From Deltaproteobacteria bacterium (GTDB taxonomy: Bacteria > Desulfobacterota > Binatia > UBA1149 > CAITLU01): DNA of 64,000 bases. This document shows positions 1-64,000 of the stretch, in pieces. Location of the stretch: positions 6,389 to 70,388 of the forward strand of contig JACRCR010000140.1 of the NCBI GenBank assembly GCA_016218925.1, in the 5' to 3' direction. Position 1 is the first letter of the stretch, and each line of letters opens with the position of its first letter. The notes below the pieces were generated by a model. The model ran no database searches, was not told the origin of the DNA, and worked only from the letters and a program-made list of their open reading frames with translations. The translations under genes were made by a program, and so were the position numbers.

Positions 1-15
1 TTTGCGACCGAGGTA

Positions 16-927
16 GTGGTAGAAGGTGCGCTCCCACCGCGCGGAGTGCCCACTTTGGTTCCATCTCGAGAAGCTCGACTGTCGGATCGCCTGTGCGTGC
101 TCGGCGCCGCCCTGCTGTTCTCGACCGGCGGCGCGGCGATCAAGACCGCCACGCTGGACGGATGGCAGGTCGCGGGCCTGCGCGCGCTGTTCGCGCTGGT
201 CGCGATCATGGTGCTGGTACCCGGGCCGGTCGCGTTGCAGCGTCGCAGCACCGCGATGGTCGGCGCAGCGCAGGCGGCGACGATGCTGCTGTTCGTGCTG
301 GCCAACAAGCTCACCACCTCGGCCAACGCGATCTTTCTTCAATGTACCGGCCCGCTCTACCTGCCGCTGCTCGGCCCGTTGCTGATCGGCGAGAGAGCCA
401 AGCGGTCGGATTGGTGGGCGATGGCGGTGATCGGCGGCGGCATGGCACTGTTCTTCGTCGGGACTCCCGCCACCTATGCCACCGCGCCGCAGCCGCGCCT
501 GGGCGATGCGCTGGCGATCGGCAGCGGCTTTGCGTGGTCGCTCACGGTGCTCGGCTATCGATGGACTGCGCGTTCGACCGAGCACCGCGACTTCGGCGCG
601 AAGTCGGCGATGCTGTGGGGCAACGCGTTGGTCGTAGTCGCTGCGCTGCCGATGGCATTGCCGCTCGTTGACGTCAGCATCGCCGACTGGTCGGTGCTGG
701 TTTATCTCGGCGTCGTACAGACGGCGCTCGCCTATCGCCTGCTGGCGCGCGGGCTGCGGCGTCTTCCCGCCATGGAAGCCGCGCTGCTAGGATTCTTCGA
801 GCCGGTGCTCAATCCCATCTGGGCCTATCTCGTGCACGCAGAAGTACCGAGCGCGTGGGCCATGGCCGGCGCCAGCGTGATCGCGGTCGTCACCATCTCG
901 CGCGCGGTGCTGGGTTCGCGGCGGTGA
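16..927 (+). CDS. EamA/DMT family transporter
   Basis: 303 aa, about 10 hydrophobic segments in two repeats; EamA-like 'LLGFFEPVLNPIWAYLVHAE' C-terminal motif. Start codon uncertain. Confidence 0.85.
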   Translation: MVEGALPPRGVPTLVPSREARLSDRLCVLGAALLFSTGGAAIKTATLDGWQVAGLRALFALVAIMVLVPGPVALQRRSTAMVGAAQAATMLLFVLANKLTTSANAIFLQCTGPLYLPLLGPLLIGERAKRSDWWAMAVIGGGMALFFVGTPATYATAPQPRLGDALAIGSGFAWSLTVLGYRWTARSTEHRDFGAKSAMLWGNALVVVAALPMALPLVDVSIADWSVLVYLGVVQTALAYRLLARGLRRLPAMEAALLGFFEPVLNPIWAYLVHAEVPSAWAMAGASVIAVVTISRAVLGSRR

Positions 928-1069
928 CCCGACGCTCGCTCGTCGCACGCGCGCTGGTTCCCGGCTATAGTCCGTCTCCGTTTCGCTGCGCCGGCGCCGG
1001 CAAGCACCGCATGCGGCGCAAGCAGGAGCATCCGGAGAAGATCGCGCGCCGCGCTGCGAGGAAACTACG

Positions 1070-1585
1070 ATGAACGGTCCCTTTGCGACTCTGTCCATTC
1101 TCGACGCCGCCGTGCTGGCGATCGGCATCGCGCTCGGCCTCGCGATCGGCTACTTCGCGTTTCCGGCGATCCGTCAGGCCAAGCGACTTCGTGAGGAGTT
1201 GGAGGGCCTTCGCCGCGAGCACGAGGTCTACAAGGCCGGCGTCAGCGAGCACTTCCAGAAGACCGCCGACCTGGTCGGCGAGATGACCAAGAGCTACGCC
1301 GCCGTCTACGATCACCTGGCCGGCGGAGCGCGTCGCTATTGCGGTGACGCGCTGGCCGACAACGCACTCGCCTTCGGCCCTCAACTGACGATCCTCGCCA
1401 GGCCCGAGAGCGAAACGGCCGCAGCCGACGAAGGCGTAGTGATCGAGACGCGCGCGTCGGCGGAACAAGAGCTACCGCCAGTGTCGCCTCAATCCTCGCA
1501 GCAAGAGTTCTCCGTGCCGGCGCAAGAGAGCGAAACGGCCACCGCCGACGTGACGAAGCAGACGAACCCACCGGCCGGCGCGTAG
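1070..1585 (+). CDS. ZapG/YhcB (DUF1043)-like membrane-anchored coiled-coil protein
   Basis: N-terminal TM helix, then coiled coil with 'YKAGVSEHFQKTADLVGEMTKSYAAVYDHLAGGA', matching the DUF1043 pattern; low-complexity tail. Confidence 0.75.
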   Translation: MNGPFATLSILDAAVLAIGIALGLAIGYFAFPAIRQAKRLREELEGLRREHEVYKAGVSEHFQKTADLVGEMTKSYAAVYDHLAGGARRYCGDALADNALAFGPQLTILARPESETAAADEGVVIETRASAEQELPPVSPQSSQQEFSVPAQESETATADVTKQTNPPAGA

Positions 1586-1653
1586 TCCTACAGCGCGCCT
1601 GTTCCGGCCGACGTCGCGCGCGGACCCGGAGACGCAGGACGCTTCTTCCCGGC

Positions 1654-2754
1654 TCAGACGTTGAACCGGAAGTGCATCACGTCGCCGTCCTGCACCACGT
1701 AGTCTTTGCCTTCCACGCGTAGCAGACCGGCGGTGCGGCATCCGTGCTCGCCGCGATGTGCGATGTAATCGCGGTACGAGATCACTTCGGCGCGGATGAA
1801 CCCTTTTTCGAAGTCGGTGTGGATTACCGATGCTGCTTTGGGCGCCTTCCATCCCTGATGGATGGTCCAGGCGCGCACTTCCTTGGGGCCGGCGGTGAAG
1901 TAGCTGACCAGGCCGAGCACTTCGTAGCACTCGCGAATGACCTGCTCGATGCCGCTTTCGGTCACGCCGTAGGAAGCCAGGAAGTCGGCGCGTTCGGCGT
2001 CGTCGAGGCCGACCAGTTCCTCTTCGACCTTGGCCGAGATCTTGCCCACCGGGCAGCCGCGCCGCGCGGCGATCTCGCGCACGCGCCGGACGTGGTCGTT
2101 GTCCTCGGCAAGCCCGGCCTCATCAACGTTGGCGGCGAAGATCACCGCCTTCGAGGTGATCAAGCCGAGATCGGCCAGGATCTCCTCGCCCAGGTGCGTG
2201 TCGCGTTCGGGGAACTCGGCGGCCGTGCGCCCGGCGCCGAGGTGGTCTATCAGGCGGCGCACGCATTCGAGTTGGATGACGGCTTCCTTGTCGCCCTTGG
2301 CCTTGCGCGCGAGTTTTTCGGCTTTGACCTCGGCGGCCTGCAGGTCGGCCAGCATCAGCTCGGTCTCGATCACTTCGATGTCACGCACCGGGTCGATGCT
2401 GCCCTCCACGTGGACGATGTCCTCGTCCTCGAAGCAGCGCACCACGTGGACGATCGCGGCGGTTTCGCGGATGTGGCCGAGAAACTGGTTGCCGAGGCCT
2501 TCGCCGGTGCTGGCGCCGCGCACCAGCCCGGCGATGTCGACGAACTCCACTGTGGCAGCGACGATGCGCTCGGGGCTGACGATCTTGGCCAGCGCCTCCA
2601 GGCGCGGGTCGGGCACCGGCACCACGGCGTGATTGCGCTCAATCGTGCAGAACGGGTAGTTGGCCGCCTCGGCGTTCTGGGCCTTGGTCAACGCGTTGAA
2701 GAGGGTGGACTTGCCTACGTTGGGCAGCCCGACGATGCCGATGCTCAGTGCCAC
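1654..2754 (-). CDS. ychF: Redox-regulated ATPase YchF (Obg family)
   Basis: GIVGLPNVGKST, NYPFCTIE, DIAGLV, FIRAEV and the C-terminal 'GKDYVVQDGDVMHFRFNV' TGS end. Confidence 0.98.
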   Translation of the reverse strand: MALSIGIVGLPNVGKSTLFNALTKAQNAEAANYPFCTIERNHAVVPVPDPRLEALAKIVSPERIVAATVEFVDIAGLVRGASTGEGLGNQFLGHIRETAAIVHVVRCFEDEDIVHVEGSIDPVRDIEVIETELMLADLQAAEVKAEKLARKAKGDKEAVIQLECVRRLIDHLGAGRTAAEFPERDTHLGEEILADLGLITSKAVIFAANVDEAGLAEDNDHVRRVREIAARRGCPVGKISAKVEEELVGLDDAERADFLASYGVTESGIEQVIRECYEVLGLVSYFTAGPKEVRAWTIHQGWKAPKAASVIHTDFEKGFIRAEVISYRDYIAHRGEHGCRTAGLLRVEGKDYVVQDGDVMHFRFNV

Positions 2755-2909
2755 AGATGACTCCCGGAAAGCCCGTGCGTAGCGCGGACCCCTCCCGCGC
2801 TCAAGGTGGGGGCAGGCGCCCGCGCGCCGCGAGAAAAAAGATGCGCCGCCGGTCGCGGTGATCGCACAGGTTCTTCCTGCCTACCGGGAGTCCCGCTATT
2901 GTCCCGACA

Positions 2910-3596
2910 TTGCGAGGACCGCAGGCGCGGTCTTGGAAATTGGCCGAAACCACCGAAAACCTTTTGCTCGATGTCGAAGACGCGACCGGGTGCGCTTTGT
3001 CGCAGTCCCGCTTCGTGCGCCGCCCTCGGACCGGCCTGGTGGGCTGGCGATGGCCGGCCGGGGCAGTGGTCGGGGTGGTTGCGGTCGCCGTCGCTCTGGA
3101 ACTGCTGATGTTATTCGCACCGGCCGGTGAAGGCGCCAGCGACACCGGGATCGTGCTGGCATCGCGTGAGGCCGACCCGTCGGTGGCGGCCGACAAGGTC
3201 GCGGCCAGGGCGGCCATCGAGAGGGCCAACGCGGCCTGGCTCGATGCGTTTCGTAGCGGTAATTTCGCCGCGATGGCGTTGCTCTACAGCGACGACGCCA
3301 GCTTGTCGGCGCCCGGAACCGACCCGCTGGAGGGTCGCGATAGCATCCTCGGATACCTCAGCCGCCGCCGCGAGCGCGAGATGAGCGATCCATTCTTGAA
3401 GACTCTCGACGTCGTCACGATGGGCGACGTCGCGTACGAGACCGGAACCTACGGGTTCAGCTCGGGCGCGAAGGGCGGCCTGGTCAGCGCCGAGACTGGC
3501 AAGTATTTCGTCATCTGGAAGGCCGGCAGCGACGGGACCTGGCGCTACAACCTCGGCATCTGGACCAGCAATTCCGCCCCGCTTCCGCCTCACTGA
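2910..3596 (+). CDS. Membrane-anchored NTF2/SnoaL-like (DUF4440) protein
   Basis: TM segment followed by 'NAAWLDAFRSGN...LYSDDA...GDVAYETGTY...GKYFVIWK...DGTWR', typical of DUF4440. Start uncertain. Confidence 0.75.
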   Translation: MRGPQARSWKLAETTENLLLDVEDATGCALSQSRFVRRPRTGLVGWRWPAGAVVGVVAVAVALELLMLFAPAGEGASDTGIVLASREADPSVAADKVAARAAIERANAAWLDAFRSGNFAAMALLYSDDASLSAPGTDPLEGRDSILGYLSRRREREMSDPFLKTLDVVTMGDVAYETGTYGFSSGAKGGLVSAETGKYFVIWKAGSDGTWRYNLGIWTSNSAPLPPH

Positions 3597-3689
3597 ACGA
3601 TTTCGAAGCGCCGCCTCGCCGATTCCATTCCCTGTTGGCGTGCGCTCGTCTATGGTGCGAGCGGCGTTGCCTTGCGCCGTCAGCCCCCG

Positions 3690-4859
3690 ATGGATACCCC
3701 CCAGAGCATCACGCCGCTGGATCGGGCCCGCAGCCTGGTCGCGACCGTCGACGCCGGCGCCGAAGAAGGCGAGGCCAGGCGGCGGCTGGCCGACGCAACT
3801 GTCTCGGCGATCCGGGCTTCCGGGCTGTTTCGGCTGTGCGTGCCGCGACGCTACGGCGGTCTGGAAGCGCCGGCTTGCGAAATGATCGCAGCCGTCGAGG
3901 AGGTCGCGCGAGGCGACGGGTCGGCCGCGTGGTGCATCGCGATCGCGGCCACCAGCGGACTTCTGGGCGGTTATCTTCCCGAAGACGAGGCACGCGAAAT
4001 CTACGCGAGCGATCCGCTCGCGGCCAGCGGCGGTGTCTTTGCGCCGCTCGGCGAGGCAGTGGTCGAAGGCGATGGCTACCGCATTCGCGGCCGCTGGCCT
4101 TTCGCCAGCGGCATCCATCACTGTTCGTGGTTGATGGGAGGCTGCGTGGTCATCGAAGCCGGCAAGCCCGGCTTGTCGGCAAGCGGCGCACCGGACTCGC
4201 GCCTGATGCTGTTCCCGGCTGCCGAAGCAACGATCGTAGACACCTGGTCGGTGGCGGGGCTTTGCGCCACCGGCAGTCACGACATGCAGGTCGCCGATCT
4301 GTGGGTGCCGCGTTCGCGCACCGTGTCGCTGGTCGACGACAAACCGCGCGAGCGCGGGCCGCTGTATCTTTTCCCGGTGTTCGGCTGTCTGGCCATCGGT
4401 ATCGCGGCGGTCGCGTTAGGTATCGCGCGCCGCGGGATCGACGAGCTCTGCGATCTGGCCGCGGCCAAGACTCCCACCGGCAGCCGGCGCCGTCTGGCCG
4501 ACCGTGGCCACGTGCAGATGCAGGTTGCCAGGGCCGAGGCGGCCTACGGCGCCGCTCGCGCCTATCTTCACGACACGGTGACGTGCACCTGGGAGATGGC
4601 TTCGCGCTGCGGAGAGATCTCGCTGCGCCAGCGCGCGCTGCTGCGTCTGGCGGCATCCTACTGCGTCACGCAAGCTGCCGGCGTGGTGGATGCGATGTAC
4701 GAAGCCGGCGGGGGGACCTCGATCTATCGTTCCAGCGCGTTGCAGCGCTGCCTGCGCGACGTACACACCGCGACCCAGCACATGATGGTTGCCTCGCCCA
4801 CCCTCGAACTGGCGGGACGCGTTCTGCTCGGCCGCGAGGCCGACACCTCGGTGTTATGA
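3690..4859 (+). CDS. Flavin-dependent monooxygenase of acyl-CoA dehydrogenase fold (HsaA/indole-oxygenase-like)
   Basis: 'SGLFRLCVPRRYGGLE', 'GDGSAAW', 'GRWPFASG', 'GLCATGSHD', 'LQRCLRDVH'. ATG at 3690; the stop overlaps the next ATG (ATGA). Confidence 0.85.
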   Translation: MDTPQSITPLDRARSLVATVDAGAEEGEARRRLADATVSAIRASGLFRLCVPRRYGGLEAPACEMIAAVEEVARGDGSAAWCIAIAATSGLLGGYLPEDEAREIYASDPLAASGGVFAPLGEAVVEGDGYRIRGRWPFASGIHHCSWLMGGCVVIEAGKPGLSASGAPDSRLMLFPAAEATIVDTWSVAGLCATGSHDMQVADLWVPRSRTVSLVDDKPRERGPLYLFPVFGCLAIGIAAVALGIARRGIDELCDLAAAKTPTGSRRRLADRGHVQMQVARAEAAYGAARAYLHDTVTCTWEMASRCGEISLRQRALLRLAASYCVTQAAGVVDAMYEAGGGTSIYRSSALQRCLRDVHTATQHMMVASPTLELAGRVLLGREADTSVL

Positions 4860-5665
4860 ACATGCACGACATCACGCGATCGGAGTTCCACAACATTCAT
4901 TTCCACCGCGACGGCGACGTTCTGGTGGTCACCATCGACCGCGCCGACAGCGAGCTGAACGCGGTCAACGACCAGCTTCACGAAGAGCTGACCAGGTTGT
5001 TTCGCGAGTTGCGCCAGGAATCGCTGGCCAGGGCGGTGCTGCTCACCGGCAAAGGCAAGGTGTTCAGCGCCGGCGGCGATTTCGGCTGGTTCCCGCTGCT
5101 GCAGCAGCCGGGGCGATTGGATCCGCTGCGCCGCGACGCAAAACAACTGATCTGGGATCTCCTCGACGTCGAGATTCCGATAGTCGCGGCGGTCAACGGC
5201 CACGCGATGGGGCTCGGAGCCTCGATCGCGCTGCTGTGCGACGTCATCTTCGTGGCCAACACCGCCACCATCGGCGATCCGCACGTGCGGGTCGGAATCG
5301 TCGCCGGCGACGGTGGCGTGGCGATCTGGCCGCTGGCGGTGGGTCCGGCATTGGCCAAGCAGTTCCTGCTGACCGGCGATCCGGTCTCGGCCGCTGAGGC
5401 GGAACGCATGGGGCTCGTCAACAAGTGCGTGCCCGCCGAGCATCTGCTCGAAGAAGCGATGGCGTTTGCGCGGCGGCTTGCCGCCGGCGCTCCGCTGGCG
5501 GTGCGCTACACCAAGCTGGCCGTAAACAAGCTCTTGAAGGACGCACTGAACGTCGCCTTCGACACCTCGACGGCGCTCGAGATCGTCACCTTCCAGAGCC
5601 ACGATCACCACGAAGCGCTGGCCGCCCTGCGTGAGCGACGCAAGCCGCACTTCCAAGGACGCTGA
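4856..5665 (+). CDS. Enoyl-CoA hydratase/isomerase family protein
   Basis: C-terminal part of ORF 3635..5665: 'FSAGGDF', 'VAAVNGHAMGLG', 'GIVAGDGG'. ATG at 4856 is coupled to the upstream stop. Confidence 0.9.
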   Translation: MNMHDITRSEFHNIHFHRDGDVLVVTIDRADSELNAVNDQLHEELTRLFRELRQESLARAVLLTGKGKVFSAGGDFGWFPLLQQPGRLDPLRRDAKQLIWDLLDVEIPIVAAVNGHAMGLGASIALLCDVIFVANTATIGDPHVRVGIVAGDGGVAIWPLAVGPALAKQFLLTGDPVSAAEAERMGLVNKCVPAEHLLEEAMAFARRLAAGAPLAVRYTKLAVNKLLKDALNVAFDTSTALEIVTFQSHDHHEALAALRERRKPHFQGR

Positions 5666-5684
5666 GTAAGCGAAGGAGTTTTCA

Positions 5685-7226
5685 GTGAGAGACAACGTCG
5701 GCCTTTTCCTCGGCAAGCGAGCGATGCTCTCGCCAAGCGTCGAGGCGTTCGTGGAGCCGGACCTGGGACTGCGCCTGAACTACGCCGAGCTGGATCGGCG
5801 ATGCAATCGCACCGCCGACATGCTGGCGCGGGCCGGCATCCGCCCGGCTGACCGTGTGGCGCTGCTGCTGATGAACAGCGTCGAGTTCGTCGAGAGTTTT
5901 TTCGCGATCGCCAAGCTCGGCGCCATCGTGGTGCCGCTCAACTGGCGATTGGCGCCCGACGAGCTGGCTTTCATCCTCGGCGACAGCGGCGCGCGGACGC
6001 TGATCTTCGGCGCCGAGTTCGCGGCGGTGGTGGCCGATCTGCATGGGCGCGGCAACGCCGGCACCGACGTTCGAGACTGGATCCAGGCGGGAGGCGCGGC
6101 GCTCGCGCCGTTCGCCAGGTCGTACGAAGCGCTCCACGCGGCGGCGGGCGAGACGCCGCCGGCGATCGGCGGCGGCGAGAACGACGAGCTGTACATCATG
6201 TACACCTCGGGAACGACGGGGCTGCCCAAAGGCGCGGTCCACACGCATGCCAGCGTCATCGCGGCCTGTCAGACGATCAACGCAACTGAGGATGTACGCT
6301 ATCGCGACGTCTATCTGGTCGCGGTCCCGCTCTTCCATGTCGCCGCGCTGACCCCGTTTACCGCCAACGTCTACCGGGGCAGTACCAGCGTGGTGCTGCG
6401 CGCGTTCGACCCGGTCAAAGTCTGGAATCTCATCGAGCAGGAGAAGGTCACTTGCATGATCGCGGTGCCGGCGATGCTCAACGTCATGCAGCAGGCGCCG
6501 AACTGCCGCACCGTCGACTGCTCCTCGCTGCGTTGGGTGATGAGCGGAGCAGCGCCGGTGCCGGTCACGCTGATCGAGACCTACACCGCGCAGGGCATCG
6601 ACATTCATCAAGTGTACGGGCTGACTGAGAGCTGTGGGCCGGCCTGTCTGACCAGCCCCGAGGATGCCGTGCGCAAGGCCGGCTCCACCGGCAAGCCTTT
6701 TTTCCACACCGACGTGCGCGTGGTCCACGTCACCGGCGACGACGTGATGCCGGGCGAGGTCGGCGAAGTGCTGATTCGTGGCCGTCACCTGATGAAGGGT
6801 TACTGGAAACGTCCGCGCGACACGGCCGAGACGATTCGCGACGGCTGGCTCTACACCGGCGACCTGGCCACGGTGGACGACGAGGGGTTCGTCTACATCC
6901 AGGACCGCAAGAAGGACATGATCATCTCGGGCGGCGAGAACATCTATCCGGCCGAGATCGAGAACGTGCTGCTTCAGCACCCCGACGTGCGCGACGCGGC
7001 GGTGATCGGGCAGCCCGATGAGAAATGGGGGGAGAGCCCGGTGGCTATAGTGGTAGCCGCGCGCGCCATCGATCCGGCCGACATCCTGAACTTCACCAGC
7101 GGCAAGCTCGCTCGTTACAAACAGCCACGCGACATCCATTTCGTCGAAGAGATTCCCCGCAATGCTTCTGGCAAGATCCTCAAGCGAGTGCTGAGAGTGC
7201 GTTTCGCCGCGCCCGCACCCGAGTAG
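5685..7226 (+). CDS. Long-chain fatty-acid--CoA ligase (AMP-binding)
   Basis: YTSGTTGLPKG, YGLTE, GWLYTGDLA, DRKKDMIISGGENIYPAEIE, PRNASGKILK. Confidence 0.95.
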   Translation: MRDNVGLFLGKRAMLSPSVEAFVEPDLGLRLNYAELDRRCNRTADMLARAGIRPADRVALLLMNSVEFVESFFAIAKLGAIVVPLNWRLAPDELAFILGDSGARTLIFGAEFAAVVADLHGRGNAGTDVRDWIQAGGAALAPFARSYEALHAAAGETPPAIGGGENDELYIMYTSGTTGLPKGAVHTHASVIAACQTINATEDVRYRDVYLVAVPLFHVAALTPFTANVYRGSTSVVLRAFDPVKVWNLIEQEKVTCMIAVPAMLNVMQQAPNCRTVDCSSLRWVMSGAAPVPVTLIETYTAQGIDIHQVYGLTESCGPACLTSPEDAVRKAGSTGKPFFHTDVRVVHVTGDDVMPGEVGEVLIRGRHLMKGYWKRPRDTAETIRDGWLYTGDLATVDDEGFVYIQDRKKDMIISGGENIYPAEIENVLLQHPDVRDAAVIGQPDEKWGESPVAIVVAARAIDPADILNFTSGKLARYKQPRDIHFVEEIPRNASGKILKRVLRVRFAAPAPE

Positions 7227-7259
7227 CGGGTTTCTCGGCGGGCTTGCGAGGAAGGGCTC

Positions 7260-8537
7260 ATGAGTGAAGGGAAACTGGCGATCCTGGTGGGCGGCGGGCC
7301 GGCACCGGGCATCAACAGCGTGATCGGAGCGGCCACCATACGTTGCCGGCTGGCCGGCGTCGACGTGCTCGGCGTTCGCGACGGCTTCGAGCACATCATG
7401 CGCGGCGATACCGAAGCTGTCGCTCCCCTGTTGATCGACGAGGTCAGCCGCATCCACTTTCGAGGCGGCTCGATTCTGGGGATATCGCGCGCCAACCCGA
7501 CCAAGGACGCCGGTTTGCTGGAGGCCTGCGTTCAGGCTCTGGCGCGTCTCGGGGTCGACAAGCTGATGACCATCGGCGGCGACGACACCGCCTTTTCGGC
7601 GCTCAGACTCGAGAGCGTCGCGTCGGGGCGCCTGCGCGTCGCCCACGTTCCCAAGACCATCGACAATGACCTCGACCTGCCGCCCAACATCGACACCTTC
7701 GGTTTCCAGACCGCGCGTGCGGTCGGCGCCGATCTGGTCAAGAACCTGATGGTGGACGCGTTCACGACCCATCGCTGGTATTTCGTGATCACGATGGGGC
7801 GCAAGGCCGGGCACCTGGCGCTCGGCATCGGCAAGGCAGCCGGAGCGACGCTGACGCTGATCCCCGAAGAATTCGGTGACGGCCGCTTCTCGCTCGGCGC
7901 GTTGGTCGACATTCTTGCCGGCGCGATCATCAAGCGGCTCGCCGACGGTCGCGAAGACGGAGTGGCCGTCATTGCCGAGGGCGTCGTGCTCGGGCTCGAG
8001 TCCCAGGATCTGGCCGGCATCGAGAACGTCGAACGCGACGAGCACGGCAACGTGCGCATCGCCGAGATCGACCTCGGCGATCTCTTGAAGCGCCGCGTAC
8101 GTGCACGGCTGGCCGCACTCGGCGTCAAGAGCACGGTGGTCGCCAAAGACATCGGCTACGAACTGCGGTGCGCCGATCCGGTGCCCTACGACATGGAGTA
8201 CACGCGCGATCTGGGTTACTGCGCCGCGCAGTTCCTGCTCGACGGCGGCAACGCGGCGATGATCTCGCTGCAGGGTGGGCACTTCGTCCCGGTCCCGTTC
8301 GCGACAATGCTCGATGCGAGCAGCGGGAGGGCGCGCGTACGTTTGGTTGACGTGGCCTCGACCCGTTACAAGATCGCGCGCCGCTACATGATTCGTCTGA
8401 GGAAGGCGGACTTCGAAGACGCGGCCGCGCTTAGCGCGCTGGCCAAGGTCGCCAAGCTGGAAGCCGGCGAGTTTGGCCGGCAGTTCGAATACGTGACCGA
8501 AGACGAGCCGGGGCCGCTGCTGTTCGTGGGCGGGTGA
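7260..8537 (+). CDS. pfp: Pyrophosphate-dependent phosphofructokinase
   Basis: GGGPAPGIN, GGDDT (Asp at the phosphoryl-donor position) and PKTIDND (Lys), the PPi-type signature; also MGRKAG and GYELR. Confidence 0.85.
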   Translation: MSEGKLAILVGGGPAPGINSVIGAATIRCRLAGVDVLGVRDGFEHIMRGDTEAVAPLLIDEVSRIHFRGGSILGISRANPTKDAGLLEACVQALARLGVDKLMTIGGDDTAFSALRLESVASGRLRVAHVPKTIDNDLDLPPNIDTFGFQTARAVGADLVKNLMVDAFTTHRWYFVITMGRKAGHLALGIGKAAGATLTLIPEEFGDGRFSLGALVDILAGAIIKRLADGREDGVAVIAEGVVLGLESQDLAGIENVERDEHGNVRIAEIDLGDLLKRRVRARLAALGVKSTVVAKDIGYELRCADPVPYDMEYTRDLGYCAAQFLLDGGNAAMISLQGGHFVPVPFATMLDASSGRARVRLVDVASTRYKIARRYMIRLRKADFEDAAALSALAKVAKLEAGEFGRQFEYVTEDEPGPLLFVGG

Positions 8538-8556
8538 GCGTCCCTCCCGACGCAAG

Positions 8557-8588
8557 AGAGCCGGACCCCCTGGGGGGCCCGGCTCTTT
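8557..8588. terminator. GC-rich hairpin between convergent pfp and RNA-binding protein genes
   Basis: AGAGCCGG-A-CCCCC-T-GGGGGG-C-CCGGCTCT followed by TTC; a second 10-bp inverted repeat GGATCCGTCC-G-GGACGGATCC lies at 8608-8628. Confidence 0.55.
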
Positions 8589-8638
8589 CGCTTCAGTTTC
8601 TCATCGAGGATCCGTCCGGGACGGATCCGGCCGGAAAC

Positions 8639-8971
8639 CTACCAGCGGCTGCCGCCGCCGCCGCCGCGCCCGCCGCGGTCGTCACGGCGACCGCCGCCGC
8701 CGCCGCCGCCACGCGAGCGGTTGTCCTCGCGGGGCTTGGCCTCGTTGACCTTCAGGCTGCGGCCTTCGAGCTCGGATCCGTCCAGAGCTGCGATCGCCTT
8801 GTCCGCGTCCGCGTCCGCCATTTCCACAAACCCGAAGCCGCGAGACTGGCCGGTGTCGCGGTCGGTGACGATCGCGACCGAGATCACTTCGCCTTGCTGT
8901 CCGAAGTGCTGGCGGAGCGAGTCCTCAGTAGCCCTGAAGGGCAGGTTTCCTACGTAAATTTTCTTGGCCAT
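8639..8971 (-). CDS. RRM-domain RNA-binding protein with Gly/Arg-rich tail
   Basis: RNP2 'IYVGNL', RNP1 'RGFGFVEM', 'LKVNEAKPRE', GGGG tail; RBS AGGAG upstream. Confidence 0.95.
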   Translation of the reverse strand: MAKKIYVGNLPFRATEDSLRQHFGQQGEVISVAIVTDRDTGQSRGFGFVEMADADADKAIAALDGSELEGRSLKVNEAKPREDNRSRGGGGGGGRRDDRGGRGGGGGSRW

Positions 8972-9127
8972 GGTTCTCCTAAGCGAGCGCGCAACTCTTT
9001 ATTGGCGTCGACTTTGTTGTTGAATTCCCGGCAAACCGGGACACAGATTCTGGCGAGCTTCTGTGGGAGCGGGGGCTGGGGCTAGACACGCAAGGAAGGG
9101 AGTTGATCGCTTCGAAGGGGAAACCAG

Positions 9128-10768
9128 CTACAGCCGCGATACCGGATGGCATCGCGCCTGGGGACCTTTCATCACACCTGTCAAGGAATAGCCAGCCCAA
9201 GAAGTAGCCGGTCGCGGTGCGGCTGTGCCGCCCGGACCTCGCGGCGCCCGGGGAGCGGTGCCGGCGCTGGCAAGTTGTCGAAAGCCGCGACTTGACCCCA
9301 GCCGTGACCCCAGCCGGGGCGGGGGCGCAGGGGTGGCCGGTGCCCAGCCGCCGCCCAGGGCCTTGTACAGTGCGATCAGGTCGGTGGTCACGGCGGCCGA
9401 ACTGATCGCCAGCGATTCCTGGAATACGAGCGCGGCTCGCTCGGTTTCGAGCACCCGCTGGAAATCGACCAGACCGTGCTGGTACTGGGTGCGGGCCAGA
9501 TCGTCGGCCAGTCGGGCGGCAGCTACCGCCTCGCCGAGACTGTCGCGGCGGACCTGCTCGCGCACGTAGGCGACCAGCGCGTTCTCTGCCTCTTCATAGG
9601 CGGTCAGCACCGCGCCTTCATAGGTGGCCAGAGCCTGTTCCTGAAGCGCCGACTGGGCCTCGATGCGGTGGCGGATGCGACCGGCGTCGAAGACGTTCCA
9701 GGTCAGACTCGGGCCGATCGCAAAGACGCGGCTCGCGGAAGATCCCAGTGAGGCCAGATCCAGCGACGACAAGCCGATCGACCCGGACAGCGTCAGCTTC
9801 GGATACAGGTCGGCGGTGGCTACGCCGACCGCGGCGGTGGCCGCGACGAGTTGCTGCTCGGCGCGCGCTACATCGGGGCGACGGCGCAGCAGCTCGGCCG
9901 GCATTCCCACTGCCACCGAGGCAGGAGCCGATGGTACCGGCGCGGGAGCGGCCAGTTCGGCGTCGAGCGAGCCGGCGCCAACGCCGAGCAGCACGGCCAG
10001 ACGGTTTCTTGCCGAAGCCAGGCTGGTCTGCAGCACCGGGATGCGCGCCCGCGTGTCGGCAAGATTGTATTCGGCCTGCGCCACCTCGAGCTCATCGCCG
10101 AGTCCGCCGTCGCGACGCAGGCGCACCAGTTCGAGGGTGTCGGTCTGGCTGCGCGCGCTCGACTCGGCGATCGCGATGCGCGCCTGCAGCGAGCGCACTT
10201 CGACGTAGTTGCGCGCGACTTCGGCCAGGACGCTCACCATCACGTTGCCGAAATCGGCGCGCGAGGCTTCGAGTTCGGCCTGGCGCTGCTCGATGGTTCG
10301 GCGCAACCCGCCGAACAGGTCGATCTCCCAACTGGCGTCGAAGCCGGTTGCGAAGTAGTCCGACTCCAGCACCGACGCCGCCGCCGATGAGCCGCCGCCG
10401 CCGCTGCGCCGTCGCGTGTAGGATGCGTTGGCATCGAGACTCGGCAGCGGCGCGCCGCCGGCTTCTGCGCGGCGCGCTCTGGCTTCCCGGATGCGCGCGA
10501 CCGCACCTTTCATATCGGTGTTGCCGCCGATCGCGCGGCGGACGAGATCATCGAGAAGAGAGTCGCCGAGCAGGGCCCACCACTGCGCAAGGTCGGGACT
10601 CGACGCGGTGAGTCCGCGCGCGAGTTCGGCGCTCCACTGCTGTGGGGCGGTGTTTGCGGGCGGCTGTGCGTCGGGGCCGACGGCGCAACCTCCAAGGCCG
10701 AGCAAGCCGGCGCACGCGATGGCGACTGCTGCCGCGCAACTACCAGACCAGGCGCCTCGCTCACTCAT
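9128..10768 (-). CDS. NodT/TolC-family efflux outer membrane lipoprotein
   Basis: Lipobox 'LGGCAVGP', 'FDASWEIDLFG', 'PAELLRRRPDV', 'LYKALGGGW'; unusually long tail after GGGW. Confidence 0.92.
   Translation of the reverse strand: MSERGAWSGSCAAAVAIACAGLLGLGGCAVGPDAQPPANTAPQQWSAELARGLTASSPDLAQWWALLGDSLLDDLVRRAIGGNTDMKGAVARIREARARRAEAGGAPLPSLDANASYTRRRSGGGGSSAAASVLESDYFATGFDASWEIDLFGGLRRTIEQRQAELEASRADFGNVMVSVLAEVARNYVEVRSLQARIAIAESSARSQTDTLELVRLRRDGGLGDELEVAQAEYNLADTRARIPVLQTSLASARNRLAVLLGVGAGSLDAELAAPAPVPSAPASVAVGMPAELLRRRPDVARAEQQLVAATAAVGVATADLYPKLTLSGSIGLSSLDLASLGSSASRVFAIGPSLTWNVFDAGRIRHRIEAQSALQEQALATYEGAVLTAYEEAENALVAYVREQVRRDSLGEAVAAARLADDLARTQYQHGLVDFQRVLETERAALVFQESLAISSAAVTTDLIALYKALGGGWAPATPAPPPRLGSRLGSSRGFRQLASAGTAPRAPRGPGGTAAPRPATSWAGYSLTGVMKGPQARCHPVSRL
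9275..9299 (-). repeat. Dispersed 25-bp repeat, copy 1 (GGGGTCAAGTCGCGGCTTTCGACAA on the - strand)
   Basis: Exact reverse complement of 50412-50436; adjacent 12-bp tandem TGACCCCAGCCG x2 at 9293-9316. Confidence 0.9.
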
Positions 10769-11969
10769 GGCGCAGCGCCTCTATGGGGTCGAGTCTTGCC
10801 GCGCGCCGAGCCGGAACGTATCCGAAGATCACGCCGATGGCTCCGGAGAACGCGAACGCGAGCGCGATGATGCCGGGATCGAACAGGAACGGAATGTTCA
10901 TGGTGCGCGTGATCGCCGCCGTTGCGGCCAGCGCTACCGCCACTCCGACCAGACCGCCGAGCGAGGAGAGCACCACGGCCTCGACCAGGAACTGCCGTAG
11001 CACTTCGCTCTCGAGCGCTCCGATGGCCAGGCGGGTGCCGATCTCGCGGGTCCGTTCGGTGACCGACACCAGCATGATGTTCATGATCCCGATCCCGCCC
11101 ACCAGCAGGCTCACGGCGGCAACCGCACCGAGCAGCATCGTCAGCACTCGCGTGGTGCCGGTTAGCGTCGCGGCGATTTCCTTCATGTCCAGCACGGTGA
11201 AGTCGTCGTCGTTGCCCGCCGCAATGTGACGGCGCTCGCGCAGCAGTGTCTGGATGTCGGCGCGCGCCTTTTCGGTGTCGCTTTGCGCGGCGGCAGAGAC
11301 CATGACCGCACCTACGTCCTGGTTGCCGGCGATACGGCGGTGGAAGGTGCGCAGCGGCATCAGCAACGTGTCGTCCTGATCGTTGCCCATGCTGCTCTGA
11401 CCCTTGGCCGCCAGCACGCCGATCACCTGACACGAGATCTTTCCAACCCGGATCCGCTGCCCGAGCGGATCCATGCGCCCGAACAGCGTCCCGCGCACTG
11501 TCTCGCCGAGGAGACAGACCGCCTTGCCGGCGCGCAGTTCGGCCTCGGCGAAGTTACGTCCGGTGCCAAGGCCCCATGCACGCGTGGTCAGGTACAGGTC
11601 GGTGGTGCCGACGACGCTGGTCGCGCGGTTCTGGTTGCCGTAGACCACCGTGGCCTGGCGCGACGCGGTCGGGGCTACCGCCCTGATCGACGCAACCTGA
11701 TCGGCGATGGCGGCAACGTCGCGCAGATCAAAGGCTCTGGGGGCCGCCGAGGATCCGCCAGGGCCACGGTGCTGGCCGGCGATCACGACCAGCAGATTGC
11801 TGCCGAGACTCGAGATGTCGGCGGTGATCCTGGCGGTGGCGCCTCTGCCCACAGTCACCATGATGATCACCGCCGCCACTCCGATCACGACGCCGAGCAC
11901 GGTCAGGAACGAACGCAGCACACGCCGCCGGATCTCGCGGATGGCCAGTGCCAGCGTGTCCCACCACAT
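10761..11969 (-). CDS. MacB-like ABC transporter permease
   Basis: 'RSFLTVLGVVIGVAAVI', 'VGGIGIMNIMLVSVTERTREIG', 'PARRAARLDPIEALRHE'. Confidence 0.95.
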   Translation of the reverse strand: MWWDTLALAIREIRRRVLRSFLTVLGVVIGVAAVIIMVTVGRGATARITADISSLGSNLLVVIAGQHRGPGGSSAAPRAFDLRDVAAIADQVASIRAVAPTASRQATVVYGNQNRATSVVGTTDLYLTTRAWGLGTGRNFAEAELRAGKAVCLLGETVRGTLFGRMDPLGQRIRVGKISCQVIGVLAAKGQSSMGNDQDDTLLMPLRTFHRRIAGNQDVGAVMVSAAAQSDTEKARADIQTLLRERRHIAAGNDDDFTVLDMKEIAATLTGTTRVLTMLLGAVAAVSLLVGGIGIMNIMLVSVTERTREIGTRLAIGALESEVLRQFLVEAVVLSSLGGLVGVAVALAATAAITRTMNIPFLFDPGIIALAFAFSGAIGVIFGYVPARRAARLDPIEALRHE

Positions 11970-11970
11970 G

Positions 11971-12699
11971 TCAGGCGTTCTCCGCTTGGCGCACGTCGGA
12001 AGCCACCAGTCCGTCGGCGAACTGAACGACGCGCCCGGCGTAGGCGGCCATGTCGGCTTCGTGGGTGACCATGACGATGGTAACGCCGGAGCGCCGATTG
12101 AAACCGCGCAGCAGCTCCATCACCTCGTGACTGCGAATCGAGTCGAGGTTGCCGGTGGGTTCATCGGCGAGCAGCACGGCCGGCGCGGTGACGATCGCGC
12201 GCGCGATCGCGACGCGCTGCTGCTGGCCGCCCGAGAGCTCGCCCGGCCGGTGCTGCTCCCATCCCGACAAGCCTACGTCGGCAAGCGCGCCGAGTGCGAG
12301 CTCACGGCGCTCGCGCAGCGGGGTGCCGCGGTACATCAACGGCAGCTCGACGTTCTCCAGCGCGGTGGTGCGTGGCAGCAGGTTGTAGCCCTGGAACACG
12401 AAGCCGAAGCGGTGACGTCGCAGCAGCGCGCGCTGGCGCCGGGTCAGCGACGGAACTTCTATTTCCTGGAAGCGGTAGCTGCCACCGCTCGGCGTGTCGA
12501 GGCAGCCGAGGATGTTCATGCAGGTGGACTTGCCAGAGCCGCTCGGCCCCATCACCGCGACGAACTCGCCGCTGTGGATCGCGAGGTCGATGCCTCGCAG
12601 CGCGTGCATCGCCGCTTGCCCGGCGCCGTACACCTTGGTGATGGCGCGCATCCGGATCAGCGCCTGCGCGCCTGCCCCGCCCGTTCGCGCGTCGCTCAC
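11971..12699 (-). CDS. ABC transporter ATP-binding protein (MacB/LolD-like)
   Basis: Walker [10 protein letters not shown], signature LSGGQQQRV, Walker [13 protein letters not shown]-loop VTHE. Confidence 0.96.
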
Positions 12700-14027
12700 G
12701 AGGACTTGGTGGTCGCGTCGACGACCACTTGGGTGCCCGGCCTCAGGTCACCGGAAAGGACCTGCGTGCGACTGCCATCGCTGGCGCCGATCGTGACGGA
12801 CACTTCTCGCGGCCTGCCGTCCTCGAGAACGTAGACGCTGCGCTTGGAGCCTTTGCCGGCGCCATCGGCCGGTGGCCGCTTGGAGGCCGACAGACGGCGG
12901 CTAAACGGCATCAGTTTCTGCAGCAGGCTGCGGTCATCCTTCTCGTCCTGGGCGCGAGGAGGAATGAAGCGCAGCGCGGCGTTGGGAATCAGCACGGCGT
13001 CGTCGACGGTACTGATGACGATGTCGGCGGTCGCGGTCATTCCCGGTCGCAGCGCAAGATCCGGGTTGGCTACCACCAGCACGGCTTTGTAGGTCACCAC
13101 GTTGTCGACCGTCTCGGAGGCGTAACGAAGCTGGGTGATTTTGGCCGGGAACCTGCGATCGGAGTAGGCGTCGACAGTGAAGGTCGCGCTCATGCCGTCG
13201 CGTACCTGGCCGACATCGGCTTCATCGACGTCGACCTCGAGCTCCATCTGCGCCAGATCCTCGGCCAGCGTGAACAGCACCGGGGTTTGAAGTGACGCGG
13301 CCAGGGTCTGGCCGGGTTCCACCTTGCGACTCAGTACGATGCCGTCGATCGGTGCGCGGATCTCGGCTTTGGCCAGGTTGGTCTGGTCGACGTCGAGCTT
13401 GGCTGCGGCCAGCTCGATCTGCGCGGCGGCGTTGTCGACGCTGGCACGGGCGCGCTCGAGCGTCGCCGCGGCGACGTCCATGTCGTGCTGCGAGGGGAGA
13501 CGACCGCCGCTTGCCTTGCGCACCGCGGCCAGGCGTTCGAGCTCCGCGGTGGCCTCGGCCACCGTCGCTTCCTTCTCGCGACGCAGCGATTTGTTGACGT
13601 CGAGCTGGGCCTGCGACTGGACGACCGCGGCGCTCAGCTTGGAGACGTCGAGCTTGGCCAGCACCTGCCCCTTGCGGACTCGGTCGTTGAAGTCGACGCT
13701 GACGGTGTCGACGATGCCTGACAGCTCGCTGCCGACCTCGACCTTGTTGGTCGGTTGCAGGGTCCCGGTGGCACTGACCGTGACCACCAGGTTTCCCTTC
13801 TCCACCGGCTCGGTCTGGTAGAGCGCCGGCTCCTCACCGCCGCCGCCCGAGCGCATCCATATGACTCCGAGCAGCCCGAGGCCGCCGAGGGCGGCCAGCC
13901 TCAGGCGCCTGCGGCGCAGCCGCACCGGGTCGACCTCGCGGGCGAGCAGGTCATGCAGGTCCTCGTTCGGACGCTCAGTGGGGGCTCGAGAGGGGCGGGG
14001 GGATTGGGGTTGCTTGGTCGGTTCCAC
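12696..14027 (-). CDS. MacA-like periplasmic adaptor subunit
   Basis: 'VSATGTLQPTNKVEVGSELSG', 'IRAPIDGIV', 'VDEADVG', 'LRPGMTATA'. GTG at 14027 chosen; the ORF extends to 14123. Confidence 0.9.
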   Translation of the reverse strand: MEPTKQPQSPRPSRAPTERPNEDLHDLLAREVDPVRLRRRRLRLAALGGLGLLGVIWMRSGGGGEEPALYQTEPVEKGNLVVTVSATGTLQPTNKVEVGSELSGIVDTVSVDFNDRVRKGQVLAKLDVSKLSAAVVQSQAQLDVNKSLRREKEATVAEATAELERLAAVRKASGGRLPSQHDMDVAAATLERARASVDNAAAQIELAAAKLDVDQTNLAKAEIRAPIDGIVLSRKVEPGQTLAASLQTPVLFTLAEDLAQMELEVDVDEADVGQVRDGMSATFTVDAYSDRRFPAKITQLRYASETVDNVVTYKAVLVVANPDLALRPGMTATADIVISTVDDAVLIPNAALRFIPPRAQDEKDDRSLLQKLMPFSRRLSASKRPPADGAGKGSKRSVYVLEDGRPREVSVTIGASDGSRTQVLSGDLRPGTQVVVDATTKSS

Positions 14028-14236
14028 TACCTTTCGATCCGATCGTCGCTGTCCGGCGCCGCGCGCCGGCCCACCAGAGTTCGCGGCGGCCGCAGCGCCG
14101 TCACACGCAGCGGGCACGCCCAACCCTCCCGAGGGCGTCCGCGCTGCGCCTGTCAGTTAACAGCAGGCGCTCGAACTCTCCAGTGCGCGACAGGTGGCGC
14201 GGCCGCGCTTTCGAACTCGCGGCTGCGCTCGCGGGC

Positions 14237-14260
14237 AAACTTGACACCGACGTCATGTTT
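14237..14260. promoter_or_regulatory. Imperfect palindrome AAAC-TTGAC-N6-GTCAT-GTTT overlapping a TTGACA -35 box (putative TetR operator)
   Basis: Read directly: aaacttgacaccgacgtcatgttt, about 80 bp upstream of the acyl-CoA dehydrogenase operon, which ends in a TetR gene. Confidence 0.55.
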
Positions 14261-14341
14261 TTGCTACGAGCGGCGGCGGCCGAGCCGCGCCGACCTCGAC
14301 AGCTTCACGGTCTTCAAGCCTGGTTTTTCAAAGGGGACTCC

Positions 14342-15553
14342 ATGGGACTCACCGACATCGAAGTGGAACTCTCGGAAGAAGATCGCTCGGTACGCGACCT
14401 GGTTCACAAGTTCGCGGCCGAGGTCATGCGGCCGGCCGGCAAGATCCTGGATCGGATGGCCGATCCGGCCGATGTGATCGCGCGCGATTCGGTGCTGTGG
14501 AACGTCTTCGAGAAGTTTCGTGGTCTGGGGCTCGACGCGCTGGCTGACGATCCGTCGTTGATCGGCACGCCGCGGCTGGGTCGCATTCAGGCGATGGTGT
14601 CGGAAGAGCTGGGGTGGGGAGATTCCGGGCTGGCCATCAGTCTGGGGGTGTGCGGCTTTCCCGCGTTCTTCGCGCGTCTGCTGGGACGCCAGGAACTGAT
14701 CGACCGCTTCGCTGCGCCCGGCAACCGCGAGATCGGCTGCTGGGCGATCACCGAACCCAACCACGGCAGCGACGTGCTTGCGTTCAACCAGCCCTTCTTC
14801 GAGTCGCCGCAGATACGCGCCGATTGCATCGCGACCAAGGACGGCGACAGCTACGTGATCCGCGGCCAGAAGGCGGCGTGGGTTTCCAACGGAACGATCG
14901 CGACCGTGGCCACCTTGTTCTGCACGCTCGATCCGGCCCACGGAATGCGCGACGGCGGAGTGGCGCTGGTGCCGCTCGATCTGCCCGGCGTGTCGCGCGG
15001 CGCTCCTCTGGACAAGCTCGGACAGCGCGCGCTCAACCAGGGCGAGATCTTCTTCGACGACGTGCGCATCCCTGCCGATTACATGGTGGTAGGCAGCGAC
15101 TCCTATCAGATGGTGGCCGAGATGGTGCTGACGATGGCCAACGCGTCGATGGGCGTGACCTTCGTGGGAGTGGCCCGCGCGGCGCTCGAACACGCGCTGG
15201 CCTATGCGACCGAGCGCGTTCAGGGCGGCGTGCCGATCTCGCAGCACCAGGCGGTCAAGATGAAACTGTTCCACATGTTCCGCCAGACCGAGGCCGCGCG
15301 CGCGCTGGCGAGGCGCGTGTTCATCTACAACTCTTCGCAGCAGCCGGCGCTGCTCGAGTACTCGATCGCCTCGAAGACCTTCTGCACCCAGACCGCCTTC
15401 GATGTCGCCCACACCGCGGTGACGATCTTCGGCGGCAACGGGCTCAGCCGCGAGTATCCGGTGGAGAAGCTGCTGCGCGACGCGCGCGCGTCGTTGATTG
15501 AAGACGGCTGCAACGACATTCTGGGGCTGGTCGCTGCCGACAAGCTCTGCTGA
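14342..15553 (+). CDS. Acyl-CoA dehydrogenase
   Basis: 'WAITEPNHGSD', 'GQKAWVSNG', 'IFFDDVRIP', 'IFGGNGLSREYPVEKLLRDAR'. ATG at 14342. Confidence 0.95.
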   Translation: MGLTDIEVELSEEDRSVRDLVHKFAAEVMRPAGKILDRMADPADVIARDSVLWNVFEKFRGLGLDALADDPSLIGTPRLGRIQAMVSEELGWGDSGLAISLGVCGFPAFFARLLGRQELIDRFAAPGNREIGCWAITEPNHGSDVLAFNQPFFESPQIRADCIATKDGDSYVIRGQKAAWVSNGTIATVATLFCTLDPAHGMRDGGVALVPLDLPGVSRGAPLDKLGQRALNQGEIFFDDVRIPADYMVVGSDSYQMVAEMVLTMANASMGVTFVGVARAALEHALAYATERVQGGVPISQHQAVKMKLFHMFRQTEAARALARRVFIYNSSQQPALLEYSIASKTFCTQTAFDVAHTAVTIFGGNGLSREYPVEKLLRDARASLIEDGCNDILGLVAADKLC

Positions 15554-15602
15554 CGACGACCGCGACCGCTCGCTTCGGCGAGAATTGCGCACAGGAGAGA
15601 GA

Positions 15603-16391
15603 ATGGAACTGAGAGAAGCAATTGGCAGCAGGCGGTCGATCCGCTTTCTGGCGCCTTACAGGCCGGTAGAGCCCGAGAAGATCCAGCGCATGCTCGAAGC
15701 GGCGCGGCTGGCGTCGCACTGGGGCAATGTGCAGAGCCTGCGCGCGCTGGTGGTGTTCCGCGACAGCGCGCCGCAACAAACCCTCGACGCGTTGCAGGCG
15801 CCGATCGCAGGCTTCCAGATCCGTCTGGCCCCGGTCGTGATCGTCTGGTACGTCGAGACCGCGGCGGTCGACGAGCAGTCCGACCGCTTGCGCGAACTGC
15901 TCGGCGCTGGCGCGCTTGGCTTTGGCGAGGGCAAGAGGGACGCGCTCGAAAACCAGCTCATCCCGATCTTCGACAGTCTGCGCGAGGGCCTCAAGCAGCC
16001 CGGTCTGAACGAGATCGACTGCGGGCAGGGGATCGCACAGGCGACGTTGATGGCTGTGGAGCAGGGCCTCGGTTGCTGCTGCCTGGGGACACCGCACGGC
16101 GAGCCTATTCGCAAAGGCCTCGGACTTCCCGACACCTGCCGGATCCTGCTGCTGCAGACGGTGGGCTATCCGGCCGAGCGCCCGGAAGCCGGCGGTCAGC
16201 GGCCGCGCCAGCCGTTCGAGCGGATCTTCCAGATGAACACCTACGCGACGCCTTTCCCGCGTTCGCCGCAGGTGGTAGCCGAGTTGCAGAGCGAGAAGAT
16301 GCTACAGGCGCCGGCGCCGCTGCCTTGGCGCGAGGCCGAACTCGACTATCTGAAGAAGGCGCTCGGCCTCAAGGGTCACGGACTCATCTGA
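15603..16391 (+). CDS. Nitroreductase-family flavoprotein
   Basis: 'AIGSRRSIRF...PVEPEKIQRMLEAARLA', 'ATLMAVEQGLGCC', 'VGYP'. ATG at 15603 after AGGAGA. Confidence 0.85.
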   Translation: MELREAIGSRRSIRFLAPYRPVEPEKIQRMLEAARLASHWGNVQSLRALVVFRDSAPQQTLDALQAPIAGFQIRLAPVVIVWYVETAAVDEQSDRLRELLGAGALGFGEGKRDALENQLIPIFDSLREGLKQPGLNEIDCGQGIAQATLMAVEQGLGCCCLGTPHGEPIRKGLGLPDTCRILLLQTVGYPAERPEAGGQRPRQPFERIFQMNTYATPFPRSPQVVAELQSEKMLQAPAPLPWREAELDYLKKALGLKGHGLI

Positions 16392-16496
16392 GAACGGACC
16401 GGCGCTGAGGCTCGAGACACGACGGCGCGCGTGAGGACGCGTGCCAGGCAATGACATCGCGCGGATCCAAGGACTGCGCTGCGGGAGATCGAAGCT

Positions 16497-17729
16497 ATGA
16501 AACAGAACGCAATCGTCGCCGGCGTCGGCATGACCCATTTCGGCAAACACCTGGACATCGGTCTCAAAGCGATCGGCGCCGAAGCCGTCCAGGCCGCCGT
16601 CAAGGATGCCGGGATCTCGTTGGACGATATTCAGGCTGCCTACGTCGGCAACGCCGCGGCGGGGCTCGTGACCGGGCAGGAGTGCATCCGCGGCCAGGTG
16701 ATCCTGCGCTCGATCGGTCTCGGTCGCGTTCCGGTGGTCAACGTCGAGAACGCCTGTGCCAGCGGATCGACGGCCTTCCATCAGGCCGCGGCGATGGTCA
16801 CGGCCGGAGCCTACGACGTAGTGCTCGCACTCGGCGCCGAGAAGCTCTACAGCGAAGACCGCAAGAAGAGCTTCAGCGCGTTCTCGGGCGCAGTCGATGT
16901 CGAACTGATGCAGGCCATCATGGAGAGCTTGCAGCAGAGCGCCGCAAAAGGTGGAGCCAGTGCCGGCGCGTCGGGCGCCGGCGAGAAGCGCTCGATGTTC
17001 ATGGACATTTACGCGATGGCGGCGCGCTCGCACATGGAGCGATACGGCACCACCGCCGAGCAGTTCGCGATGGTCTCGGCCAAGAACTCGCTGCACGGCA
17101 GCATGAACCCGCGCGCGCAGTTCCGCGAAGAACTGACCGTCGAGCAGGTACTGGCCTCACCGGTGATCGCCGAGCCGCTCACGCGTCCGATGTGTTCGCC
17201 GATCGGCGACGGCGCGGCCGCGGTCATTCTGGTCAGCGAGCGCAAGGCGCGCGAGCTGGGGATCAGCAAGCCGGTGCGCGTGGTTTCCACGATCCTGCGC
17301 TCGGGCTGGGACCACGGGATGGACGAGGATGGCTGCGGCGATGTGTGCTCGCGCGAAGCCTACGAGGACGCCGGGGTCGGCGCCGCCGACATCAACGTGA
17401 TCGAACTGCACGACGCTTCAGCGCCGGGCGAGATCTTCGCGTACGAGTATCTCGGGCTGTGTCCCAAGGGCGAAGGCGGCAGACTGGTCGAGTCGGGGGC
17501 AACGCGTCTTGGCGGGCGCCAGCCGGTCAATACTTCGGGCGGCCTGCTGCGCAAGGGACATCCGGTCGGCGCCACCGGCGCCGCGCAGATCGTCGAACTG
17601 ACCGAGCAGCTTCAGGGGCGCTCGGGTGCGCGGCAGGTAGCCGGTGCGCGTATCGGTCTGGCCCAGAACGGCGGCGGCAACATAGGTACCGACGTCGCGG
17701 CGATGTGCGTTTCGGTCCTGCGGATCTGA
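16497..17729 (+). CDS. Thiolase, SCP2/lipid-transfer type
   Basis: 'NVENACASG' (catalytic Cys), 'ELHDA' (HDA type), 'GHPVGATG', 'CSPIGDGAAA'. Confidence 0.92.
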   Translation: MKQNAIVAGVGMTHFGKHLDIGLKAIGAEAVQAAVKDAGISLDDIQAAYVGNAAAGLVTGQECIRGQVILRSIGLGRVPVVNVENACASGSTAFHQAAAMVTAGAYDVVLALGAEKLYSEDRKKSFSAFSGAVDVELMQAIMESLQQSAAKGGASAGASGAGEKRSMFMDIYAMAARSHMERYGTTAEQFAMVSAKNSLHGSMNPRAQFREELTVEQVLASPVIAEPLTRPMCSPIGDGAAAVILVSERKARELGISKPVRVVSTILRSGWDHGMDEDGCGDVCSREAYEDAGVGAADINVIELHDASAPGEIFAYEYLGLCPKGEGGRLVESGATRLGGRQPVNTSGGLLRKGHPVGATGAAQIVELTEQLQGRSGARQVAGARIGLAQNGGGNIGTDVAAMCVSVLRI

Positions 17730-17750
17730 GGCGAGGGCAGGAGTAGGCGG

Positions 17751-19373
17751 ATGCGCGAACCGAGCCTCTTCATCCTGGCCGACATCGTACGCGAGAAGGC
17801 CAAAGCCCAGCCGGATCACGAGGTGCTGACCTTCGAGCACCTCAGTCTCGATGACGAGGCGACGCCGGACGAGGTGCGTACCTACGCTCAGTTGTCGCAA
17901 GGCGCCGATCGCATCGCGGCCGCATTGGTCGCCTACGGCATGCAACGCGGCGATCGGTTCGGGCTGATGATGCGCAACCATCCCGAGTACGTCGAGACGA
18001 TGGTGGCGGCATCGATCACCGGCACGGTGATGGTCCCTCTCGACCCGCGTACCCGCGGCGACAAACTGGCGTTCATGCTGAGCAACGCCGGCTGCCGCGG
18101 CATGGTGTGCGCCGACTACTGCCTGGGCGAAGTCGTCGCGATCCGCGAGCGGTGCCCGGATCTTCGCTGGGTACTGGCGCTGGAAACCGGTGAGGGAGTG
18201 GCGGCCACGACGGTGTCGGCCACTCGCGGCGCCGACTCGATGCGCGGGGTACTGGCAAGGCCGGCTGCGCCGATGGAAGTGAGGCTCGAGGCGAGCACCG
18301 ACCCGCTGCAGATCATCTACACCTCGGGCACCACCGGCGATCCCAAAGGCGTGGTCTTTTCCAACGATCGTTTCGGCTCGATGGCGATGCTCGGCATGAT
18401 CGCGGGTTACACCAGTGAGGAGAGACCGTACACCGGCTTGTCGCTCACCCACGGCAACGCGCAGGCGGTCACGTTGGCGCCGACGCTGGTGATGGGACTG
18501 CACGCGGTGTTCAGCCGCAAGTTCACCAAGTCGCGTCTGTGGGACGTGTGCCGCCGCCACGGCTGCACGGTGTTCTCGCTGCTCGGCGGCATGGCCACCG
18601 CCATCTACAGCGAGCCGGGAAGGCCCGACGACGGCGACAACCCGGTGCGTTTCGTCACCAGCGCCGGCATGCCGGCCGGCATCTGGGAGCCGTTCGAGAA
18701 GCGCTTCAACGTCAAGATCATGGAGTGGTACGCGGCCGTGGAAGGGGGCCTTGCATTCAACCCGATCGGCAAGGGGCCGATCGGATCGTTCGGCAAGCCG
18801 GCCCCCGGCATGGAGATGAAGATCCTCGACGAGAACGACAACGAGTGTCCGCCCGGAGTAATGGGCGAGATCTGCTCGCGCCCGGCCGGCGCCAAGGCCA
18901 GCGTCGACTACTACGGCAACGAGAAGGCTTCCAAGGACAAGACCCGCGGCGGCTGGCTGCGCAGCGGCGACATCGGCCACACCGACGACGAAGGCTGGTT
19001 CTACTTCGACTTCCGCAGCGGCGGGGGCATCCGTCACAACGGCGATTTCGTCCATTCCGGCTTCGTGGAGCGGGCCATCGCCGAGCACCCCTCGGTCAGT
19101 GATGTCTTCGTCTACGGTGTCGCTGCCGCTTCGGGAGCGCCGGGAGAGAAGGACGTGGTCGCGGCGGTGGTGCCGGCCAACCGCGCGAGTTTCGACCCGG
19201 CGGCGCTGTTCGCGGCGTGCCGCAAGTCGCTCGAATCCAACTTTGTTCCCTCCTATCTTCAGGTGGTGGACGAGATTCCGAAGACGGCTTCCGAGAAGCC
19301 CCAGGAGCGGTTCCTGCTCGACGCGTTCGATCCCGGGGCGCCGAACGTCTTTACGGAGCGGACTTCGGCTTGA
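17751..19373 (+). CDS. AMP-binding acyl-CoA ligase (CaiC-like)
   Basis: YTSGTTGDPKG, WYAAVEG, GWLRSGDIG, IPKTASEK. Confidence 0.9.
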   Translation: MREPSLFILADIVREKAKAQPDHEVLTFEHLSLDDEATPDEVRTYAQLSQGADRIAAALVAYGMQRGDRFGLMMRNHPEYVETMVAASITGTVMVPLDPRTRGDKLAFMLSNAGCRGMVCADYCLGEVVAIRERCPDLRWVLALETGEGVAATTVSATRGADSMRGVLARPAAPMEVRLEASTDPLQIIYTSGTTGDPKGVVFSNDRFGSMAMLGMIAGYTSEERPYTGLSLTHGNAQAVTLAPTLVMGLHAVFSRKFTKSRLWDVCRRHGCTVFSLLGGMATAIYSEPGRPDDGDNPVRFVTSAGMPAGIWEPFEKRFNVKIMEWYAAVEGGLAFNPIGKGPIGSFGKPAPGMEMKILDENDNECPPGVMGEICSRPAGAKASVDYYGNEKASKDKTRGGWLRSGDIGHTDDEGWFYFDFRSGGGIRHNGDFVHSGFVERAIAEHPSVSDVFVYGVAAASGAPGEKDVVAAVVPANRASFDPAALFAACRKSLESNFVPSYLQVVDEIPKTASEKPQERFLLDAFDPGAPNVFTERTSA

Positions 19374-20038
19374 GTCGCAGCGGCGCCAGCGCACGCGTAG
19401 CGCCCGCCGACGGTGGCGGGCACGCCGGACTCGGCAAGCGCCAGCGCAACGTGATCCGCAACCGCCAGTCCATCTTGTCGGCGGCTCGCGAGGTATTCAG
19501 CGAACTCGGCTACGGTGCCGCGACCATCCGTGACATAGTGCGGCGCACCGATCTGGCGGCCGGGACGTTCTACAACTACTTTCCAGACAAAGAGTCGGTA
19601 CTGCGTGAAATCCTGGAAGATTTTACCGGACGAGTGCGGCAGCGGGCGCACGAGGCACGGATGGAGGCGCGCACGCTCGAAGAGCTGATGCGCTCGTCGT
19701 TCCTGACCTGCTTTCGCCTCTACGCCGAGGAGAAGACGCTGGTTGCGATGATGGCGCGCAACGCCGGCGAGGTTCCGTTGATGACCTCCGGGACGATCCT
19801 GCAGCCGGCCATCGCCGAGTTGATCGCCGACCTCCGTGCCAAAGAGCGCGAGGGCGTCGTTCCCCGTCTCGACATCGAACGCACCGCCCGCGTGGCGGTG
19901 GCGCTGGCGAGCGAACTTGGCCTTCACATGCTGTCGCGCAAGCCGCTGGACATCGAAGGGACCACCGAGTTCGCCGCCCGCTTCATGCTTGGCGGCATTA
20001 TCGGAGTGGCTGGCGCGCCGCTGGCCAAAGGGGCTTAG
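19370..20038 (+). CDS. TetR/AcrR family transcriptional regulator
   Basis: 'ILSAAREVFSELGYGAATIRDIVRRTDLAAGTFYNYFPDKE' HTH; probable TTG start overlapping the upstream TGA. Confidence 0.92.
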   Translation: MSRSGASARVAPADGGGHAGLGKRQRNVIRNRQSILSAAREVFSELGYGAATIRDIVRRTDLAAGTFYNYFPDKESVLREILEDFTGRVRQRAHEARMEARTLEELMRSSFLTCFRLYAEEKTLVAMMARNAGEVPLMTSGTILQPAIAELIADLRAKEREGVVPRLDIERTARVAVALASELGLHMLSRKPLDIEGTTEFAARFMLGGIIGVAGAPLAKGA

Positions 20039-20244
20039 GCGTCCCGGCGACGCGCCGCGGCAAAGCCGGCCGCTGTGCACAGCCAAAAAAATTTCAAAAC
20101 TCCCCCCTCGATCTATAGCGCAGGGTTTCAACAAGATGGTAAGTATCTGGCGCGGCGCAGGGCTACGTTCGCGTGAATGGGTGGGATTCTGGTCATCTGT
20201 AGGCCCTCGACTGCCTCTCAGCACATCCAAAGGAGGAGTTACGA

Positions 20245-21327
20245 ATGACCATCCGATTCGCTAGGAAGAGCATCGCTCTTTTTTCGTCCCTTGCCGTCCT
20301 TGGCATGGCCTCGCAGGCCATGGCGAGCACGCTGAATCAGAACGTGTCGTGGACCATCGACCGCGCCGGCACTACGACCAAGTATCGCGTCGCGGCCTAC
20401 GGCGACTCGATCTACGCCGGCTACAACGGTTCGACTCTCAGCGCCGCCAAGTACCAGGCGACCACCATCGACTCCGAGTACCTCGCGGCCAAGTGGAACG
20501 CGGACATCGAGAACATCCGTCGCTGCAAGTCGGGCGCGGTGGCGTCGGACATCTACAACAACAAGATCGTAGCCGAGCGGTCGTACATGCAGGCGACCAG
20601 CACCCGCGTGGTCACCTTCGAGATGTGCGGCAACGACGGCTTGCAGGCTCGCAGCAACCTCAAAGGCCAGAGCGGCACCTGTAACTTCGGGGTGCTCGAC
20701 ACGGCACTCAACAACTGCACGACGTATCAGAGCGCCGCGATGGCCTACATCAACGCGAACGCGTCGGCCAACGTGAAGCTCAAGGTGATCGCCAACCTGT
20801 ACTACCCCGGCTACAACGCAGACAACGTGCTGAGCACCTGCACGGTGGGCGGCGTGAAGGTGAACCTGCGCGACAAGTTCCTCCCCTACATCGCCAAGAT
20901 GAACTGGAGGGCCTGCAACTTCGCCAACACCTACGGCTTCAAGTGCGTCGACAACTTCGCCGAGTACATGGGCGCCGACTACGACAGCAACGGCGACGGC
21001 CTGGTCGATTCGGAAGCGCTCAAGTACGTGCAGGGAGAGTCGGAAGCGGCCTACGTCACGCGCATCACGGTGACGCTGAAGTCGACGATCCGCGACGCGA
21101 ACACTCACTTCGCGACGTCCTCCACCAGCTACGACTACATCCAGTCGGACGACACCCACCCCACCTACACGGGCGGGACCGTGACCGCCGGTCTGTTCGG
21201 CGGCACCACGGGCAGCGGCGCGGCTCGCTACACGTCGTTCACCGGCGGCAAGAACCCGATCTGGAACCAGCTCGGACACGAGCGCATGGGATGGGCGCTG
21301 TCGACCTGGAACCCGACCGCTCCGTAA
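20245..21327 (+). CDS. Secreted SGNH/GDSL hydrolase
   Basis: Signal peptide ending AMA; blocks GDS, (S)GA, GND and DDTHP; Dx[DN]xDG loop 'DSNGDG'; strong RBS AAAGGAGG. Confidence 0.85.
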   Translation: MTIRFARKSIALFSSLAVLGMASQAMASTLNQNVSWTIDRAGTTTKYRVAAYGDSIYAGYNGSTLSAAKYQATTIDSEYLAAKWNADIENIRRCKSGAVASDIYNNKIVAERSYMQATSTRVVTFEMCGNDGLQARSNLKGQSGTCNFGVLDTALNNCTTYQSAAMAYINANASANVKLKVIANLYYPGYNADNVLSTCTVGGVKVNLRDKFLPYIAKMNWRACNFANTYGFKCVDNFAEYMGADYDSNGDGLVDSEALKYVQGESEAAYVTRITVTLKSTIRDANTHFATSSTSYDYIQSDDTHPTYTGGTVTAGLFGGTTGSGAARYTSFTGGKNPIWNQLGHERMGWALSTWNPTAP

Positions 21328-21602
21328 GGCTGCTTCGCTATCACGGGCCTCGGCCCGACATGCAAGGCCGCGTCCGGCAACTCGCCGGGCGCGGCCTTGC
21401 TCGTTGTGCGCATGGTATGGCGCGAAGCGCCGTGACCGGCGCTTTGCGCCGCGCAGCCGGGCGCTCGCTTGCGGTACGCGCGCACGAGCACTAACGTCCC
21501 ACTAACGTCCAATGATGAGCGATCGCGCCAGGCGCAGCGCATCGTCCTCGGCCGACGACGACGGGGTGCGCATCGTTGCCCGCGACGGCGGCGGCCGGCG
21601 CG

Positions 21603-22270
21603 CAATGGTTCTGTATCAGGCGATGGCGCTGTTTCTGGTGGCCTGCTCGGCGGGCTATGTGATGACACCGCGTCGCAGCACTCCGACCCCTTCTCCCGCA
21701 GCGGCGCGGCCGCCGCTGTCGCCGGCCGGCAAGGCTATCGCCGAGGCGCTCCCCGCGGCGGACAACGCCGATGACGCGGCGGCCAAGACGCAGGCCGCGC
21801 AGATAACCACCGTGTCCGGTCGTGCGATGACGCCGCGACGCGCGGCGCCGCCTCGCGCCAAGGATCCCGAGCCGCAGGGAGATACGACGCCGGACCTGTC
21901 GGATTTCGTCCCGCCGGGCCAGGCACCGACCGCCGGCGAAGTGATCGAAGAACTGCACAAGCGCGGCATCTACGAGGGTATCGGCGCGTTTCCGCCGCCG
22001 GGCACCAGCCCGCCGATGGCCGGCCTGGCGGTTCCCGAGGACTTCGAGCTTCCCGAAGGCTATGTCCGCCACTTCCAGTCCACCGACGACGGCCAGCTCA
22101 TAGATCCGATCCTGATGTTCCATCCTGACTACGAGTTCTACGACGCGAACGGACAGCGCATACCGATTCCGGAGAACCGCGTGGTTCCTCCTGAGCTGGC
22201 GCCCCCGGGGCTCCCGATCCGAGAAATCGAGATTCCGCGTGACCTAAACTCGGGAGACCTGTTGCGCTGA
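21603..22270 (+). CDS. Hypothetical membrane-anchored proline-rich protein
   Basis: Hydrophobic N-terminus 'MALFLVACSAG', low-complexity linker, compact C-domain 'GIGAFPPPGT...VPEDFELPEGYVRHFQSTDDGQ...ILMFHPDY'. Start may be upstream (ORF from 21512). Confidence 0.7.
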
Positions 22271-22296
22271 ACCGTCTCGGGCCTCTCCGCCCCGGT

Positions 22297-23892
22297 GTGC
22301 GCTGGCTCGCCGGCATCGTCGCCGCCTCGGCGATCCTCGGCCTGTGCTCGCGAATAGAAGGCTACTCGTACCTGCTCGATTTCTTCGGTCTGGTGCCGTG
22401 GCTGCTGGTCCTCGATACGACGACCACCGCGGGCGCAGCCGCTCTGTGCGGCCTCGTGATGTGCGCCGCGTTCGTTGTCACGATCTTCGCGTGGTTCGGT
22501 TTTGCCATCGCGGTCTACTCTGCCGGTGACGCAGCGGCGGGGCTGGTCGTGCTGCTGGCATCGGCTCCGCTGCTGCAGCCCCAGTTCATCGCGTTCGCGC
22601 TGGTCCGCCACCTCGCCGGTCGCCACTACGGTCCGGCGCTTCGCGCGCTGGCGGGAGCGTCGGCTTGGGTGGCGACCGAGTGGGTCTTTCCCAAGCTTCT
22701 GGCCGACAACCTCGCCCACGGATTGTACCCGTCGCCGGTACTGCGCCAGGTGGCCGATCTTGGCGGCACCGCCGGCATCACGTTCGCGCTGGTCGTCATC
22801 AACGAGTGCCTGGCGATGGCGATCGCACGCCGCGGCCGCGGCCTGCGCGCGTTGGCGGCGCCGCTGGCGACCGCGGCGGCCATCGTCGCGTTGATGACCG
22901 GCTACGGAGTGTCACGCTTGTCCGCTCTGGCCTCGGCGTCCGGCAGCGAGAAGCCACTGCGCGTAGGTCTCATACAGTCCGACATCGCCTCCTACGAGCG
23001 CCTGCGCCGCGAGATGGGAACCTACGACGTGGTCCGCTACGTGCTCGACACCCACTACGCGATGTCGCGCGAGGCCATCGACGTGAATCACGTCGATGCG
23101 TTGCTGTGGTCGGAGACCGTGTACCCGACCACCTTCGGCCGCCCCAAGAGCGATGCCGGCGGCGACCTGGATCGCGAGATCGAAGACTTCGTCTCGCGCG
23201 CTGGCGTTCCGCTGGTGTTCGGCACCTACGACCGCGACGACGACGGGGAGTACAACGCGGCGGTGTTTCTCGAGCCTGCCTCGGCCGGTGAGCCGTCGCG
23301 CTTCGACATCTACCGCAAGACCGATCTGTTCCTGCTGACCGAGTACGTGCCGTGGTGGCTGGAGGGGCCCGCGCTGCGAGCGGCGTTGCCGTGGGCGGGG
23401 ACCTGGAAGCCCGGCAACGGCGCAAGAGTGCTGCCGCTGCGTCTGGCCGATGGGAGAGAGATTCCGGTACTGCCGATGATCTGTCTGGACGACGTCGACG
23501 CGGGTCTTGCGATCACCGGCGCGCGGCTCGGTGCCCGCGTCATCCTGGTGATGTCGAACGATTCGTGGTTCACGGAGCACCCGGCCGGCGCCAACCTGCA
23601 TCTGGTGGTATCGGCGTTCCGCAGCATCGAGACCCGTCTGCCGCAGATGCGCGTGACCGCCAACGGCATCAGCGCCGTCATCGACCGCAGCGGTGAGATC
23701 GTTGCCGGCGCGGCGATGGGCGATCGCGCGGTCGTGATCGGCGAAGCGTCAACGAACGCGCCGCCTGCGACGCTGATGGTGGCCTGGGGCGACTGGGTAG
23801 GCCCGGCCTGTCTGGTGGTGCTGGTGGTGATGCTTGGCGTCCCCGCCGCAGCAAGGCGCGCAGGGCTCCGATCTCTCGGCTGTGACCCGTGA
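22297..23892 (+). CDS. Apolipoprotein N-acyltransferase (Lnt)-like protein
   Basis: Multi-TM N-domain plus nitrilase fold with E (WSETVYP), K (YRKTDLF..EYVP) and C (MICLDD); 'SNDSWF', 'RSIETRLPQMRVTANGIS'. Confidence 0.88.
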   Translation: MRWLAGIVAASAILGLCSRIEGYSYLLDFFGLVPWLLVLDTTTTAGAAALCGLVMCAAFVVTIFAWFGFAIAVYSAGDAAAGLVVLLASAPLLQPQFIAFALVRHLAGRHYGPALRALAGASAWVATEWVFPKLLADNLAHGLYPSPVLRQVADLGGTAGITFALVVINECLAMAIARRGRGLRALAAPLATAAAIVALMTGYGVSRLSALASASGSEKPLRVGLIQSDIASYERLRREMGTYDVVRYVLDTHYAMSREAIDVNHVDALLWSETVYPTTFGRPKSDAGGDLDREIEDFVSRAGVPLVFGTYDRDDDGEYNAAVFLEPASAGEPSRFDIYRKTDLFLLTEYVPWWLEGPALRAALPWAGTWKPGNGARVLPLRLADGREIPVLPMICLDDVDAGLAITGARLGARVILVMSNDSWFTEHPAGANLHLVVSAFRSIETRLPQMRVTANGISAVIDRSGEIVAGAAMGDRAVVIGEASTNAPPATLMVAWGDWVGPACLVVLVVMLGVPAAARRAGLRSLGCDP

Positions 23893-23907
23893 CCCGCGAT
23901 GCGTGTG

Positions 23908-24474
23908 CTAACGCGGCGGGAAGAGATCCTCGGCGCATAGGCGCAGATCCAGCGGAGTCGGGGGTAGACCTTCGTCAGCGGTGGCGATGCCGCTCTCGCG
24001 GTATCGATACGCCCTCGCATCCGGCGCACGGAACCACTCCACCCGCTGATCGCGCAAGTTGACGAGCCAGTAGTCGGGAATCTCAGCCGCCGCATAGATC
24101 CTCGACTTGGTCAGGCGATCCTGTCCGACCGAACTGTCGGCTGCCTCGACGACGAGCAAACAGCGGTCGGGGTGCCCGCTCTGATAACCGTCGGAGCGAA
24201 ACGGGACCACGGCGACATCGGGCTCCGGTACCGAGGCCGCGGCGGCGAGCAACGGAAGCTGCGAGCGAACGATCGCGTGATCACCAACCAGCGCCGCAAG
24301 TCTCCCGCGGATCCACCAGACCGTGGCCGCATGCAATGGCTGCTGTGGAGACATCGACACGATGAGGCCGTCCAATAACTCGACCCTCTCGTCGGGAGCC
24401 AGCGCTCCCGCCTCTACCAGCGCGAAGTACTCCGTTGCGGCACAGCGGACTTGTTGCTGGTCGCTCTCGTGCAT
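23908..24474 (-). CDS. Uma2 (DUF820) family endonuclease-fold protein
   Basis: C-terminal part of ORF 23908..25467: 'RVELLDGLIVSMSPQQPLH', 'PEPDVAVV', 'LVVEAADSS', 'KSRIYAAAEIPDYWLVNL'. Confidence 0.9.
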   Translation of the reverse strand: MHESDQQQVRCAATEYFALVEAGALAPDERVELLDGLIVSMSPQQPLHAATVWWIRGRLAALVGDHAIVRSQLPLLAAAASVPEPDVAVVPFRSDGYQSGHPDRCLLVVEAADSSVGQDRLTKSRIYAAAEIPDYWLVNLRDQRVEWFRAPDARAYRYRESGIATADEGLPPTPLDLRLCAEDLFPPR

Positions 24475-24831
24475 GCCGCAGGCAGCGTAACAGCATCGGC
24501 TGCAGGACAGAACGCCGCGCGATAACGCAGGTGGTACAGTAGCGGCCACGCCTCTGCATCGGGGGCTGCGATAGCGTGCCGGACCGTGACGGTGCGTGCA
24601 CACGGTCACTTCGGCGCGCCGGCGCACGCGGCCGAGCCAGGCCGCGTGAGGAACAGGCGATCTGTGACCTTCGTCACCGATGGGTGGGAATTCTGGATAT
24701 CGGGCGTGGCCGCGGCCTTGCATAAGGGGCGTCCGCCGGAGTAGACCCCTGCTATCGTAAGGAACTGTCCTTCGCTCAACCGGGCACTGCGCCGGGGCGG
24801 TCTCGGGGATTCGTAGGGCCGAGGCGTACCA

Positions 24832-26934
24832 GTGCGGCAACCGACGGGGAGGGTCCACAAGCGAGAGATTGCGTCCGGGCTGCTGCTGCTGGCGGCCATG
24901 CTGTTGTCGGCGCGTCAGGCCTGCGCGGACGCCGCCGCGACGAGCGATACGCCTGCCTCCGACGAGTCGCTGCGCGAGCTGGTCAGCCTGCTGGAGGACC
25001 AGACCGAAATCGCGACCAGAACCAAGCTCAACGTGGACTACGTTCCCGGATCGGTGAGTGTCGTCAGCGGCGACGAATTGCTCACGCGCGGTGCGCGCAC
25101 CGTTTTCGAGGCCCTGCCACTGGTGCCCGGCGTGCAGACATCGATCCTGCCGACGGGAATCCAGCAGGTGATCATCCGTGGCCTCGGCAAGGTGTTCCGT
25201 TCCGGCAAGGTCAAATTGATGCTGAACGGAGTTGCCGTCAACAGCACGTTCACCGGCGAGGGCAACATGCTCTTCGCCATTCCGATCGAACAGGTGGATC
25301 GCATCGAGGTGATTCGCGGCCCGGGCTCGGCGGTGTACGGCGAGTACGCGCTGGCCGGCGTCGTCAACGTCGTCACGCGCACCACCGGTAACGAGATCTA
25401 TACCCGTGTCGACGAGAACGGCGGCGTCACTCCAGGGGGCCTCTTCAGCTATCAATTCCCCGACCACGACGCGGGATTGAGTATCAATGTTGCCGGGGTG
25501 CGGAGCGACGGAGCAGACGTGACATCCGGGCCCGACGGCCTGTACGGCACGCCGAACGAAGCGGTGTCGCTGGCGCCCGGCCCGACCAATGAAGCCGAGA
25601 GTTTAGTCTCGGCCCTGGTCGATCTCCACTACCGCAAGACGTCGCTCGGCGTGCAGTACGTCAACGACGAGAAAGGTACGGCGTTCGGTCTATCGTCCGC
25701 CTACGGGCCGACACACGGCACGCCACGCGCCGAGGGGCATCTAGCAGTCGATGCGCGGCAGCAATGGCACCCTCTCGAGAGCCTCGACGTGGACTTCAAC
25801 CTGGGATGGTCACGCTATACGCTGAACACCGATCCGCGCGGCAGTCCGCAGACGCCTCCCGGCTTCAAGAGCGCGCAGTTCGAGTATCCGGACGGTCAGA
25901 ATCTCGGGGTCGACTATCCCGAGCACCGCTACCACGGCGGTGCTCAGGCCACCTATCGAGGCTTCGATCGGCATCGTCTGCTGGCCGGCATCGATCTCGC
26001 CTACATCGAGGAAGAAGACGCGAGTACGTCCCAGAACTACGACCCGCAAACCCTCGAGCCGCTGCCTGAGATCGCGAAGTTTCCCGGCGAACTCGGGCTG
26101 GTCGATGCCGGGCTGACGCGCCGTATCGTCGGTACGTTCGTGCAGGACGAGTTCTCGCTGTTCGAACCGCTGACGCTCACCGCCGGGGCGCGCTACGACG
26201 ACTACGACGACGCCGGTGGAAACTTCTCGCCACGATTTGCACTGGTCTACCGGCCGCTGGAAGCGCACATCTTCAAGTTCCAGTATGGCGAGGCGTTTCG
26301 CCCGCCGACGTTCGCCGAGAGTTCGGCGCACACGATCAACACACAGGGCAATCCGGACCTCGATCCGGAGACGGTTCGTACGTTCGAGCTGGGCTACATC
26401 TACAATAGCGGACCAACCCTGGGGCGCGTGACTTTCTCGGTGTCCGATGTTGACGATCTGATAACAAAGGACGCAACTCGCAAGTACGTCAACTCCGGAT
26501 CCGCCGAACTGAAGGGGGTAGAGATCGAGCTGGCACACACGGTGGGTAAGCGGCTCGAGCTGGAGGGGAACTTCTCGTACGTCGACGCAGAGAACAGTTC
26601 GACCAACACCCCGGTGCCCGACGTGGCGGAAATCCTTGCCAACGCCGGGGCGATCTTCCGGCCTCTGCCAACCCTCACGCTCGCGGTCCAGTACCGCTAC
26701 ACCGGATCGATGCACCGCGCAGCCGGTGATGGTCGCGACGATCTCGACGACGTTCATGCGGTCGACCTGATCGCCCGCGCTTTTGACGTCGGCTACCGCG
26801 GGTTCACGCTCAGCGGCGGCGTGCGCAACTTGTTCGACGCCGATGTCGTGGTCCCGGCTGCGGCCGGGACTTGGCGAGGCGACCTGCCGCGGCCAGGGCG
26901 AGAGTTCTGGGGCGAGGTTGCGTACAAATGGTGA
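24832..26934 (+). CDS. TonB-dependent receptor
   Basis: Plug motifs 'VPGSVSVV', 'IDRIEVIRGPGSAVYG' (as VDRIEVIRGPGSAVYGEYALAGVVNVVT), beta-barrel strands, terminal aromatic residue (AYKW). Confidence 0.92.
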   Translation: MRQPTGRVHKREIASGLLLLAAMLLSARQACADAAATSDTPASDESLRELVSLLEDQTEIATRTKLNVDYVPGSVSVVSGDELLTRGARTVFEALPLVPGVQTSILPTGIQQVIIRGLGKVFRSGKVKLMLNGVAVNSTFTGEGNMLFAIPIEQVDRIEVIRGPGSAVYGEYALAGVVNVVTRTTGNEIYTRVDENGGVTPGGLFSYQFPDHDAGLSINVAGVRSDGADVTSGPDGLYGTPNEAVSLAPGPTNEAESLVSALVDLHYRKTSLGVQYVNDEKGTAFGLSSAYGPTHGTPRAEGHLAVDARQQWHPLESLDVDFNLGWSRYTLNTDPRGSPQTPPGFKSAQFEYPDGQNLGVDYPEHRYHGGAQATYRGFDRHRLLAGIDLAYIEEEDASTSQNYDPQTLEPLPEIAKFPGELGLVDAGLTRRIVGTFVQDEFSLFEPLTLTAGARYDDYDDAGGNFSPRFALVYRPLEAHIFKFQYGEAFRPPTFAESSAHTINTQGNPDLDPETVRTFELGYIYNSGPTLGRVTFSVSDVDDLITKDATRKYVNSGSAELKGVEIELAHTVGKRLELEGNFSYVDAENSSTNTPVPDVAEILANAGAIFRPLPTLTLAVQYRYTGSMHRAAGDGRDDLDDVHAVDLIARAFDVGYRGFTLSGGVRNLFDADVVVPAAAGTWRGDLPRPGREFWGEVAYKW

Positions 26935-27518
26935 GAGGAGCGCCGCGCATCGCGTGGTTGCGCGGCGCGTGGCTGGCGTCCTGGCCGATCGCGTTCGTGC
27001 TGGCGGTTGGTCCCGCCGGCGCCGATGACGCGGCCGTCAAACGCGCCGAGATGGGCGTGAGACTGGTGCCGCAAATCGTGGCCCTGGATCAGGATCTCGA
27101 AACCAAACGCACACAGGATCAGCACACGCGGATCGCGCTCGTGTACGATCGTGACGAGTCGCTGGCCCGGCGTCTCGCTGCCGCCATGCGTGCCGGGACC
27201 GACGGCGGCGCTGCGGCGCCACGCATCGATGCGGTCGTGGTGGTGGCCGAGCGCATCGACGACTCGCAAGCGTTGCCGCCGGCCGCGCTGTTCCTGGTCG
27301 AACCGCTGCCGGACCACTTGTTCCGCGTTGTTCAGCGATTCGCGATCCAACGGCAGCGGATCTTGTTTTCCGCATTCCGGGGCGACGTGGAGCGCGGCGC
27401 GACGGCGGGTATCGACGTCGGCATCCGGGTCCGCACCTACTTCAATCTACAGACGCTGCGCGAATCCAATGTCCGGATCAACCCGCAAGCGCTGTCGATT
27501 TCCAGAACCCATGAGTGA
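26928..27518 (+). CDS. YfiR/DUF4154-like periplasmic protein
   Basis: Signal peptide, then 'ILFSAFRGDVERGATAGIDVGIRVRTYFNLQTLRESNVRINPQALSIS', resembling the YfiR C-terminus; overlaps the receptor stop and precedes a kinase. Confidence 0.65.
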   Translation: MVRGAPRIAWLRGAWLASWPIAFVLAVGPAGADDAAVKRAEMGVRLVPQIVALDQDLETKRTQDQHTRIALVYDRDESLARRLAAAMRAGTDGGAAAPRIDAVVVVAERIDDSQALPPAALFLVEPLPDHLFRVVQRFAIQRQRILFSAFRGDVERGATAGIDVGIRVRTYFNLQTLRESNVRINPQALSISRTHE

Positions 27519-27545
27519 AGCGGTGGACTCAGAGGGATCTTCGAG

Positions 27546-29117
27546 ATGAGTGTCGGCAAGAAGATCGCTTCGCTGTGCCTCGTGTCGCTGGTCATCCTCG
27601 CGGCCACGGCTGTGGTGATCGAAGGTACGACGCGGCGACTTACCGACATCGTCCAGCAATTCAATCGCCAGCGCGAGTTCCGCAATGGACTGGATGCGGT
27701 GTGGTTTCTGAACCTAGACGCCGGCGCCGGCGTGCGCCGGTACGTGATCACTGGAAACGATCGAGACCTCGACCACTACCGCAGTGTGAGCGGAACCATC
27801 GGCCAGGTGATCCAGGGAGTCAGTGAACTCGCCGCCGGCAGCCACGCCGCGCGGCCGGCGCAACTGAAGGAGATCGAATCGCTCATCCAGCAGCGACTGG
27901 CGCTGCTGGAACAGATTGTCACCGCCCAGTCCGAACAGGGGTTCGACACGGCACGGCGGCTACTGGCCGCCGGTAACGAGAAGGACATCAACGACACCAT
28001 TCGCCAGAAGATCGCCGAGATCGTCGAAGATGAAGACCGTGCGGCGGATGCGCAGAGTGCCGACGCCCGCGTCACGACGGCGACAGCCAGATCTGCGGTG
28101 CGGATCGCGATGGCGCTGGCGCTGTTGTTCCTCTCGGCGCTCGGCTACGCCACGGCCACCCGGATCGCGCGGCCCATGCACCTGCTGGCGGCGGCGGCCC
28201 GGCGGGTGGGGCGTGGTGAACTGGATCAGGCGGTAGTGGTGAACTCGAACGACGAAGTCGGCGTTCTGTCCGTGGCGTTCAATCAAATGACGACCAATCT
28301 GCGCACTCTGATGGCGACGCTGACTTCGACGAACGTGGCACTGGAAGCCGAGATCCTGGAGCGCAAGCAGGCCCAGGCCGAGATTCACCAACTCAACGCC
28401 GAGTTGAACCAGCGCGCGACCCAGCTCGAGGAAGCCAACAAGGAACTGGAGTCGTTCTCCTACTCCGTGTCGCACGACCTGCGCGCGCCGCTGCGTCACG
28501 TCCAGGGCTACGTCGAGCTGCTCGAGCGGGTTACCGAAGGCAAGCTTCCCGAGAAAGCCGGGCGCTACCTGCGGACCATCACGGACGCGAGCATCGAGAT
28601 GGGCCAGCTCATCGACGACCTGCTGGAGTTTTCGCGGACGGGTCGCGCCGAGATGCAAGCCACCGCCGTTGCGCTGGACAGTCTGCTGCAAGATAGCATC
28701 CGCGACTTGGAGATGGCGACGCAGGGGCGCACCATTGTGTGGGAGATCGCGCCGCTGCCGCACGTCATGGGAGATCCCGCGATGCTCAGACAGGTGCTGG
28801 CCAACCTCGTCGGTAACGCGGTCAAGTACAGCCGCCAGCGTGACCCGGCGCAGATCGCGATCGGCTGCGCCGGCGAAGAGAACGGCCGGGCCATACTGTT
28901 CGTACGCGACAACGGCGCCGGCTTCGATATGAAGTATGTCGACAGGCTCTTTGGCGTCTTCCAGCGGCTACATAGGGCTGAAGAGTTCGAAGGCACGGGC
29001 ATCGGCCTGGCCACCGTGCGCCGCATCATTACTCGCCACGGCGGCCGGGTCTGGGCCGAAGCGACCCCGAATGAGGGCGCCACGTTCTATTTCACCGTGA
29101 AACTGGTAGCTGGTTGA
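27546..29117 (+). CDS. Sensor histidine kinase (CHASE3-like, HAMP, HisKA, HATPase)
   Basis: Two TMs flanking a periplasmic domain, HAMP 'DEVGVLSVAFNQM', H-box 'SYSVSHDLRAPL', N/G boxes 'NAVKY', 'DNGAGF', 'GTGIGLA'. Confidence 0.95.
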   Translation: MSVGKKIASLCLVSLVILAATAVVIEGTTRRLTDIVQQFNRQREFRNGLDAVWFLNLDAGAGVRRYVITGNDRDLDHYRSVSGTIGQVIQGVSELAAGSHAARPAQLKEIESLIQQRLALLEQIVTAQSEQGFDTARRLLAAGNEKDINDTIRQKIAEIVEDEDRAADAQSADARVTTATARSAVRIAMALALLFLSALGYATATRIARPMHLLAAAARRVGRGELDQAVVVNSNDEVGVLSVAFNQMTTNLRTLMATLTSTNVALEAEILERKQAQAEIHQLNAELNQRATQLEEANKELESFSYSVSHDLRAPLRHVQGYVELLERVTEGKLPEKAGRYLRTITDASIEMGQLIDDLLEFSRTGRAEMQATAVALDSLLQDSIRDLEMATQGRTIVWEIAPLPHVMGDPAMLRQVLANLVGNAVKYSRQRDPAQIAIGCAGEENGRAILFVRDNGAGFDMKYVDRLFGVFQRLHRAEEFEGTGIGLATVRRIITRHGGRVWAEATPNEGATFYFTVKLVAG

Positions 29118-29147
29118 TTTCAGCCTGCCGTGAGGAGAGGACACCAC

Positions 29148-29606
29148 ATGAGCCAGCCGAAGCGCATTCTGTTCGTGGACGACAGCACACGCGACACCGA
29201 GCTGGCACTCGCCGCCTTCGAGGAATTCCGACTCGTCAATGAAATTGTCACCGTCCGAGATGGCGCCGAAGCGCTAGACTACCTCTATCGGCGCGGTGAG
29301 TTTGCCGAACGCGAGAACGAGGATCCGGCGGTCGTGATGCTCGACTTGAAGATGCCCAAAGTGGACGGGATGGAGGTGTTGCGTCAGATCAAAGGCGACC
29401 CGGGCCTGAAAACGATCCCGGTGGTGGTCATGACATCGTCGCGCGAGGAGCAGGACCTGATCCGGAGCTATGCGCTGGGCGTCAACGCCTACGTGGTCAA
29501 GCCGGTGAAGTTCCCGGAGTTCGTCGCTGCGGTGAAGGGAGTAGGCGCGTTCTGGCTAATGCTCAACGAACTCCCGCCGCGCCAGCGGATTGTTTCCCGA
29601 CCATGA
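29148..29606 (+). CDS. Single-domain response regulator (Rcp1/CheY-like)
   Basis: 'ILFVDDS', 'VMLDLKMPKVDG', 'VVVMTSS', 'NAYVVKPV'. Confidence 0.95.
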   Translation: MSQPKRILFVDDSTRDTELALAAFEEFRLVNEIVTVRDGAEALDYLYRRGEFAERENEDPAVVMLDLKMPKVDGMEVLRQIKGDPGLKTIPVVVMTSSREEQDLIRSYALGVNAYVVKPVKFPEFVAAVKGVGAFWLMLNELPPRQRIVSRP

Positions 29607-29646
29607 GCGGCGCAGAGGTGCGCGACACGGACGAGCAGGCGAGCTG

Positions 29647-31575
29647 ATGACTGAGTCGATTCGAGTGCTGCATCTGGAGGACAGCCCGCGCGACGCCGAG
29701 CTGATCCGAGAGAAACTGGCAACGGGAGGCCTGAGTTGCGACATAGTCCAGGTCAATCGTAAGGAGACCTTCGAGTCGGCACTGGCCCGGGAGTCGTTCG
29801 ACGTGATCCTGTGCGACTTCAACCTCCCGGACTACGACGGGCGCAGCGCCTTGAGACTGATCCAGGCGACCCGACCCAGGACGCCCGTGATTGTCATCTC
29901 CGGCACGCTGGGCGAGGACGCCGCGGTGGAGTGCCTGCGGATCGGCGCGACCGACTACCTGCTCAAAGATCGGCTCGAACGCCTGGCCGCCGCGGTGAAC
30001 CGCGCGCTGCGTGAGGCCGAAGAACATCGCAAGCGCGAGCAGGCCGAGGAGCAACTGCGGCAATCGCAGAAGATGGAGGCCATCGGTCGCCTCGCGGGTG
30101 GCGTTGCTCACGACTTCAACAATCAGATCTTCGTGATCAACGGCTACTGTGATCTGCTGCTCGCGGAGTTCACCAGCCTGCCGACCTTGCTGGGACCGCT
30201 CGGTGAGATCAAGAAGGCGGCACACCGTTCGGCGATCCTGACGGCGCAACTGCTGGCCTTCAGCCGCAAACAAGTACTGCAGCCGAAGGTGGTGGACCTC
30301 AACGTCGAACTGCGTGAGATCGAGACGATGCTGGAGCGCCTGATCGGCGAGGACATCCAGCTTACGTTGATGCTGGGGGCAGACACGGGGCATGTGAAGG
30401 TGGACCCGAACCAGCTTCAGGAAGCGGTGATGAACCTCGCGGTCAACGCGCGCGATGCCATGCCGCACGGCGGCAAGTTGACGATCGAAACCTACAACGT
30501 CGTACTCGATGAGGCCTACGCGCAATCGCGTATCGAGGTGCAGGCGGGACCGTACGTATTGCTCTCGATGTCAGATACCGGACACGGTATGGATCGGAAG
30601 ACGCTTGCCCACATGTTCGAGCCTTTCTTCACCACCAAGGGGCCGGGCAAGGGCACCGGCTTGGGTCTGGCGATGGTGCACGGGATCGTGAAGCAGAGCG
30701 GTGGGCACATCACGGTCTACAGCGAGGCGGAACACGGCACGACCTTCAAGCTGTATCTCCCGCGTGTCGATGAGCCGCTAGAGATGACCGAGCGCCGGGT
30801 GAGCGTGCCACTGACGGGCGGTTCGGAGACCATCCTACTCGTCGAAGACGACGCCACGGTGCGCGAACTCGCGCGCCGGGTGCTCGCCGAGCAGGGATAT
30901 CAGGTGCTGCCCGCCGCAAGCGGCACAGAGGCGTTACAACTGGCGGTGCAGCACCACGGGCCGATTCATCTGCTGCTCACGGACGTCGTGATGCCGGAGA
31001 TGAGCGGCTCGCAGCTTGCCGAGCGACTCACCGCCGTCTACCCGCAGACCCGAGTCATCTACATGTCGGGCTACACAGAGAACGCCATCGTGCACCACGG
31101 CGTCCTGATGGTGGGACTGGCCTTCCTACCCAAGCCTTGTCCGATTGATGTGCTGGTTCGCAAGGTGCGCGAGATGCTCGACGCGCGGCCGCTCGAGGAA
31201 CTGCGCGGCAGTCGCATCCTGGTGGTCGATGACTCGGGGGATGAGCGACTCCTGCTGGGGCGCGTGCTTTCGAGAGCCGGTTGTGAGGTGCTCGAGGCGG
31301 CCGGCGGTAGCGAGGCGCTGGGCGTACTGGAACGCGAAGTCGTGGACGCCGTCGTCACCGACGTGAACATGCCGGGAATGGACGGGTTCGCCTTGACGGA
31401 AGCCATTCGCCTCACGCCGCCGCTGCAGAGGCTGCCCGTGATCATCCTGAGCGGTGCGTACACTGAGGAAGAACGGGCTCGTAGCCGCGCCGCCCAAGCA
31501 ACCGACTGTCTGGACAAGGGCGCGATCGGTCAGCAGGTCCTCCTCGAGGTTCTGGCCAAGGTTCTGAGTTCCTGA
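29647..31575 (+). CDS. Cytoplasmic hybrid kinase REC-HisKA-HATPase-REC-REC
   Basis: N-terminal REC (LHLEDS..CDFNLP), H-box 'GVAHDFNN', 'NARDAM', 'GTGLGLA', then two REC domains (LLVEDD..TDVVMP; LVVDDS..TDVNMP). Confidence 0.93.
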
Positions 31576-31900
31576 TCCTGGTCCGTGTGGCGGGCTGATC
31601 ACGCCGCGGCAGGATCACTCGGGACGAGAGGCGCCGGGTCGTTACCGCATCCGTTCGGGTACTCGACGTCGGGGACTCCGAAGGCGACCTGACCAAGACT
31701 CTTCTGCGCACGGACCCCCTCGCGTTCTCGCGCTGCAGGGCGGTGGTGCGTCCGTGAAGATGGGCGGAATAAAAACGGCACCCCGGTGGTCGAAGCGTGA
31801 GGAAGGTCCGTTCCTGTGCTCTAATCCTCGGGACCGTCTTGGTCATCGAGACGCGGGCCTGGGTTCTGTTCAGGCTGTGACGACGGACTTGGAGAAAGCC

Positions 31901-32731
31901 ATGTACGCACATCATTGTAGGGTTCTCGGGGCGGTGCTGGCAGCCGGCACGCTGGCTATCGGCTGCACGGCCGGACCGATGACGACGCGGGAGCGCGGGA
32001 TTCTGGGAGGTACCGCGGTCGGCGCGGCTTCCGGCGCCATGATCGGCAGCGCGAGCGGCGACACCGCCGAAGGCGCGCTGATCGGAGCCGCGGTCGGCGC
32101 GCTTGCCGGCGTCGTCATCGGCGACAGCGCGCAGGCCCAGGAAGAAGCCGCCCGCAACCGCGCCCTCGTCGATGAACTGAGGGCTCGCGACCTGGACGCC
32201 CGCGGCACCGATCGCGGCGTCGTCGTCAACTTTCCCGATGTGCTGTTCGAGTTCGGCCGCGCAGAGGTGACACGCGGTGCGCACCGCAAGATCGCCAGCA
32301 TGGTCGACGTACTCCAGAGCCCGAATGCGGTCGGACGGCGCATTTCGGTGGAGGGACATACCGATTCGATAGGCGGCGAGCAATCCAATCTGGATCTCTC
32401 CGAGCGCCGCGCACGCGCCGTGGCTGATGCGCTCGTGGGGCAGGGCGTTGATGGATCGCGCCTGTCGATGCGCGGTTTTGGCGAGAGCTACCCGGTTGAG
32501 GCGAACACCTATTCGGACGGCCGCGACAATCCCCAGGGGCGCGCGCGCAATCGCCGCGTCGAGGTCATCATTCTCAATCAGTGGGACGAGCAGGCGGCGC
32601 AGCCTGCGCAGTATCCGGCGCAGCAGCCGGCCTACCAGGCGGCCCCGCAATATCAGGTTTACCCGACGTATCCGCCGGCCCCTCCGCCGGTTGGATATCC
32701 TGCCTACCCGGCCTATCCGCCGCCCTACTGA
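31901..32731 (+). CDS. OmpA-family lipoprotein with glycine zipper and Pro/Tyr-rich tail
   Basis: Lipobox 'LAIGC', 'GALIGAAVGALAG', 'VEGHTDSIG', 'LSERRARAV', 'NRRVEV'. Confidence 0.92.
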   Translation: MYAHHCRVLGAVLAAGTLAIGCTAGPMTTRERGILGGTAVGAASGAMIGSASGDTAEGALIGAAVGALAGVVIGDSAQAQEEAARNRALVDELRARDLDARGTDRGVVVNFPDVLFEFGRAEVTRGAHRKIASMVDVLQSPNAVGRRISVEGHTDSIGGEQSNLDLSERRARAVADALVGQGVDGSRLSMRGFGESYPVEANTYSDGRDNPQGRARNRRVEVIILNQWDEQAAQPAQYPAQQPAYQAAPQYQVYPTYPPAPPPVGYPAYPAYPPPY

Positions 32732-32785
32732 CGGCAGGGTGCCGGCCTGCGGGACGCGCGAGATCGCTTCACGAACAGGGCCGAG

Positions 32786-34357
32786 TCACGAGCGCGGCAG
32801 CAACGGGTCCTTGGGCGGCCTGGGCGGCGCGTGCAGTTCGCGAATGATGGCGGCATCGCGTCCGTAGACGTCGGGCAGGAACTCCACCTTGCCGTCGCGG
32901 TCCATCGCCGCGGTCCAGTAGAGAATCAGCACCGGCACCGGTTGGCGCAAGGTCAGCGTTTGCGACTTTCCGGTCGCGATCGCGCGCTCGAGCGCGTCCA
33001 CGCTCCACGCCGGATCGTCCAGCACCAGCGCGGCCAGTTCGACCGGACGTTCGACGCGCACGCAGCCGTGACTGAAAGTGCGCGTGGTCTGCTCGAAGAA
33101 CGACTTGGACGGAGTGTCGTGCAAGTACACCGAGTGCGAGTTCGGCAACATCAGCTTGATGCGTCCCAGCGCGTTCTTGGGTCCCGGTGGCTGGACGAAC
33201 TGTCCGTCCACACGCCGGAAGCCTTTCTTTTCCAGGTAGCGCGGATCGCGGCGCATGCCCGGCATAACTTCATTCCTGACGATCGATGCCGGAATCGTCC
33301 AGTCCGGGTTCAGCACGATGTACTTCATGTCGGCACGGAAGATCGGCGTCTTGGTGTAGGGCTTGCCCACCACCACGCGCGTCTCCCAGACGCGCGTGCC
33401 CTCTGCGACGAAGTAGGCCTTGAAGCCGGCGACGTTGACCAGCACGAAGCGTCGCGGCGCGTCGTGCAGTACCCAGCGGCAGCGCTCTAGCGTCGCGCGG
33501 AGCTGCTCGATGCGGTCCGCCACCGGGACGTTCAGCGCGCGCAGTGTAGCGGTTCCCACCACGCCGTCGGCGGCCAGTCCGTGCCGGCGCTGGAACGCCT
33601 CGACCGCTTCGGCCAGCGAAGCGTCGAACACGTCGCCGGTGGCGGCGCCTGCTTGTTCGTCGAGGTCCGCGGTGATCGCCAGACGGCGGCGAAGTATCGC
33701 GACACGCTGGCCCGAGCGACCCACTTCCAGAGCCGGACCCGCCGGGATCGAGGGCCACCCACCTTGCGCGGCCAAAGCGCGGTACTGCGCGAGTGCGTCG
33801 CGAGTCCTGCGGAAGAACAAGCTCTGCGGACCGATCTTGTCGAGGAACTCGGATAGATGCCGCGCCTCGATCGCCTTGCGCAGTACTGCGGCGGGGTCGG
33901 GGCCGATGAGCGGACGCGAGTAGTTCCAGTCGGTGTCCAGACGCTGCGGATCCACCTTGCCGAAGCGCGCGTGGTAGGCCAGGCGCACCAGCGCGTCGGT
34001 CAGGATCACGTCGAGGTCGGCGCACGCCCGATCGTCGCGGTCGCCGGCGGCGCGCAGGCGCGCGATGGTCGCCATGTGATAGTCCGCTGGATCCAGACCG
34101 ACCGACGCAGACTCCGCGATGGCGCGCACGAGATCGTCAACCGCTGCCGGATCGGTCCACAGCGGCTCGAAGCCACGACTCTCGTAGATGCGCGGCAGCA
34201 ACACCGCCGAGGTGACCGTGGTTCCAGCCAGCGGTTGGGGACCGCGCGCCTGCAGTGCCCGCACCGTCTGCATCAGCGCATCCGAGGGCAGGGCCGGCGC
34301 CGGCGAAAACAACGAGAGGGCGAGCGCGGCGCCGGTCAGAAGCGAGTTTGGACGCAT
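32786..34357 (-). CDS. L,D-transpeptidase, YcbB/LdtD type, with peptidoglycan-binding domain
   Basis: 'AVEAFQRRHGLAADGVVG', 'VVVGKPYTKTP', 'VYLHDTP...FSHGCVRV' (YkuD His/Cys). Confidence 0.93.
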   Translation of the reverse strand: MRPNSLLTGAALALSLFSPAPALPSDALMQTVRALQARGPQPLAGTTVTSAVLLPRIYESRGFEPLWTDPAAVDDLVRAIAESASVGLDPADYHMATIARLRAAGDRDDRACADLDVILTDALVRLAYHARFGKVDPQRLDTDWNYSRPLIGPDPAAVLRKAIEARHLSEFLDKIGPQSLFFRRTRDALAQYRALAAQGGWPSIPAGPALEVGRSGQRVAILRRRLAITADLDEQAGAATGDVFDASLAEAVEAFQRRHGLAADGVVGTATLRALNVPVADRIEQLRATLERCRWVLHDAPRRFVLVNVAGFKAYFVAEGTRVWETRVVVGKPYTKTPIFRADMKYIVLNPDWTIPASIVRNEVMPGMRRDPRYLEKKGFRRVDGQFVQPPGPKNALGRIKLMLPNSHSVYLHDTPSKSFFEQTTRTFSHGCVRVERPVELAALVLDDPAWSVDALERAIATGKSQTLTLRQPVPVLILYWTAAMDRDGKVEFLPDVYGRDAAIIRELHAPPRPPKDPLLPRS

Positions 34358-34548
34358 GAAGGTCTTCCCTGCACAACCAGTGCGAGCCGGCGGCCAGGAC
34401 TGTGACGGATGCGCATTGTCGAGTCGCGAGTGGGGCGACGCAAACTGTCTGCGCCGCACGCGGATGCGGCGGCGAGTCATGCGGCTCAGAGACGAAGGGT
34501 GACGCCCCCGGCTTGCGGCACGTGTGCGCGAGCACTAAACCTCCGGCG

Positions 34549-35439
34549 ATGACGCTCTCGGCTTCTGCGGTCTCACCGCGCGGCGCCGCCTTTCGCGCCG
34601 ACGTCGTCGCGCTTGCGCCGGCGTGGCGAATCGCCGCTGCGGCCCTCAAAGTCTTCGCGCGTGGCAGCCTGTTGGTGATGGTGGTGGCGCTGCTGCTCTC
34701 GGACGAGCCGCCGACCAACCCGCTGGCGCAGATGCGGATGTTCGCGGGGTTGTTTCTCGCGCCCGAGGCCGCGGCCTGGTGCATTGCGCGCGCGTTCGCT
34801 GCGAGTCTCAGCGTGGAGGACGAAGCCCTCGTGCTCGAGCAAAGGGGGCGGCGCGTCGAGATCCAGACGGCGGCGGTCGCGGCAGTGGAGCCATGGGTGG
34901 TCCCGCTTCCCGCAGTCGGCCTTTGGCTGAGGTTGAAGTCGGGAAGGCGTTTCTCGGAGGCGATCGCGCTGGCCGATCCGGCGGGCTTCGTCGAGGCGTT
35001 GGTCGCCCAAGGCGGTCAGCCCTCGCTCGGCGATGCGCTGTCAGGCCGCGTGGGGGCCTACGCGCGGGCGCGAGTTGCCAATCCCCACGGGCTCTTCGAG
35101 CACCCGGTTCTCAAGTTCGTGGTCTTCGCGCTGGTTCCGGCGCTGCCGGCGTTCCGCCTGCACCAGGTCATCACGTACGGTGGAACTTTCGGCGAGTACC
35201 AGACGTTCGGTCTCCAGGCCTATCTCATCGGTCTTGCGATCTGGTGGGTCTCGTGGGCGATCGGTCTCGTGCTGTTCGCGGCAGTGCTGAGGGCGGCCGT
35301 CGAGTTGGGCACCGTGGCGCTGGTGTTGGCGCGCCCGGCGTGGGCGGTTGGTGCGAGGAAGTTGCTGGAGATCGTTGGCCGCGTGTTCTTTTACGTCGGC
35401 GTCCCGACCTTGCTGCTGATCCGCCTGTGGCCGTGGTGA
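34549..35439 (+). CDS. Hypothetical membrane protein; probable stand-alone C-terminal module of long Lnt-like proteins
   Basis: Several TMs; 'LKFVVFALVPALPAFRLHQVITYGGTFGEY' recalled, unverified, as the C-terminal extension of long Lnt homologues. Confidence 0.55.
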   Translation: MTLSASAVSPRGAAFRADVVALAPAWRIAAAALKVFARGSLLVMVVALLLSDEPPTNPLAQMRMFAGLFLAPEAAAWCIARAFAASLSVEDEALVLEQRGRRVEIQTAAVAAVEPWVVPLPAVGLWLRLKSGRRFSEAIALADPAGFVEALVAQGGQPSLGDALSGRVGAYARARVANPHGLFEHPVLKFVVFALVPALPAFRLHQVITYGGTFGEYQTFGLQAYLIGLAIWWVSWAIGLVLFAAVLRAAVELGTVALVLARPAWAVGARKLLEIVGRVFFYVGVPTLLLIRLWPW

Positions 35440-35510
35440 GCCGGCGGTTTGGTACGGCGCCGTCTGCCTGACGTCGTCGCGACGACCACTGCTGCGCCAG
35501 CGCGCTACGC

Positions 35511-36854
35511 TCAATAAAGCCCCGGAATGATCTTTGCCGGCACGCGCCGGCAGTACTCGTCCCAGTCGGCGCCGTACTTGTTGCGACAGCGTTTGTCGTC
35601 GCGCGTGGCGCGATCGGCGAGCAGCAGGATCAGGAAGGTCAGGTAGAAGTACGGCACGAAGTGTTCGAAGCCGGCCGGAATGCTCCAGGCCAGCGCGAGC
35701 GCGATCTCCGGCACGTAGTGGAAGTGGCGCGCCAGTCCCCACCAGCCCGAGGCCAGCAGAAGGCTCTCGTGCTCGCTTGCGTCGGCGGTGGTGTAGCGCG
35801 CGTGGATCAGGTCCGGAGCGCGCCCCCAGACCGTCGTGTTGCCGCCGGTCTCGCGCACGCGCTGGCGCTGCTCATCGGCGGCATAGTTCACGTAGATCGC
35901 GGCCAGGCCGACCACGAAGATGGCTGCCGCAAGCGCCGCCGGCATGTCGTAGGGGCGCAGCACGAGGTACTGCGCGGTCAGTGCGTACACCGCTGGCACC
36001 CAGGCGAGCACGCCCCAGCAGATGTAGTAGCCGAAGCGGTCGTGCATGATGTCGAGTGAGGTGAAGTACCCGCTCTCCCACCAGAAGAACTTCAGCAGAT
36101 ACACGACGGTGATCGCCACCGACACCAGCATCGAATTGCTCACGTGCCCGAACAGCTCGCCCTGCTTGGCCGCGAACGAGCACACGATGATGCTCCATCC
36201 CATCATGCTGATGCGGCAGTTGATGAGCTGCTTGAGGTTGATGCCGAAAAGCTCGGGGTGCAGCTCGACGCCCCAGTAGTAGTCCCAGATGAAATTGCCC
36301 GAGACGCTACGATCTTCGCAGGTCGGCCACACCCGCCCCTTCACGTAGAGAAGCAGACACAGCACCAGCGCGAACACGACGAGGGTGATCAGCATCGGCC
36401 CGAACCGGTCCCACACGACTCCCGCACTGAAGAGCCCCAGACCGTAGGAACAACCGAAGAACAGACCATGGGTGACGAGCCAGGCGGCGATGCCGTTGAG
36501 CTTGTAGCGCGGGCGATTGCCGGACGGCGTGATCGGGCCGAAAAAGTCCTTTCCGGGAAGCCACTGCAACAAGGCGGTCTCGAGCACGACAAAGACCAGG
36601 ATCATCTCTGCGGCGGCCAGGCTCGGCGACGGGAAGTGCGCGGCGACCGAGCGCCAGCCCTTCGCCGTGAGCAGCGGCAACAGCGAGCCGTCAAAGGGCT
36701 CGAAGGTGCAGACGATCCAGAACAGGATCGCGGCGGGCGGGGTCGACAGGATCAGCAACAGCGGGCCGAGGCGCGAGCGGATCAGATCGACCCACGCACC
36801 GTCGCTGCCGGCCGCCCAGGTCGTGAGCTTCTGCGCTGGCGACTCATTCGACAT
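35511..36854 (-). CDS. Sterol Delta7-reductase (7-dehydrocholesterol reductase, ERG4/ERG24 family)
   Basis: 'YKLNG', 'DYYWGVELHP', 'YFTSLDIMHDRFGYYICWG', signature 'LLASGWWGLARHFHY', 'RDDKRCRNKYG..W..YC..VP..IIPGLY'. Confidence 0.93.
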   Translation of the reverse strand: MSNESPAQKLTTWAAGSDGAWVDLIRSRLGPLLLILSTPPAAILFWIVCTFEPFDGSLLPLLTAKGWRSVAAHFPSPSLAAAEMILVFVVLETALLQWLPGKDFFGPITPSGNRPRYKLNGIAAWLVTHGLFFGCSYGLGLFSAGVVWDRFGPMLITLVVFALVLCLLLYVKGRVWPTCEDRSVSGNFIWDYYWGVELHPELFGINLKQLINCRISMMGWSIIVCSFAAKQGELFGHVSNSMLVSVAITVVYLLKFFWWESGYFTSLDIMHDRFGYYICWGVLAWVPAVYALTAQYLVLRPYDMPAALAAAIFVVGLAAIYVNYAADEQRQRVRETGGNTTVWGRAPDLIHARYTTADASEHESLLLASGWWGLARHFHYVPEIALALAWSIPAGFEHFVPYFYLTFLILLLADRATRDDKRCRNKYGADWDEYCRRVPAKIIPGLY

Positions 36855-36932
36855 CTGGATCCCCGCGGCGCCGCACTCTCGCGTGCGGGGGCGCGTGGGT
36901 CAACAGCTGCGCGGTCACCAGGCGCCGGTCGT

Positions 36933-36946
36933 ATGATTTTTGTCAT
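36933..36946. promoter_or_regulatory. Crp/Fnr-type palindrome ATGAT-TTTT-GTCAT (site 1)
   Basis: In the divergent promoter between the sterol reductase and the oxidase operon; the 21-mer 36928-36948 matches 42659-42679 at 17/21 positions. Confidence 0.7.
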
Positions 36947-37036
36947 GGCCGGGTGCGCGCATCTGGTGTCTTGATGCCCACTGGGCGACCCCGGTCACCG
37001 CTTCGGTGTCCGGAAGGGCTGGTCCGGGAGGTATCG

Positions 37037-37198
37037 ATGGCCACGACGCACGACCCACAGCGGCAGATTCCGCTCGGACAGAGGCTCTACGACCGGCCTT
37101 TTCTGCTGCTCGGCTTCGGCCTCGTGGTGATGTTCGCGTTCTACACGATCTGGGGACTGCTCGAACTGATGTGGCTGCCGGTGGCCACGCTGCCGTAA
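37037..37198 (+). CDS. Small single-TM protein, probable accessory subunit (IIa-like) of the heme-copper enzyme
   Basis: 53 aa, RBS GGAGG, one hydrophobic helix, first gene before subunit II. Confidence 0.7.
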   Translation: MATTHDPQRQIPLGQRLYDRPFLLLGFGLVVMFAFYTIWGLLELMWLPVATLP

Positions 37199-37210
37199 CG
37201 GGGGAGGGAG

Positions 37211-37798
37211 ATGGAAGAACTGCACAGTGCACTGGTGGCGCCCCGCGGCATCTGGTGGAAGGCGGCCGGCCGCCAGGAGAGGATCTGGGTCACCGTCTCG
37301 TTCGTGTGGTGCATGATCCTGTTCGCGATGATGCCGCTATGGCACATCAAGGGCGGCCAGAATCCGTCCGGGATCCGAGCCAGGGTCGAGCCCGAGGCGT
37401 TTCGGCGCCGCGTCGATCAGTTCATCGCCGACTACAAGATCGGGTCGGAAGCGGGGGTTCCGTTGGTCGCGCCGCCACCCGGTTCCGACGTCTATCTGCT
37501 CGCGCGCATGTGGCAGTGGTATCCGGCGCTGGTGCTGGAAGAGGGCAAGACCTACGTGCTGCATCTCTCCTCCATCGACGTCAATCACGGGTTCAACCTG
37601 CAACCCTTCAACGTGAACTTCCAGGTGGTGCCCGGCTATGACTACGGGCTGCGCATCACGCCCAACCAGGCCGGGGACTATCGCGTGATCTGCAACGAGT
37701 ACTGCGGGATCGGGCATCACCTGATGACTGGCAAGATCCTCGTGAAGCCGGCCGGTAGCGCGGCCGTCGCGCCGGTCGCCCAAGGGGGTACGCGATGA
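37211..37798 (+). CDS. Heme-copper oxidase subunit II with CuA site (B-family/eNOR type)
   Basis: One TM, cupredoxin domain 'SSIDVNHGF' and 'CNEYCGIGHHLM'. Confidence 0.93.
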   Translation: MEELHSALVAPRGIWWKAAGRQERIWVTVSFVWCMILFAMMPLWHIKGGQNPSGIRARVEPEAFRRRVDQFIADYKIGSEAGVPLVAPPPGSDVYLLARMWQWYPALVLEEGKTYVLHLSSIDVNHGFNLQPFNVNFQVVPGYDYGLRITPNQAGDYRVICNEYCGIGHHLMTGKILVKPAGSAAVAPVAQGGTR

Positions 37799-39522
37799 GC
37801 GCCGCCGCAGCCGTCGCCGCCGTGTTTCGCCGCTGCCCGGTTACCGGTCTGAAGATCGATCGGCACGCCGAGAACCTGATCAAGGTCAACGCCGTAATCT
37901 CGATCGTCACGCTGCTGGTCGGAGTGATCGCGGCGATCGGTCTGGTGCTCACCCGCTGGCAGGCCGTGCACCTGCTGCCGGTGGACTGGTTCTACCGGCT
38001 GCTGACCGCGCACGGCCTGAACATGCTGATCTTCTTCATTCTCTACTTCGAGATGGCGGTGCTGTACTTCGCCGGACCGGTCATGCTCGGGTGCCGCGTT
38101 CCGACGCCGAGGCTGGCCTGGGGCTCGTTCGCGCTGATGCTGGCCGGAACGCTGATCGTCGAAGTGATGGTGTTCTCGGGCAAGGCCGACGTGCTGTTCA
38201 CGTCGTACCCGCCGCTCAAGGCCGATCCTTGGTACTATCTCGGCATCATCCTGTTCGCGGTCGGCGCGCTGATCGTCACCGCGATCTTCATGGCCACGCT
38301 GGTGGTGGCCAAGCGCGAGCACACCTACGAAGGTTCGGTTCCGCTGGTCACCTTCGGTGCGCTGACCGCGGCGATCATCGCGATCATCACGCTGCTGCAC
38401 GGCGCGGCGATCTACATCCCGGCGCTGGCGTGGTCACTGGGGATCATCACGCTCGATCCCGAAGTCTACCGGCTGCTGTTCTGGGGTCTCGGCCATTCGT
38501 CGCAGCAGATCAACGTCGCCGCGCAGGTTTCGATCTGGTACCTCCTTGGCGGTCTCACCGTCGGCGCGGTGGTGGTCAACGAGAAGATCAGCCGCACCGC
38601 CTTCGTGCTCTACGTCGGGTTCATTTCGATGGCATCGGCACACCACCTGCTGGTCGATCCTGGCATGGGGCCGGCGTGGAAAGTGTGGAACACCAGCTAC
38701 GCGATGTATCTGGCGGTACTGGCCAGCATGGTGCACGGTTTTACCGTGCCGGCCGGGATCGAGACCGGGCTGAGACTGCGCGGCTTCGTCAACGGAACCT
38801 TCGAATGGCTGCGCAAGGCACCGTGGAGCGATCCTGGATTCGCCGGCCTGATGCTGTCGCTGGTGATCTTCGGATTCATCGGCGGCATCACCGGCGTGAC
38901 GATGGGGACCGAACAGATCAACATCCTGGCCCACAATACGCTGCGCGTCCCCGGTCACTTCCACGCGACCGTCGTCGGTGGCACCGCGCTGTCGTTCATG
39001 GCGGTGACCTACTACCTGATCCCGCTCATCTTCCGCAAGAAAGTCGCGCTGTGGAAGCTGGCCAGGATCCAGCCGTATCTGTTCGGGATCGGCATCACGA
39101 TCTTCTCGATCTCGATGACGTTCGCCGGGATCTTCGGAGTGCCGCGACGCCACTGGGACATTTCGTTCGCGCAGGCGCCGTTCAAGTACGAGTTTCCGCC
39201 GGCAGTCGACCTGATGCTGGCGCTGACCGCGATCGGCGGATTGATGGCTGCCGCGGCGGTGCTGATCTTCATCGCCAGCGCGGTGATCTCGGTGTTCTTC
39301 GGCGAGAGCCTGGATCTTGCCGCACTGACGCCCGGGATGGCGGGCGTGCCGCAGGGACTGACCAAGCTGCCGCCCCAGCAGTACGAGTCGGAGACGGTCG
39401 CCAAGGTTCACGGCGCCGGAACGCCGGGCACGGTGGTGCTGGTGGCGGTCTTCCTGCTGGTCTTCGTGATGTACTACTACACCAACTGGAAGATGCTTTC
39501 GGTGGTGTGGAAGATCGGTTGA
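37795..39522 (+). CDS. Heme-copper oxidase subunit I, probable eNOR-type nitric oxide reductase
   Basis: Six His ligands (TAHG, GHSSQQ, AHH, GHFH); the His+4 cross-link Tyr of O2 reductases is Gln (HSSQQ at 38494-38508). Confidence 0.85.
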   Translation: MSAAAAVAAVFRRCPVTGLKIDRHAENLIKVNAVISIVTLLVGVIAAIGLVLTRWQAVHLLPVDWFYRLLTAHGLNMLIFFILYFEMAVLYFAGPVMLGCRVPTPRLAWGSFALMLAGTLIVEVMVFSGKADVLFTSYPPLKADPWYYLGIILFAVGALIVTAIFMATLVVAKREHTYEGSVPLVTFGALTAAIIAIITLLHGAAIYIPALAWSLGIITLDPEVYRLLFWGLGHSSQQINVAAQVSIWYLLGGLTVGAVVVNEKISRTAFVLYVGFISMASAHHLLVDPGMGPAWKVWNTSYAMYLAVLASMVHGFTVPAGIETGLRLRGFVNGTFEWLRKAPWSDPGFAGLMLSLVIFGFIGGITGVTMGTEQINILAHNTLRVPGHFHATVVGGTALSFMAVTYYLIPLIFRKKVALWKLARIQPYLFGIGITIFSISMTFAGIFGVPRRHWDISFAQAPFKYEFPPAVDLMLALTAIGGLMAAAAVLIFIASAVISVFFGESLDLAALTPGMAGVPQGLTKLPPQQYESETVAKVHGAGTPGTVVLVAVFLLVFVMYYYTNWKMLSVVWKIG

Positions 39523-39523
39523 G

Positions 39524-40459
39524 ATGTCCACGATGATCGCCGAGATGCCGCTGCGCGGTGACCGCGTGCCGGAAGCAGCCGCTACCGCGGTCGCGATGAT
39601 GACCTGCTGGACGCTGGTGACGGCGGCATGGTGGGCGCTTGCGCTGGCGCAGGTGTCCGACCCGCCTCCGTGGCTGGCGGTGGCCAGATCGGTGTGTTTC
39701 GGCTCGACGCCGAGCGGGCTGCCCGATACCTACGGATGGGTGGTGCTGGTGTGCGGCCCTGCGTCGATGCTCGGCGGGATTCTGGCGGTCTGGGGCCACG
39801 AACTCGTTGCACGGGTGCGGGCTGCGTGGACAGAGCCGCTCGGTCGCGTGCTGCTGGCGGCGGCGGCGGCGGCGGCGCTGTCTGGAATCGGCTGGGCGGC
39901 GGTTCGCATCCATAGCGGATTGCAGATCGTTGCGGCCGACTACGCGCCGCTCGAGGAGGGGCCGCTTCCAGCGACTCATCCGCGGCTCGACAAGGCGGTG
40001 CCGGCCTTCGACCTCGTCGACCAGAACGGGCGCGCATTCACCGATGCGGATCTGCGCGGGCGAGTCACGCTGCTGACCTTCGCGTTCGCCCACTGCCGCA
40101 CCGTCTGCCCGGTCATTCTCGAAGGTCTGCGGCGTGCTGCGGCGGCGGCACACGACCCGCGCATGCAGGCGGTGGTGATCACCCTGGATCCGTGGCGCGA
40201 CACCCCGAGCCGGCTGGCGCAGATGAAGAACGAGTGGGCGCTGCCGGTGGAGACCCACCTGCTCTCCGGCGAGGTCGGCGCGGTGACGCGCGCGCTCGAC
40301 GCCTTCGGGGTTGCCTGGAAGCGCAACGATAACGACGGCGACGTCGTCCACGCGCCGCTGGTCTACGTGGTCGGAGGCGACGGGCTGATCGCGTACGGGT
40401 TCAACAACCCGGCGCCCAACTGGCTGGTCGACGCGACGATGCGGACGGCGGCTCGGTGA
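39524..40459 (+). CDS. SCO family copper chaperone with N-terminal membrane domain
   Basis: CxxxC 'HCRTVCP', 'ITLDPWRDTP', conserved His 'VVHAPLVY'; three N-terminal TMs. Confidence 0.88.
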   Translation: MSTMIAEMPLRGDRVPEAAATAVAMMTCWTLVTAAWWALALAQVSDPPPWLAVARSVCFGSTPSGLPDTYGWVVLVCGPASMLGGILAVWGHELVARVRAAWTEPLGRVLLAAAAAAALSGIGWAAVRIHSGLQIVAADYAPLEEGPLPATHPRLDKAVPAFDLVDQNGRAFTDADLRGRVTLLTFAFAHCRTVCPVILEGLRRAAAAAHDPRMQAVVITLDPWRDTPSRLAQMKNEWALPVETHLLSGEVGAVTRALDAFGVAWKRNDNDGDVVHAPLVYVVGGDGLIAYGFNNPAPNWLVDATMRTAAR

Positions 40460-40472
40460 GCCGCTACAGCGC

Positions 40473-40985
40473 CTACTTCACGACAAAATCGGTGTCATCG
40501 CCTTCGAGAGAAACGATGCGGATGCGGCCCTCGTCGAAGGCGATCCGTCCGTCGAACGCGTAGGTGGGCAGCGGTTTGTCGCTGGCCGCGACCGAGGTCT
40601 CCGGGGCGAATCGCACCGCGACATCGTGATCGCCAGGCGTGACCGCGATCGTGGAACTGTGCGTGATCGGCCGATCGCCGTGAATTCCGGCCGGGCGGCA
40701 ACGCTCGTCGGCCACCTCCACCTCGTCAATTTTCACCTGTAGTCGGTAAGCGACCGGTGTCATCTCGCACGCCGTCGGGCGGCGCATGTGCTGGGGCAGG
40801 CCGGCCAGTTCGTCTTCAGACAGCGTGCGGCAGACCTGCGCGCGACCTGCCGAAGTGCGCAGCGCCAGTTGCAGCAACGAGCCCCGCGTAGGGTCGGAGC
40901 CCTCCATGTGCAGCACCGTGAGCGTTGCAGCCCCGAGCAGCAGTCCGCCCAGCACGCGTCCCGCGCCGACCGCGATCTCAGCCAC
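40473..40985 (-). CDS. Hypothetical membrane-anchored protein coupled to the cytochrome b fusion
   Basis: N-terminal TM; 'VCRTLSEDEL..LPQHMRRPTAC' then a beta-rich domain; GTG overlaps the upstream stop by 8 nt. Confidence 0.65.
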   Translation of the reverse strand: MAEIAVGAGRVLGGLLLGAATLTVLHMEGSDPTRGSLLQLALRTSAGRAQVCRTLSEDELAGLPQHMRRPTACEMTPVAYRLQVKIDEVEVADERCRPAGIHGDRPITHSSTIAVTPGDHDVAVRFAPETSVAASDKPLPTYAFDGRIAFDEGRIRIVSLEGDDTDFVVK

Positions 40986-42594
40986 GACTTGCCACCTGCT
41001 TCGGTTCGCACTGCGTGCCCACCTGCAAGTCGCCGGCTGGCAGGCCCGGCCCGAGCGCGGCCAGGCGTGCGCGGAAACTCTCGATCTCGGCCTCGAGGCT
41101 GCGCCACTCGCCGCGCGAAGCGGCGTGGATCGCCACGCGCCTCTTGTCGACGCGCGCCGGCAACTCCGCCTCGCGGTCGTTGTAGACGCGCTCGTACAGC
41201 CACTTGGGGCCTTCGCGGCACGGCGCGCTGCGCGGCGGGCACGCAGCTATGAAGACGCCGCCGCTACCGGCGCGCAGCAGCATTTCGATCACGGAAGTAT
41301 GAAGGTTCCCTGCGCACTCTACCGTCATGACGCTGGCACCGGGCAGCGAGGTCAGCCGGGGATCGTCGTGCAGCGGGTTGTGGCGGCAGGCCAGCAGCGT
41401 GAACCCGTCGGCGCGAACGCCGTGCTTCTCGATCAGGTCCTGCGTGCGACGCAGTTGGATGCGTCCGGTGTGCGCTGGTGGTCCTATTCCCATCGGCGCG
41501 CACGAGCCCGCGCAGATGCCGCACGCTACACAGCGCGCCGGGTTCACCCACGAGTAGAACTGCGAGCGGCGACCCGGATCGGGTCGCTCGAGCATCGAGA
41601 TCGCGTCGAAGGGGCAGTCCTTGTAGCAAGTCGTGCAGCCGGTGCACACTTCCGGGTCGGACCACGAGGGCTGCGCCCGTGCGCGTTTGTTCTTCCACCA
41701 CCAAGGCACCGAACACATCAGCGCGGCCGCAGACAGCCACGACGCCAGGTGCACCGCAGGGGAGACCTGCCAGGCCAGCGGCAGCCAGAAGTTGTAGAGC
41801 AGGTCGATCGGAACGTTGCGCGGGATCACCAGCAAGTCGGCGCGCTGGCCGAGCGGGACGCGCAGCACCAGCGCGAGCACCGACAGCACGCCGACCACGC
41901 CGATCGCGAGCGCGCGCGGCGGCGCCAGATGCGGCCGCGCGAGGTTGGCAAGGTGCAGCCACAGCGCCGCGGCCAGTCCCAGCGGCAGACACACGTGCAA
42001 GAACAGGTTCATGAAGAAGAACGACGCCGGCACCGGAGCCAGCCCGGCGAAGGCCCTTCCGATCGGCACCGAGAACAACGGCAGCAGGTCGACGATTTTG
42101 GTGAGTTCGACCGCCACCACCTGGCCCTGCAGGTCCCACGCCATCACCTGACCGGTCCAGCCGCACGCCAGCGTCGCTCCGACCAGCACAGCCCCGCTGA
42201 TCCACGCGCGCGTTCGCGGGCCATGGAAGCGTCCGGCCAGGAACATCTTGAGCGCGTGCAGCAGCGCGGCCGCCATCGCCAGGTCCGCGGCGTAGGTGTG
42301 CAGGGCGCGCACCCAGCTTCCCAGCGGGATATCGGTGTCGATGCGGGCCACCGACTGGTAGGGGTGCTCGATGCTGTAGAACAGGAACAGGAAGATGCCG
42401 GTGGTGATCAGGACCAGGAACGCGACGATCGCCAGCGTGCCGCTCTGGTGCAGCGGGTTGAAGTTCGAGGAGTAGAAACGATCGAAGAGTTCGTCGAGCC
42501 TGGTCACCGCGCTGTCGATCACCGCGACCGTGCGCGACCACGTCGCCGGCCTGGAGTTGGGCAAGTCTGCCGGTTGTGTGGCTGGGCCGCTCAA
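40978..42594 (-). CDS. Cytochrome b(N) + 2x[4Fe-4S] ferredoxin + MvhD/FlpD-like fusion protein
   Basis: Cyt b helices with 'RALHTY...LLHALKMF' and 'MNLFLHV'; CTGCTTCYKDCP and CVACGICAGSC; MvhD-like 'VECAG...GVFIAACP...CREG'. TTG start at 42594 with GGAGG RBS. Confidence 0.85.
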   Translation of the reverse strand: MSGPATQPADLPNSRPATWSRTVAVIDSAVTRLDELFDRFYSSNFNPLHQSGTLAIVAFLVLITTGIFLFLFYSIEHPYQSVARIDTDIPLGSWVRALHTYAADLAMAAALLHALKMFLAGRFHGPRTRAWISGAVLVGATLACGWTGQVMAWDLQGQVVAVELTKIVDLLPLFSVPIGRAFAGLAPVPASFFFMNLFLHVCLPLGLAAALWLHLANLARPHLAPPRALAIGVVGVLSVLALVLRVPLGQRADLLVIPRNVPIDLLYNFWLPLAWQVSPAVHLASWLSAAALMCSVPWWWKNKRARAQPSWSDPEVCTGCTTCYKDCPFDAISMLERPDPGRRSQFYSWVNPARCVACGICAGSCAPMGIGPPAHTGRIQLRRTQDLIEKHGVRADGFTLLACRHNPLHDDPRLTSLPGASVMTVECAGNLHTSVIEMLLRAGSGGVFIAACPPRSAPCREGPKWLYERVYNDREAELPARVDKRRVAIHAASRGEWRSLEAEIESFRARLAALGPGLPAGDLQVGTQCEPKQVASRG

Positions 42595-42663
42595 GGGGAC
42601 CTCCGCGACGCGGCGCCGCGGTTCTTCGTATCGATCAGGTAGCGCAATCGGCGTCGTCGTCGT

Positions 42664-42677
42664 ATGACGGATGTCAT
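42664..42677. promoter_or_regulatory. Crp/Fnr-type perfect palindrome ATGAC-GGAT-GTCAT (site 2)
   Basis: In the divergent promoter between the cytochrome b fusion and DUF2249; same flanks (GTCGT...GG) as site 1. Confidence 0.72.
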
Positions 42678-42735
42678 GGGCCCGGCGCGGCTCATTTCGT
42701 AGGTTCGATAATCGTTGCGACCGAGCGGATCCGAC

Positions 42736-43023
42736 ATGATCTACCAACCCGACGACGAGCGAGTGCGCTTCTGGCAGGACTCGACCGACCCGATGCGATC
42801 TCATCTCGACGTTCGCGAACTGCTCGAGGACGGCGGCGAACCCTACGCGATCATCATGGAGTGCGTGAACAGGCTGCAAGGCGGCGAGTGCGTGGTGCTG
42901 CATGCGATCATGCAGCCGCGCCCGTTGCTGGCCCAACTGGGTAGGATGGGTTTCGCCTGCGACGTGCGCCACGTTGGCGCCGATCACTGGGAAGTCGACA
43001 TCAGCGCAAGGGCGCAGGCCTGA
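42736..43023 (+). CDS. DUF2249 domain protein
   Basis: 'LDVRELLEDGGEPYAIIMECVNRLQGGECVVLHAIMQPRPLLAQLGRMGF...HWEV' fits the DUF2249/TusA-like pattern. Confidence 0.75.
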   Translation: MIYQPDDERVRFWQDSTDPMRSHLDVRELLEDGGEPYAIIMECVNRLQGGECVVLHAIMQPRPLLAQLGRMGFACDVRHVGADHWEVDISARAQA

Positions 43024-43040
43024 CGGCCCGCGCGGCCGGT

Positions 43041-44501
43041 TCAGGCCTGCGCCCCGGCGCGCGTGGTTCCGTTTCGCAGGCGGCTGTGGCGCACGCCGTA
43101 GGCGCTGTAGATCACCAGACCGATCATCAGCCACACGAGCAACCTCAGCCAGTTGGCCCAGCCGAGCGAGAACATCAGCAGCAGATTGGCGCCGATCCCG
43201 AGCAGCGGCACCGCCGGCACCAGCGGCGTGCGGAACGGCCGCCGCACTTCGGGTCGCGTGCGGCGCATGATCAGCACGGCTGCGCACACGATCACGAACG
43301 CGAACAACGTTCCGATGTTGACCAGCTCCGAGAGCACCTTGAGGGGAAACAGCGCGGCCACTGTCGCGACGAACGCGCCGGTCAGGACGGTCGACAGATA
43401 CGGAGTGCGAAATCGCGGGTGGATTGCGGCGAAGATCGCTGGCGGCAGCAATCCGTCGCGCGCCATCGCCAGCAGCACGCGGGCCTGGCTCAGCATCATG
43501 ACGAGCAACACGCTGGTGATGCCCGCCACCGCACCGAGCGAGATGATGAGCGTGGCGGTGCCCAGCCCGTAGCGGGCGAAAGCCTCGGCCAGCGGTGCGT
43601 CGATGTTGATCTGGGGCGTCGGGACCATGCCGGTCAGTACGCCCGCCACCGCGATATAGAGCAGGGTACAGACTCCGAGCGAGCCGAGCAGCGCCAGCGG
43701 CACGTCGCGTTCGGGATGGCGCGCCTCTTCGGCGTGGGTGCTGATCGAATCGAACCCGATGTAGGCGAAGAATACGTAGCCGGCGCCTCGCAGGGTGCCG
43801 CTCCAGCCCTGTGGAAAGAACGGCTGCCAGTTGGCCGGGTCGACGTGAGGGATGCCGGCAAGGATCACGAACATCTCGACGCCGAGCTTGAGTGCGACGA
43901 TCAGCACGTTGAGTCGCGAGCTCTCGCGAATTCCGATCACCAGCACGACCGTGAGCGCGACCACGATCGCGGCGGCGGGCAGGTCGAAGACGATCGGCAC
44001 GGAGCCGATGTGCCACGCCTCGGCCAGCACCTGCGGTGACGCGCTGAACGGATCGATCGACAGCGGCCCCGGCACGCGGATGCCGAACAGTCCCAGGAAG
44101 GATTGGAAGTAGTGCGACCAACCGTGCGCCACCGCGCACGAGGCCACCGCGTACTCGAGGACCAGATCCCAGCCGATGATCCACGCGAACAGTTCGCCGA
44201 GGGTGGCGTACGCGTAGGTGTAGGCACTGCCTGCCACCGGGATCATTGCGGCGAACTCCGCGTAGCACAGACCGGCCAGCGCGCAGCCGAGCCCCGAGAG
44301 CACGAACGAGAGCATCAGCGAGGGCCCGGCGTAGTCGCGGGCAGCCAGGCCGGTGAGTACGAAGATGCCGGCGCCTATGATCGCGCCGACTCCGAGCGCG
44401 GTCAGCGACACCGGACCCAGCACGCGGTGGAGGCGGTCGTGCGCCTGCAGCTCGGCATGGAGCAACTCGACGGACTTGCGGGCGAAGAGGGGGCTGGCCA
44501 A
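43041..44501 (-). CDS. APC-family amino acid permease (cationic amino acid transporter-like)
   Basis: 'LGVGAIIGAGIF', 'CYAEFAAMIPVAGSAY', 'FFAYIGFD', 'MARDGLLP'. Confidence 0.95.
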   Translation of the reverse strand: MASPLFARKSVELLHAELQAHDRLHRVLGPVSLTALGVGAIIGAGIFVLTGLAARDYAGPSLMLSFVLSGLGCALAGLCYAEFAAMIPVAGSAYTYAYATLGELFAWIIGWDLVLEYAVASCAVAHGWSHYFQSFLGLFGIRVPGPLSIDPFSASPQVLAEAWHIGSVPIVFDLPAAAIVVALTVVLVIGIRESSRLNVLIVALKLGVEMFVILAGIPHVDPANWQPFFPQGWSGTLRGAGYVFFAYIGFDSISTHAEEARHPERDVPLALLGSLGVCTLLYIAVAGVLTGMVPTPQINIDAPLAEAFARYGLGTATLIISLGAVAGITSVLLVMMLSQARVLLAMARDGLLPPAIFAAIHPRFRTPYLSTVLTGAFVATVAALFPLKVLSELVNIGTLFAFVIVCAAVLIMRRTRPEVRRPFRTPLVPAVPLLGIGANLLLMFSLGWANWLRLLVWLMIGLVIYSAYGVRHSRLRNGTTRAGAQA

Positions 44502-44574
44502 AGTGCGCGCAGTCTACACGCGGCCGCTCATCGCGCAACGTTGCAGTGCACACATGACAGCGGCCCGCACCCTC

Positions 44575-45267
44575 TCACGAGCCTCCTGCAAGCTGGGCCA
44601 TGGCGCGCCGATCGCGCACGCAAAGGCCGCGATCGTCCTGGCCGATCAGCCCGTCCTTCTGCCAGCGGCTCATGATGCGGATGACGGTCTCGATGCGTGC
44701 GCCGACCATGTCGGCGAGATCCTGACGGGTCAGCGGGATCGGCAGGTAGACCGGGCCGGGCTGGTCCGGCGACTTGGCACACAGGGCCTGCAGAACCCTG
44801 GCGATGCGGTACTCGACTCCGCCTCCGCCAAGATCCTCCATGCGTCGCTGCATCACGCGCATGCGCAGCGTCAGATCGCGGATCAGCGCGATGGCGGTTC
44901 CCTCGAAGCGCTCGAGGTAGGTGAAGTAGGCTTGGCGCGGCATCACCCATACGGTCGCGTCCTCGTGGGCGGAGGCCGAGGCCGGATAGCCGGTGCCGTC
45001 GATGACCGCGACCTCTCCGATGGCATCGCCGAAACGGAAGATGCCGAGAATCAACTCGCGCCCGCTCTCGAGCGAGCGAAAGACTTTCACCGCGCCGCTT
45101 TCGACCAGCCACAGATGCGAAGAATCCTCGCCCTCCAGGAACAGCATCGCGCCCTTGGCGTAGGAGCGCCGCGATAGCTGCTCGGCCAGCCAGGTGAGTG
45201 CCTGCTGCGACACGCCGCTGAAGCGCGGTATTCGGCTGATGGTGCCGATGGAGTCGGGGTCGATCAC
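44575..45267 (-). CDS. Crp/Fnr family regulator (no FNR Cys cluster; DNR/HcpR-like)
   Basis: cNMP-binding fold 'LFLEGE...GAVKV...GDAIGE', HTH 'LTRQDLADMVGARIETVIRIMSRW'. Confidence 0.92.
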   Translation of the reverse strand: MIDPDSIGTISRIPRFSGVSQQALTWLAEQLSRRSYAKGAMLFLEGEDSSHLWLVESGAVKVFRSLESGRELILGIFRFGDAIGEVAVIDGTGYPASASAHEDATVWVMPRQAYFTYLERFEGTAIALIRDLTLRMRVMQRRMEDLGGGGVEYRIARVLQALCAKSPDQPGPVYLPIPLTRQDLADMVGARIETVIRIMSRWQKDGLIGQDDRGLCVRDRRAMAQLAGGS

Positions 45268-45276
45268 GCTGTCACA

Positions 45277-46806
45277 TCATTGGGGCCGCGGCGACGTGTC
45301 GGCCGTCGGCCAGCCTCCGGCAAGTGCCTTGTAGAGCGCCACCGCGTCTTCGGCAACGGCGCCGCGGCTCGATGCCAGTGCATCCTCGGCGTAGTACAGC
45401 GAGCGTTCGGCATCGAGCACCTGCAGGAACTCGACCACACCGCCGGCGAACAGTTCGCGCGCGAGGTCGGCGCCGCGTTTCTCCGCTTCGGCGGCGCGGC
45501 CCAGTGCCTCGGTTCTCTCGCGTTCGGATCCGAGTGCGGTCAGCGCCGTTTCGACGTCTGCCAGCGCTCTTCGCACCGCGTCCTCGTAGCGCGCGGCGGC
45601 CTGCTCGGTGCGGGCGCTGTGCACCTCGACGTTGGCGAGCAGACGCCCGGCGTCGAAGATCGGCCAGCGCATCCCCGGGCCGACCAGCCAGAAGCGGCTG
45701 TCGCTCGTGAGCAGGTTGCCGGTCTGCTGGCTCTGGAAGCCGAAGCTGCCGCTGAGCGAAAAGCGCGGCAGCAATTCGGCGCGCGCAACCCCGATGCGCG
45801 CGGTCGCGGCGGCCAGTTCGCGCTCGGCGCGTCCGAGGTCGGGGCGGCGCAGCAGCAATTGCGACGGCAAGCCGGCCTCGACCAAGCGCGGTGGGGTCGG
45901 AACCTCATGGGCGGCCTCGAACTGCCGGTCGAGAGCGCCGGAGTCGGCGGCGACGAGTACCTCCAGGCGGTGCATGGTCGCGCTTCGCCGGCTGCGCAGC
46001 GCCGGCACATCGGCCTCGGTGGCGGCCAGCCGCGCCTGCGCTCGCGCGACGTCGAGCTCGCTCGAGACGCCGGCGTCGTGGCGCTGGCGTATCACGCTCA
46101 GCGTGTCGGCTTGCGCGGCCATGTTGTGTTTGGCGATCGCGAGCCTCGCATCGAGCGTGCGCAGCGTGATCACTTCACGCGCGGTCTCGGCCGCCAGGCT
46201 CAGCAACGCGTCGCCGTATGCCGCTTCGGCGGCCTGCAGTTCGGCGTTGGCCGCCTGCACCGAGCGGCGCACGTGTCCGAACAGGTCGACTTCCCACTGC
46301 GCGTCGAAGCCGGTCTGGTACAGATCGATCGACTGGCCCGGCAGCACTGCGCCCGGCAGGGTGCCGCCGCCGGTGTTGGTGCCGGTGCCGAACCCCTCGA
46401 GAAAACCGTGCTCGCTCATGCGCGAGTTCGAGTAGGAGGCGGTCGCGTCGAGCTTCGGCCACAGACCTGCCCCGGCTACCGCGCGCAGCGCCCGTGCTTC
46501 GCGTACACGCGCGGCGGCTTCGCGTGCTCTTGGCGTGGCGCGGACGGCACGCTCTACCAGCGCCGCGAGATCGTCGTCGCAGAAGCCGCGCCACCAGCTC
46601 TGCTGCAGCGCCGCGTCGTGTTGCGCGCCGGCCGCTTCGCCGCCGCGCGGTGCTTGCTCGCTCGTACCCGCAGTCCATGCCGCCGGCGAGTCGATCTGCG
46701 GCCGCTGATAATCCGGACCTACCGCGCAGCCTTGCACCGCCGCCAGCGCGCACAGGCACGCGATACTCCCTGCGATCGCGACGGCGCGCAAGGCGGAGCG
46801 CTTCAT
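45277..46806 (-). CDS. NodT/TolC-family efflux outer membrane lipoprotein
   Basis: Lipobox 'VQGCAVGP', 'FDAQWEVDLFG', 'PSQLLLRRPD', 'LYKALAGGW'. ATG at 46806. Confidence 0.92.
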   Translation of the reverse strand: MKRSALRAVAIAGSIACLCALAAVQGCAVGPDYQRPQIDSPAAWTAGTSEQAPRGGEAAGAQHDAALQQSWWRGFCDDDLAALVERAVRATPRAREAAARVREARALRAVAGAGLWPKLDATASYSNSRMSEHGFLEGFGTGTNTGGGTLPGAVLPGQSIDLYQTGFDAQWEVDLFGHVRRSVQAANAELQAAEAAYGDALLSLAAETAREVITLRTLDARLAIAKHNMAAQADTLSVIRQRHDAGVSSELDVARAQARLAATEADVPALRSRRSATMHRLEVLVAADSGALDRQFEAAHEVPTPPRLVEAGLPSQLLLRRPDLGRAERELAAATARIGVARAELLPRFSLSGSFGFQSQQTGNLLTSDSRFWLVGPGMRWPIFDAGRLLANVEVHSARTEQAAARYEDAVRRALADVETALTALGSERERTEALGRAAEAEKRGADLARELFAGGVVEFLQVLDAERSLYYAEDALASSRGAVAEDAVALYKALAGGWPTADTSPRPQ

Positions 46807-48410
46807 TCCAGCACCACTGCGGCTGCGCCCGCGGTGCTCGGCGGCTTGCGGATCAGCAGCATCATCGGGACCACGATCAGGAAGCCGATCGACATCATGC
46901 GGAACACGTCGACGAAGGCCAGGGTGCGGGCCTGAGCGCCGAGCATCTGGTAGATCGCGGCCTGAGCCTGCGCGGTAGCCTGCGCGAGATCGGAGGTATG
47001 GGCCGAGAACGCCGCGGTGAGCTGGGTCATCCACGCGCCGTAGGCCGGATCCAGCGGCGTGGCGTGCGCCACCAGCAGACTCTGATGGACCTGAGCCTGG
47101 CGCGCGATCATCGTAGCCATCGACGCGATTCCGACGCTGGCGCCGATGTTGCGCGCCAGGCTGATCAGGCTGGAGGCCGCACCGCGGTCGGCGGTACGTA
47201 TGAAAGCGTATGAGACGGTGCTCAGCGGCACGAAGATGAAAGCCATCCCGAGCCCCTGCAGCATACGCGCGACGACGATGTCGCCGAAGGCGACGTCGAG
47301 GCTGAAGCGTCCCATCGCGAACAGTGCCGAGGAGACCACCAGCGCGCCGAAGATGATCATCTTGCGAGCGTCCAGGTGTGCGACCAGCCAGCCGACGATC
47401 GGCATGAAGAACATGATGACGAGTCCACTCGGCGACACCGCCATGCCGCTGAGCATCGCGGTGTAGCCCATCAGCGTCTGTGTGAAGAGCGGAATCAGCA
47501 CGGTGCTGCCGTACAACACGAACCCGAACAGCAGCGTTGCCGCGACCGACAGCGCGAAGTTGCGTTCCCCGAGCAGCCGCAGGTCAACCACCGGGTCCTC
47601 GTGGCGCAATTCCCACCAGATCGTGAAGACGAACGCGGTGACCGACGCCACCGCCAGCGTGCAGATGAAGCGCGACGCCATCCAGTCGTAGCGCTCGCCG
47701 AGGTCGAGGATCATCTGCAGCGCGCCGATCGCCAGCGCCAGCCCTCCCAGTCCCATCCAGTCGATCGAACTGCGCTCGGCGCCGTGGCGTCGCGGCAGGA
47801 ACGGAGGGTCGGTGATGAAGCGCGACGACAGCAGCAGCGACAGCACGCCGATCGGCACGTTGATGAAGAACACCCAGCGCCAGCTCGCGTTGTCGGTGAT
47901 CCAGCCTCCGAGCGTGGGCCCGATCACCGGCGCCGCCACCACCGTCATTCCGTAGACCGCCATGCCCATCCCGCGCTTGGCCAGCGGAAAGGTGTCGACC
48001 AGGATCGCCTGCGTGGAGGGCTGCAGTCCGCCGCCGCCTAGCCCCTGCAGCAGCCGGCACAGTACCAGCACCGAGAGGTTGGGCGCCAGTCCGCACAGCA
48101 GCGAGCTGAGCGTGAACAGTGCCACGCACGCGAGGTAGAAGTTGCGCCTGCCGAACAGTGTGGACATCCAGCCGCTGATCGGCAACACGATCGCATTGGA
48201 GACCAGATAGGAGGTCAGGATCCAGGTGCTGTCTTCGACGCCTGCGCCGAGGTTGCCGGCGATGTGTGGCAGCGCGACGTTGGCGATGCTCGTGTCGAGG
48301 ATTTCCATGAAAGTTGCCAGCGTGGCCACGACCGCGATCAGCCACGGATTGAAAGGGGCGTGGAAGTGCTCCACGCCCGACTCGTCGCTCGCGGCTGCAG
48401 CCGCGCTCAC
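46803..48410 (-). CDS. DHA2/EmrB family MFS efflux permease
   Basis: 'MEILDTSIANVALPHIAG', 'GPTLGGWITDN', 'WRWVFFINVPIG'; about 14 TMs. Confidence 0.95.
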   Translation of the reverse strand: MSAAAAASDESGVEHFHAPFNPWLIAVVATLATFMEILDTSIANVALPHIAGNLGAGVEDSTWILTSYLVSNAIVLPISGWMSTLFGRRNFYLACVALFTLSSLLCGLAPNLSVLVLCRLLQGLGGGGLQPSTQAILVDTFPLAKRGMGMAVYGMTVVAAPVIGPTLGGWITDNASWRWVFFINVPIGVLSLLLSSRFITDPPFLPRRHGAERSSIDWMGLGGLALAIGALQMILDLGERYDWMASRFICTLAVASVTAFVFTIWWELRHEDPVVDLRLLGERNFALSVAATLLFGFVLYGSTVLIPLFTQTLMGYTAMLSGMAVSPSGLVIMFFMPIVGWLVAHLDARKMIIFGALVVSSALFAMGRFSLDVAFGDIVVARMLQGLGMAFIFVPLSTVSYAFIRTADRGAASSLISLARNIGASVGIASMATMIARQAQVHQSLLVAHATPLDPAYGAWMTQLTAAFSAHTSDLAQATAQAQAAIYQMLGAQARTLAFVDVFRMMSIGFLIVVPMMLLIRKPPSTAGAAAVVLE

Positions 48411-49555
48411 CGAACTTTCACCGCCGGGACCACCGACATGCCGGCCCCGAGCAGGTAGCGCGACGGATCGGGCTGCTCGTCGAAGACGATCTTGACCGGA
48501 ACGCGCTGCACCACTTTGACGTAGTTGCCGGTGGCATTCTCGGGCGGCAGCAGGCTGAAGCGCGACCCCGCGCCGGCCTGTATGCTCTCGACGCGACCGC
48601 GGAACGTCGCGTCGGGATACGCATCGACATGCAGCTCGGCGATCGCCCCCGGCCGCACGCCTTCGAGCTGGGTCTCCTTGAAGTTGGCCACCACCCAGCG
48701 CTCGGCGGGCAGCAGAGCCATCAGGATCTGTCCTTTCTGGACGTAGTTGCCCGGCTGTACGTTCTTGCGCGTGATGCGGCCGGCTTCGGGCGCGACGATG
48801 TGCGTGTATGAGACTTCGAGCGTGGCCGCATCGACCGCTGCGCGCGCACGCGCAGCAGCGGCCTCGGCGCGTGCCACATCGGCCTCGCGTACGGCGAGTT
48901 CGTGCGGCGCGGCCTCGGCGGCGGCCAGGCGGCCGCCGGCGGCCGCTACTGCCGCACGCGCCGCGGCTACGTTCCTGCGCGCCGCCTCCAGGCGCGCCTC
49001 TGCGGTGCGCGCTTTGGACTGGGCCGCCTCGCGCTGCTGGTCGGAAATCGCGCGATCGCTCAGGTGACGGTAGCGCGCCAGGTCCGAGCCGGCCTGCGTG
49101 GACTCGCTCGCTGCGGCGCTTTGCTGCGCTTCGGCTTCAGTGAGTCTGGCGCGTGCGGATTCGAGAATCGCTCCGGCTTCGTCCACCGCCGCAGCGGTAG
49201 TGGTACGCGCCGCTTCGAAGGTCGCGCGCGCGGCGTCGATTTCGGCCTCGGCGAGCCGCAGCGCGGCGCGGGCCTGCGCCAGATCCGCGTCGGCGTCGCG
49301 AGAGTCGATGTCGATCATCGGCTGGCCGGCCTGCACCTCCTGGTTTTCCGATACGTGGACGCCGGCGACGCGACCCGCGATCGAAGGGCTAACCTGCGCG
49401 ACGCGCGCTTCGATGAAAGCGTCGTCGGTAGAAACCCAGGCCCGCCACACCAGCAGGTAGCGAAGTCCGAGGCCGGCGCCGACCAACGCGACGACAATCG
49501 CGACGGCGATCGGCACGCGACCGCGCATCGGCTTGGAGAGCATGTTCGCGCTCAT
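48407..49555 (-). CDS. EmrA/HlyD family adaptor protein
   Basis: 'STDDAF', 'IVAPEAG', 'VVANFKETQL', 'FSLLPPENATGNYVKVVQRVPVKI'. Confidence 0.95.
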   Translation of the reverse strand: MSANMLSKPMRGRVPIAVAIVVALVGAGLGLRYLLVWRAWVSTDDAFIEARVAQVSPSIAGRVAGVHVSENQEVQAGQPMIDIDSRDADADLAQARAALRLAEAEIDAARATFEAARTTTAAAVDEAGAILESARARLTEAEAQQSAAASESTQAGSDLARYRHLSDRAISDQQREAAQSKARTAEARLEAARRNVAAARAAVAAAGGRLAAAEAAPHELAVREADVARAEAAAARARAAVDAATLEVSYTHIVAPEAGRITRKNVQPGNYVQKGQILMALLPAERWVVANFKETQLEGVRPGAIAELHVDAYPDATFRGRVESIQAGAGSRFSLLPPENATGNYVKVVQRVPVKIVFDEQPDPSRYLLGAGMSVVPAVKVR

Positions 49556-50331
49556 CGTTTTCTCCGCGACGCGCTCTCGTCCGGCTGCGGCTGCCGGGCT
49601 CGCGTCTTGGTGTCGCTCGCGCCGCTGGCCGCCGCGTGCGACCGGTCGGTGCGCAGGCCCGCCAGCGAGAACGCCGTGATGTGTTGCGCCAGCGCGTCGA
49701 GGTCGAGGCTCGTACCGGGCGTCATCGCGGCCAGCAACGCACGTGCGCTGCGGTGCACGCTGCACTGGCCCATGATGCTCGCGACGTTCAGTCGCGTGTC
49801 GGCGCAGTCGCCCGGCTGTCCGGTGATCTGCGAGACGATCGCGGCCAGTTCGTGGAACATCGGCTCGGCGACCTCGTCGACCATGACCGCGAACGCGGGG
49901 CCAGGGTCGGCCAGCTCGCGTGTCATCAGGCGTCCGTGCCAGGCCGGACGCCCGCGATCGAGCAGGCGCCTCAGAAAGGTCACGATGAAGCGGTGCAGCG
50001 CGCCCTCGGCATCGGTCCTGGCGAGCGCGGCCAGGCCGTCGATCGGATAGCGTTCGGCCGCGTACTCCTGGGTGCTGCGCAGCACCGCTTCGTAGAGCGC
50101 GGCCTTGGACCCGAAGTGGTAGGCCACCGCCGAGACGTTGGCGTTGGCGCGGCCGCAGATCTCGCGCACCGCGCCGCCGCGGTAGCCGTGCTCGGCGAAC
50201 ACCGCGCCGGCTGCCTCGAGCAGGCGCCGTCGAGTCGCCGCCGCAGTAGCGCCGCCGGCTGCGGCTCCGCGGCGCGTCCTGGGCAGTGCAGGTGTTGTCA
50301 GCGAGGAGCGGGGAGGCCGGCGACGTGGCAT
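49552..50331 (-). CDS. TetR regulator, CecR/DUF1956 type
   Basis: 'TRRRLLEAAGAVFAEHGY...VREICGRANANVSAVAYHFGSK', 'GRLMTRELADP', 'HITAFSLAGL'. ATG at 50331. Confidence 0.9.
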   Translation of the reverse strand: MPRRRPPRSSLTTPALPRTRRGAAAGGATAAATRRRLLEAAGAVFAEHGYRGGAVREICGRANANVSAVAYHFGSKAALYEAVLRSTQEYAAERYPIDGLAALARTDAEGALHRFIVTFLRRLLDRGRPAWHGRLMTRELADPGPAFAVMVDEVAEPMFHELAAIVSQITGQPGDCADTRLNVASIMGQCSVHRSARALLAAMTPGTSLDLDALAQHITAFSLAGLRTDRSHAAASGASDTKTRARQPQPDESASRRKR

Positions 50332-50336
50332 CTTAG

Positions 50337-50374
50337 TCAAACACGCGTTTGAAAGAATTAGAACGAGCGTTTGA
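50337..50374. promoter_or_regulatory. Two tandem TetR-type operators: TCAAAC-ACGC-GTTTGA and TAGAAC-GAGC-GTTTGA
   Basis: Perfect palindrome at 50337-50352 and an imperfect copy at 50359-50374, immediately upstream of the TetR start. Confidence 0.65.
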
Positions 50375-50400
50375 CCGAGGCAAGCCCCGCGCCCCACCGG

Positions 50401-50468
50401 CAAGCGGGCAAGGGGTCAAGTCGCGGCTTTCGACAAGCGGGCAAGGGGTCAAGTCGCGGCTTTCGACA
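50401..50468 (+). repeat. 33-bp tandem duplication carrying copies 2 and 3 of the dispersed repeat
   Basis: CAAGCGGGCAAGGGGTCAAGTCGCGGCTTTCGA at 50401-50433 and 50434-50466. Confidence 0.92.
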
Positions 50469-50651
50469 GGTCCCCTCGACCTCTCGGAGCCGAGACGAAC
50501 CGCGCCGGCTCGCGCCCGCAGGCGCCACGCGCCGTCGCCCTACGAGAAAATGCTGACGCGACGCGTTGCTCTTGCGGCGCGGGTGCTCTACTGTGCGCGG
50601 TCTTTGCCATCCCCAGCGCGCCCCTTTTCAGGCCCGAGGCCTCGTACACCC

Positions 50652-52517
50652 ATGCAAACCCGTAATCTGGCTGTTGCCGTCACTTCTCTCGATGATTCCG
50701 ACGCTGCCTTCGAAGAAGACCAGTGCAGCGCCGGCGCCTTCGAGGCGGTCGCGACGCCGCTGCGCGACGCCCTGCGCGACCGCGGCTTTAGCGCACTGAC
50801 GGCGGTGCAGCAGGCGGTGCTGGAGGCGACGATCGACGGCCGCGACCTGCAGATCTCATCGCAGACCGGCTCCGGAAAGACCGTTGCGCTCGGCTTCGTG
50901 ATGGCGCCGCAGCTTCTCGAACTCGATGCACGCGCGCCGAAGGCTCGGCCGCTGCCGGCGGGTCCGGTGGCCCTGGTGATCGTTCCGACCCGCGAGTTGG
51001 CCGCTCAGGTCAAGACCGAACTCGAGTGGCTCTACGCAGGCGTTCCGGCGGTCGTGGTCGAGTGCGTCACCGGTGGCACCAGCGTCGGCCAGGAGCGCCG
51101 CCGCCTGGGCGCAAGGCCTCCGGTCGTCGTCGGTACTCCAGGGCGCCTGCTCGACCACATCCGCAGCGGCGCGCTGGATTGCTCGCTGGTCAGCCAACTG
51201 GTTCTCGACGAAGCCGACCGCATGCTCGACATGGGCTTTCGCGAAGAGCTTGCGGCGATCCTCGAAGCCACGCCCGCCGAGCGTCGCACGCATCTGGTTT
51301 CCGCCACCTTCCCGCCCGAGATCCGCGCGCTGGCGCGCCAGTACCAGGTCGAGCCGTTGCAGGTTCAGGGAACCCGCCTCGGAGTGGCCAACGTCGACAT
51401 CGAACACGTCGGCCATCTGCTGCGCCAGGACGACCGCTACGCTGCGCTGGTCAACATCCTGCTGCTGGCCGAAGGCGAGCGCACGCTGGTGTTCGTCAAC
51501 ACCCGCGTCGAAGCCACCCAACTCGCCGACCAGTTGTCTGGCGACGGCTTCACGGCACTGCCGCTCAGCGGCGAGCTCGAACAGGCCCAGCGCACCCGCA
51601 CGCTCGCGGCGTTTCGCAACGGCGCGGCCAGCGTGCTGGTAGCTACCGACGTAGCCGCGCGCGGCCTGGACATTCCCGAAGTCGGCACGGTCATTCACAC
51701 GGCGCCGCCGATCGACTCGGAAACCTACACGCATCGAAGTGGACGTACCGGGCGCGCCGGACTCAAGGGCCGCAGCGTGTTGCTCGCGCCCGCGCACCGC
51801 CAGCGCAAGGTCGAGTTCCTGCTCGCGCGCGCCAAGGTCAAGATCCAGTGGCGCGAGGTGCCCACGGCTGCGTCGGTGGCCAAGGCTCTGGCCAAGCGCG
51901 AACGGCGGCGTCTGGAGAAGGCTCTGGACGGAGCCCCCGAGCTCACCGAGACTCAGCTCGAGTACGCGCGCGCGCTGCTGGAGAAGCGCGACGCTGCGCA
52001 GCTCGTTGCCAACCTGATCGAGCAGTGCCGCGCGCCGCACAAGGCCGCGCCGCGCGAAGTGAAAGCCGCGAGCGCCGAACTCGCCAGTCGCCCCGAGGCG
52101 CGTTCCGAGCCCCGCCACGGGCAGGACGCGCAGCGCCCGCGCGTGCGCCAGCTGCGCGAAGACGACCGCTATCAGCGTCGCGACGACGGTTATCGCCGGC
52201 CCGAGCGCGAAGACGACTCTCGTCGCGGCGGTGCGGTGCATTTCGAGATCAACTGGGGGTATCGCGATGGTGCCAGTCCGCAGCGGCTGCTCGCCGTCAT
52301 CTGCCGTCGCGGCGACATCTCCAGTCGCATGATCGGCGCCATCGACGTCGACACCCACGTTGCCACGTTTGAGGTTGCCGGCGAGGCTGCGCGCGAGTTC
52401 GACGCCCGCGTTCGCCGCCCCGACTCGCGCGATCCGGATCTTTGCATCCGCCGCGTGCGCGCGTACGAAGGTCCGGCTGGCCCGCGGCGGATCTACACCA
52501 GATCCAGTACGCGCTGA
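50652..52517 (+). CDS. DEAD-box RNA helicase with DbpA-type C-terminal domain (DeaD/CsdA-like)
   Basis: QTGSGKT, PTRELA, GTPGRLLDH, LDEADRM, SAT, ARGLD, HRSGRTGRAG; C-terminal RNA-binding domain. Confidence 0.93.
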   Translation: MQTRNLAVAVTSLDDSDAAFEEDQCSAGAFEAVATPLRDALRDRGFSALTAVQQAVLEATIDGRDLQISSQTGSGKTVALGFVMAPQLLELDARAPKARPLPAGPVALVIVPTRELAAQVKTELEWLYAGVPAVVVECVTGGTSVGQERRRLGARPPVVVGTPGRLLDHIRSGALDCSLVSQLVLDEADRMLDMGFREELAAILEATPAERRTHLVSATFPPEIRALARQYQVEPLQVQGTRLGVANVDIEHVGHLLRQDDRYAALVNILLLAEGERTLVFVNTRVEATQLADQLSGDGFTALPLSGELEQAQRTRTLAAFRNGAASVLVATDVAARGLDIPEVGTVIHTAPPIDSETYTHRSGRTGRAGLKGRSVLLAPAHRQRKVEFLLARAKVKIQWREVPTAASVAKALAKRERRRLEKALDGAPELTETQLEYARALLEKRDAAQLVANLIEQCRAPHKAAPREVKAASAELASRPEARSEPRHGQDAQRPRVRQLREDDRYQRRDDGYRRPEREDDSRRGGAVHFEINWGYRDGASPQRLLAVICRRGDISSRMIGAIDVDTHVATFEVAGEAAREFDARVRRPDSRDPDLCIRRVRAYEGPAGPRRIYTRSSTR

Positions 52518-52557
52518 TGCGCGCGCCTGTCCCCGGCGCCGGCGGGGAGAACTCGCG

Positions 52558-54726
52558 ATGCGTGAAGAGAAGGTCACGTTCTGCCGGGTCTGCGAGGCCC
52601 TGTGTGGGCTCGTTGCGACGGTGGAAGACGGGCGCGTCACCGGGCTCAGGCCCGATCCCGATCACATAGTGTCCAAGGGCTACGCGTGTGCCAAAGGGCT
52701 CGCGTTCCACGATGTGACCCACGATCCCGATCGCGTCGTTCACCCCATGAAGAGGCAGGGCGAGCGCTGGCAGCGCATCGACTGGGATAGCGCGCTCGGC
52801 GAGATCGGCGCCAGGCTGCGCACCGTCCGCGAGCGCGACGGAGTCGATGCGGTGGCTTTCTATACCGGCAACCCGACGGTTTTCTCGTACAGTGCGCGTC
52901 TCTTCGCCGGCGCGCTGGCAAGCGCGGCGGGCACCCGCAACACCTACAGCGCCGGCACCCAGGACAACGCCGCCGACTTCCTGGCCTCGAAGTTCCTGTA
53001 CGGCGCCTACCTGTTGCAGCCGATCCCGGACCTCGACCGCACCGATCATCTGCTGCTGGTCGGCGTCAACCCCGTCGTCTCGCACGGCACGTTGCTCCAC
53101 GCGGCCGACATCGGCCGGCGGATCAAGGCGATTCGCGAGCGCGGTGGCAAGGTGGTGTTGCTGGATCCGCGCCGCACGCAGACCGCGAAGATCGCCAGCG
53201 AGCACCACTATGTTCGGCCCGACTCGGACATCTTCGTGCTGATGGCGATGCTGCGCGTGATCCTCGACGAGCGTTTGGAGGACAAAGCGTTTCTCGACGC
53301 GCACACGCAGGGGCAGGACGACCTGAGGCGTGTGGTCACGGCGTTTTCGCCCGAACTCGCGCAGGCGCGCAGCGGCATCGACGCAGACATCGTGCGCCGC
53401 ATGGCACGCGAGTTCGCCGTCGCGCCGCGAGCCTGCGTCTACGAGCGCGCGGTGTGCGGCACGTTCGGGACGCTGACCGCTTGGGCCTGCGACGTTCTCA
53501 ACATCGTGACCGGCAATCTGGACGCAGCCGGTGGCGCGATCTTCGCCGGCGGTCTGCTCGACATGGTGGCGGTCACCGAGAAGATCGGCATGAACGAATA
53601 CGGCGGGCGCCACAGCCGGGTGGACGCCATGCCCGCTTGTCGCGGCGATCTTCCCAGTGGCGTCCTGGTCGATGAAATCCTGACCCCCGGTGCCGGGCAG
53701 ATCCGCGCGCTGGTCGTCACCGCTGGCAACCCGGTGCTGTCGATCCCGCGCGGCAACGAACTGGCGCTGGCGATGCGCAGCCTCGAGTGCAGCGTAGCGA
53801 TCGATTTCTACATGAACGAAACGGCTGCGTGCGCCGACTACTTCCTGCCCGCCACCACGTTCCTCGAACGCGAGGATCTGCCAGTGGCGCACCAGAATCT
53901 GATGCTCGAGCCGTTCGTGCAGTGGACCGAGCCGGTGATCGCGCCGCTCGGCCAGGCGCGCCAGGAGTGGGAGATCCTTTCCGAGCTCGGAGAGGCGATG
54001 GGGCTGCCGTTCCTGAACAACCCGTTGCTCGACGCCGTGCGCAGGGTCTCGCGTCTCGTCGGCCGTCCACTGTCGGCGACCGGGGTCATCGACCTGATGA
54101 TTCGCACCGGGCGGCTCGGCGACAAGCTGCTGCCATGGCGCAGCGGGCTTTCGCTGGCCGAGATCCGCAAGCATCCCCACGGGATGCGTCTGCCAGGCAA
54201 CACCACCGGCGATCTCGCGGGCAAGATCCGTCATCCCGGCGGCAAGGTGCAGCTGTGGAACGAGCACCTGGAGCGCGACCTCGAGCGTCTGCATGCGACC
54301 ATCGTCGTATCACCAGCGCGAAGCGACGGGGCGCCGCACCGGCGGCCGCTGCAACTGATCGGCCGGCGCGATCCGCGCTCGCACAACTCCTGGATGCACA
54401 ACGTGCCGCGGCTGCTCGCCAGCAACGTCTGCGATCTACGCATTCATCCCGACGACGCCGGCGCTCGCGGGATCGGTGCCGGGCAACGGGTGCGTGTTTC
54501 CAGCAACGTCGGTTCGATCGAAGCGATCGTGGTGCTGAGCGACGAGCTGATGCCCGGCGTCGTGTGCATGCCGCACGGCTGGGGGCACGACGCCGCGGGC
54601 GGCCGGGCGGTTGCGTCCAAGCCGGGCGTCAACTGCAACCTGCTGATCGACCGCCACGCGATGGAGCCGCTGTCGGGGATGAGTTTCCTCAACGGATTCC
54701 CGGTCGAGGTCGAGAAGCTGGGCTGA
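52558..54726 (+). CDS. Molybdopterin (bis-MGD) oxidoreductase, single subunit
   Basis: N-terminal CRVCEALC...C [4Fe-4S] motif, 'ADYFLPATTFLE', C-terminal 'SHNSWMHN...IHPDDA...GVVCMPHGWG'; no Tat signal. Confidence 0.92.
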   Translation: MREEKVTFCRVCEALCGLVATVEDGRVTGLRPDPDHIVSKGYACAKGLAFHDVTHDPDRVVHPMKRQGERWQRIDWDSALGEIGARLRTVRERDGVDAVAFYTGNPTVFSYSARLFAGALASAAGTRNTYSAGTQDNAADFLASKFLYGAYLLQPIPDLDRTDHLLLVGVNPVVSHGTLLHAADIGRRIKAIRERGGKVVLLDPRRTQTAKIASEHHYVRPDSDIFVLMAMLRVILDERLEDKAFLDAHTQGQDDLRRVVTAFSPELAQARSGIDADIVRRMAREFAVAPRACVYERAVCGTFGTLTAWACDVLNIVTGNLDAAGGAIFAGGLLDMVAVTEKIGMNEYGGRHSRVDAMPACRGDLPSGVLVDEILTPGAGQIRALVVTAGNPVLSIPRGNELALAMRSLECSVAIDFYMNETAACADYFLPATTFLEREDLPVAHQNLMLEPFVQWTEPVIAPLGQARQEWEILSELGEAMGLPFLNNPLLDAVRRVSRLVGRPLSATGVIDLMIRTGRLGDKLLPWRSGLSLAEIRKHPHGMRLPGNTTGDLAGKIRHPGGKVQLWNEHLERDLERLHATIVVSPARSDGAPHRRPLQLIGRRDPRSHNSWMHNVPRLLASNVCDLRIHPDDAGARGIGAGQRVRVSSNVGSIEAIVVLSDELMPGVVCMPHGWGHDAAGGRAVASKPGVNCNLLIDRHAMEPLSGMSFLNGFPVEVEKLG

Positions 54727-54797
54727 GCCGCGCCGCGCCGTGCCGCAGGCGAGCGGGTCACTGCGGCGGTAGCCGGCGACGCGGCGGCCGCCCGGCG

Positions 54798-56132
54798 TTA
54801 CAGCTCGGGTCGATCGGCGCGCACGCCGAACTCGGCAGCGTTCTCGCCGCGAATGACCTCGATGATGGCGGGAAAGTCGGCCTGGGTGACGCGGCGGCTG
54901 TCCTTGCGCGGCAGCGGGAACCCGTTGCTGACCAGTTTATCGCTGACTTCGATCTGCAACACCGCGTCGTTGGTGAAGGCCGTACCCTGGAAACTCTCGG
55001 GGCTGCGCAGCGCGAGCGCGGGACCCGCGCCGGCACAGTCCTGGAGAGGACGCGATGGCGCAAACGCCATCGAGACCAGCCACGGATGTATGACCGGGCC
55101 GATGTCCAACTGGCGTCGCGTCGTCAGCTTCCAATCGGGGATTCGCCTGCTCGGATCCCACCAGATGCCGGCCACCGATCGGATCGCGCCGGTCGCCGAT
55201 TCCTTCGAGACGACTCGCAGCCGTTTCAGCGTCATCGCGATCCAGGCATCCATCGCTTCGTTGTAGCGGCGTTCGTCGCCGGTATCGCGCTGCGCGATGA
55301 TGCCGCCGGCCAGTTTCACCCCGAGCAGGTCGGAATAGATATCCTCGGGCGAGAACGCCGAGATCTTCTCCGGCCAGGTGGTCGCCGATGCGTAGCCGTA
55401 CCAGGTGGAGATCTCGTGCCAGATCGAAAGCTGGAACGCCAGCCACTTCGCGAGCGCGACTGCGTTGGCGCGGCGACCTACGCTGGAGATCCGAGCCTTG
55501 TCGATGGCGCCGAGCAGGATGGTGCGCTTGCCGCCCTGATCGGACAAGTCGATGGCGGCGCCTCTGTCCATGTTGCGCGCGATCTGCGCGGTCAGATACA
55601 CGGTCATGTCCGCCCAGTCGCGGATGTGCGCTATGTCTAGAAAGCCGCCGCGACACGTGTAGACGAGCCCGTTGTTTTCGCGCTCGATGATCCGCCCGGT
55701 GTCGCTCGAGCCGATCTCGAGGACGCCGACGTTGTACTTGTGAGGCCCGAGATCGCTGGCGCCGCGGATGTTGCTGAGGGAGAACCCCGGCACTGGTATC
55801 GCGCCGACCGCGATGCGCAGGTCCACGCCGAAGGCGCAGCAAGGCCGCAGGTTGGTCGGCTCTGGCGGCAGCGGAATCGAAGCGGGGTCGAACGCGGATG
55901 CCGCGCCCGGGTACGCATCGTCGAGGGCTGCGGCGACGGCACGGTCGGGTGCACGTAGGTCGGCGGGGGCGCGCCACGCCGAGACGGTTGCGCAACCACC
56001 GCTGCACAGCAGCGCGAGCAGCCAGGCGGCGCCGCGCGGCGCTCGGGGCCGGGCTGTGATCGCGGGCCGCCTGGAGCCGGGCGGTTCGCTGCGGGCGCCG
56101 TGCATCCGCAGAAAAGAACTAGATCGCCGCAT
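54798..56132 (-). CDS. DUF4056 family putative lipoprotein
   Basis: 'LRPCCAFG', 'GLVYTCRGGFLDIAHIRDWAD', 'WHEISTWYG', 'SAFSPEDIYSDLLG'. Start uncertain (56132 or 56105). Confidence 0.75.
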   Translation of the reverse strand: MRRSSSFLRMHGARSEPPGSRRPAITARPRAPRGAAWLLALLCSGGCATVSAWRAPADLRAPDRAVAAALDDAYPGAASAFDPASIPLPPEPTNLRPCCAFGVDLRIAVGAIPVPGFSLSNIRGASDLGPHKYNVGVLEIGSSDTGRIIERENNGLVYTCRGGFLDIAHIRDWADMTVYLTAQIARNMDRGAAIDLSDQGGKRTILLGAIDKARISSVGRRANAVALAKWLAFQLSIWHEISTWYGYASATTWPEKISAFSPEDIYSDLLGVKLAGGIIAQRDTGDERRYNEAMDAWIAMTLKRLRVVSKESATGAIRSVAGIWWDPSRRIPDWKLTTRRQLDIGPVIHPWLVSMAFAPSRPLQDCAGAGPALALRSPESFQGTAFTNDAVLQIEVSDKLVSNGFPLPRKDSRRVTQADFPAIIEVIRGENAAEFGVRADRPEL

Positions 56133-56733
56133 ATATGTCGAGTGGTCTCGGTGCGCGCGTGGTCTGAGGAGCCGGCGCGGCGGTTTTCTCGCCGGGCCAC
56201 GACGCACATCGGCCCAGCGCCGGTCCGTCGCGATCGTAGCCGCGCCACGAGTCCCAGCCGTAGCCCCATCGCCATGGGAAAGGCAGCCATGGACTGCCCC
56301 CGAGCCGTGTTGTGGCGTAGGCCAGCCAGCCGAGCAAGGTCGAGCCTCTCGTCGCGACGATGCACTGGCGCAGGCGGCGGTCGGCCAGTCGCCGGGCCGG
56401 CGCACCGCCGCCGCACCAGTAGGCCAGGTCGTGCTCGATGCAGCACTGCCCCCAGGTTCCATCCGGCGACATCGAGCAGCCGTCGGTCGTGAACGGATGT
56501 GGCGGCAGGTCCTCGGATCCGCGTAGCGCGGCACAGGCGATTCGGGCTCTGCTTGCCAGTTCCTGCGCCGCTCCACGGCTCTCGCGGTACGGGCTGAGGC
56601 GAAACCGTGTGGGCGTACACGCCCCTACGGCGACGACGGCAGGTAACGAGACCGCGACGACGAACCAGCATGCGCCGACCCTGATCCGAAGCCGGGCGAT
56701 GGCTCGTGCGCAGGCGGGCGGCATCACCACCAT
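56119..56733 (-). CDS. Putative lipoprotein with phospholipase A2-like motif
   Basis: Lipobox 'VGAC'; 'FTTDGCS...CCIEHDLAYWCGG...ADRRLRQC' resembles the sPLA2 CCxxHDxxY / Asp helix. Confidence 0.6.
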   Translation of the reverse strand: MVVMPPACARAIARLRIRVGACWFVVAVSLPAVVAVGACTPTRFRLSPYRESRGAAQELASRARIACAALRGSEDLPPHPFTTDGCSMSPDGTWGQCCIEHDLAYWCGGGAPARRLADRRLRQCIVATRGSTLLGWLAYATTRLGGSPWLPFPWRWGYGWDSWRGYDRDGPALGRCASWPGEKTAAPAPQTTRAPRPLDIYAAI

Positions 56734-56871
56734 GCTGGTCGATTCTCGCGACCGGTTCGAACGCTCCGATGCAGTCGTGCGAGGCGGCGCGGTTGCGAAG
56801 CCGATGGCGCGCTAGTAGAACCGCCCGCGCTGCGGGAGCTCTGTCTCGTAGTTGGGGGGCAAGGTGAGGCT

Positions 56872-58206
56872 GTGGCTCCTTCGTCCGATGACAATCCGAG
56901 ATCGGGACTGCTCCCGGAAGAACAAGACCGCTCCTTGCTGGCGCGCAGTCTGCGCGCCGTGTGCGGCGTCGCCCTGGTTCTGATCGCCGCGTCTGCCGGC
57001 GCTCACATCGCGTGGAGCGGTCCGCGCTACCCATCGATTTTTCTCCTCGAACTCACGCAGGTCGTCATCGTGCTGGCTGCCCTGCGATGGCTGCAGAGAC
57101 GCCAGGCCAAGAACCGGCTGCTGGCGGTGGCAGTGGCGGTTTTCGCGGTGTTCTACATGACGTCGGCCGCGCTCGGCACGCTCGCCGGCAACGCGGTGAC
57201 GAGCGCGCTGATCTTCAGCGCTTTCGCACTGGCCACCGGAGCGATGCTGCCGTGGGGTCTGCAGCCTCAGCTCATAACCGTGTCGGTGGCCGGCCTGGCG
57301 CTGCTCGCGCAGGTGTTCTTCTTCGACGCGTACAATCTTGCCGGCGGCTACCAGGCCGCCAGCCTCGGCGTCACCGCGGTCGCGCTGCTGGCGAGTCTGG
57401 GCATGGTGTGGCGGATCGAGAGCTACCGGCTGCAGAGTTCCAAGGACCACTCGCTGTGGCTCGAAGCCGAGCGCGCGCTGACCGACGTGCAAACCGAAAT
57501 CGAGCGCCGTGTCGGCGAACGAATCGGTGAACTCGAGAGCGCCAACCGCGATCTCGAGAGCTTCAGCTACAGCGTTTCGCACGATCTGCGCGCGCCGTTG
57601 CGCACCGTCAGCGGATTCACCGAAGTGCTGATCGAGGACTACGGCGGACAGCTCGATCCCAAAGCCATCGAACTGGTGCAACGCCTGCGTGCGGCGATCC
57701 AACGCATGGGAGACCTGGTAGACGCGCTGCTCGAGGTTTCGCGGGTTACCCACCACGAGTTGCGCGCGGAGACGGTGGATCTGGCCGCCGTGGCAGGAGA
57801 GATTGTCGGCGATCTCGCGGTCGCGTCGCCCCAGCGTAGTGTCGAGGTTACGGTGGCCCCGGGGCTCGTCGCCCACGGCGACTCTCGGCTGCTGCGCGTT
57901 TTGCTGACCAACCTGATCGAGAACGCATGGAAGTTCACCTCGCGGCAGGCCTCGCCGCGAATCGAGATCGGGCAACGCGAAGACGGAGGCGAGACCACCT
58001 ACTTCGTGCGTGACAACGGCGTCGGGTTCGACGAGAAGACGGCCACTGGAATGTTCACCGCGTTCAGCCGGTTTCATCCTGGTTTCGAGGGGACCGGAAT
58101 CGGGCTTTCGATCGCTGCGCGAGTGGTTGCGCGGCACGGCGGGCGGATCTGGGCCGAAGGCCGCCCCGGTGAAGGTGCGACCTTCCTGTTCACTCTGAGG
58201 GGCTGA
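56872..58206 (+). CDS. Membrane-bound sensor histidine kinase (orphan)
   Basis: About six TMs, H-box 'SYSVSHDLRAPL', 'NAWKF', 'DNGVGF', 'GTGIGL'. Confidence 0.92.
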   Translation: MAPSSDDNPRSGLLPEEQDRSLLARSLRAVCGVALVLIAASAGAHIAWSGPRYPSIFLLELTQVVIVLAALRWLQRRQAKNRLLAVAVAVFAVFYMTSAALGTLAGNAVTSALIFSAFALATGAMLPWGLQPQLITVSVAGLALLAQVFFFDAYNLAGGYQAASLGVTAVALLASLGMVWRIESYRLQSSKDHSLWLEAERALTDVQTEIERRVGERIGELESANRDLESFSYSVSHDLRAPLRTVSGFTEVLIEDYGGQLDPKAIELVQRLRAAIQRMGDLVDALLEVSRVTHHELRAETVDLAAVAGEIVGDLAVASPQRSVEVTVAPGLVAHGDSRLLRVLLTNLIENAWKFTSRQASPRIEIGQREDGGETTYFVRDNGVGFDEKTATGMFTAFSRFHPGFEGTGIGLSIAARVVARHGGRIWAEGRPGEGATFLFTLRG

Positions 58207-58258
58207 GCACGAGCGCAGCGCGACGCGGCGCCGTCATCGTCGTCGCAGGAAGACTCAC

Positions 58259-59122
58259 ATGGCACGCGTTCTGATCCCGCTTCCCTCGCGTGACTTCGAC
58301 CCCACCGAAGCAGCGGTCAGTTGGCAGGTGCTGCGGCGTCTGGGCCACGAGGTCGTGGTGGCGACTCCCGACGGGCGCGAAGCTCAGGCCGATCCGATCA
58401 TGGTGACCGGCCACGGACTCGATCCCTGGAGCCGCGTTCCGCTGCTCGGCAAGTTGCGAGTGATCGGCGCTCTGCTTCGCGCCGACGCCGCCGGCCGCGA
58501 GGCTTACGAGCAGATGCGCGGGGATCTGGCGTTTCACAGTCCCTCGCGCTGGGACGATCTACGCGCGAGCGACTACGACGGATTGCTGCTTGCCGGAGGT
58601 CACCGGGCGCGCGGCATGCGCGAGTATCTGGAGAGCCCGGTGTTGCAGGGGCTGGTCGGTGAGTTCTTCGCGGCCGGCAAGCCGGTAGGCGCGATCTGCC
58701 ACGGCGTTGTGCTGGCTGCGCGCTCGCCGCATCCGGGGAGCGGACGTTCGGTTCTCTACGGCAAGAAGACCACGGCGCTCACCTGGGCTCTGGAGAAGAG
58801 CGCGTGGAGCGTGGCGCGTATCGGGCGTTTTTGGGATCCTGACTACTATCGAACGTATAGGGAGAAGGCAGGGGAACCGGCAGGCTACTGGAGCGTGCAG
58901 GCCGAGGTCACGCGGGCACTGGCCGACCCCGCGCATTTTCTGGATGTGCCGGCCGGCGATCCGGATGCGCGGCGCAAACGCGGCGGCATGTCTCGGGACC
59001 GCTTCGACGATTCGCGCCCGGCCTTCGTGGTGAGCGACGGCAACTACGTGTCGGCGCGCTGGCCCGGCGACGCCTACACCTTCGCGAAGACGTTTGCTGC
59101 GCTGTTCGACGCGAAGGTGTGA
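58259..59122 (+). CDS. DJ-1/PfpI (type 1 glutamine amidotransferase-like) protein
   Basis: 'DFDPTEAAVSW', 'LLLAGGH', nucleophile elbow 'GAICHG', 'SDGNYVSARWPGD'. Confidence 0.9.
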   Translation: MARVLIPLPSRDFDPTEAAVSWQVLRRLGHEVVVATPDGREAQADPIMVTGHGLDPWSRVPLLGKLRVIGALLRADAAGREAYEQMRGDLAFHSPSRWDDLRASDYDGLLLAGGHRARGMREYLESPVLQGLVGEFFAAGKPVGAICHGVVLAARSPHPGSGRSVLYGKKTTALTWALEKSAWSVARIGRFWDPDYYRTYREKAGEPAGYWSVQAEVTRALADPAHFLDVPAGDPDARRKRGGMSRDRFDDSRPAFVVSDGNYVSARWPGDAYTFAKTFAALFDAKV

Positions 59123-59133
59123 AGCGCGGCGGC

Positions 59134-59487
59134 TCAGTACGGGGGCCGGACGTAATAGGCCGGAGGGCCGTAGTAGACCGGCGCCGGGGCGTAGTAGACG
59201 CGAGGGGCAGGGTAGTAATAGACGGGCGGCGGTGCCTGGTAGAGAACCGGCGCCGGTGCGGCGTAGTAACGCGGCGCCGAAACCGCGTCGGCGATGGCCG
59301 CCACTCCAAACAGCGCGCCGGTGATCCCCGCTACGACAGCCCAGTCGTTACTGTGGCCGTACGAGTGATGGTAGTAGGGCTGGTGGTGGCCGCCACCTCC
59401 TCCGTGCCATCCGCCGCCCGCCTGGGCCGTCGACGCCATCAGACCGAACGCCAGGACCCCCGCTGCCAGTGCTACACCAGTCTTCAT
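59134..59487 (-). CDS. Small secreted Gly/His- and Pro/Tyr-rich protein
   Basis: Signal peptide ending AQA, 'GGGWHGGGGGHH', hydrophobic glycine-zipper-like segment, (Y)YxPxP repeats. Confidence 0.65.
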   Translation of the reverse strand: MKTGVALAAGVLAFGLMASTAQAGGGWHGGGGGHHQPYYHHSYGHSNDWAVVAGITGALFGVAAIADAVSAPRYYAAPAPVLYQAPPPVYYYPAPRVYYAPAPVYYGPPAYYVRPPY

Positions 59488-59647
59488 GTTTCGTCCTCGC
59501 CGGAGATTCTGCGCCTGTTGCACCCGCTCGAGGCCATCCCTCGTTCGGTGCCCCGCGCTTCTCCGACACAAGGCAGACGATAGGCGCGGTTACGGATTCA
59601 TTCCAAGCCGATCTTTTTGAAAGCCGGCGGATTTCCCCACGCGAGGT

Positions 59648-59690
59648 GACATTCCGCTCACCCTCCCCGCGCGAGAGCGAGCGGAATGTC
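59648..59690. other. 12-bp perfect inverted repeat downstream of gdhA
   Basis: GACATTCCGCTC (59648-59659) and GAGCGGAATGTC (59679-59690); no clear U-tract. Confidence 0.5.
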
Positions 59691-59710
59691 TGTCTGCGAC
59701 CGGCTGGTCT

Positions 59711-61159
<1,449 letters not shown>

Positions 61160-61236
61160 TTACCGCTCGGGAGGGCTCGCAGGACGCGGCCCCCTCGTTC
61201 GCGGTAAGGCGGCTTGAAGTCAAGGAGTTCGCGTGT

Positions 61237-61306
61237 ATTTGGGCGTGAATGGGTATACTGACCATTCTACGTGATGGAGGCCGAATAAATGGGTGTAAAT
61301 GGGCGT
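61237..61306 (+). repeat. Two pairs of 10-bp direct repeats upstream of the Fic-like gene
   Basis: ATTTGGGCGT/GAATGGGTAT at 61237-61256 and AAATGGGTGT/AAATGGGCGT at 61287-61306. Confidence 0.65.
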
Positions 61307-61333
61307 GTAGGCGTCCCGGGGAGGTAGAACGCC

Positions 61334-62404
61334 ATGGACCATCGGCTCGACACCAGGCTGCTGCAACTCGCCCCGCCATCGCTGCATGGTTTGAGCGTCG
61401 AACTCTGTGCGATCGACGAGTTCAAGGGATGGTGGTGCCGTGAAGCGCATCTTGGTTCGGCCGCAGAAGATACCCGGCGGACCGTGAGCGAATCCCTCGA
61501 CGCGCTCGCCAAGGTCGAAGCCTTCGGTGCCCCGGAAGCGAGGGCGCAGTCGCGGCGCGTCGCGCGTGGCTCGCTGTCGGCGCCCGCAGCCGGCTACGCC
61601 GACACGCTCGAAGCCGTATTGTGCGACCACGGTCGAATGGAGTTCGGCGAGGAACTGCTCCTCGAACTGCATGGGCGCCTGCTGGTCTCCTCGCCGGCCG
61701 GCCGCAAGGGGGCCGGCCAGTATCGGTCCCCCTGCGACCGCGCGGTGGCAACCGAGCGCGGCAGCGCTGCGGCGCGGCTGGCGCCGATGGCGGCGCACCT
61801 GGTTCCCGGCGAAACCAGGGCGCTGATCGAGTGGACCCGCAGCCGCCTGTCCGGCGCTGCGTTTCACCCGCTGCTGACCATCTCGTCGTTGCTACTGGAA
61901 CTGCTGGCGATCCGCCCCTTTGAGCACGGCAACGCGAGGCTGGCCCGCGTCATCGGCCACCTGCTGCTGCTGCGCTGCGGCTACGATCAGGTCGCGCGGG
62001 TATCGCTCGACGCGGTCGTCGCGGATCGGTGGGAGCCGTGCCAGATCGCGCTGCACAAGAGCCTGGCCAGCCGCCGGCTGCCACGGCCCGACATTGCGCC
62101 GTGGCTGGGCGCCTGCCTCGGCGTCTTGCTCGAGCATGCCCGCAGAGTCAGGGTCTTCGCCGAGCAGAGTCCCGACGAGTCGCTGCTGTCGGCCAACCAG
62201 CTCGGCGTCTTGCGACTGCTGGACCGCAACCGCGAGATCACCAACCGTGCGATCCGCGAGGGGCTGGGGCTGCCGCGCGACACCGCCAAGCAGGTGATCA
62301 AACGCCTGGTCGCGCTCGGCCGCGTCGAGGTCTTCGGCGCCGGTAGGGCGGTCCGCTACCGGCGCACCGTCCGGCGGCGCGACTCGGGTGGGCCGACTCG
62401 GTAA
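61334..62404 (+). CDS. Fic-domain protein with degenerate active site and C-terminal winged HTH
   Basis: 'IRPFEHGNARLAR' versus canonical HPFxxGNGRxxR; C-terminal 'ITNRAIREGLGLPRDTAKQVIKRLVALGRVEVFGAGRAVRY'. Confidence 0.8.
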   Translation: MDHRLDTRLLQLAPPSLHGLSVELCAIDEFKGWWCREAHLGSAAEDTRRTVSESLDALAKVEAFGAPEARAQSRRVARGSLSAPAAGYADTLEAVLCDHGRMEFGEELLLELHGRLLVSSPAGRKGAGQYRSPCDRAVATERGSAAARLAPMAAHLVPGETRALIEWTRSRLSGAAFHPLLTISSLLLELLAIRPFEHGNARLARVIGHLLLLRCGYDQVARVSLDAVVADRWEPCQIALHKSLASRRLPRPDIAPWLGACLGVLLEHARRVRVFAEQSPDESLLSANQLGVLRLLDRNREITNRAIREGLGLPRDTAKQVIKRLVALGRVEVFGAGRAVRYRRTVRRRDSGGPTR

Positions 62405-62430
62405 CGTGACGTCGCCGAGGGAAGAGGGAT

Positions 62431-63699
62431 ATGAGCGATTCAGCGATGTCTGCCGGCCAGATCAGCTACCAGCGACCCGTCCAGCGAGCGCCCGTCAAGA
62501 TCTTCAACATCCTCGGACGCGCTCTTCGTCGAGTCGGTGTTCCGGTCGTGGATCTGTCGGCGCAGTCGCTGTGCGCCGCTGCCATGCGTCGCACGGGTCT
62601 GGCCGATTTCGGCGACGAGTCCTTTCGCGAGCCGCTCGAGGTACTGCTGCGCTCTCTCGAAACCGAAGCGCGACTGAACACGTTCGGTCGTATCCACGCA
62701 CGCGGCTACATCACCAACGCACTGTCGAACCGGCTGATGCTCGAGCACTGGTGGACTCGTCATCCGGAGATCCTGACCGGCACGATACGCGAGCCGTTGT
62801 ACATCTTGGGGCTGCCGCGCACCGGCACCAGTTTGCTTCTCAAGCTTCTCGCGAGCGATCCCGCGCGCCGCTGGCTGGCGTTCTGGGAAGCGCACGAACC
62901 CTGCCCGCCGCCGAGCCGCGACACATACGCGAAAGATCCCAGACGCCGGCGCGCCGCTCGGCGCGTTCGGACTCTCGACTACCTGGCCCCCGATTTTCGT
63001 GGCATTCACGAGTTCGAGAGCGACGGGCCCGAGGAATGCTACCCGCTGCTCGCCAACACCTTGATCGGAGCCCAGTACAGTTGGATGTTTGTTATCCCCG
63101 GCTATGACGCGTGGCTCTCCGGGTGCGACATGAAGCCGCCCTACGCGTACTACCGAAGGCAGTTGCTGCTGCTGCAGTGGCGCTGGCCGGCCGAGCGCTG
63201 GGTGCTCAAGTCTCCGGTGCATCTGTTCGCGCTCGACGCGCTGCTGGCGAACTTTCCCGATGCCCGCATCGTTCATCTCCATCGCGATCCGGCCAAGGTT
63301 GTCGCGTCGCTTTGCAGCCTGGTCGCCACCACGCGTGCCGTCGCGACCGACACCATCGACAACGCTGCGCTCGGCGCGCAGGTGGTGGACGGGCTGGTCG
63401 AGGGTCTCGATCGGTGCATGCGTGCACGCGAAGCCGCCGAACCTGCTCACGTGTGCGATGTCCAATACGTCGACCTGCTGCGCGATCCGATGGCGACCGT
63501 ACGCCACATCTACGCGCGGTTCGGGCTGGCGCTCTCGGCGGAGGCCGAAGTAGCGATGAAACGGTGTCTTGCGGAGAGCCCCCAGCACAAGCACGGCGTG
63601 CACCGCTACTCGCTCGCGCAGTGGGGGCTGAGCGCCGAGGGCGTACGCCGGCAATTCGCGCGATATCGCGAAGCGTTCGCGATCGGCGACGAGGCCTGA
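62431..63699 (+). CDS. PAPS-dependent sulfotransferase (Sulfotransfer_3 family)
   Basis: 5'-PSB loop 'ILGLPRTGTSLL', 'WVLKSPVHL', 'HRDPAKVVASLCS', 'DVQYVDLLRDP'. Confidence 0.92.
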   Translation: MSDSAMSAGQISYQRPVQRAPVKIFNILGRALRRVGVPVVDLSAQSLCAAAMRRTGLADFGDESFREPLEVLLRSLETEARLNTFGRIHARGYITNALSNRLMLEHWWTRHPEILTGTIREPLYILGLPRTGTSLLLKLLASDPARRWLAFWEAHEPCPPPSRDTYAKDPRRRRAARRVRTLDYLAPDFRGIHEFESDGPEECYPLLANTLIGAQYSWMFVIPGYDAWLSGCDMKPPYAYYRRQLLLLQWRWPAERWVLKSPVHLFALDALLANFPDARIVHLHRDPAKVVASLCSLVATTRAVATDTIDNAALGAQVVDGLVEGLDRCMRAREAAEPAHVCDVQYVDLLRDPMATVRHIYARFGLALSAEAEVAMKRCLAESPQHKHGVHRYSLAQWGLSAEGVRRQFARYREAFAIGDEA

Positions 63700-63715
63700 G
63701 CGCGAGCAGCGCCGC

Positions 63716-63850
63716 GCCGTGTTCCAACTGCTTGGCGGCAACGTCACGTCGCGCGACCATCCGATCGAGAAGCTGTTTCGCGATGCCGAGGCGGCGCTGA
63801 TCGAGGATGGCGAGAACTGCGTGCCGGCGATGCGCCTCGGGCTGCTGTGC
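63716..63850 (+). pseudogene. Acyl-CoA dehydrogenase C-terminal remnant
   Basis: 'VFQLLGGNVTSRDHPIEKLFRDAEAALIEDGEN' parallels '[30 protein letters not shown]' of the 14342 gene; no N-terminal domains upstream. Confidence 0.7.
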
Positions 63851-64000
63851 CAGCAACTCTATGCCGAAGGCTCGGGTCGTAGCTGCGCGGGTCTCTGCGC
63901 TAAAGCGATCCCCGGCGGCAGATGCCACCGGGGATCGCTTCAGCGCCGCGTGCGGCCCGCGCGCTACTTGCTGAGGTTGGCCTGAACCGTTGCGGCTGCG

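Follow-up and report, generated by a model that had tools for sequence, protein, structure and literature searches.

The window analysed here, a 64-kb stretch of bacterial DNA, carries a gene for a protein resembling the sterol Δ7-reductases of plants and animals, and this gene is transcribed divergently from an operon resembling those for nitric oxide (NO) reductases. The locus thus raises the question of whether the encoded protein is a genuine Δ7-reductase, where in a bacterium its sterol substrate would come from, and whether its expression is tied to that of the neighbouring operon. The features discussed below are listed in Table 1.

The reductase gene is an intact open reading frame with an ATG start, encoding a 447 aa protein of the ERG4/ERG24 family that contains both motifs quoted in the earlier note on this DNA. 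A Pfam scan matches residues 82-447 to profile positions 71-432 (of 432) of PF01222 (ERG4_ERG24; E=2.3e-77, 261 bits against a cut-off of 27 bits), which establishes membership in the family, and NCBIfam has no model for the protein. The GC content by codon position is 0.60/0.47/0.89, and with a GC3 of 0.82-0.88 in the neighbouring genes the codon usage is host-like, in agreement with the GC-rich codons described previously. An independent 7.6-kb public contig contains an identical reductase (100%) with the same neighbours, ruling out an assembly chimera. Eukaryotic contamination was likewise rejected, given the neighbour-like GC3 and the independent contig, and is further contradicted by homologues found within bacterial contigs as long as 12.8 Mb. 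A second 447-aa open reading frame in the window (59711-61054, minus strand), initially suspected to be a paralogue, encodes a glutamate dehydrogenase that does not resemble the reductase in sequence.

Table 1. Coordinates of the reductase gene, its predicted functional residues and the surrounding features (window positions; the strand is given as + or -, or as a point for unstranded features).
Feature	Position	Strand	Basis
Convergent 345-aa membrane protein, no Pfam or NCBIfam match (context only)	34402..35439	+	Profile scans
DWF5-type ERG4/ERG24 sterol reductase CDS, 447 aa	35511..36854	-	ORF, ATG start, PF01222, 4QUV match
Arg415 codon, NADPH-binding Arg (MaSR1 R395, LBR R583), invariant	35610..35612	-	Alignment
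Glu383 codon, catalytic acid equivalent (MaSR1 D363, ScERG24 D374)	35706..35708	-	Alignment
Motif LLASGWWGLARHFHY, residues 366-380, with NADPH-pocket H377, H379 and Y380	35715..35759	-	Translation and alignment
Motif LDIMHDRFG, residues 267-275, including invariant D268	36030..36056	-	Translation and alignment
Tyr252 codon, predicted catalytic Tyr (MaSR1 Y241, ScERG24 Y257)	36099..36101	-	Alignment mapping
Spacer of 182 bp separating the reductase from the divergent small ORF (ATG at 37037)	36855..37036	.	ORF boundaries
Imperfect inverted repeat just upstream of the reductase start, 19-nt arms, 79% complementary, 6-nt loop	36858..36901	.	
Candidate Crp/FNR-type box ATGATTTTTGTCAT, presumed 'site 1'	36933..36946	.	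Score 7/10 to TTGAT-N4-ATCAA
Divergent NO-reductase-like operon (context): small TM ORF, CuA subunit II, tyrosine-less HCO subunit I, SCO1/SenC	37037..40459	+	Profile scans

Among solved structures, the protein matches the sterol reductase MaSR1 (4QUV) over its full length (E=4e-74). An AF2 model of the reductase (pLDDT 89.4, pTM 0.88) has 4QUV as its sole significant Foldseek match (chain A; E=1e-24, TM 0.81/0.92, rmsd 2.9 Å), assigning the protein to the ten-helix integral-membrane fold of that enzyme. The cofactor pocket was assessed against a reference set comprising MaSR1 N359 and R395 together with ScERG24 R339, H368, Y371, R406, D410, K417 and Y418. Residues R334, H377, Y380, R415, D419, K426 and Y427 are conserved in the window protein, the NADPH-binding role of the Arg equivalent to R415 having been described for MaSR1 and LBR (PMC4951196). 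At the site corresponding to MaSR1 N359 and LBR N547 the window protein has H379, and the functional enzymes DWF5 and ERG4 likewise have a His there. The pair formed in MaSR1 by Y241 and D363 is also retained. The Tyr, whose catalytic role is predicted from the MaSR1 and ScERG24 equivalents (PMC12489058), is present at position 252 and in 110 of the 111 members of the surrounding clade. Its acidic partner at position 383 is a Glu in the window protein, as it is in DWF5 and in every one of the 111 clade members, a conservative change from the Asp of DHCR7 and the Δ14 and Δ24 references. D268 is invariant in the same 111 members and in all six references, and W220 is conserved in the alignment as well. 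Overall, the clade members show a mean column identity of 70% and keep all pocket and catalytic residues, a strong conservation that argues for purifying selection.

Several lines of evidence place the protein with Δ7 rather than with Δ14 or Δ24(28) reductases. BLASTP comparison with reference sequences validated by exact look-up yields the highest bit score for Arabidopsis DWF5 (389), followed by DHCR7 (266), MaSR1 (259), TM7SF2 (207), ERG24 (142) and ERG4 (116). A neighbour-joining tree of 114 sequences (410 columns, 100 bootstraps), which is distance-based and not a maximum likelihood inference, groups the window protein with the characterized Δ7 enzymes and apart from ERG24, TM7SF2, MaSR1 and ERG4. 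The DWF5-type clade that includes the window protein has 97% bootstrap support, the split between Δ7 types and the Δ14 clade 80%, and the core bacterial clade 94%; within the DWF5-type clade bootstraps fall below 20%, leaving its internal branching unsettled. A cluster look-up showed that the 50%-identity representatives around this clade are nearly all metagenome singletons. The DWF5-specific states N323, D327, R330, H379, E383 and L408 are found in the window protein and, at each position, in at least 102 of the 111 clade members. At the position of N212, both Δ7 references have Asn and the four Δ14/Δ24 references Glu. Drawn from six reference sequences, these residue patterns are to be read as indicative only. 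The DHCR7/DWF5-type identity proposed in the earlier note is hence upheld, and the grouping with C14 reductases that it had named as counter-evidence is seen neither in the bit scores nor in the tree or the residues. The Δ7 specificity of the bacterial clade, based on phylogeny and common residue states, is likely.

Shared ancestry with Δ7 enzymes might still conceal a different activity, in that the protein could act as a Δ14-sterol reductase, or as a dual Δ14/Δ7 enzyme, in an ERG24- or MaSR1-like role following 14-demethylation by CYP51. The best solved structure does carry a Δ14-reductase annotation. The sterol cluster of Scytonema sp. PCC 10023 encodes a P450, possibly a CYP51, and this ERG4/ERG24 protein as its only such reductase, so that in that organism Δ14 might be reduced in place of Δ7 or in addition to it, and in Calothrix a single reductase gene is the best match to C-14 and C-7 reductase queries alike (PMC10202945). 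The window protein nevertheless falls outside the MaSR1/TM7SF2/ERG24 clade at both the 80% and the 97% node, scores well above its MaSR1 value against DWF5, and carries the Δ7/DWF5 states at N212, N323, D327, R330, H379 and E383, with the Δ14 signatures EEAVLTT.DI and NY.GD replaced by WWESGYFTSLDI and HYVPE. Bacterial proteins of the MaSR1 type form a group of their own (with P0291, P0296, P0299 and P0340), and the context reported for Δ14-type sterol gene clusters, with CYP51 and an oxidosqualene cyclase adjacent (PMC9531527), finds no counterpart in the 64-kb window, which contains neither a P450 nor a cyclase. A Δ14 or dual activity is thus quite unlikely. The '8,14-Bsr' sterol reductase (2026, PMC13277303), also considered, is an NTF2-family enzyme and belongs to a different family from ERG4/ERG24.

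Taken together, the gene probably encodes a functional, stand-alone NADPH-dependent ten-helix membrane sterol C=C reductase of the plant DWF5 branch (EC 1.3.1.21 type), a reading to which we assign a probability of roughly 0.6. By analogy with the family mechanism, NADPH would bind from the cytoplasmic side in a pocket of the C-terminal helices (R334, H377, H379, Y380, R415, D419, K426 and Y427), and a Δ5,7-sterol would enter sideways from the bilayer. Glu383 would orient Tyr252 for protonation of the double bond, and a hydride from nicotinamide C4 would complete Δ7 reduction to yield a Δ5-sterol. The orphan genomic context, with no sterol genes in view, would also suit a reductase of lipids other than sterols, for instance of a different polycyclic or isoprenoid alkene, or a relic under drift that no longer has any role. 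This we regard as highly improbable, given the strong conservation and intact pocket and catalytic residues across 111 clade members, the fact that all characterized family members are sterol reductases, and the location of some clade members in sterol clusters.

The genomic surroundings of the reductase were examined by tblastn with the Scytonema sterol-cluster proteins (E<1e-4) and by Pfam scans of essentially all plausible open reading frames. No homologues of squalene epoxidase, oxidosqualene cyclase, CYP51-type P450, SdmA-type Rieske protein, ERG2, EBP or 3beta-HSD were detected in the 64-kb window, in line with the earlier statement that the first two are missing from it. No C5-desaturase able to make the Δ5,7 substrate was identified, and the available flanks of approximately 45 close-relative loci contain no sterol pathway genes. 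Within its clade, the reductase stands alone in variable contexts. Clustering of conserved neighbours across 36 genome loci returned no universal partner, the big clusters being shadow frames of the reductase itself. The sole neighbour kept in the closest relatives is the convergent 345-aa membrane protein, for which no functional link is shown; its orthologue lies downstream of an 85%-identical reductase in one locus (L042, 63% identity) and recurs in another (L062, 60%). Elsewhere among the homologues, sterol genes do appear alongside the reductase. Chloroflexota homologues adjoin an SDR-EBP pair, a 61%-identical homologue follows a gene for an ERG2-type isomerase, and the 51%-identical homologue of Scytonema sp. 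PCC 10023 (locus L030) lies within a complete sterol synthesis cluster encoding squalene epoxidase (SE), oxidosqualene cyclase (OSC), two Rieske/KshA_C proteins, ERG2, EBP, a GGR-like protein, a 3beta-HSD-like protein and a P450.

Bacterial copies of this gene had been described as sparse, a picture that reflects the literature of 2009 (PMC2667531) and that the present search overturns. More than 2,000 homologue clusters were retrieved, the best 120 of which are 56-90% identical to the window protein, and loci in metagenome-assembled genomes (MAGs) span at least six phyla. Hosts include Binatia, Chloroflexota, Myxococcota, Cyanobacteria and Coxiellaceae MAGs, with homologues 54-61% identical in Polyangiaceae MAGs and copies of approximately 48% identity in Coxiellaceae and other gammaproteobacterial MAGs. 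The gene is therefore a further member of a known family, and such genes are common, mostly as stand-alone genes, in uncultured soil and sediment bacteria. Bacterial members have radiated so widely within the DWF5-type clade that plants might even, conceivably, have acquired their enzyme from bacteria, and not the reverse.

Two sources can be envisaged for the substrate. In the first, which our analysis slightly favours, the reductase would perform a late step of a sterol pathway encoded elsewhere in the genome. Enhygromyxa salina provides a model, with dispersed sterol genes and a separate 7-DHC-reductase homologue (PMC10202945). In myxobacterial families related to the Polyangiaceae, whose MAGs carry homologues of the window protein, cultured members produce cholesterol, and 7-dehydrocholesterol is detectable in them (PMC12004948). 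In the second, the host would have no oxidosqualene cyclase and would use a horizontally acquired reductase to produce Δ5-sterols from Δ5,7-sterols scavenged in its environment, for example ergosterol from fungi or 7-dehydrocholesterol. The orphan status of the gene, both in the window and in the approximately 45 close-relative loci, is compatible with scavenging, as are the small reductase-SDR-EBP modules that are all some Chloroflexota possess and a 2023 survey of OSC-containing bacteria, whose list includes neither Chloroflexi nor Binatia. The reductases of Binatia and Chloroflexota are 70-80% identical, as high as the 72-77% observed for YchF within Binatia, suggesting recent transfer of a self-sufficient gene between the phyla, and scavenging of host sterols has been proposed before for the homologues of Coxiella and Legionella drancourtii (PMC2667531). 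Against this, orphan status is uninformative, because even a proven producer such as E. salina has scattered sterol genes. Some Binatia MAGs are reported to contain sterol gene clusters (PMC9531527), more distant clade members are embedded in de novo synthesis clusters, and no sterol uptake system was identified adjoining the reductase gene. Scavenging is therefore possible but rather doubtful. Its broader form, in which a DWF5-type Δ7-reductase gene would have spread horizontally among OSC-less free-living soil Binatia and Chloroflexota that remodel fungal, algal or plant Δ5,7-sterols, seems unlikely; if true, it would amount to sterol modification without sterol synthesis outside host-associated lifestyles.

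The divergent operon is plausibly a NO reductase operon, as the earlier note had assumed. The solved structures that its products most resemble are subunits I and II of Thermus ba3, and the position of the cross-link tyrosine in HCO subunit I is occupied by Gln (GHSSQQ), the loss of this tyrosine being the criterion for NO reductases derived from the B family (Murali et al. 2024, PMC11214002). The length of 182 bp given for the intervening promoter region agrees with the ORF boundaries. A scan of positions 35300-37300 detected no sigma-70-like promoter or terminator, and the window has no Rfam match. Within this spacer, the earlier note had placed a 'site 1' and suggested that it might co-regulate membrane sterol remodelling with NO or low O2. 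The element presumably meant, TGATTTTTGTCA, does exist, with its centre approximately 85 bp from the reductase ATG and 97 bp from that of the small ORF, upstream of both, but as a 7/10 match to the FNR consensus it is no better than chance: TGAT-N4-GTCA occurs twice in the window against 1.0 expected, 121 window sites equal the 7/10 score, and the TGA-N6-TCA core is found 12 times.

A shared bidirectional promoter responsive to NO or low O2 would couple sterol remodelling to NO or anoxia through this element, and in this genome the reductase might be wired to a NO or microoxia response in such a way. The two units diverge over a mere 182 bp containing an AT-rich TGA-N6-TCA element, the operon resembles those of tyrosine-less, B-family-derived NO reductases, and a gene for a Crp/Fnr-family regulator lies 7.7 kb away, at 44575-45267. 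That regulator, however, lacks the FNR Cys cluster and scores below every equivalog cut-off, and the box does not recur in the window, where 16-mers of the spacer find only GC-rich chance matches and none for the AT-rich box. The regions upstream of 20 reductase orthologues contain no FNR-like box. In more than 100 further loci, among them those of relatives at 79-85% identity, the reductase has no oxidase or NO-reductase-like operon next to it, making the adjacency unique to this genome. Coupling through 'site 1' is accordingly very unlikely, the proposed co-regulation is not borne out, and the position of the reductase beside the operon is probably incidental.

The finding is an ordinary annotation and does not imply a new mechanism. 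Plant-like Δ7 reductases in bacteria were once described as a curiosity of three amoeba-associated species, with an obscure role (PMC2667531), and a eukaryotic origin is currently inferred for late desaturation-modifying enzymes such as DHCR7 (PMC8237579). The window adds a well-conserved copy from a probable Binatia bacterium to a subfamily that turns up frequently, across several phyla, in uncultured bacteria from soil and sediment. It can now be tested whether these enzymes perform Δ7 reduction and whether their hosts synthesize sterols of their own or edit sterols derived from eukaryotes, a question that bears on the reading of sterane and sterol biomarkers.

Of the known systems, the closest is the Δ5,7-sterol Δ7-reductase DWF5 of Arabidopsis thaliana (ST7R_ARATH), 46% identical to the window protein over residues 32-447. 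The two proteins have in common the signatures ARHFHYVPEI and FFWWE(A/S)GY and the states H379, E383, D327, R330, N323 and L408. They differ in the N-terminal 30 residues, which are unrelated, and at position 282, with Val in the window protein and Cys in DWF5. In contrast to its plant counterpart, the window gene resides in a bacterial host, is intron-free, has host-like codons and shows no sterol pathway around it. Human DHCR7, the 7-dehydrocholesterol reductase of Smith-Lemli-Opitz syndrome, belongs to the same Δ7 group with 36% identity, and shares with the window protein the Asn at N212, the catalytic Tyr and the NADPH-binding Arg, Lys and Tyr. DHCR7 nevertheless sits on the other sub-branch and retains Asn and Asp (NYVGD) at the two positions that are His and Glu (HYVPE) in the window protein and DWF5. 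MaSR1 from Methylotuvimicrobium alcaliphilum, a Δ14 enzyme and the sole solved bacterial structure of the family, has the same fold and cofactor pocket, but groups with TM7SF2 and ERG24, carries the motifs EEAVLTTWDI and NYFGD, and is 34-35% identical to the window protein.

Among bacterial relatives, the homologues of Coxiella burnetii, Legionella drancourtii and Protochlamydia amoebophila (PMC2667531) are likewise DWF5-type orphans in hosts without a full sterol pathway. Those three hosts are intracellular or amoeba-associated, whereas the window copy and its relatives of 55-90% identity come from free-living soil and sediment Binatia, Chloroflexota and Myxococcota, and form a separate, well-supported subclade in the neighbour-joining tree. 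The sterol cluster of heterocystous cyanobacteria, known from Calothrix sp. NIES-4105 (PMC10202945), is represented here by that of Scytonema sp. PCC 10023, whose reductase is 51% identical to the window protein and belongs with it to the bacterial DWF5-type group. In Scytonema this reductase is embedded among SE, OSC, SdmA-like, ERG2, EBP, GGR-like, HSD-like and P450 genes, whereas the window reductase is found alone.

The ERG4/ERG24 reductase gene was found exactly where the earlier note had placed it, with both motifs in the translation and GC-rich codons like those of its neighbours (codon-position GC 0.60/0.47/0.89; GC3 of flanking genes 0.82-0.88). An independent 7.6-kb public contig carries the identical gene with identical neighbours, so the arrangement in the window is real. 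Pfam PF01222 (ERG4_ERG24) matches the protein with E=2.3e-77 (261 bits against a 27-bit cut-off), and no NCBIfam model matches it. A 182-bp spacer separates the gene from a divergent small ORF, the ATG of which lies at 37037.

Features of the window, the reductase protein and other loci with reductase homologues (L-numbers)
Sequence	Position	Strand	Feature	Remarks
Window	3672-19373		Lipid-catabolism-type run	Two acyl-CoA dehydrogenases, two AMP-dependent ligases, thiolase with Thiolase_C_1, nitroreductase-family protein, MacB-type efflux system
Window	34402-35439	+	345-aa multi-pass membrane protein	Convergent with reductase; no Pfam/NCBIfam match
Window	35511-36854	-	Reductase CDS	ATG start, 447 aa
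Protein	residues 267-275		Motif LDIMHDRFG	
Protein	residues 366-380		Motif LLASGWWGLARHFHY	
Window	36858-36901		Imperfect inverted repeat	19-nt arms, 79% complementary; just 5' of reductase start codon, in would-be 5' leader
Window	36933-36946		Presumed site 1, FNR/Crp-like element ATGATTTTTGTCAT	Sole such element in spacer
Window	37037-40459	+	Operon	53-aa TM ORF, CuA subunit II, HCO subunit I, SCO1/SenC
Window	40978-42600	-	Cytochrome b, 4Fe-4S ferredoxin and FlpD-like (methyl-viologen-reducing hydrogenase delta) domains	C-terminal part of 1191-aa ORF 40978-44553; convergent with operon
Window	43041-44501		Amino-acid permease gene	
Window	44575-45267	-	Crp/Fnr-family regulator	Without N-terminal Cys cluster
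Window	62431-63699		Sulfotransferase	
L011	11381-12867		SDR + EBP/EXPERA pair	Chloroflexota/Anaerolineales MAG
L013 (= L056)	20191-21347		SDR + EBP/EXPERA pair	Chloroflexota/Anaerolineales MAG
L030 (= L067)	4462-17548		Sterol cluster, Scytonema sp. PCC 10023	SE, OSC, Rieske/KshA_C, ERG2, reductase, Rieske/KshA_C, EBP, GGR-like, 3beta-HSD-like, FAD protein, P450
L039	11940-12633		Gp49/HTH_3 (HigB/HigA-like) toxin-antitoxin pair	Binatia contig; after reductase
L039	18698-21223		Wax-ester synthase/DGAT and sulfotransferase genes	7-10 kb from reductase
L075	406-2008		ERG2-type isomerase gene immediately 5' of reductase	2-kb metagenome contig; reductase 61% identical

The best solved structure for the protein, Methylotuvimicrobium alcaliphilum MaSR1 (PDB 4QUV; E=4e-74, full length), is deposited as a Δ14-sterol reductase, and the Δ7 label therefore merited testing. 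References were DHCR7_HUMAN, TM7SF2/ERG24_HUMAN, ERG24_YEAST, ERG4_YEAST and ST7R_ARATH (DWF5), each confirmed by exact-sequence look-up under its expected name, together with residues 7-427 of MaSR1 taken from the structure-search alignment. BLASTP with the window protein ranked DWF5 first (389 bits, 46% identity, residues 32-447), followed by DHCR7 (266 bits, 36%), MaSR1 (259 bits, 35%), TM7SF2 (207 bits, 34%), ERG24 (142 bits, 26%) and ERG4 (116 bits, 27%); DWF5 was also the top-scoring reference for the bacterial relatives, sampled at every tenth of the top 120 hits. A neighbour-joining tree (114 sequences, 410 columns, 100 bootstraps, rooted on ERG4) combined the window protein and 16 close homologues with the six references and with 50%-identity representatives drawn from an exhaustive HMMER search. 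The tree unites ERG24, TM7SF2 and MaSR1 in one clade and places the window protein in a separate clade holding all Δ7-type sequences (80% support), in agreement with the Δ7-type assignment proposed earlier and away from the C14-reductases. Within this group, a DWF5-type clade joins the window protein and Arabidopsis DWF5 without human DHCR7 (97%), and a core bacterial clade surrounds the window protein (94%); bootstraps for branching within the DWF5-type clade fall below 20%.

NADPH is bound in MaSR1 by N359 and R395, equivalent to N547 and R583 of LBR (PMC4951196), and the predicted catalytic pair is Y241 and D363, equivalent to Y257 and D374 of ScERG24, for which pocket residues are also itemised (PMC12489058). 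Alignment maps these positions to H379 and R415 (NADPH) and to Y252 and E383 (predicted catalytic pair) in the window protein, where R334, H377, Y380, D419, K426, Y427, W220 and D268 are also conserved. At the positions where it departs from the Δ14 enzymes (H379, E383, D327, R330, N323, L408) it agrees with DWF5, a functional enzyme from a plant, and each of these residues is shared by 102 or more of the 111 clade members. At the N212 position both Δ7 references have Asn, and the four Δ14 and Δ24 references all have Glu. An AlphaFold2 model from a 37-sequence clade alignment is confident (pLDDT 89.4, pTM 0.88), and its sole significant PDB match is 4QUV (TM 0.81/0.92, rmsd 2.9 Å). The protein is thus a DWF5-type sterol reductase, well conserved and apparently functional, for which we infer Δ7 specificity; catalysis would proceed by hydride transfer from NADPH, with Tyr252 and Glu383 taking part.

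The view that bacterial copies are sparse and mainly amoeba-associated, which goes back to 2009 (PMC2667531), is outdated. A word-indexed search returned, among its candidates, 2,083 clusters at E<=1e-10, the best 120 of which share 56-90% identity with the window protein, and an exhaustive search of 50%-identity representatives returned 3,269 family members at E<=1e-3. In one-genome-per-species bacterial data, homologues are widely distributed, occurring in MAGs of an 'uncultured Myxococcales' (80% identity), Candidatus Binatia (76-78%), Chloroflexia and Anaerolineales (69-75%), Polyangiaceae, Byssovorax and Polyangium (54-61%), and Coxiellaceae, other Gammaproteobacteria and Verrucomicrobia (about 48%), as well as in Scytonema (51%). 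Because reductase identity between Binatia-like and Chloroflexota MAGs (about 69-80%; L002-L018 and L031 against the window) approximates that of the housekeeping protein YchF within Binatia (72-77% between the window and Binatia MAGs, the nearest among named hits), these comparisons suggest recent inter-phylum horizontal transfer of the single reductase gene. The YchF matches also make a Binatia bacterium the probable host.

The divergent operon had been labelled an NO reductase, and this is reasonable, since an enzyme of B-family descent that has a CuA subunit but has lost the cross-link Tyr fits the criterion of Murali et al. 2024 (PMC11214002) for the eNOR, sNOR, gNOR and nNOR families. 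Subunits I and II best match the Thermus ba3 (B-family) oxidase (1e-43 and 6e-19), with no cNOR or qNOR match at 1e-5; subunit I keeps the CuB and heme His residues and has Gln at the Tyr237 position (GHSSQQ vs GHPIVY), making the operon a candidate B-family-derived, eNOR/sNOR-like NO reductase. The convergent 1191-aa ORF has an internal true start, since its upstream part overlaps the real permease gene in another frame.

Co-regulation of the reductase with this operon through site 1, as proposed in the earlier note, was not borne out. Site 1 scores 7/10 against TTGAT-N4-ATCAA, as do 121 window sites; its core TGA-N6-TCA occurs 12 times in the window, the exact pattern TGAT-N4-GTCA twice (1.0 expected), and the box itself recurs nowhere else in the window. 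A scan of 35300-37300 for sigma-70-type promoters found none. None of 20 orthologous loci has an FNR/Crp-like box within 250 bp upstream of the reductase, one showing a core match at -288. The Crp/Fnr-family regulator falls below every NCBIfam equivalog cut-off, with best matches to CRP and FixK. Across 36 genome loci, and again in 7 more contigs and 80 loci from metagenomes, the oxidase operon never adjoins the reductase; these include relatives of 79% and 85% identity (the latter with only 396 bp of upstream sequence). A conserved link between reductase and operon is therefore lacking. Co-regulation in this one genome is possible, with proximity as its sole support.

The window contains no squalene epoxidase (SE) or oxidosqualene cyclase (OSC), as originally noted, nor any other sterol pathway gene, by tblastn with ten Scytonema sterol-cluster proteins and Pfam searches covering nearly every plausible ORF. 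Clustering of all neighbour ORFs across 36 genome loci revealed no conserved partner; of the neighbours in the window, just the convergent membrane protein recurs, and solely in the two relatives closest to it (L042, 63% identity; L062, 60%). On a 12.8-Mb chromosome of a myxobacterium and on a 130-kb contig from Binatia the gene likewise stands alone. Such solitary placement does not discriminate between sterol synthesis and scavenging. Sterol genes are scattered in cholesterol-producing E. salina, which has a 7-DHC-reductase homologue distinct from its C-14 reductase (PMC10202945), and sterol clusters are predicted in sponge-associated Binatia (PMC9531527). Pointing the other way, Chloroflexi and Binatia are absent from the OSC-containing bacteria listed in a 2023 survey.

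Among more distant members the reductase does keep company with sterol genes. In two Chloroflexota/Anaerolineales MAGs, an SDR gene paired with an EBP/EXPERA gene of the sterol Δ8-Δ7 isomerase family lies directly or 9 kb downstream of the reductase, and may form with it a minimal sterol-editing module. In Scytonema sp. PCC 10023 the reductase lies inside a sterol cluster, which holds ERG2-type and EBP-type isomerase genes, a geranylgeranyl-reductase-like flavoprotein and a P450, yet a single ERG4/ERG24 reductase. The ERG2-reductase order on metagenome contig L075 is that of the Scytonema cluster, whose gene order in turn agrees with that published for the sterol cluster of Calothrix (PMC10202945).

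Follow-up and report, generated by a model that had tools for sequence, protein, structure and literature searches.

The two palindromic boxes with the core ATGAY-N4-GTCAT found in the window (the whole stretch of 64,000 nucleotides analysed here) are most likely operators of a Crp/Fnr-type activator, a reading to which we give a probability of about 0.8. The activator would most probably be the dimer of the protein encoded at 44575-45267, and it would control genes for denitrification and N-oxide metabolism. Judged from sequence comparison, the two 21-base boxes are real, conserved palindromes that resemble protein binding sites.

Two boxes in divergent promoters

The 21-mer of box 1 is GTCGTATGATTTTTGTCATGG (36928-36948) and that of box 2 is GTCGTATGACGGATGTCATGG (42659-42679). 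The sequence-only reading had reported them as identical at 17 of 21 positions, and both were re-read exactly as written at these coordinates; of the mismatches, three fall in the spacer and one on the final base of the half-site. The central 16-mers are as follows.

36932 to 36947, unstranded: box 1 16-mer TATGATTTTTGTCATG, with core ATGAT-N4-GTCAT at 36933-36946
42663 to 42678, unstranded: box 2 16-mer TATGACGGATGTCATG, with core at 42664-42677

These two cores, which it had also proposed as a shared motif, are the only matches to ATGAY-N4-GTCAT in the 64 kb. Dinucleotide shuffles gave an expectation of 0.08 sites, and none of 100 shuffles reached the observed count. A search of the 64 kb with the 21-mer, allowing up to three mismatches, likewise returned the places of box 1 and box 2 only (0.08 expected). 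Each box does lie, as claimed, within a short divergent intergenic region. Box 1 lies in the region 36855-37036, between an ERG4/ERG24 gene (minus strand) and a gene for a 53-aa protein (plus strand), and its centre, 36939.5, is 97.5 bp from the ATG of the 53-aa gene and 85.5 bp from that of ERG4, both downstream. Box 2 lies in the region 42595-42735, between a cytochrome b/Fe-S/FlpD fusion gene (minus strand) and a DUF2249 gene (plus strand). From its centre, 42670.5, the DUF2249 ATG is 65.5 bp and the TTG of the fusion 76.5 bp downstream.

Genes flanking the boxes

The genes next to the boxes were annotated from Pfam matches, gene calls and synteny.

37037 to 37198, plus strand: 53-aa membrane protein (small53), first gene of the box-1 operon, with RBS GGAGG upstream
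37211 to 37798, plus strand: haem-copper oxidoreductase subunit II (Pfam COX2), with CuA ligands H...CNEYCGIGHHLM
37795 to 39522, plus strand: haem-copper oxidoreductase subunit I (Pfam COX1)
39524 to 40459, plus strand: SCO1/SenC copper chaperone, which closes the operon (Pfam, synteny)
40473 to 40985, minus strand: conserved hypothetical protein of 170 aa, downstream of the cytochrome b fusion (gene call, synteny)
40978 to 42594, minus strand: fusion of cytochrome b (N-terminal), two [4Fe-4S] ferredoxin domains and an FlpD/MvhD-like domain (Pfam, gene call)
42736 to 43023, plus strand: DUF2249 protein (Pfam)

In about 40 loci, the module begins with a conserved homologue of the 53-aa protein (46-71% identity). 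Subunit I lacks the cross-linked active-site tyrosine (GHSSQQ instead of GHPEVY) and retains the CuB and haem histidine ligands (HH and HFH motifs). A subunit I without this tyrosine is a published criterion for sNOR (PMC11214002), for which the gene order norSY-senC-orf1 is described (PMC11214002, PMC4940428). With a Tyr-less subunit I that keeps its His ligands, a CuA-containing subunit II and a linked senC, the box-1 operon (small protein, CuA subunit, Tyr-less subunit I, SenC) probably encodes an sNOR-type NO reductase. The names found in databases are generic. The cytochrome b fusion, which starts at a TTG at 42594 preceded by an RBS, occurs in 51 related loci. The 170-aa protein has no match in Pfam or NCBIfam. 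DUF2249 is the most constant member of the putative regulon, and its gene is usually adjacent and convergent to that of the regulator.

Conservation of the box in related loci

In 828 kb of related loci, 24 exact matches to ATGAY-N4-RTCAT were found, against 3.1 +/- 1.8 in Markov-1 simulations, an excess of about eight-fold. Orthologous promoters carrying the box belong to Binatia, Acidobacteriota, Bdellovibrionota, Eisenbacteria and others, and orthologous and non-orthologous promoters together span at least eight phyla. Most of the boxes are located about 50-150 bp upstream of small53, the cytochrome b fusion/DUF2249, nirK, RIC and similar genes. The N4 spacer varies among the conserved boxes and their flanks differ too, while the flanking base just outside the searched motif is T/A in 75% of the sites despite GC-rich backgrounds. 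With its flanks, the consensus is T-ATGAC-N4-GTCAT-A, i.e. the palindrome TATGAC-N4-GTCATA, in which the A before TGAC is present in 100% of sites by construction of the motif search.

Orthologues of box 1 were found upstream of small53 in L003, L004, L053, L181 and 10 further loci, and those of box 2 in L002-L004, L006, L053, L055-L058, L181 and L182. The box also precedes nirK (L038, L058 and L083), norC of norCB (L058), nosZ (L057), napD of napDAB (L182) and RIC (L044, L118 and L121), as well as hemerythrin genes and sNOR-like operons in relatives. The scan of relatives for the box upstream of nir and nor genes, suggested from the sequence alone, was thus positive, the motif being above background and kept in orthologous promoters. 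A six-gene module that forms a single operon is preceded by one box; a module divided between two convergent units, of which the window and the Binatia loci are examples, has a box for each unit. The box-bearing loci range in GC content from 0.46 to 0.7 (loci with GC given) and in protein identity from 35 to 80%, and therefore are not mis-assembled copies of one sequence. All carriers of the box are uncultured MAGs or metagenome contigs.

Promoter geometry

When the 80 flanks of 40 sites were inspected, a -10-like TANNNT was present 21-22 nt past the 16-mer in 29 (23 at offset 21 and 6 at offset 22), against a background of about 0.4 per other offset. At least one direction has the hexamer at this offset in 26 of the 40 sites. 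The box centre would therefore lie at about -41.5/-42.5 relative to the -10-like hexamers, the in silico position of a class II activator. Two such elements were recognised in the window.

36970 to 36975, plus strand: putative -10 element CTTGAT of the NO-reductase-like operon, 22 nt past box 1, which places the box centre near -42.5
42700 to 42705, plus strand: putative -10 element TAGGTT of DUF2249, 21 nt past box 2, which places the box centre at -41.5

The orthologous Binatia loci L003, L004 and L053 have the YTTGAT/TTGGAT hexamer at the offset seen for box 1. Among the small53 promoters, 12 of 14 have TANNNT or NNNNAT at offset 21-22, and 6 of 7 DUF2249 promoters have TANNNT there. No class II -10 could be recognised in the direction of the cytochrome b fusion (n=5), so that control of this unit is suggested by its position. 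Box 1 had been proposed to serve both divergent units. This is supported for the NO-reductase-like operon, its conserved partner, but not for ERG4/ERG24: on the sterol-reductase side, neither an ERG4 homologue nor a class II -10 was found.

The likeness of the two boxes might be due to chance or be the remnant of a local duplication, without function. The window holds two copies only, and these have common GTCG...GG flanks. However, occurrence in at least eight phyla, with different spacers and flanks, an eight-fold excess and a fixed spacing to -10 elements make such an origin highly improbable. A regulator bound to the box could also act mainly as a repressor, or as a dual regulator, by occluding the -35 region, since the -35 position falls within a site that has its centre at -41.5. 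In Thermus, the nqo and fbc operons are also repressed by DnrT (PMC5748679), and the boxes in front of regulator genes in L044, L058 and L125 could mean negative autoregulation. Nevertheless, the conserved -10 elements come without a -35-like hexamer, as is typical of activator-dependent promoters, and neither intergenic region of the window contains a full sigma-70 promoter that includes a -35 element. The characterised relatives FNR, DNR, NnrR and DnrT all activate nir, nor or nos promoters from -41.5. We consider repression as the main role quite improbable, and activation remains the preferred reading.

The regulator and its pairing with the box

The candidate reader of the boxes is encoded close to box 2.

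44575 to 45267, minus strand: Crp/Fnr-family regulator with recognition helix I-E-T-V-I-R (Pfam, helix conservation, co-occurrence with the box)

The protein reads ...GARIETVIRIMSRWQKDG... and matches PF00027 (2.8e-20), PF13545 (2.9e-17) and PF00325 (5.9e-9), Pfam domains that correspond to an N-terminal cNMP-binding-type beta-barrel and a C-terminal Crp-type winged HTH. It has the ETVIR helix with Ile in place of Ser and lacks Fe-S cysteines, as the sequence-only reading had stated: its only cysteines are Cys163 and Cys216, neither conserved across the family, and no N-terminal Cys cluster is present. In contrast, haem sensing, which had been named together with NO sensing as probable, has no sequence support, since no invariant His, Cys or Met is found in the sensor domain among 116 homologues. 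An N-oxide-related signal is still suggested by the content of the regulon.

Two well-known identities were considered and rejected. An O2-sensing FNR would not fit a protein without Cys cluster, with IETVIR instead of E-x-x-S-R and with a box ATGAY-N4-RTCAT instead of TTGAT-N4-ATCAA (NCBIfam FNR model: 52.2 bits, cut-off 228). As for a cAMP-sensing CRP, the Arg that contacts the cAMP phosphate is replaced (YPASA versus RTSSA, aligned to M. tuberculosis CRP), position 180 is Ile or Val in the regulator clade versus the R-E-x-x-x-R helix of CRP that reads TGTGA, and the NCBIfam CRP model gives 75.6 bits for a cut-off of 266. The protein fails every curated Crp/Fnr family model, and its scores with those for CRP, FNR and FixK are far below the cut-offs. 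By its sequence, it belongs to a large and so far undescribed clade in which the DNA-reading helix is altered to E-T-x-I-R.

Orthologues with 51-68% identity and the ETVIR helix flank boxes in L002-L004 and L006, and in most loci the regulator adjoins a box-bearing DUF2249 promoter. Nine loci were fetched via regulator homologues: the adjacent promoter has an exact box in seven, a degenerate one in L054 (CTGAC-N4-GTCAT only) and none in L059. Conversely, a motif-first metagenome scan gave 80 loci with GTATGAC-N4-GTCATAC, and in five of them a gene of the Crp family is found no more than 3 kb away. The helix could be read in four of these regulators and is E-T-x-I-R each time, although the proteins have only 27-39% identity to the query; they adjoin nirK, RIC or hemerythrin genes; the other 75 loci look like chance matches. 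Cross-phyla conservation of the box, class II spacing, E-x-x-I-R neighbours and the motif-first scan together argue for the single variant-specificity regulon, read by the ETVIR regulator, that had been proposed.

The box could also be a genuine denitrification operator read by another protein, either an Rrf2-type NsrR or a Crp/Fnr paralogue from another part of the genome. The Thermus authors ascribe the palindrome of their promoters to Rrf2-type NsrR, and their EMSA assigned CTTGACCNNGGTCATGG to NsrR(Th) (PMC5748679). Many boxed loci, including most of those from Acidobacteriota and Bdellovibrionota, have no regulator inside 10 kb, and L058 encodes two E-x-x-I-R paralogues, which makes the pairing of paralogue and box ambiguous. 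Against this, a 14-bp palindrome that has TGA-N6-TCA as its core and is placed at -41.5 is characteristic of a Crp/Fnr activator, not of an Rrf2 repressor; the neighbouring genes annotated in the window and in the fetched loci include no Rrf2 gene; and the box tracks E-x-x-I-R regulators in regulator-first as well as motif-first searches. The Thermus palindrome itself overlaps the DnrT footprint. Another reader is thus unlikely, and the protein encoded at 44575-45267 is the preferred candidate.

Proposed mechanism and significance

In the proposed mechanism, each I-E-T-V-I-R recognition helix of the dimer would read one TATGAC half-site, the conserved Glu and Arg contacting the TGA core in the fashion of CRP and FNR. 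In the Crp/Fnr-DNA code, Arg180 of CRP goes with G as the outer base and Ser212 of FNR with T. Here, the discriminating positions are hydrophobic, with Ile/Val at the position of CRP R180 and FNR V208 and Ile at that of FNR S212 and CRP G184; correspondingly, the outer base is A, in place of the T of FNR sites and the G of CRP sites. Since the box centre is about -41.5/-42.5 from the -10-like hexamers, the bound dimer would stand in for the -35 element and recruit RNA polymerase (class II activation). Within the window, the dimer would switch on the NO-reductase-like operon and DUF2249 and probably, from the shared box 2, the divergently transcribed cytochrome b/Fe-S fusion with the 170-aa gene. 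Since relatives have the box in front of nap, nirK, norCB, nosZ, RIC and hemerythrin genes, the regulator would be a functional analogue of DNR, NnrR and DnrT, i.e. a master activator of denitrification or of the N-oxide stress response. As signal we would expect NO, a different N-oxide or low O2, and it might reach the regulator via a DUF2249 or hemerythrin partner rather than by a haem of its own.

A more speculative extension, which we regard as doubtful, is that the E-T-x-I-R clade constitutes the non-sensing denitrification/NO-stress master activator of many uncultured phyla, among them Binatia, Acidobacteriota and Bdellovibrionota, working as a two-protein module with a box-controlled partner that is adjacent in almost every case. 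This partner would be DUF2249 or, in its absence, a hemerythrin/RIC protein; the regulator would be modulated by it upon binding of NO, O2 or nitrate to the partner, which would generalise the poorly understood DnrT-DrpA/DrpB circuit of Thermus. The Ser-to-Ile substitution would then be a transferable specificity switch and, if true, its change of the outer base from T to A could serve for engineering orthogonal Crp/Fnr operators.

To our knowledge, proteobacteria (FNR/ANR, DNR, NnrR, NsrR and NorR) and Thermus are the only bacteria in which the regulation of denitrification and of N2O production is understood in detail. In many bacterial phyla without cultured members, denitrification genes appear to be under the control of the clade described here. 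The operator TATGAC-N4-GTCATA at -41.5 paired with the helix E-T-x-I-R provides a testable code with which nap, nir, nor and nos regulons could be predicted from MAGs of never-cultured soil and sediment phyla. A with Ile would be a third state of the discriminator, useful to understand and engineer specificity. Moreover, the co-regulation of the widespread Tyr-less haem-copper enzyme and its cytochrome b/Fe-S partner with nirK and nosZ would be independent regulatory evidence in support of the proposal that sNOR-type enzymes reduce NO.

Comparison with known systems

The canonical FNR/DNR box is TTGAT-N4-ATCAA, read by an E-x-x-S-R helix, which is also the recognition helix of DNR and NnrR. 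The regulator resembles E. coli FNR in its two-domain fold, the E...R contacts to the TGA core and the activation from -41.5 proposed for it, and differs by the absence of the Cys cluster, by Ile at the place of Ser212 and by ATGAC-N4-GTCAT instead of TTGAT-N4-ATCAA. DNR of Pseudomonas and NnrR of alpha-proteobacteria are alike in the kind of regulon (nirK/nirS, nor, nos, nnrS, dnrN/RIC), in the 14-bp palindrome, the N4 spacing and the class II position; their operators are CTTGATnnnnATCAAG for DNR and TTGCGnnnnCGCAA for NnrR (PMC1274295). DNR (3dkw) is among the best structural-database matches (E=2.6e-16), weaker than M. tuberculosis CRP, but the window regulator lacks a conserved His as possible haem ligand. 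Like DNR, NnrR and DnrT, it is associated with an operator in front of nir, nor, nos and NO-stress genes, with an in silico centre near -41.5.

Thermus thermophilus DnrT (Crp family, DNR subgroup) also lacks Fe-S cysteines and activates denitrification genes, as well as drpA, a DUF2249 gene (PMC6282519). Its nir, nor and nrc promoters contain a TTGAC-N4-GTCAT(GG) palindrome 50-73 bp before the start codons, overlapping the DnrT footprint (PMC5748679). The two proteins share the YPASA motif of the sensor domain, but only 30% identity. Moreover, DnrT has Ser instead of Ile in its helix (P-E-A-V-S-R), the Thermus box (CTTGACC-NN-GGTCATGG) starts with T and not A, and DnrT acts with the GAF protein DnrS, absent from the window system.

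The nearest published motif is wyTTGACnnnnGTCAArw, predicted for HcpR1 of Geobacter, Desulfuromonas and Desulfotalea (Rodionov et al. 2005), which has the GAC-N4-GTC core in common with the window box. Membership of HcpR1 was rejected: the outer base is A versus the T of TTGACnnnnGTCAA, and one position further out T is present in 75% of sites. The HcpR1 regulon is hcp/frdX in anaerobes, that of the window type denitrification, and among the neighbours of the boxes examined no hcp gene was noticed. The specificity of HcpR1 is likewise explained by a recognition-helix substitution, R180 to S or P, the form that pairs with TTGACnnnnGTCAA (Rodionov et al. 2005), although E-x-x-S-R is retained there. 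Across Thermus DnrT, HcpR1 and the window clade, helix and operator thus appear to vary together.

Gene content of the NO-reductase-like cluster

The window has a G+C content of 67%, and MAGs of Candidatus Binatia are its closest relatives. Gene content was taken from Pfam and from gene calls on the source metagenome contig (Logan SRR12113407). In this probable Binatia genome, a gene of the ERG4/ERG24 sterol reductase family is divergent from the NO-reductase-like operon.

Features around the two boxes (window coordinates, strand, feature, basis)
35511-36854, minus: ERG4/ERG24-family protein (Pfam, source-contig gene calls)
36932-36947, no strand: box 1 (motif)
37037-37198, plus: 53-aa membrane protein
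37211-37798, plus: COX2-like subunit with complete CuA motif CNEYCGIGHHLM (Pfam, sequence)
37795-39522, plus: COX1-like subunit (Pfam)
39524-40459, plus: SCO1/SenC (Pfam)
40473-40985, minus: 170-aa hypothetical protein
40978-42594, minus: fusion of cytochrome b, two [4Fe-4S] and FlpD (Pfam, source-contig gene call)
42663-42678, no strand: box 2 (motif)
42736-43023, plus: DUF2249 protein (Pfam)
43041-44501, minus: amino-acid permease
44575-45267, minus: Crp/Fnr regulator (Pfam)
45277-49765, minus: OEP, MFS and HlyD efflux genes

Two minus-strand ORFs of the mechanical ORF list, 40978-44553 (1191 aa) and 41264-42541 (425 aa), were rejected as high-GC artefacts; the true gene at that place is 40978-42594, which starts at TTG and has a GGAGG ribosome binding site. 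No NCBIfam family scored above its cut-off for the regulator, the DUF2249 protein, the 53-aa protein, SenC or the 170-aa protein.

The COX1-like subunit retains the haem and CuB histidines, and GHSSQQ replaces the His-Tyr cross-link motif of oxygen reductases. Published work recognises NO-reducing members of the superfamily by the loss of the cross-link tyrosine, and a norSY-senC-orf1 (sNOR) cluster is known from ammonia oxidisers (PMC11214002, PMC4940428). The window order of subunit II, subunit I and senC matches this cluster. Together with the missing tyrosine, this makes "NO cluster", as the sequence-only reading called it, a fair name; the database names of subunit I are generic, and the sNOR assignment, one of motif and gene order, is putative. 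From 51 genome loci fetched as carriers of relatives of the cytochrome b fusion (handles beginning with L denote such related loci from genomes and metagenomes), a six-gene module emerged, consisting of the 53-aa protein, COX2, COX1, SenC, the cytochrome b fusion and the 170-aa protein. It is present in about 45 loci of at least eight phyla, including Binatia, Acidobacteriota/Thermoanaerobaculia, Bdellovibrionota, Gemmatimonadota, Kiritimatiellia, Myxococcota, Latescibacterota, Eisenbacteria and others, with 64-80% identity of COX1 between phyla. We know of no description of a function for the cytochrome b fusion and the 170-aa protein. They may form the electron-input side of an sNOR-type NO reductase, possibly corresponding to orf1 of norSY-senC-orf1. 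One Thermoanaerobaculia MAG carries an insertion of about 1.6 kb that separates the 53-aa gene from the gene for subunit II (L008, 5020-6637).

A palindromic box conserved across phyla

The two 21-mers on which the sequence-only reading was built (36928-36948 and 42659-42679) are present exactly as it described them, with 17 of 21 positions identical. The core ATGAY-N4-GTCAT occurs in the 64-kb window at 36933-36946 and 42664-42677 only, against an expectation of 0.08 matches in dinucleotide shuffles (observed count reached in 0/100), and a 21-mer search with up to three mismatches likewise returned only the two box positions. The looser TGAY-N4-RTCA has four matches in the window, three of them intergenic. 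A two-mismatch match at 52329 was discarded as lying within coding sequence.

Most loci carry the module as a single co-directional operon. In these, the box, scored as a match to TATGACnnnnGTCATA at 10 or more of 12 positions, lies 73-130 bp 5' of the 53-aa gene (L008, L014-L017, L022, L028, L029, L038, L040). The window and the Binatia loci have the module split into two convergent units with one box per unit, which is the pattern predicted by a functional operator. Over 828 kb of loci, exact ATGAY-N4-RTCAT was found 24 times versus 3.1 +/- 1.8 expected from Markov-1 simulations; the expectation that relatives would carry the box above background and in orthologous promoters is thereby borne out. 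Among 40 non-redundant sites the spacer is unconstrained; just outside the searched core, 75% of them have T (A on the opposite side), although the backgrounds are GC-rich. The consensus is therefore T-ATGAC-N4-GTCAT-A.

In some orthologous operons, other Crp/Fnr-like palindromes replace the ATGAC box: an NnrR-like TTTGCCGCTCCGCAAA about 75 bp 5' of the 53-aa gene in L024, and another palindrome about 78 bp upstream in L044, the ATGAC box being absent from both places. This suggests that the same operon is under different regulators in different lineages.

Promoter geometry

Each site was read towards both flanks, and the start of TANNNT was scored relative to the 16-mer (80 flanks). The hexamer starts 21 nt beyond the 16-mer in 23 flanks and 22 nt beyond it in another 6, with a background of about 0.4 per offset. 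DUF2249 promoters have it at that distance in 6/7 cases; for the 53-aa gene, either TANNNT or NNNNAT stands 21-22 nt away in 12 of 14 promoters. If the -10 element spans -12 to -7, the box centre is placed in silico at -41.5 or -42.5 relative to these -10-like hexamers, which is the class II position of FNR, CRP and DNR. The candidates in the window are CTTGAT (36970-36975) and TAGGTT (42700-42705); no element of this kind was seen on the cytochrome b fusion side (n=5) or on the ERG4 side. The fixed -10 spacing, together with the conservation of the box across phyla, excludes that the likeness of the two boxes is due to chance or local duplication. A sigma-70 scan of both intergenic regions found no complete -35/-10 promoter, which fits dependence on an activator and was counted as weak support. 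That the regulator would act mainly as a repressor is very unlikely in our estimation.

The regulator and its recognition helix

The 230-aa protein encoded at 44575-45267 has Crp-type domains and the helix G-A-R-I-E-T-V-I-R-I-M-S-R-W. The motif x-E-T-[VATC]-I-R is shared by every one of the 120 database homologues most similar to it. When homologues are grouped into clusters at 50% identity, the 113 representatives closest to the regulator have Ile at this helix position in 77 cases and Ser in 25; the Ile form is therefore a large clade and not a one-off.

Orthologues of the regulator flank boxes in L002-L004 and L006, and the box of L044 is flanked by an E-T-A-I-R member 37% identical to the window protein. 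Nine loci were fetched via regulator homologues with 45-66% identity to the window protein, plus one at 41%; the neighbouring promoter contains an exact box in seven of these regulator-first loci, a degenerate one in L054 and none in L059. Conversely, a metagenome scan for GTATGAC-N4-GTCATAC returned 80 loci, 75 of which are noise (many AT-rich or from gut) and five informative. In these five, a Crp-family gene lies within 3 kb of the site, and the four readable helices are ETTIR, ETVIR, ETAIR and ETIIR, in proteins 27-39% identical to the query. The two-way co-occurrence of box and helix, the -41.5 geometry and the palindrome type all speak for one variant-specificity box tied to the nearby ETVIR regulator, as had been suggested, and we consider it probable that the adjacent E-x-x-I-R protein reads the box and activates from -41.5. 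Reading by another protein, either an Rrf2 NsrR, which has been claimed for a Thermus palindrome, or another paralogue, is unlikely, as the same three lines of evidence point to the Crp protein next to the boxes.

In L058, a second Crp/Fnr paralogue with an E-T-M-I-R helix (1303-2016) lies upstream of nnrS and nirK and shares the locus with the regulator homologue P0091; three boxes are found there. The E-x-x-I-R clade can thus be present in two copies per genome. The GTG start of the window regulator lies 9 nt past the stop of the OEP gene that ends the HlyD/MFS/OEP efflux operon (45277-49765, minus strand). No box was found upstream of the window regulator gene, and regulator and efflux genes may be co-transcribed in this organism.

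Genes preceded by the box

Besides the module, the box precedes genes for a NirK-cytochrome c fusion (L038, L058, L083), ScdA/hemerythrin RIC proteins (L044, L118, L121), a hemerythrin protein (L125), a HiPIP and norC (both L058), a second haem-copper enzyme (L029), the nosZ-nosRDFYL cluster (L057) and napDAB (L182). Taken together, these would amount to a denitrification and NO-stress regulon. We put the probability of the box being a functional Crp/Fnr-type operator of such an N-oxide regulon at about 0.9.

The sterol reductase side of box 1, which the sequence-only reading had included, drops out: an ERG4/ERG24 homologue stands next to the module in 0/51 related loci, and the left flank (36933) has no -10-like hexamer at class II distance. 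A CRP-like palindrome, TGTGACCTTCGTCACC (24663-24678), lies 161 bp 5' of the start of a TonB-dependent receptor gene (24832-26934). Its TGAC-N4-GTCA (24665-24676) was not counted as a box, since it reads TGTGA-N6-TCAC with G at the discriminator position, and having no -10 at class II distance it was not taken as a member. In L053, a TonB receptor gene followed by a cytochrome cd1 (NirS-type) gene is divergent from a box-bearing NO-reductase promoter.

Signal sensing and a possible role of DUF2249

The window regulator lacks the FNR cysteines, has YPASA where the cAMP-phosphate Arg would be, and scores far below every cut-off of the curated CRP, FNR, FixK and NtcA models. No invariant His, Cys or Met was found in the sensor domain of 116 homologues, so the proposed haem sensing has no support in the sequence; the protein might still bind haem in the way of DNR, and our confidence in any particular signal is low. 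The regulator gene and a box-controlled DUF2249 gene form a tight convergent pair, with 3' ends overlapping or at most 30 bp apart, in L055-L058 and L182; such a pair was also assigned to L181. In the window, an amino-acid permease gene (43041-44501) is inserted between the two. In loci without DUF2249, the regulator adjoins a RIC or hemerythrin gene (L044, L118, L121, L125). In Thermus, DrpA, which is a DUF2249 protein, requires DnrT and exerts feedback on DnrS/DnrT (PMC6282519). By analogy with this circuit, and given the convergent pairing, relay of the signal through the DUF2249 partner is a serious possibility.

Comparison with known systems

At the discriminator base, G goes with R180 in CRP and T with S212 in FNR and DNR; in the present clade this base is A and both discriminator residues are hydrophobic. 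In HcpR1, position 180 is S or P, and the motif is TTGACnnnnGTCAA (PMC1274295). The regulator belongs to the Crp/Fnr superfamily but has the defining traits of neither FNR nor CRP nor HcpR1. Thermus denitrification promoters contain CTTGACC-NN-GGTCATGG (PMC5748679). Thermus DnrT is 30% identical to the window regulator and its helix is P-E-A-V-S-R, in contrast to E-x-x-I-R in the present clade. Published EMSA work attributes the Thermus palindrome CTTGACCNNGGTCATGG to NsrR(Th) (PMC5748679). In form this palindrome is a Crp/Fnr box, part of it lies within the DnrT footprint, and the DnrT helix is E-x-x-S-R; the NsrR(Th) assignment may deserve re-examination. The Thermus locus compared was Thermus thermophilus NAR1 plasmid 4 (L060, region 5995-6648). 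Full-text searching of openly accessible papers with ATGACNNNNGTCAT and variants gave no description of the box; what it did bring up was the TTGAC motif of HcpR1 and an unrelated paper on Pseudomonas katA. Within that scope no paper describing the operator or the E-x-x-I-R clade was found. The window system is a probable functional analogue of DNR, NnrR and DnrT. What appears to be new here is the ATGAC-N4-GTCAT operator and the E-x-x-I-R clade, within the known Crp/Fnr control of denitrification.

Follow-up and report, generated by a model that had tools for sequence, protein, structure and literature searches.

The window, as we call the whole 64-kb stretch of DNA that was analysed, contains a compact operon on the plus strand that encodes a small membrane protein, a CuA-containing subunit II, a subunit I of the heme-copper superfamily and a SCO protein. 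The same four genes had been listed in an earlier note on this DNA. All of them are present where it had placed them, and Pfam agrees with their identification.

The first gene (37037–37198, plus strand) encodes a single-helix membrane protein of 53 amino acids with one hydrophobic segment, and its ATG has a GGAGG-like site upstream. A Pfam scan returned no match for this protein, and a tblastn search of 83 related loci found it at this position in 76. In Rhodothermus marinus an open reading frame of 52 amino acids occupies the equivalent slot. Judged by analogy of position and size alone, the 53-aa protein may be the positional counterpart of subunit IIa of ba3 oxidase. The genes for the putative eNOR subunits II and I follow on the same strand. 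Subunit II (37211–37798, 195 aa; PF00116 COX2) has one transmembrane helix and a periplasmic CuA cupredoxin domain. Subunit I (37795–39522, 575 aa; PF00115 COX1, 1.8e-63) is the catalytic subunit, and its gene overlaps that of subunit II in an ATGA. After a gap of 1 nt comes a gene for a SCO/SenC copper chaperone of 311 aa (39524–40459, plus strand; PF02630 SCO1/SenC, 2.6e-25). Its PDB matches are Sco proteins and it includes a CRTVC motif at 40094–40108. The N-terminus of the chaperone is a polytopic membrane extension of about 150 amino acids; alignments with its homologues mostly begin around residue 20–35, so the extension is conserved as well. The gene was found in 58 of the 83 related loci, and the role of its product is most likely CuA assembly.

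The cluster had been taken to end at 40459. It extends further, as two more conserved genes occupy 40473–42594 on the minus strand. The core genes of the conserved cluster had been recognized, and the cytochrome b/FeS pair, present in 70 and 55 of the 83 loci respectively, had been missed. The larger gene (40978–42594, minus strand) starts with a TTG at 42594 that is preceded by a GGAGG site and encodes a fusion protein of 538 aa. It consists of a bc1-type di-heme cytochrome b (helices A–F; PF00033, 3e-18), a ferredoxin domain with two [4Fe-4S] clusters (Fer4 families) and an FlpD/MvhD-like domain (PF02662, 2.7e-9). H99/H113, H200/H214, two CxxCxxCxxxC motifs and four more cysteines are invariant among its homologues. 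Its AF2 model (pLDDT 83.8) matched bc1 cytochrome b in Foldseek over 285–350 columns. The fusion accompanies eNOR in 70 of the 83 loci, across many phyla, and three independently picked fusion homologues all adjoin COX1 and SCO genes.

The smaller gene (40473–40985, minus strand) shares 8 nt at its start with the end of the fusion gene and encodes a protein of 170 aa with an N-terminal transmembrane helix and a beta-sandwich. Neither a Pfam scan of this protein nor a PDB search with its AF2 model (pLDDT 79) gave a significant match. In 55 of the 83 loci it comes after the cytochrome b gene, and it has conserved residues at C52, R53, E59, M67, R68, C73, G100 and G118. The fusion and the beta-sandwich protein most likely form a dedicated redox module of the eNOR clade.

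Genomic surroundings and distribution of the cluster

Two genes beyond the module deserve mention. A DUF2249 protein (42736–43023, plus strand; PF10006, 6e-12) is encoded divergently from the cytochrome b gene. This arrangement is shared by the closest relatives only (L001, L032), and the protein is possibly associated with the cluster. A regulator of the Crp/Fnr family (44575–45267, minus strand) includes cNMP_binding and HTH_Crp_2 domains, all of its NCBIfam matches being under cutoff. A homologue is encoded next to the cluster at 11 of the 83 loci, and a search for FNR-box enrichment found none; regulation of the cluster by this protein is possible.

Pfam and NCBIfam searches of the approximately 40 largest reading frames of the window, a non-exhaustive gene call, identified no nir, nos, ctaA/COX15 or heme o synthase gene, which for these frames bears out the earlier statement that nirK/nirS, nosZ and heme A synthase are absent. 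Among 51 related loci with large flanking regions, 12 include NirK (TIGR02376, above cutoff) or NirS-like genes within 8 kb, and the relatives that adjoin a nitrite reductase include some that are 66–77% identical. The Thermus homologue adjoins nirS, a nirK-like gene and an Rrf2 regulator. cyoE was found in 70 of about 205 loci, related proteobacterial loci being among the carriers.

The clade extends over Bdellovibrionota, Acidobacteriota, Gemmatimonadota, Methylomirabilota and many Proteobacteria at 50–88% identity, and the window probably adds a carrier from Candidatus Binatia. Such a wide spread over phyla at this level of identity points to strong selection and horizontal transfer.

Active site and predicted proton path

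Positions 38461–38538 translate to EVYRLLFWGLGHSSQQINVAAQVSIW, which places the helix VI motif GHSSQQ exactly at 38491–38508 (plus strand), as had been reported. In a phmmer search against the PDB, the query segment lfwglghssqqinv pairs with lfwwtghpivyfwl of ba3 oxidase. The motif His234, a ligand of the B-site metal, aligns with H233 of ba3, and Gln238 falls on Tyr237. The second Gln of the motif thus replaces the cross-linked Tyr237 of the Thermus enzyme and is directly preceded by the invariant Gln237. The His and both Gln residues of helix VI are invariant in all 160 homologues examined, and GHSSQQ is not a chance motif because the Gln-Gln pair is kept throughout this set. Searching a genome collection with the DNA pattern GHxxQQ[IV]N...WY gave at least 120 matches; all 120 among the matches listed are true homologues.

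Alignment to ba3 indicates that the six His ligands of subunit I (H73, H234, H283, H284, H388 and H390) are all kept, in line with the earlier reading. H73 and H390 are the ligands of the low-spin heme (His/His), H388 that of the high-spin heme, and H234, H283 and H284 those of the B-site metal. In two of the 160 sequences, H390 is replaced by Lys. A His/Lys variant was reported for some eNORs (PMC11214002), and this match was counted in favour of eNOR. The sole Tyr before the HH pair is Tyr273 in helix VII, ten residues upstream (−10), and it is invariant in the family. The active-site Tyr of C-family enzymes is at −6 from the HH pair, as in the structure of P. stutzeri cbb3. Tyr273 is also found in a Tyr-bearing sister group (4 of 5 sequences) and in another family (5 of 5); being common to Tyr-bearing relatives, it is not a migrated cofactor. 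As far as sequence position can tell, subunit I appears to have no substitute active-site Tyr, and the earlier observation that neither HPxVY nor a helix VII Tyr of the C-family type is present seems to hold.

Subunit II has its best PDB match in ba3 subunit II (6e-19, residues 21–179) and includes CNEYCGIGHHLM at 37691–37726. Across 144 sequences there is little or no variation at the CuA ligands H126, C161, C165, H169 and M172 or at Glu23, which corresponds to Glu15 of ba3 subunit II at the entrance of the K-channel. In subunit I, Ser311 (the equivalent of ba3 Ser309) and Tyr249 are invariant, and position 317 is Thr or Ser in 154 of 160 sequences (Thr317 in the query). His314 stands for ba3 Thr312 in 160 of 160, and Asn262 stands for ba3 Ser261. 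By residue comparison, the predicted K-type proton path of ba3 is kept or has its residues swapped for polar ones. A proton channel much like the B-family K-channel, including the Ser309 equivalent, is one of the features that define eNORs (PMC11214002, section 8). The residues of the query are consistent with such a channel.

Family assignment and proposed function

The residue at the position of the cross-linked Tyr distinguishes the groups of the superfamily. It is Tyr in O2 reductases and Gln in eNOR (PMC8756737, Table A4 and section 2.7.1), Asn in sNOR and CuANOR, Asp in gNOR and Glu in cNOR and qNOR (PMC8756737, Table A4). The Gln that the earlier note gave for eNOR agrees with the published table. 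In the query, Gln238 is found at His+4 of helix VI, the three B-site His and the heme ligands are kept, and subunit II contains CuA. sNOR and bNOR (CuANOR) were rejected, as Asn would be expected in place of Gln238. gNOR, in which an active-site His is changed to Asp and subunit II is without CuA ligands (PMC11214002, section 7), was rejected as all three His and the CuA ligands are present. cNOR, qNOR and nNOR have at His+4 a Glu that serves as a fourth FeB ligand, and the query has Gln. In addition, the second subunit is a CuA protein and not the cytochrome c of cNOR, and the low-spin heme ligands are His/His, not the His/Met of nNOR. The cbb3-type C family is disfavoured by the −10 position of Tyr273 and by the lack of a cytochrome c subunit.

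In a neighbour-joining tree built with our own reference set, without sNOR, bNOR or C-family references, the Gln-Gln sequences formed a single clade (99% bootstrap) and the B family stood apart at 100%. The clade includes a Rhodothermus locus (L196), the haloarchaea Natrinema and Natrarchaeobius, and Thermus; the 90% cluster of L196 contains ACY47069.1 of R. marinus DSM 4252. A Magnetospirillum MAG has the same motif at 50% identity. The phylogenetic check that had been proposed for subunit I thus groups it, within the limits of this tree and its references, with R. marinus, the haloarchaea and Magnetospirillum, outside the GHPxVY oxidases of the B family. All 15 B-family references (14 library representatives and ba3) have Tyr at the helix VI column. 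The ba3-type B-family O2 reductase, with GHPxVY and a Tyr cross-linked to the CuB His, was accordingly rejected in view of the GHSSQQ motif and the separate clade.

The best PDB match of subunit I is T. thermophilus ba3 (about 1e-43), and all NCBIfam oxidase models score far under their cutoffs on it. Its homologues are named "cytochrome c oxidase subunit 1" or "cbb3-type cytochrome c oxidase subunit I", which is the mislabelling that had been predicted. These names from Pfam and NCBI, the match to ba3 as the closest solved structure, the oxidase features CuA, SCO and K-like proton path, and the invariance of Tyr273 would all suit an unusual O2-reducing oxidase of the B family that uses another Tyr, for example Tyr273, or none. 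Tyr273, however, stands at −10 and not at the −6 of the C family, and it also occurs in the Tyr-bearing sister group. A His-Tyr cofactor is present in all known O2-reducing heme-copper enzymes, every NCBIfam oxidase model is far under cutoff, nirK or nirS adjoins relatives, and the R. marinus eNOR, assayed with several donors, showed zero O2 reduction (PMC11214002). We therefore consider an O2-reducing enzyme very improbable.

The Gln site and the 99% clade with the R. marinus sequence support the eNOR-type reading of the earlier note. Very probably the locus encodes a nitric oxide reductase of the eNOR family, a member of the heme-copper superfamily derived from the B family, together with assembly and accessory genes. 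The observation was correct and is not new, the query being another member of a known enzyme family. Its activity is most likely the reduction of NO to N2O, by analogy with the 43%-identical enzyme of the thermophile R. marinus. We know of no enzyme purified from the clade with the cytochrome b module (50–88% identical).

In the proposed mechanism, electrons would pass from a periplasmic donor to CuA, the low-spin heme and the binuclear site, where 2 NO + 2 e- + 2 H+ would yield N2O + H2O. Lacking the His-Tyr cofactor, the site could not deliver the fourth electron for O2 reduction. The proton supply would probably be cytoplasmic and run through the K-like path, so that the reaction would be electrogenic. 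CuA would most likely be metallated by SCO, and the 53-aa protein would act as an IIa-like third subunit. In the membrane, the fusion may work as a di-heme cytochrome b of the bc1 kind whose ef loop is Qo-like, and in the cytoplasm it may serve as an FeS wire.

Other chemistry at the modified binuclear site, such as NO dismutation, N2O reduction or turnover of peroxide or peroxynitrite, with the cytochrome b/FeS module reflecting a different electron flow, is hardly to be expected. NO dismutase or N2O reductase activity was proposed for other Tyr-less heme-copper families (PMC11214002, section 5), and the gene context of the cytochrome b-FeS-FlpD clade differs from the R. marinus locus. Yet those proposed families are related to qNOR/cNOR and not to the B family (PMC11214002), and the three His, the Gln-Gln pair and Asn240 are identical between the clade and the homologue of R. 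marinus DSM 4252.

Possible, but not favoured, is an eNOR whose main task, under oxic or microoxic conditions, is NO detoxification in an aerobe that does not denitrify, and not a step in denitrifying respiration. The scanned part of the 64-kb window yielded neither a nir nor a nos gene, a nitrite reductase is near the cluster in only 12 of the 51 large-flank relatives, many carriers belong to aerobic lineages (Bdellovibrionota, Gemmatimonadota, Binatia) and an Rrf2-type regulator adjoins the operon in some loci. A preprint on Ferrigenium likewise suggests a wider role of eNOR in NO detoxification (bioRxiv 10.64898/2026.01.22.701106). On the other hand, the K-type channel is conserved and the redox module is dedicated, both of which suggest a respiratory enzyme that conserves energy, nitrite reductase genes may sit elsewhere in the genome, and both R. 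marinus and Ferrigenium use eNOR during denitrification (PMC11214002; bioRxiv 10.64898/2026.01.22.701106).

For the eNOR reading, routine annotation of the genes as cytochrome c oxidase leaves N2O-producing capacity uncounted in genome surveys. N2O is a greenhouse gas, and a look-alike of cytochrome oxidase is most likely its source here, to judge from sequence. More useful as a lead is the cytochrome b/FeS/FlpD partner, nearly universal in the clade and missing at the locus of the sole biochemically studied eNOR strain. This partner could explain how electrons are supplied to the enzymes of the clade and whether NO reduction conserves energy. A further proposal, speculative and rather unlikely in our estimate, is that the fusion and the beta-sandwich protein are obligate partners of eNOR in this clade, which is large and for the most part uncultured, forming a bc-like, Rieske-less quinol-oxidising module on a cytoplasmic FeS chain with Qo-style coupling to a low-potential carrier. 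If so, the very exergonic reduction of NO would be coupled to the transfer of electrons into or out of such a carrier in the cytoplasm. To our knowledge, a respiratory supercomplex of this kind has no biochemical characterisation and was suggested from one genus only, in a 2026 preprint.

Comparison with known systems

Thermus thermophilus ba3 oxidase (PDB 1EHK, 1XME) resembles the query in its subunits I, II and small IIa, in CuA, in the heme and metal ligands and in a single K-type path (Glu15 of subunit II, Ser309, Thr315, Tyr248). It differs in its GHPIVY motif, which stands in place of GHSSQQ and whose Tyr237 is cross-linked to His233. Trp239, Tyr244 and Thr312 of ba3 are Asn, Val and His in the query, and ba3 reduces O2 and pumps protons.

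sNOR and the bNOR/CuANOR of Bacillus azotoformans are, like the query, derived from the B family, Tyr-less and equipped with a CuA subunit II. The sNOR clusters of ammonia oxidisers (norSY-senC), reportedly described by Stein et al. in 2007, are said to carry senC/SCO. Unlike the query, both enzymes have Asn at the Tyr position (PMC8756737, Table A4), and the ba3-type Ser309 is missing from sNOR (PMC11214002, section 8).

eNOR has been purified from R. marinus DSM 4252, and the enzyme converts NO to N2O and does not reduce O2 (PMC11214002, section 6). Its subunit I probably corresponds to ACY47069.1 / WP_012842681.1, as judged by the Gln motif, the main text of PMC11214002 giving no accession. 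ACY47069.1 is 43% identical to the query over 572 aa (E 6e-151) and shares with it GH-x-x-Q-Q-I-N, the six His, Asn240, Tyr249, Tyr273, Ser311, His314, the order small ORF, subunit II and subunit I, and the same 99% clade. In contrast to the query, its locus has no SCO, cytochrome b-FeS-FlpD or beta-sandwich gene within 10 kb, and subunit I is followed by a 259-aa membrane protein without a Pfam match. R. marinus is also a thermophile, and its sequence belongs with those of haloarchaea to a GHG(S/T)QQIN subclade (100% bootstrap). The R. marinus enzyme contains hemes As, a heme type listed for both heme sites of eNORs, and ctaA is found in many eNOR operons (PMC11214002). A CtaA homologue is absent from our cluster and from the scanned frames; as that paper speaks of "many" operons and not of all, eNOR membership is compatible with this absence.

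The operon of Ferrigenium straubiae includes eNOR II, eNOR I, heme o synthase, sco1, a "scaffold protein of unknown function" and two cytochrome b/[Fe-S] genes (bioRxiv 10.64898/2026.01.22.701106), and by this description it resembles the query neighbourhood. During denitrifying Fe(II) oxidation its eNOR genes gave the top transcripts among heme-copper oxidoreductases, and the proteins were detected (bioRxiv 10.64898/2026.01.22.701106). The query cluster differs in being without heme o synthase and in having one cytochrome b/FeS gene, which ends in FlpD and has no FAD or NADH domains. The cytochrome b genes are called "rather unusual" in the preprint, whereas here such a gene accompanies eNOR in 70 of 83 loci, and these come from many phyla.

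Gene order and family placement

Four densely packed genes occupy positions 37037-40459 of the plus strand. They encode a 53-aa single-helix protein (37037-37198) that may be a IIa-like subunit, the 195-aa subunit II (37211-37798; Pfam COX2), the 575-aa subunit I (37795-39522; Pfam COX1, 1.8e-63) and a 311-aa SCO protein (39524-40459; Pfam SCO1/SenC), which would load CuA. The stop codon of subunit II and the start codon of subunit I overlap as ATGA, and the SCO gene starts one base past the stop of subunit I. An earlier note had read this region as a probable eNOR-type nitric oxide reductase operon. The four genes on the plus strand stand, but the extent of the locus does not, as two more conserved genes lie on the minus strand at 40473-42594. 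The N terminus of the SCO protein (39524-39990, +) is a polytopic membrane extension of ~150 residues; canonical SCO proteins have one anchor helix. The extension is kept in relatives, as tblastn alignments begin near residue 20-35.

Subunit I scored far under cutoff against the NCBIfam oxidase models for aa3, bo3 and cbb3 (CtaD, 82 bits versus 671), and is thus a heme-copper enzyme outside the NCBI-named families. In this superfamily the residue at the position of the cross-linked tyrosine is diagnostic of the family: Tyr in O2 reductases, Gln in eNOR, Asn in sNOR and CuANOR/bNOR, Asp in gNOR, and Glu in cNOR and qNOR (PMC8756737 Table A4, after Hemp and Gennis 2008). Translation of 38461-38538 gives ...LFWGLGHSSQQINVAAQVSIW, which places the motif GHSSQQ exactly at 38491-38508, where the earlier note had located it. 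The closest solved structures are the Thermus thermophilus ba3 subunits I (about 1e-43) and II (6e-19). Pairwise alignment sets GHSSQQ over ba3 GH233PIVY237, and Gln238 therefore sits at the position of the cross-linked Tyr.

Searching 1.84 billion representatives revealed only two Gln-Gln groups, namely the cluster of the query itself (P0121, 57% identical) and a haloarchaeal group (P0126, Natrarchaeobius, 39% identical). The next relatives, from Hodarchaeales and Thermoproteota (39-44% identical), have GH-x-x-Q-Y and retain the Tyr, and ordinary B-family enzymes (30-34% identity) have GHPxVY. Searched with a degenerate DNA pattern for GHxxQQ[IV]N...WY, the genome collection gave at least 120 matches; the 120 that were listed are all true homologues (39-76% identity). 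Among the matches listed were a Rhodothermus sp. MAG, Natrinema thermotolerans, a Magnetospirillum MAG and Candidatus Accumulibacter, as well as the cultured strains Pollutimonas bauzanensis, Litoreibacter arenae and Defluviimonas. The Rhodothermus protein shares a 90% cluster with ACY47069.1 of R. marinus DSM 4252, a protein that shares 43% identity with the query across 572 residues (E 6e-151). The eNOR purified from that strain converts NO to N2O without reducing O2, and has heme As at both heme sites; a B-type K-channel is reported as well (PMC11214002).

Neighbour joining of 67 sequences (100 bootstraps), taken from a reference set built for this analysis, puts all Gln-Gln sequences in one clade (99%) apart from the B family (100%), a phylogenetic check of the kind that the earlier note had proposed. 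In this tree a Candidatus Binatia MAG (L001) is the partner of the query, at 100%. An sNOR assignment, first suggested by the senC/SCO neighbour, was rejected, since the Tyr site holds Gln rather than Asn and the ba3-type Ser309 is retained. The diagnostic Gln, the motifs of the relatives, the match to ACY47069.1 and the clade in the tree together support the eNOR interpretation. The enzyme is a correctly recognised addition to the eNOR family and will not surprise a specialist. Its prediction dates from 2008 and its characterisation from 2024, and eNOR has been counted in hundreds of genomes, with 547 in GTDB and 2,709 in IMG metagenomes (PMC11214002 Table 1).

Two other groups outside the window were also seen. 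The nearest Tyr-bearing relatives of eNOR (P0127, P0128, P0129 and P0142, from Hodarchaeales, Thermoproteota and others) carry GH-x-x-Q-Y-[VI]-N, and differ from eNOR by one Tyr-to-Gln change at the cofactor site in an otherwise common motif. A separate, remote heme-copper group (P0161, P0172, P0202, P0227 and P0254; 28-34% identity) has F-H-x-x-H-Y in helix VI, and in the alignment Tyr takes two His positions, the leading one of the HH pair and that of the high-spin heme. This group could be another proposed NOR family, or the replacement could reflect an alignment shift.

Active site and proton path

Subunit I was compared in an alignment of 185 sequences, comprising 160 motif-bearing relatives, 24 representatives of other groups and ba3. 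All six His ligands that had been reported are present: H73 and H390 for the low-spin heme, H388 for the high-spin heme, and H234, H283 and H284 for the B-site metal. They are invariant across the 160 relatives save for a Lys at the H390 site in two, which agrees with the His/Lys low-spin heme described for some eNORs (PMC11214002). The cross-linked Tyr is indeed missing from helix VI, as Gln237, Gln238 and Asn240 (ba3 Val236, Tyr237 and Trp239) are found in 160/160 relatives. Tyr273 of helix VII is conserved family-wide and was considered as a relocated cofactor; judged from the alignment this appears unlikely, as it lies 10 residues ahead of the HH pair and is equally common in the nearest Tyr-bearing relatives.

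All 160 relatives retain Tyr248 and Ser309 of the ba3 K-path, and Thr315 is Thr or Ser in 154 of them. Thr312 is replaced by His in all 160, the Ser261 position has either Ser or Asn, and that of Tyr244 has either Val or Ile. Across 144 sequences of subunit II, the CuA ligands are essentially invariant, as is the Glu matching ba3 Glu15 at the K-path entrance. Electrons would pass from CuA through the low-spin heme to the heme/non-heme-metal site, where two NO would be reduced to N2O with protons taken from the cytoplasm.

A conserved cytochrome b fusion and its beta-sandwich partner

The part of the locus worth following up is its conserved accessory module rather than the enzyme. The proteins of the window were compared by tblastn with 83 related loci. 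A 538-aa fusion protein (40978-42594, -; start TTG with GGAGG ahead), whose gene is convergent with SCO, was found in 70 of these loci. Its partner orf170, a 170-aa protein with a TM helix and a beta-sandwich (40473-40985, -), is likewise convergent with SCO and was found in 55/83; its start and the stop of the fusion gene share 8 nt. Elsewhere the pair lies 3' of SCO on the same strand or divergently upstream. Three family members that were chosen independently all adjoin COX1 plus SCO. The R. marinus, haloarchaeal, Thermus and Thermomicrobium loci lack this module.

The fusion includes an N-terminal cytochrome b domain, two [4Fe-4S] motifs and an FlpD/MvhD domain. Four heme-ligand His, spaced 14 apart in helices B and D, are invariant, as is every cluster Cys. 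In its AlphaFold model (pLDDT 83.8), 285-350 columns match bc1 cytochrome b; the match takes in helices A-F together with the ef loop, where P-x5-D-x4-FW-x-P stands in place of PEWY. Homology predicts a cytoplasmic location for the FeS and FlpD domains. A 1191-aa reading frame (40978-44553, -) was rejected as a single gene, being a high-GC artefact of which only the last 538 codons are the gene; the rest runs antisense to a DUF2249 gene and in another frame across an amino-acid permease gene (43041-44501). Some fusion-family members of ~750 aa (P0404, P0413, P0419 and L207:4265-6511), roughly 200 residues longer than that of the window, likewise adjoin eNOR and SCO.

Foldseek found no significant fold match for orf170. 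Two Cys and two His are invariant among eight close homologues, and in 50 diverse homologues the His are not kept and only C52, C73, E59, M67, R68, G100 and G118 are conserved. As the Cys pair is conserved without a conserved His, a Rieske-like, cupredoxin-like or PCuAC-like metal carrier was dropped. The cytochrome b/FeS/FlpD pair is most likely a dedicated redox partner of the enzyme.

Genes for a DUF2249 protein (42736-43023, +) and a Crp/Fnr-family regulator (44575-45267, -) lie beside the cytochrome b gene. L001 and L032, the two closest Binatia-like loci, share both genes in synteny, and this, together with 80-81% identity to Binatia MAGs, makes Candidatus Binatia the probable origin of the window. 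Farther loci instead include a Crp-family gene (11/83), a hemerythrin (27 loci) or an Rrf2 regulator. Such neighbours could be O2- or NO-responsive control elements. The FNR/Dnr box TTGAT-N4-ATCAA matched nine times (6.4 expected) and in neither of the two promoter regions, and a search of 36700-43100 for sigma-70 promoters and terminators gave nothing informative. A gene for an ERG4/ERG24-family sterol-reductase-like membrane protein (35511-36854, -; PF01222, 2.3e-77) lies immediately upstream of the eNOR operon in divergent orientation. This family is uncommon in bacteria, and its position beside eNOR is not conserved (1/83 loci). A three-gene efflux system (45277-49765, -) encodes an outer-membrane factor (OEP), an MFS transporter and an HlyD-type adaptor.

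Nitrogen-cycle context and comparison with known eNOR loci

The ~40 largest reading frames of the window were scanned, and none was identified as nir, nos or heme A synthase, in line with what the earlier note had reported. A molybdopterin oxidoreductase with an Fe4S4 domain is encoded at 52360-54726 (+); its best NCBIfam matches (PhsA, Fdh-alpha and NasC) are all far under cutoff, so that a nitrate reductase label is not justified. A NirK or NirS-like gene lies within 8 kb at 12 of the 51 related loci that have large flanks, including close relatives of the query (66-77% identity). Those NirK genes that were checked reached 339-461 bits on TIGR02376 (cutoff 296). On the Thermus thermophilus megaplasmids a homologue (GHGAQQVN) adjoins nirS, a nirK-like multicopper gene, a cytochrome P460 and an Rrf2 regulator. 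These neighbours of relatives support NO as the substrate and do not imply denitrification by the organism of the window.

In R. marinus and haloarchaea (L204:11732-12511 of R. marinus DSM 4252, and also L196, L166 and L102), subunit I of eNOR is followed by a 259-aa membrane protein. It is conserved (32-88% identity) and has no Pfam or NCBIfam match. Kinship with the N-terminal membrane extension of the SCO protein was considered and rejected, as no similarity was found. The 259-aa protein may be the "eNOR scaffold protein" of the Ferrigenium straubiae operon, which also encodes sco1, heme o synthase and two cytochrome b/[Fe-S] genes, with FAD- and NADH-binding domains reported in one protein of the long cytochrome b-FeS kind (bioRxiv 10.64898/2026.01.22.701106). 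That 2026 preprint terms the cytochrome b/[Fe-S] genes unusual and speculates on a quinol:NAD+ oxidoreductase (bioRxiv 10.64898/2026.01.22.701106), whereas in our comparison such a cytochrome b/FeS partner is the norm for the clade, across many phyla.
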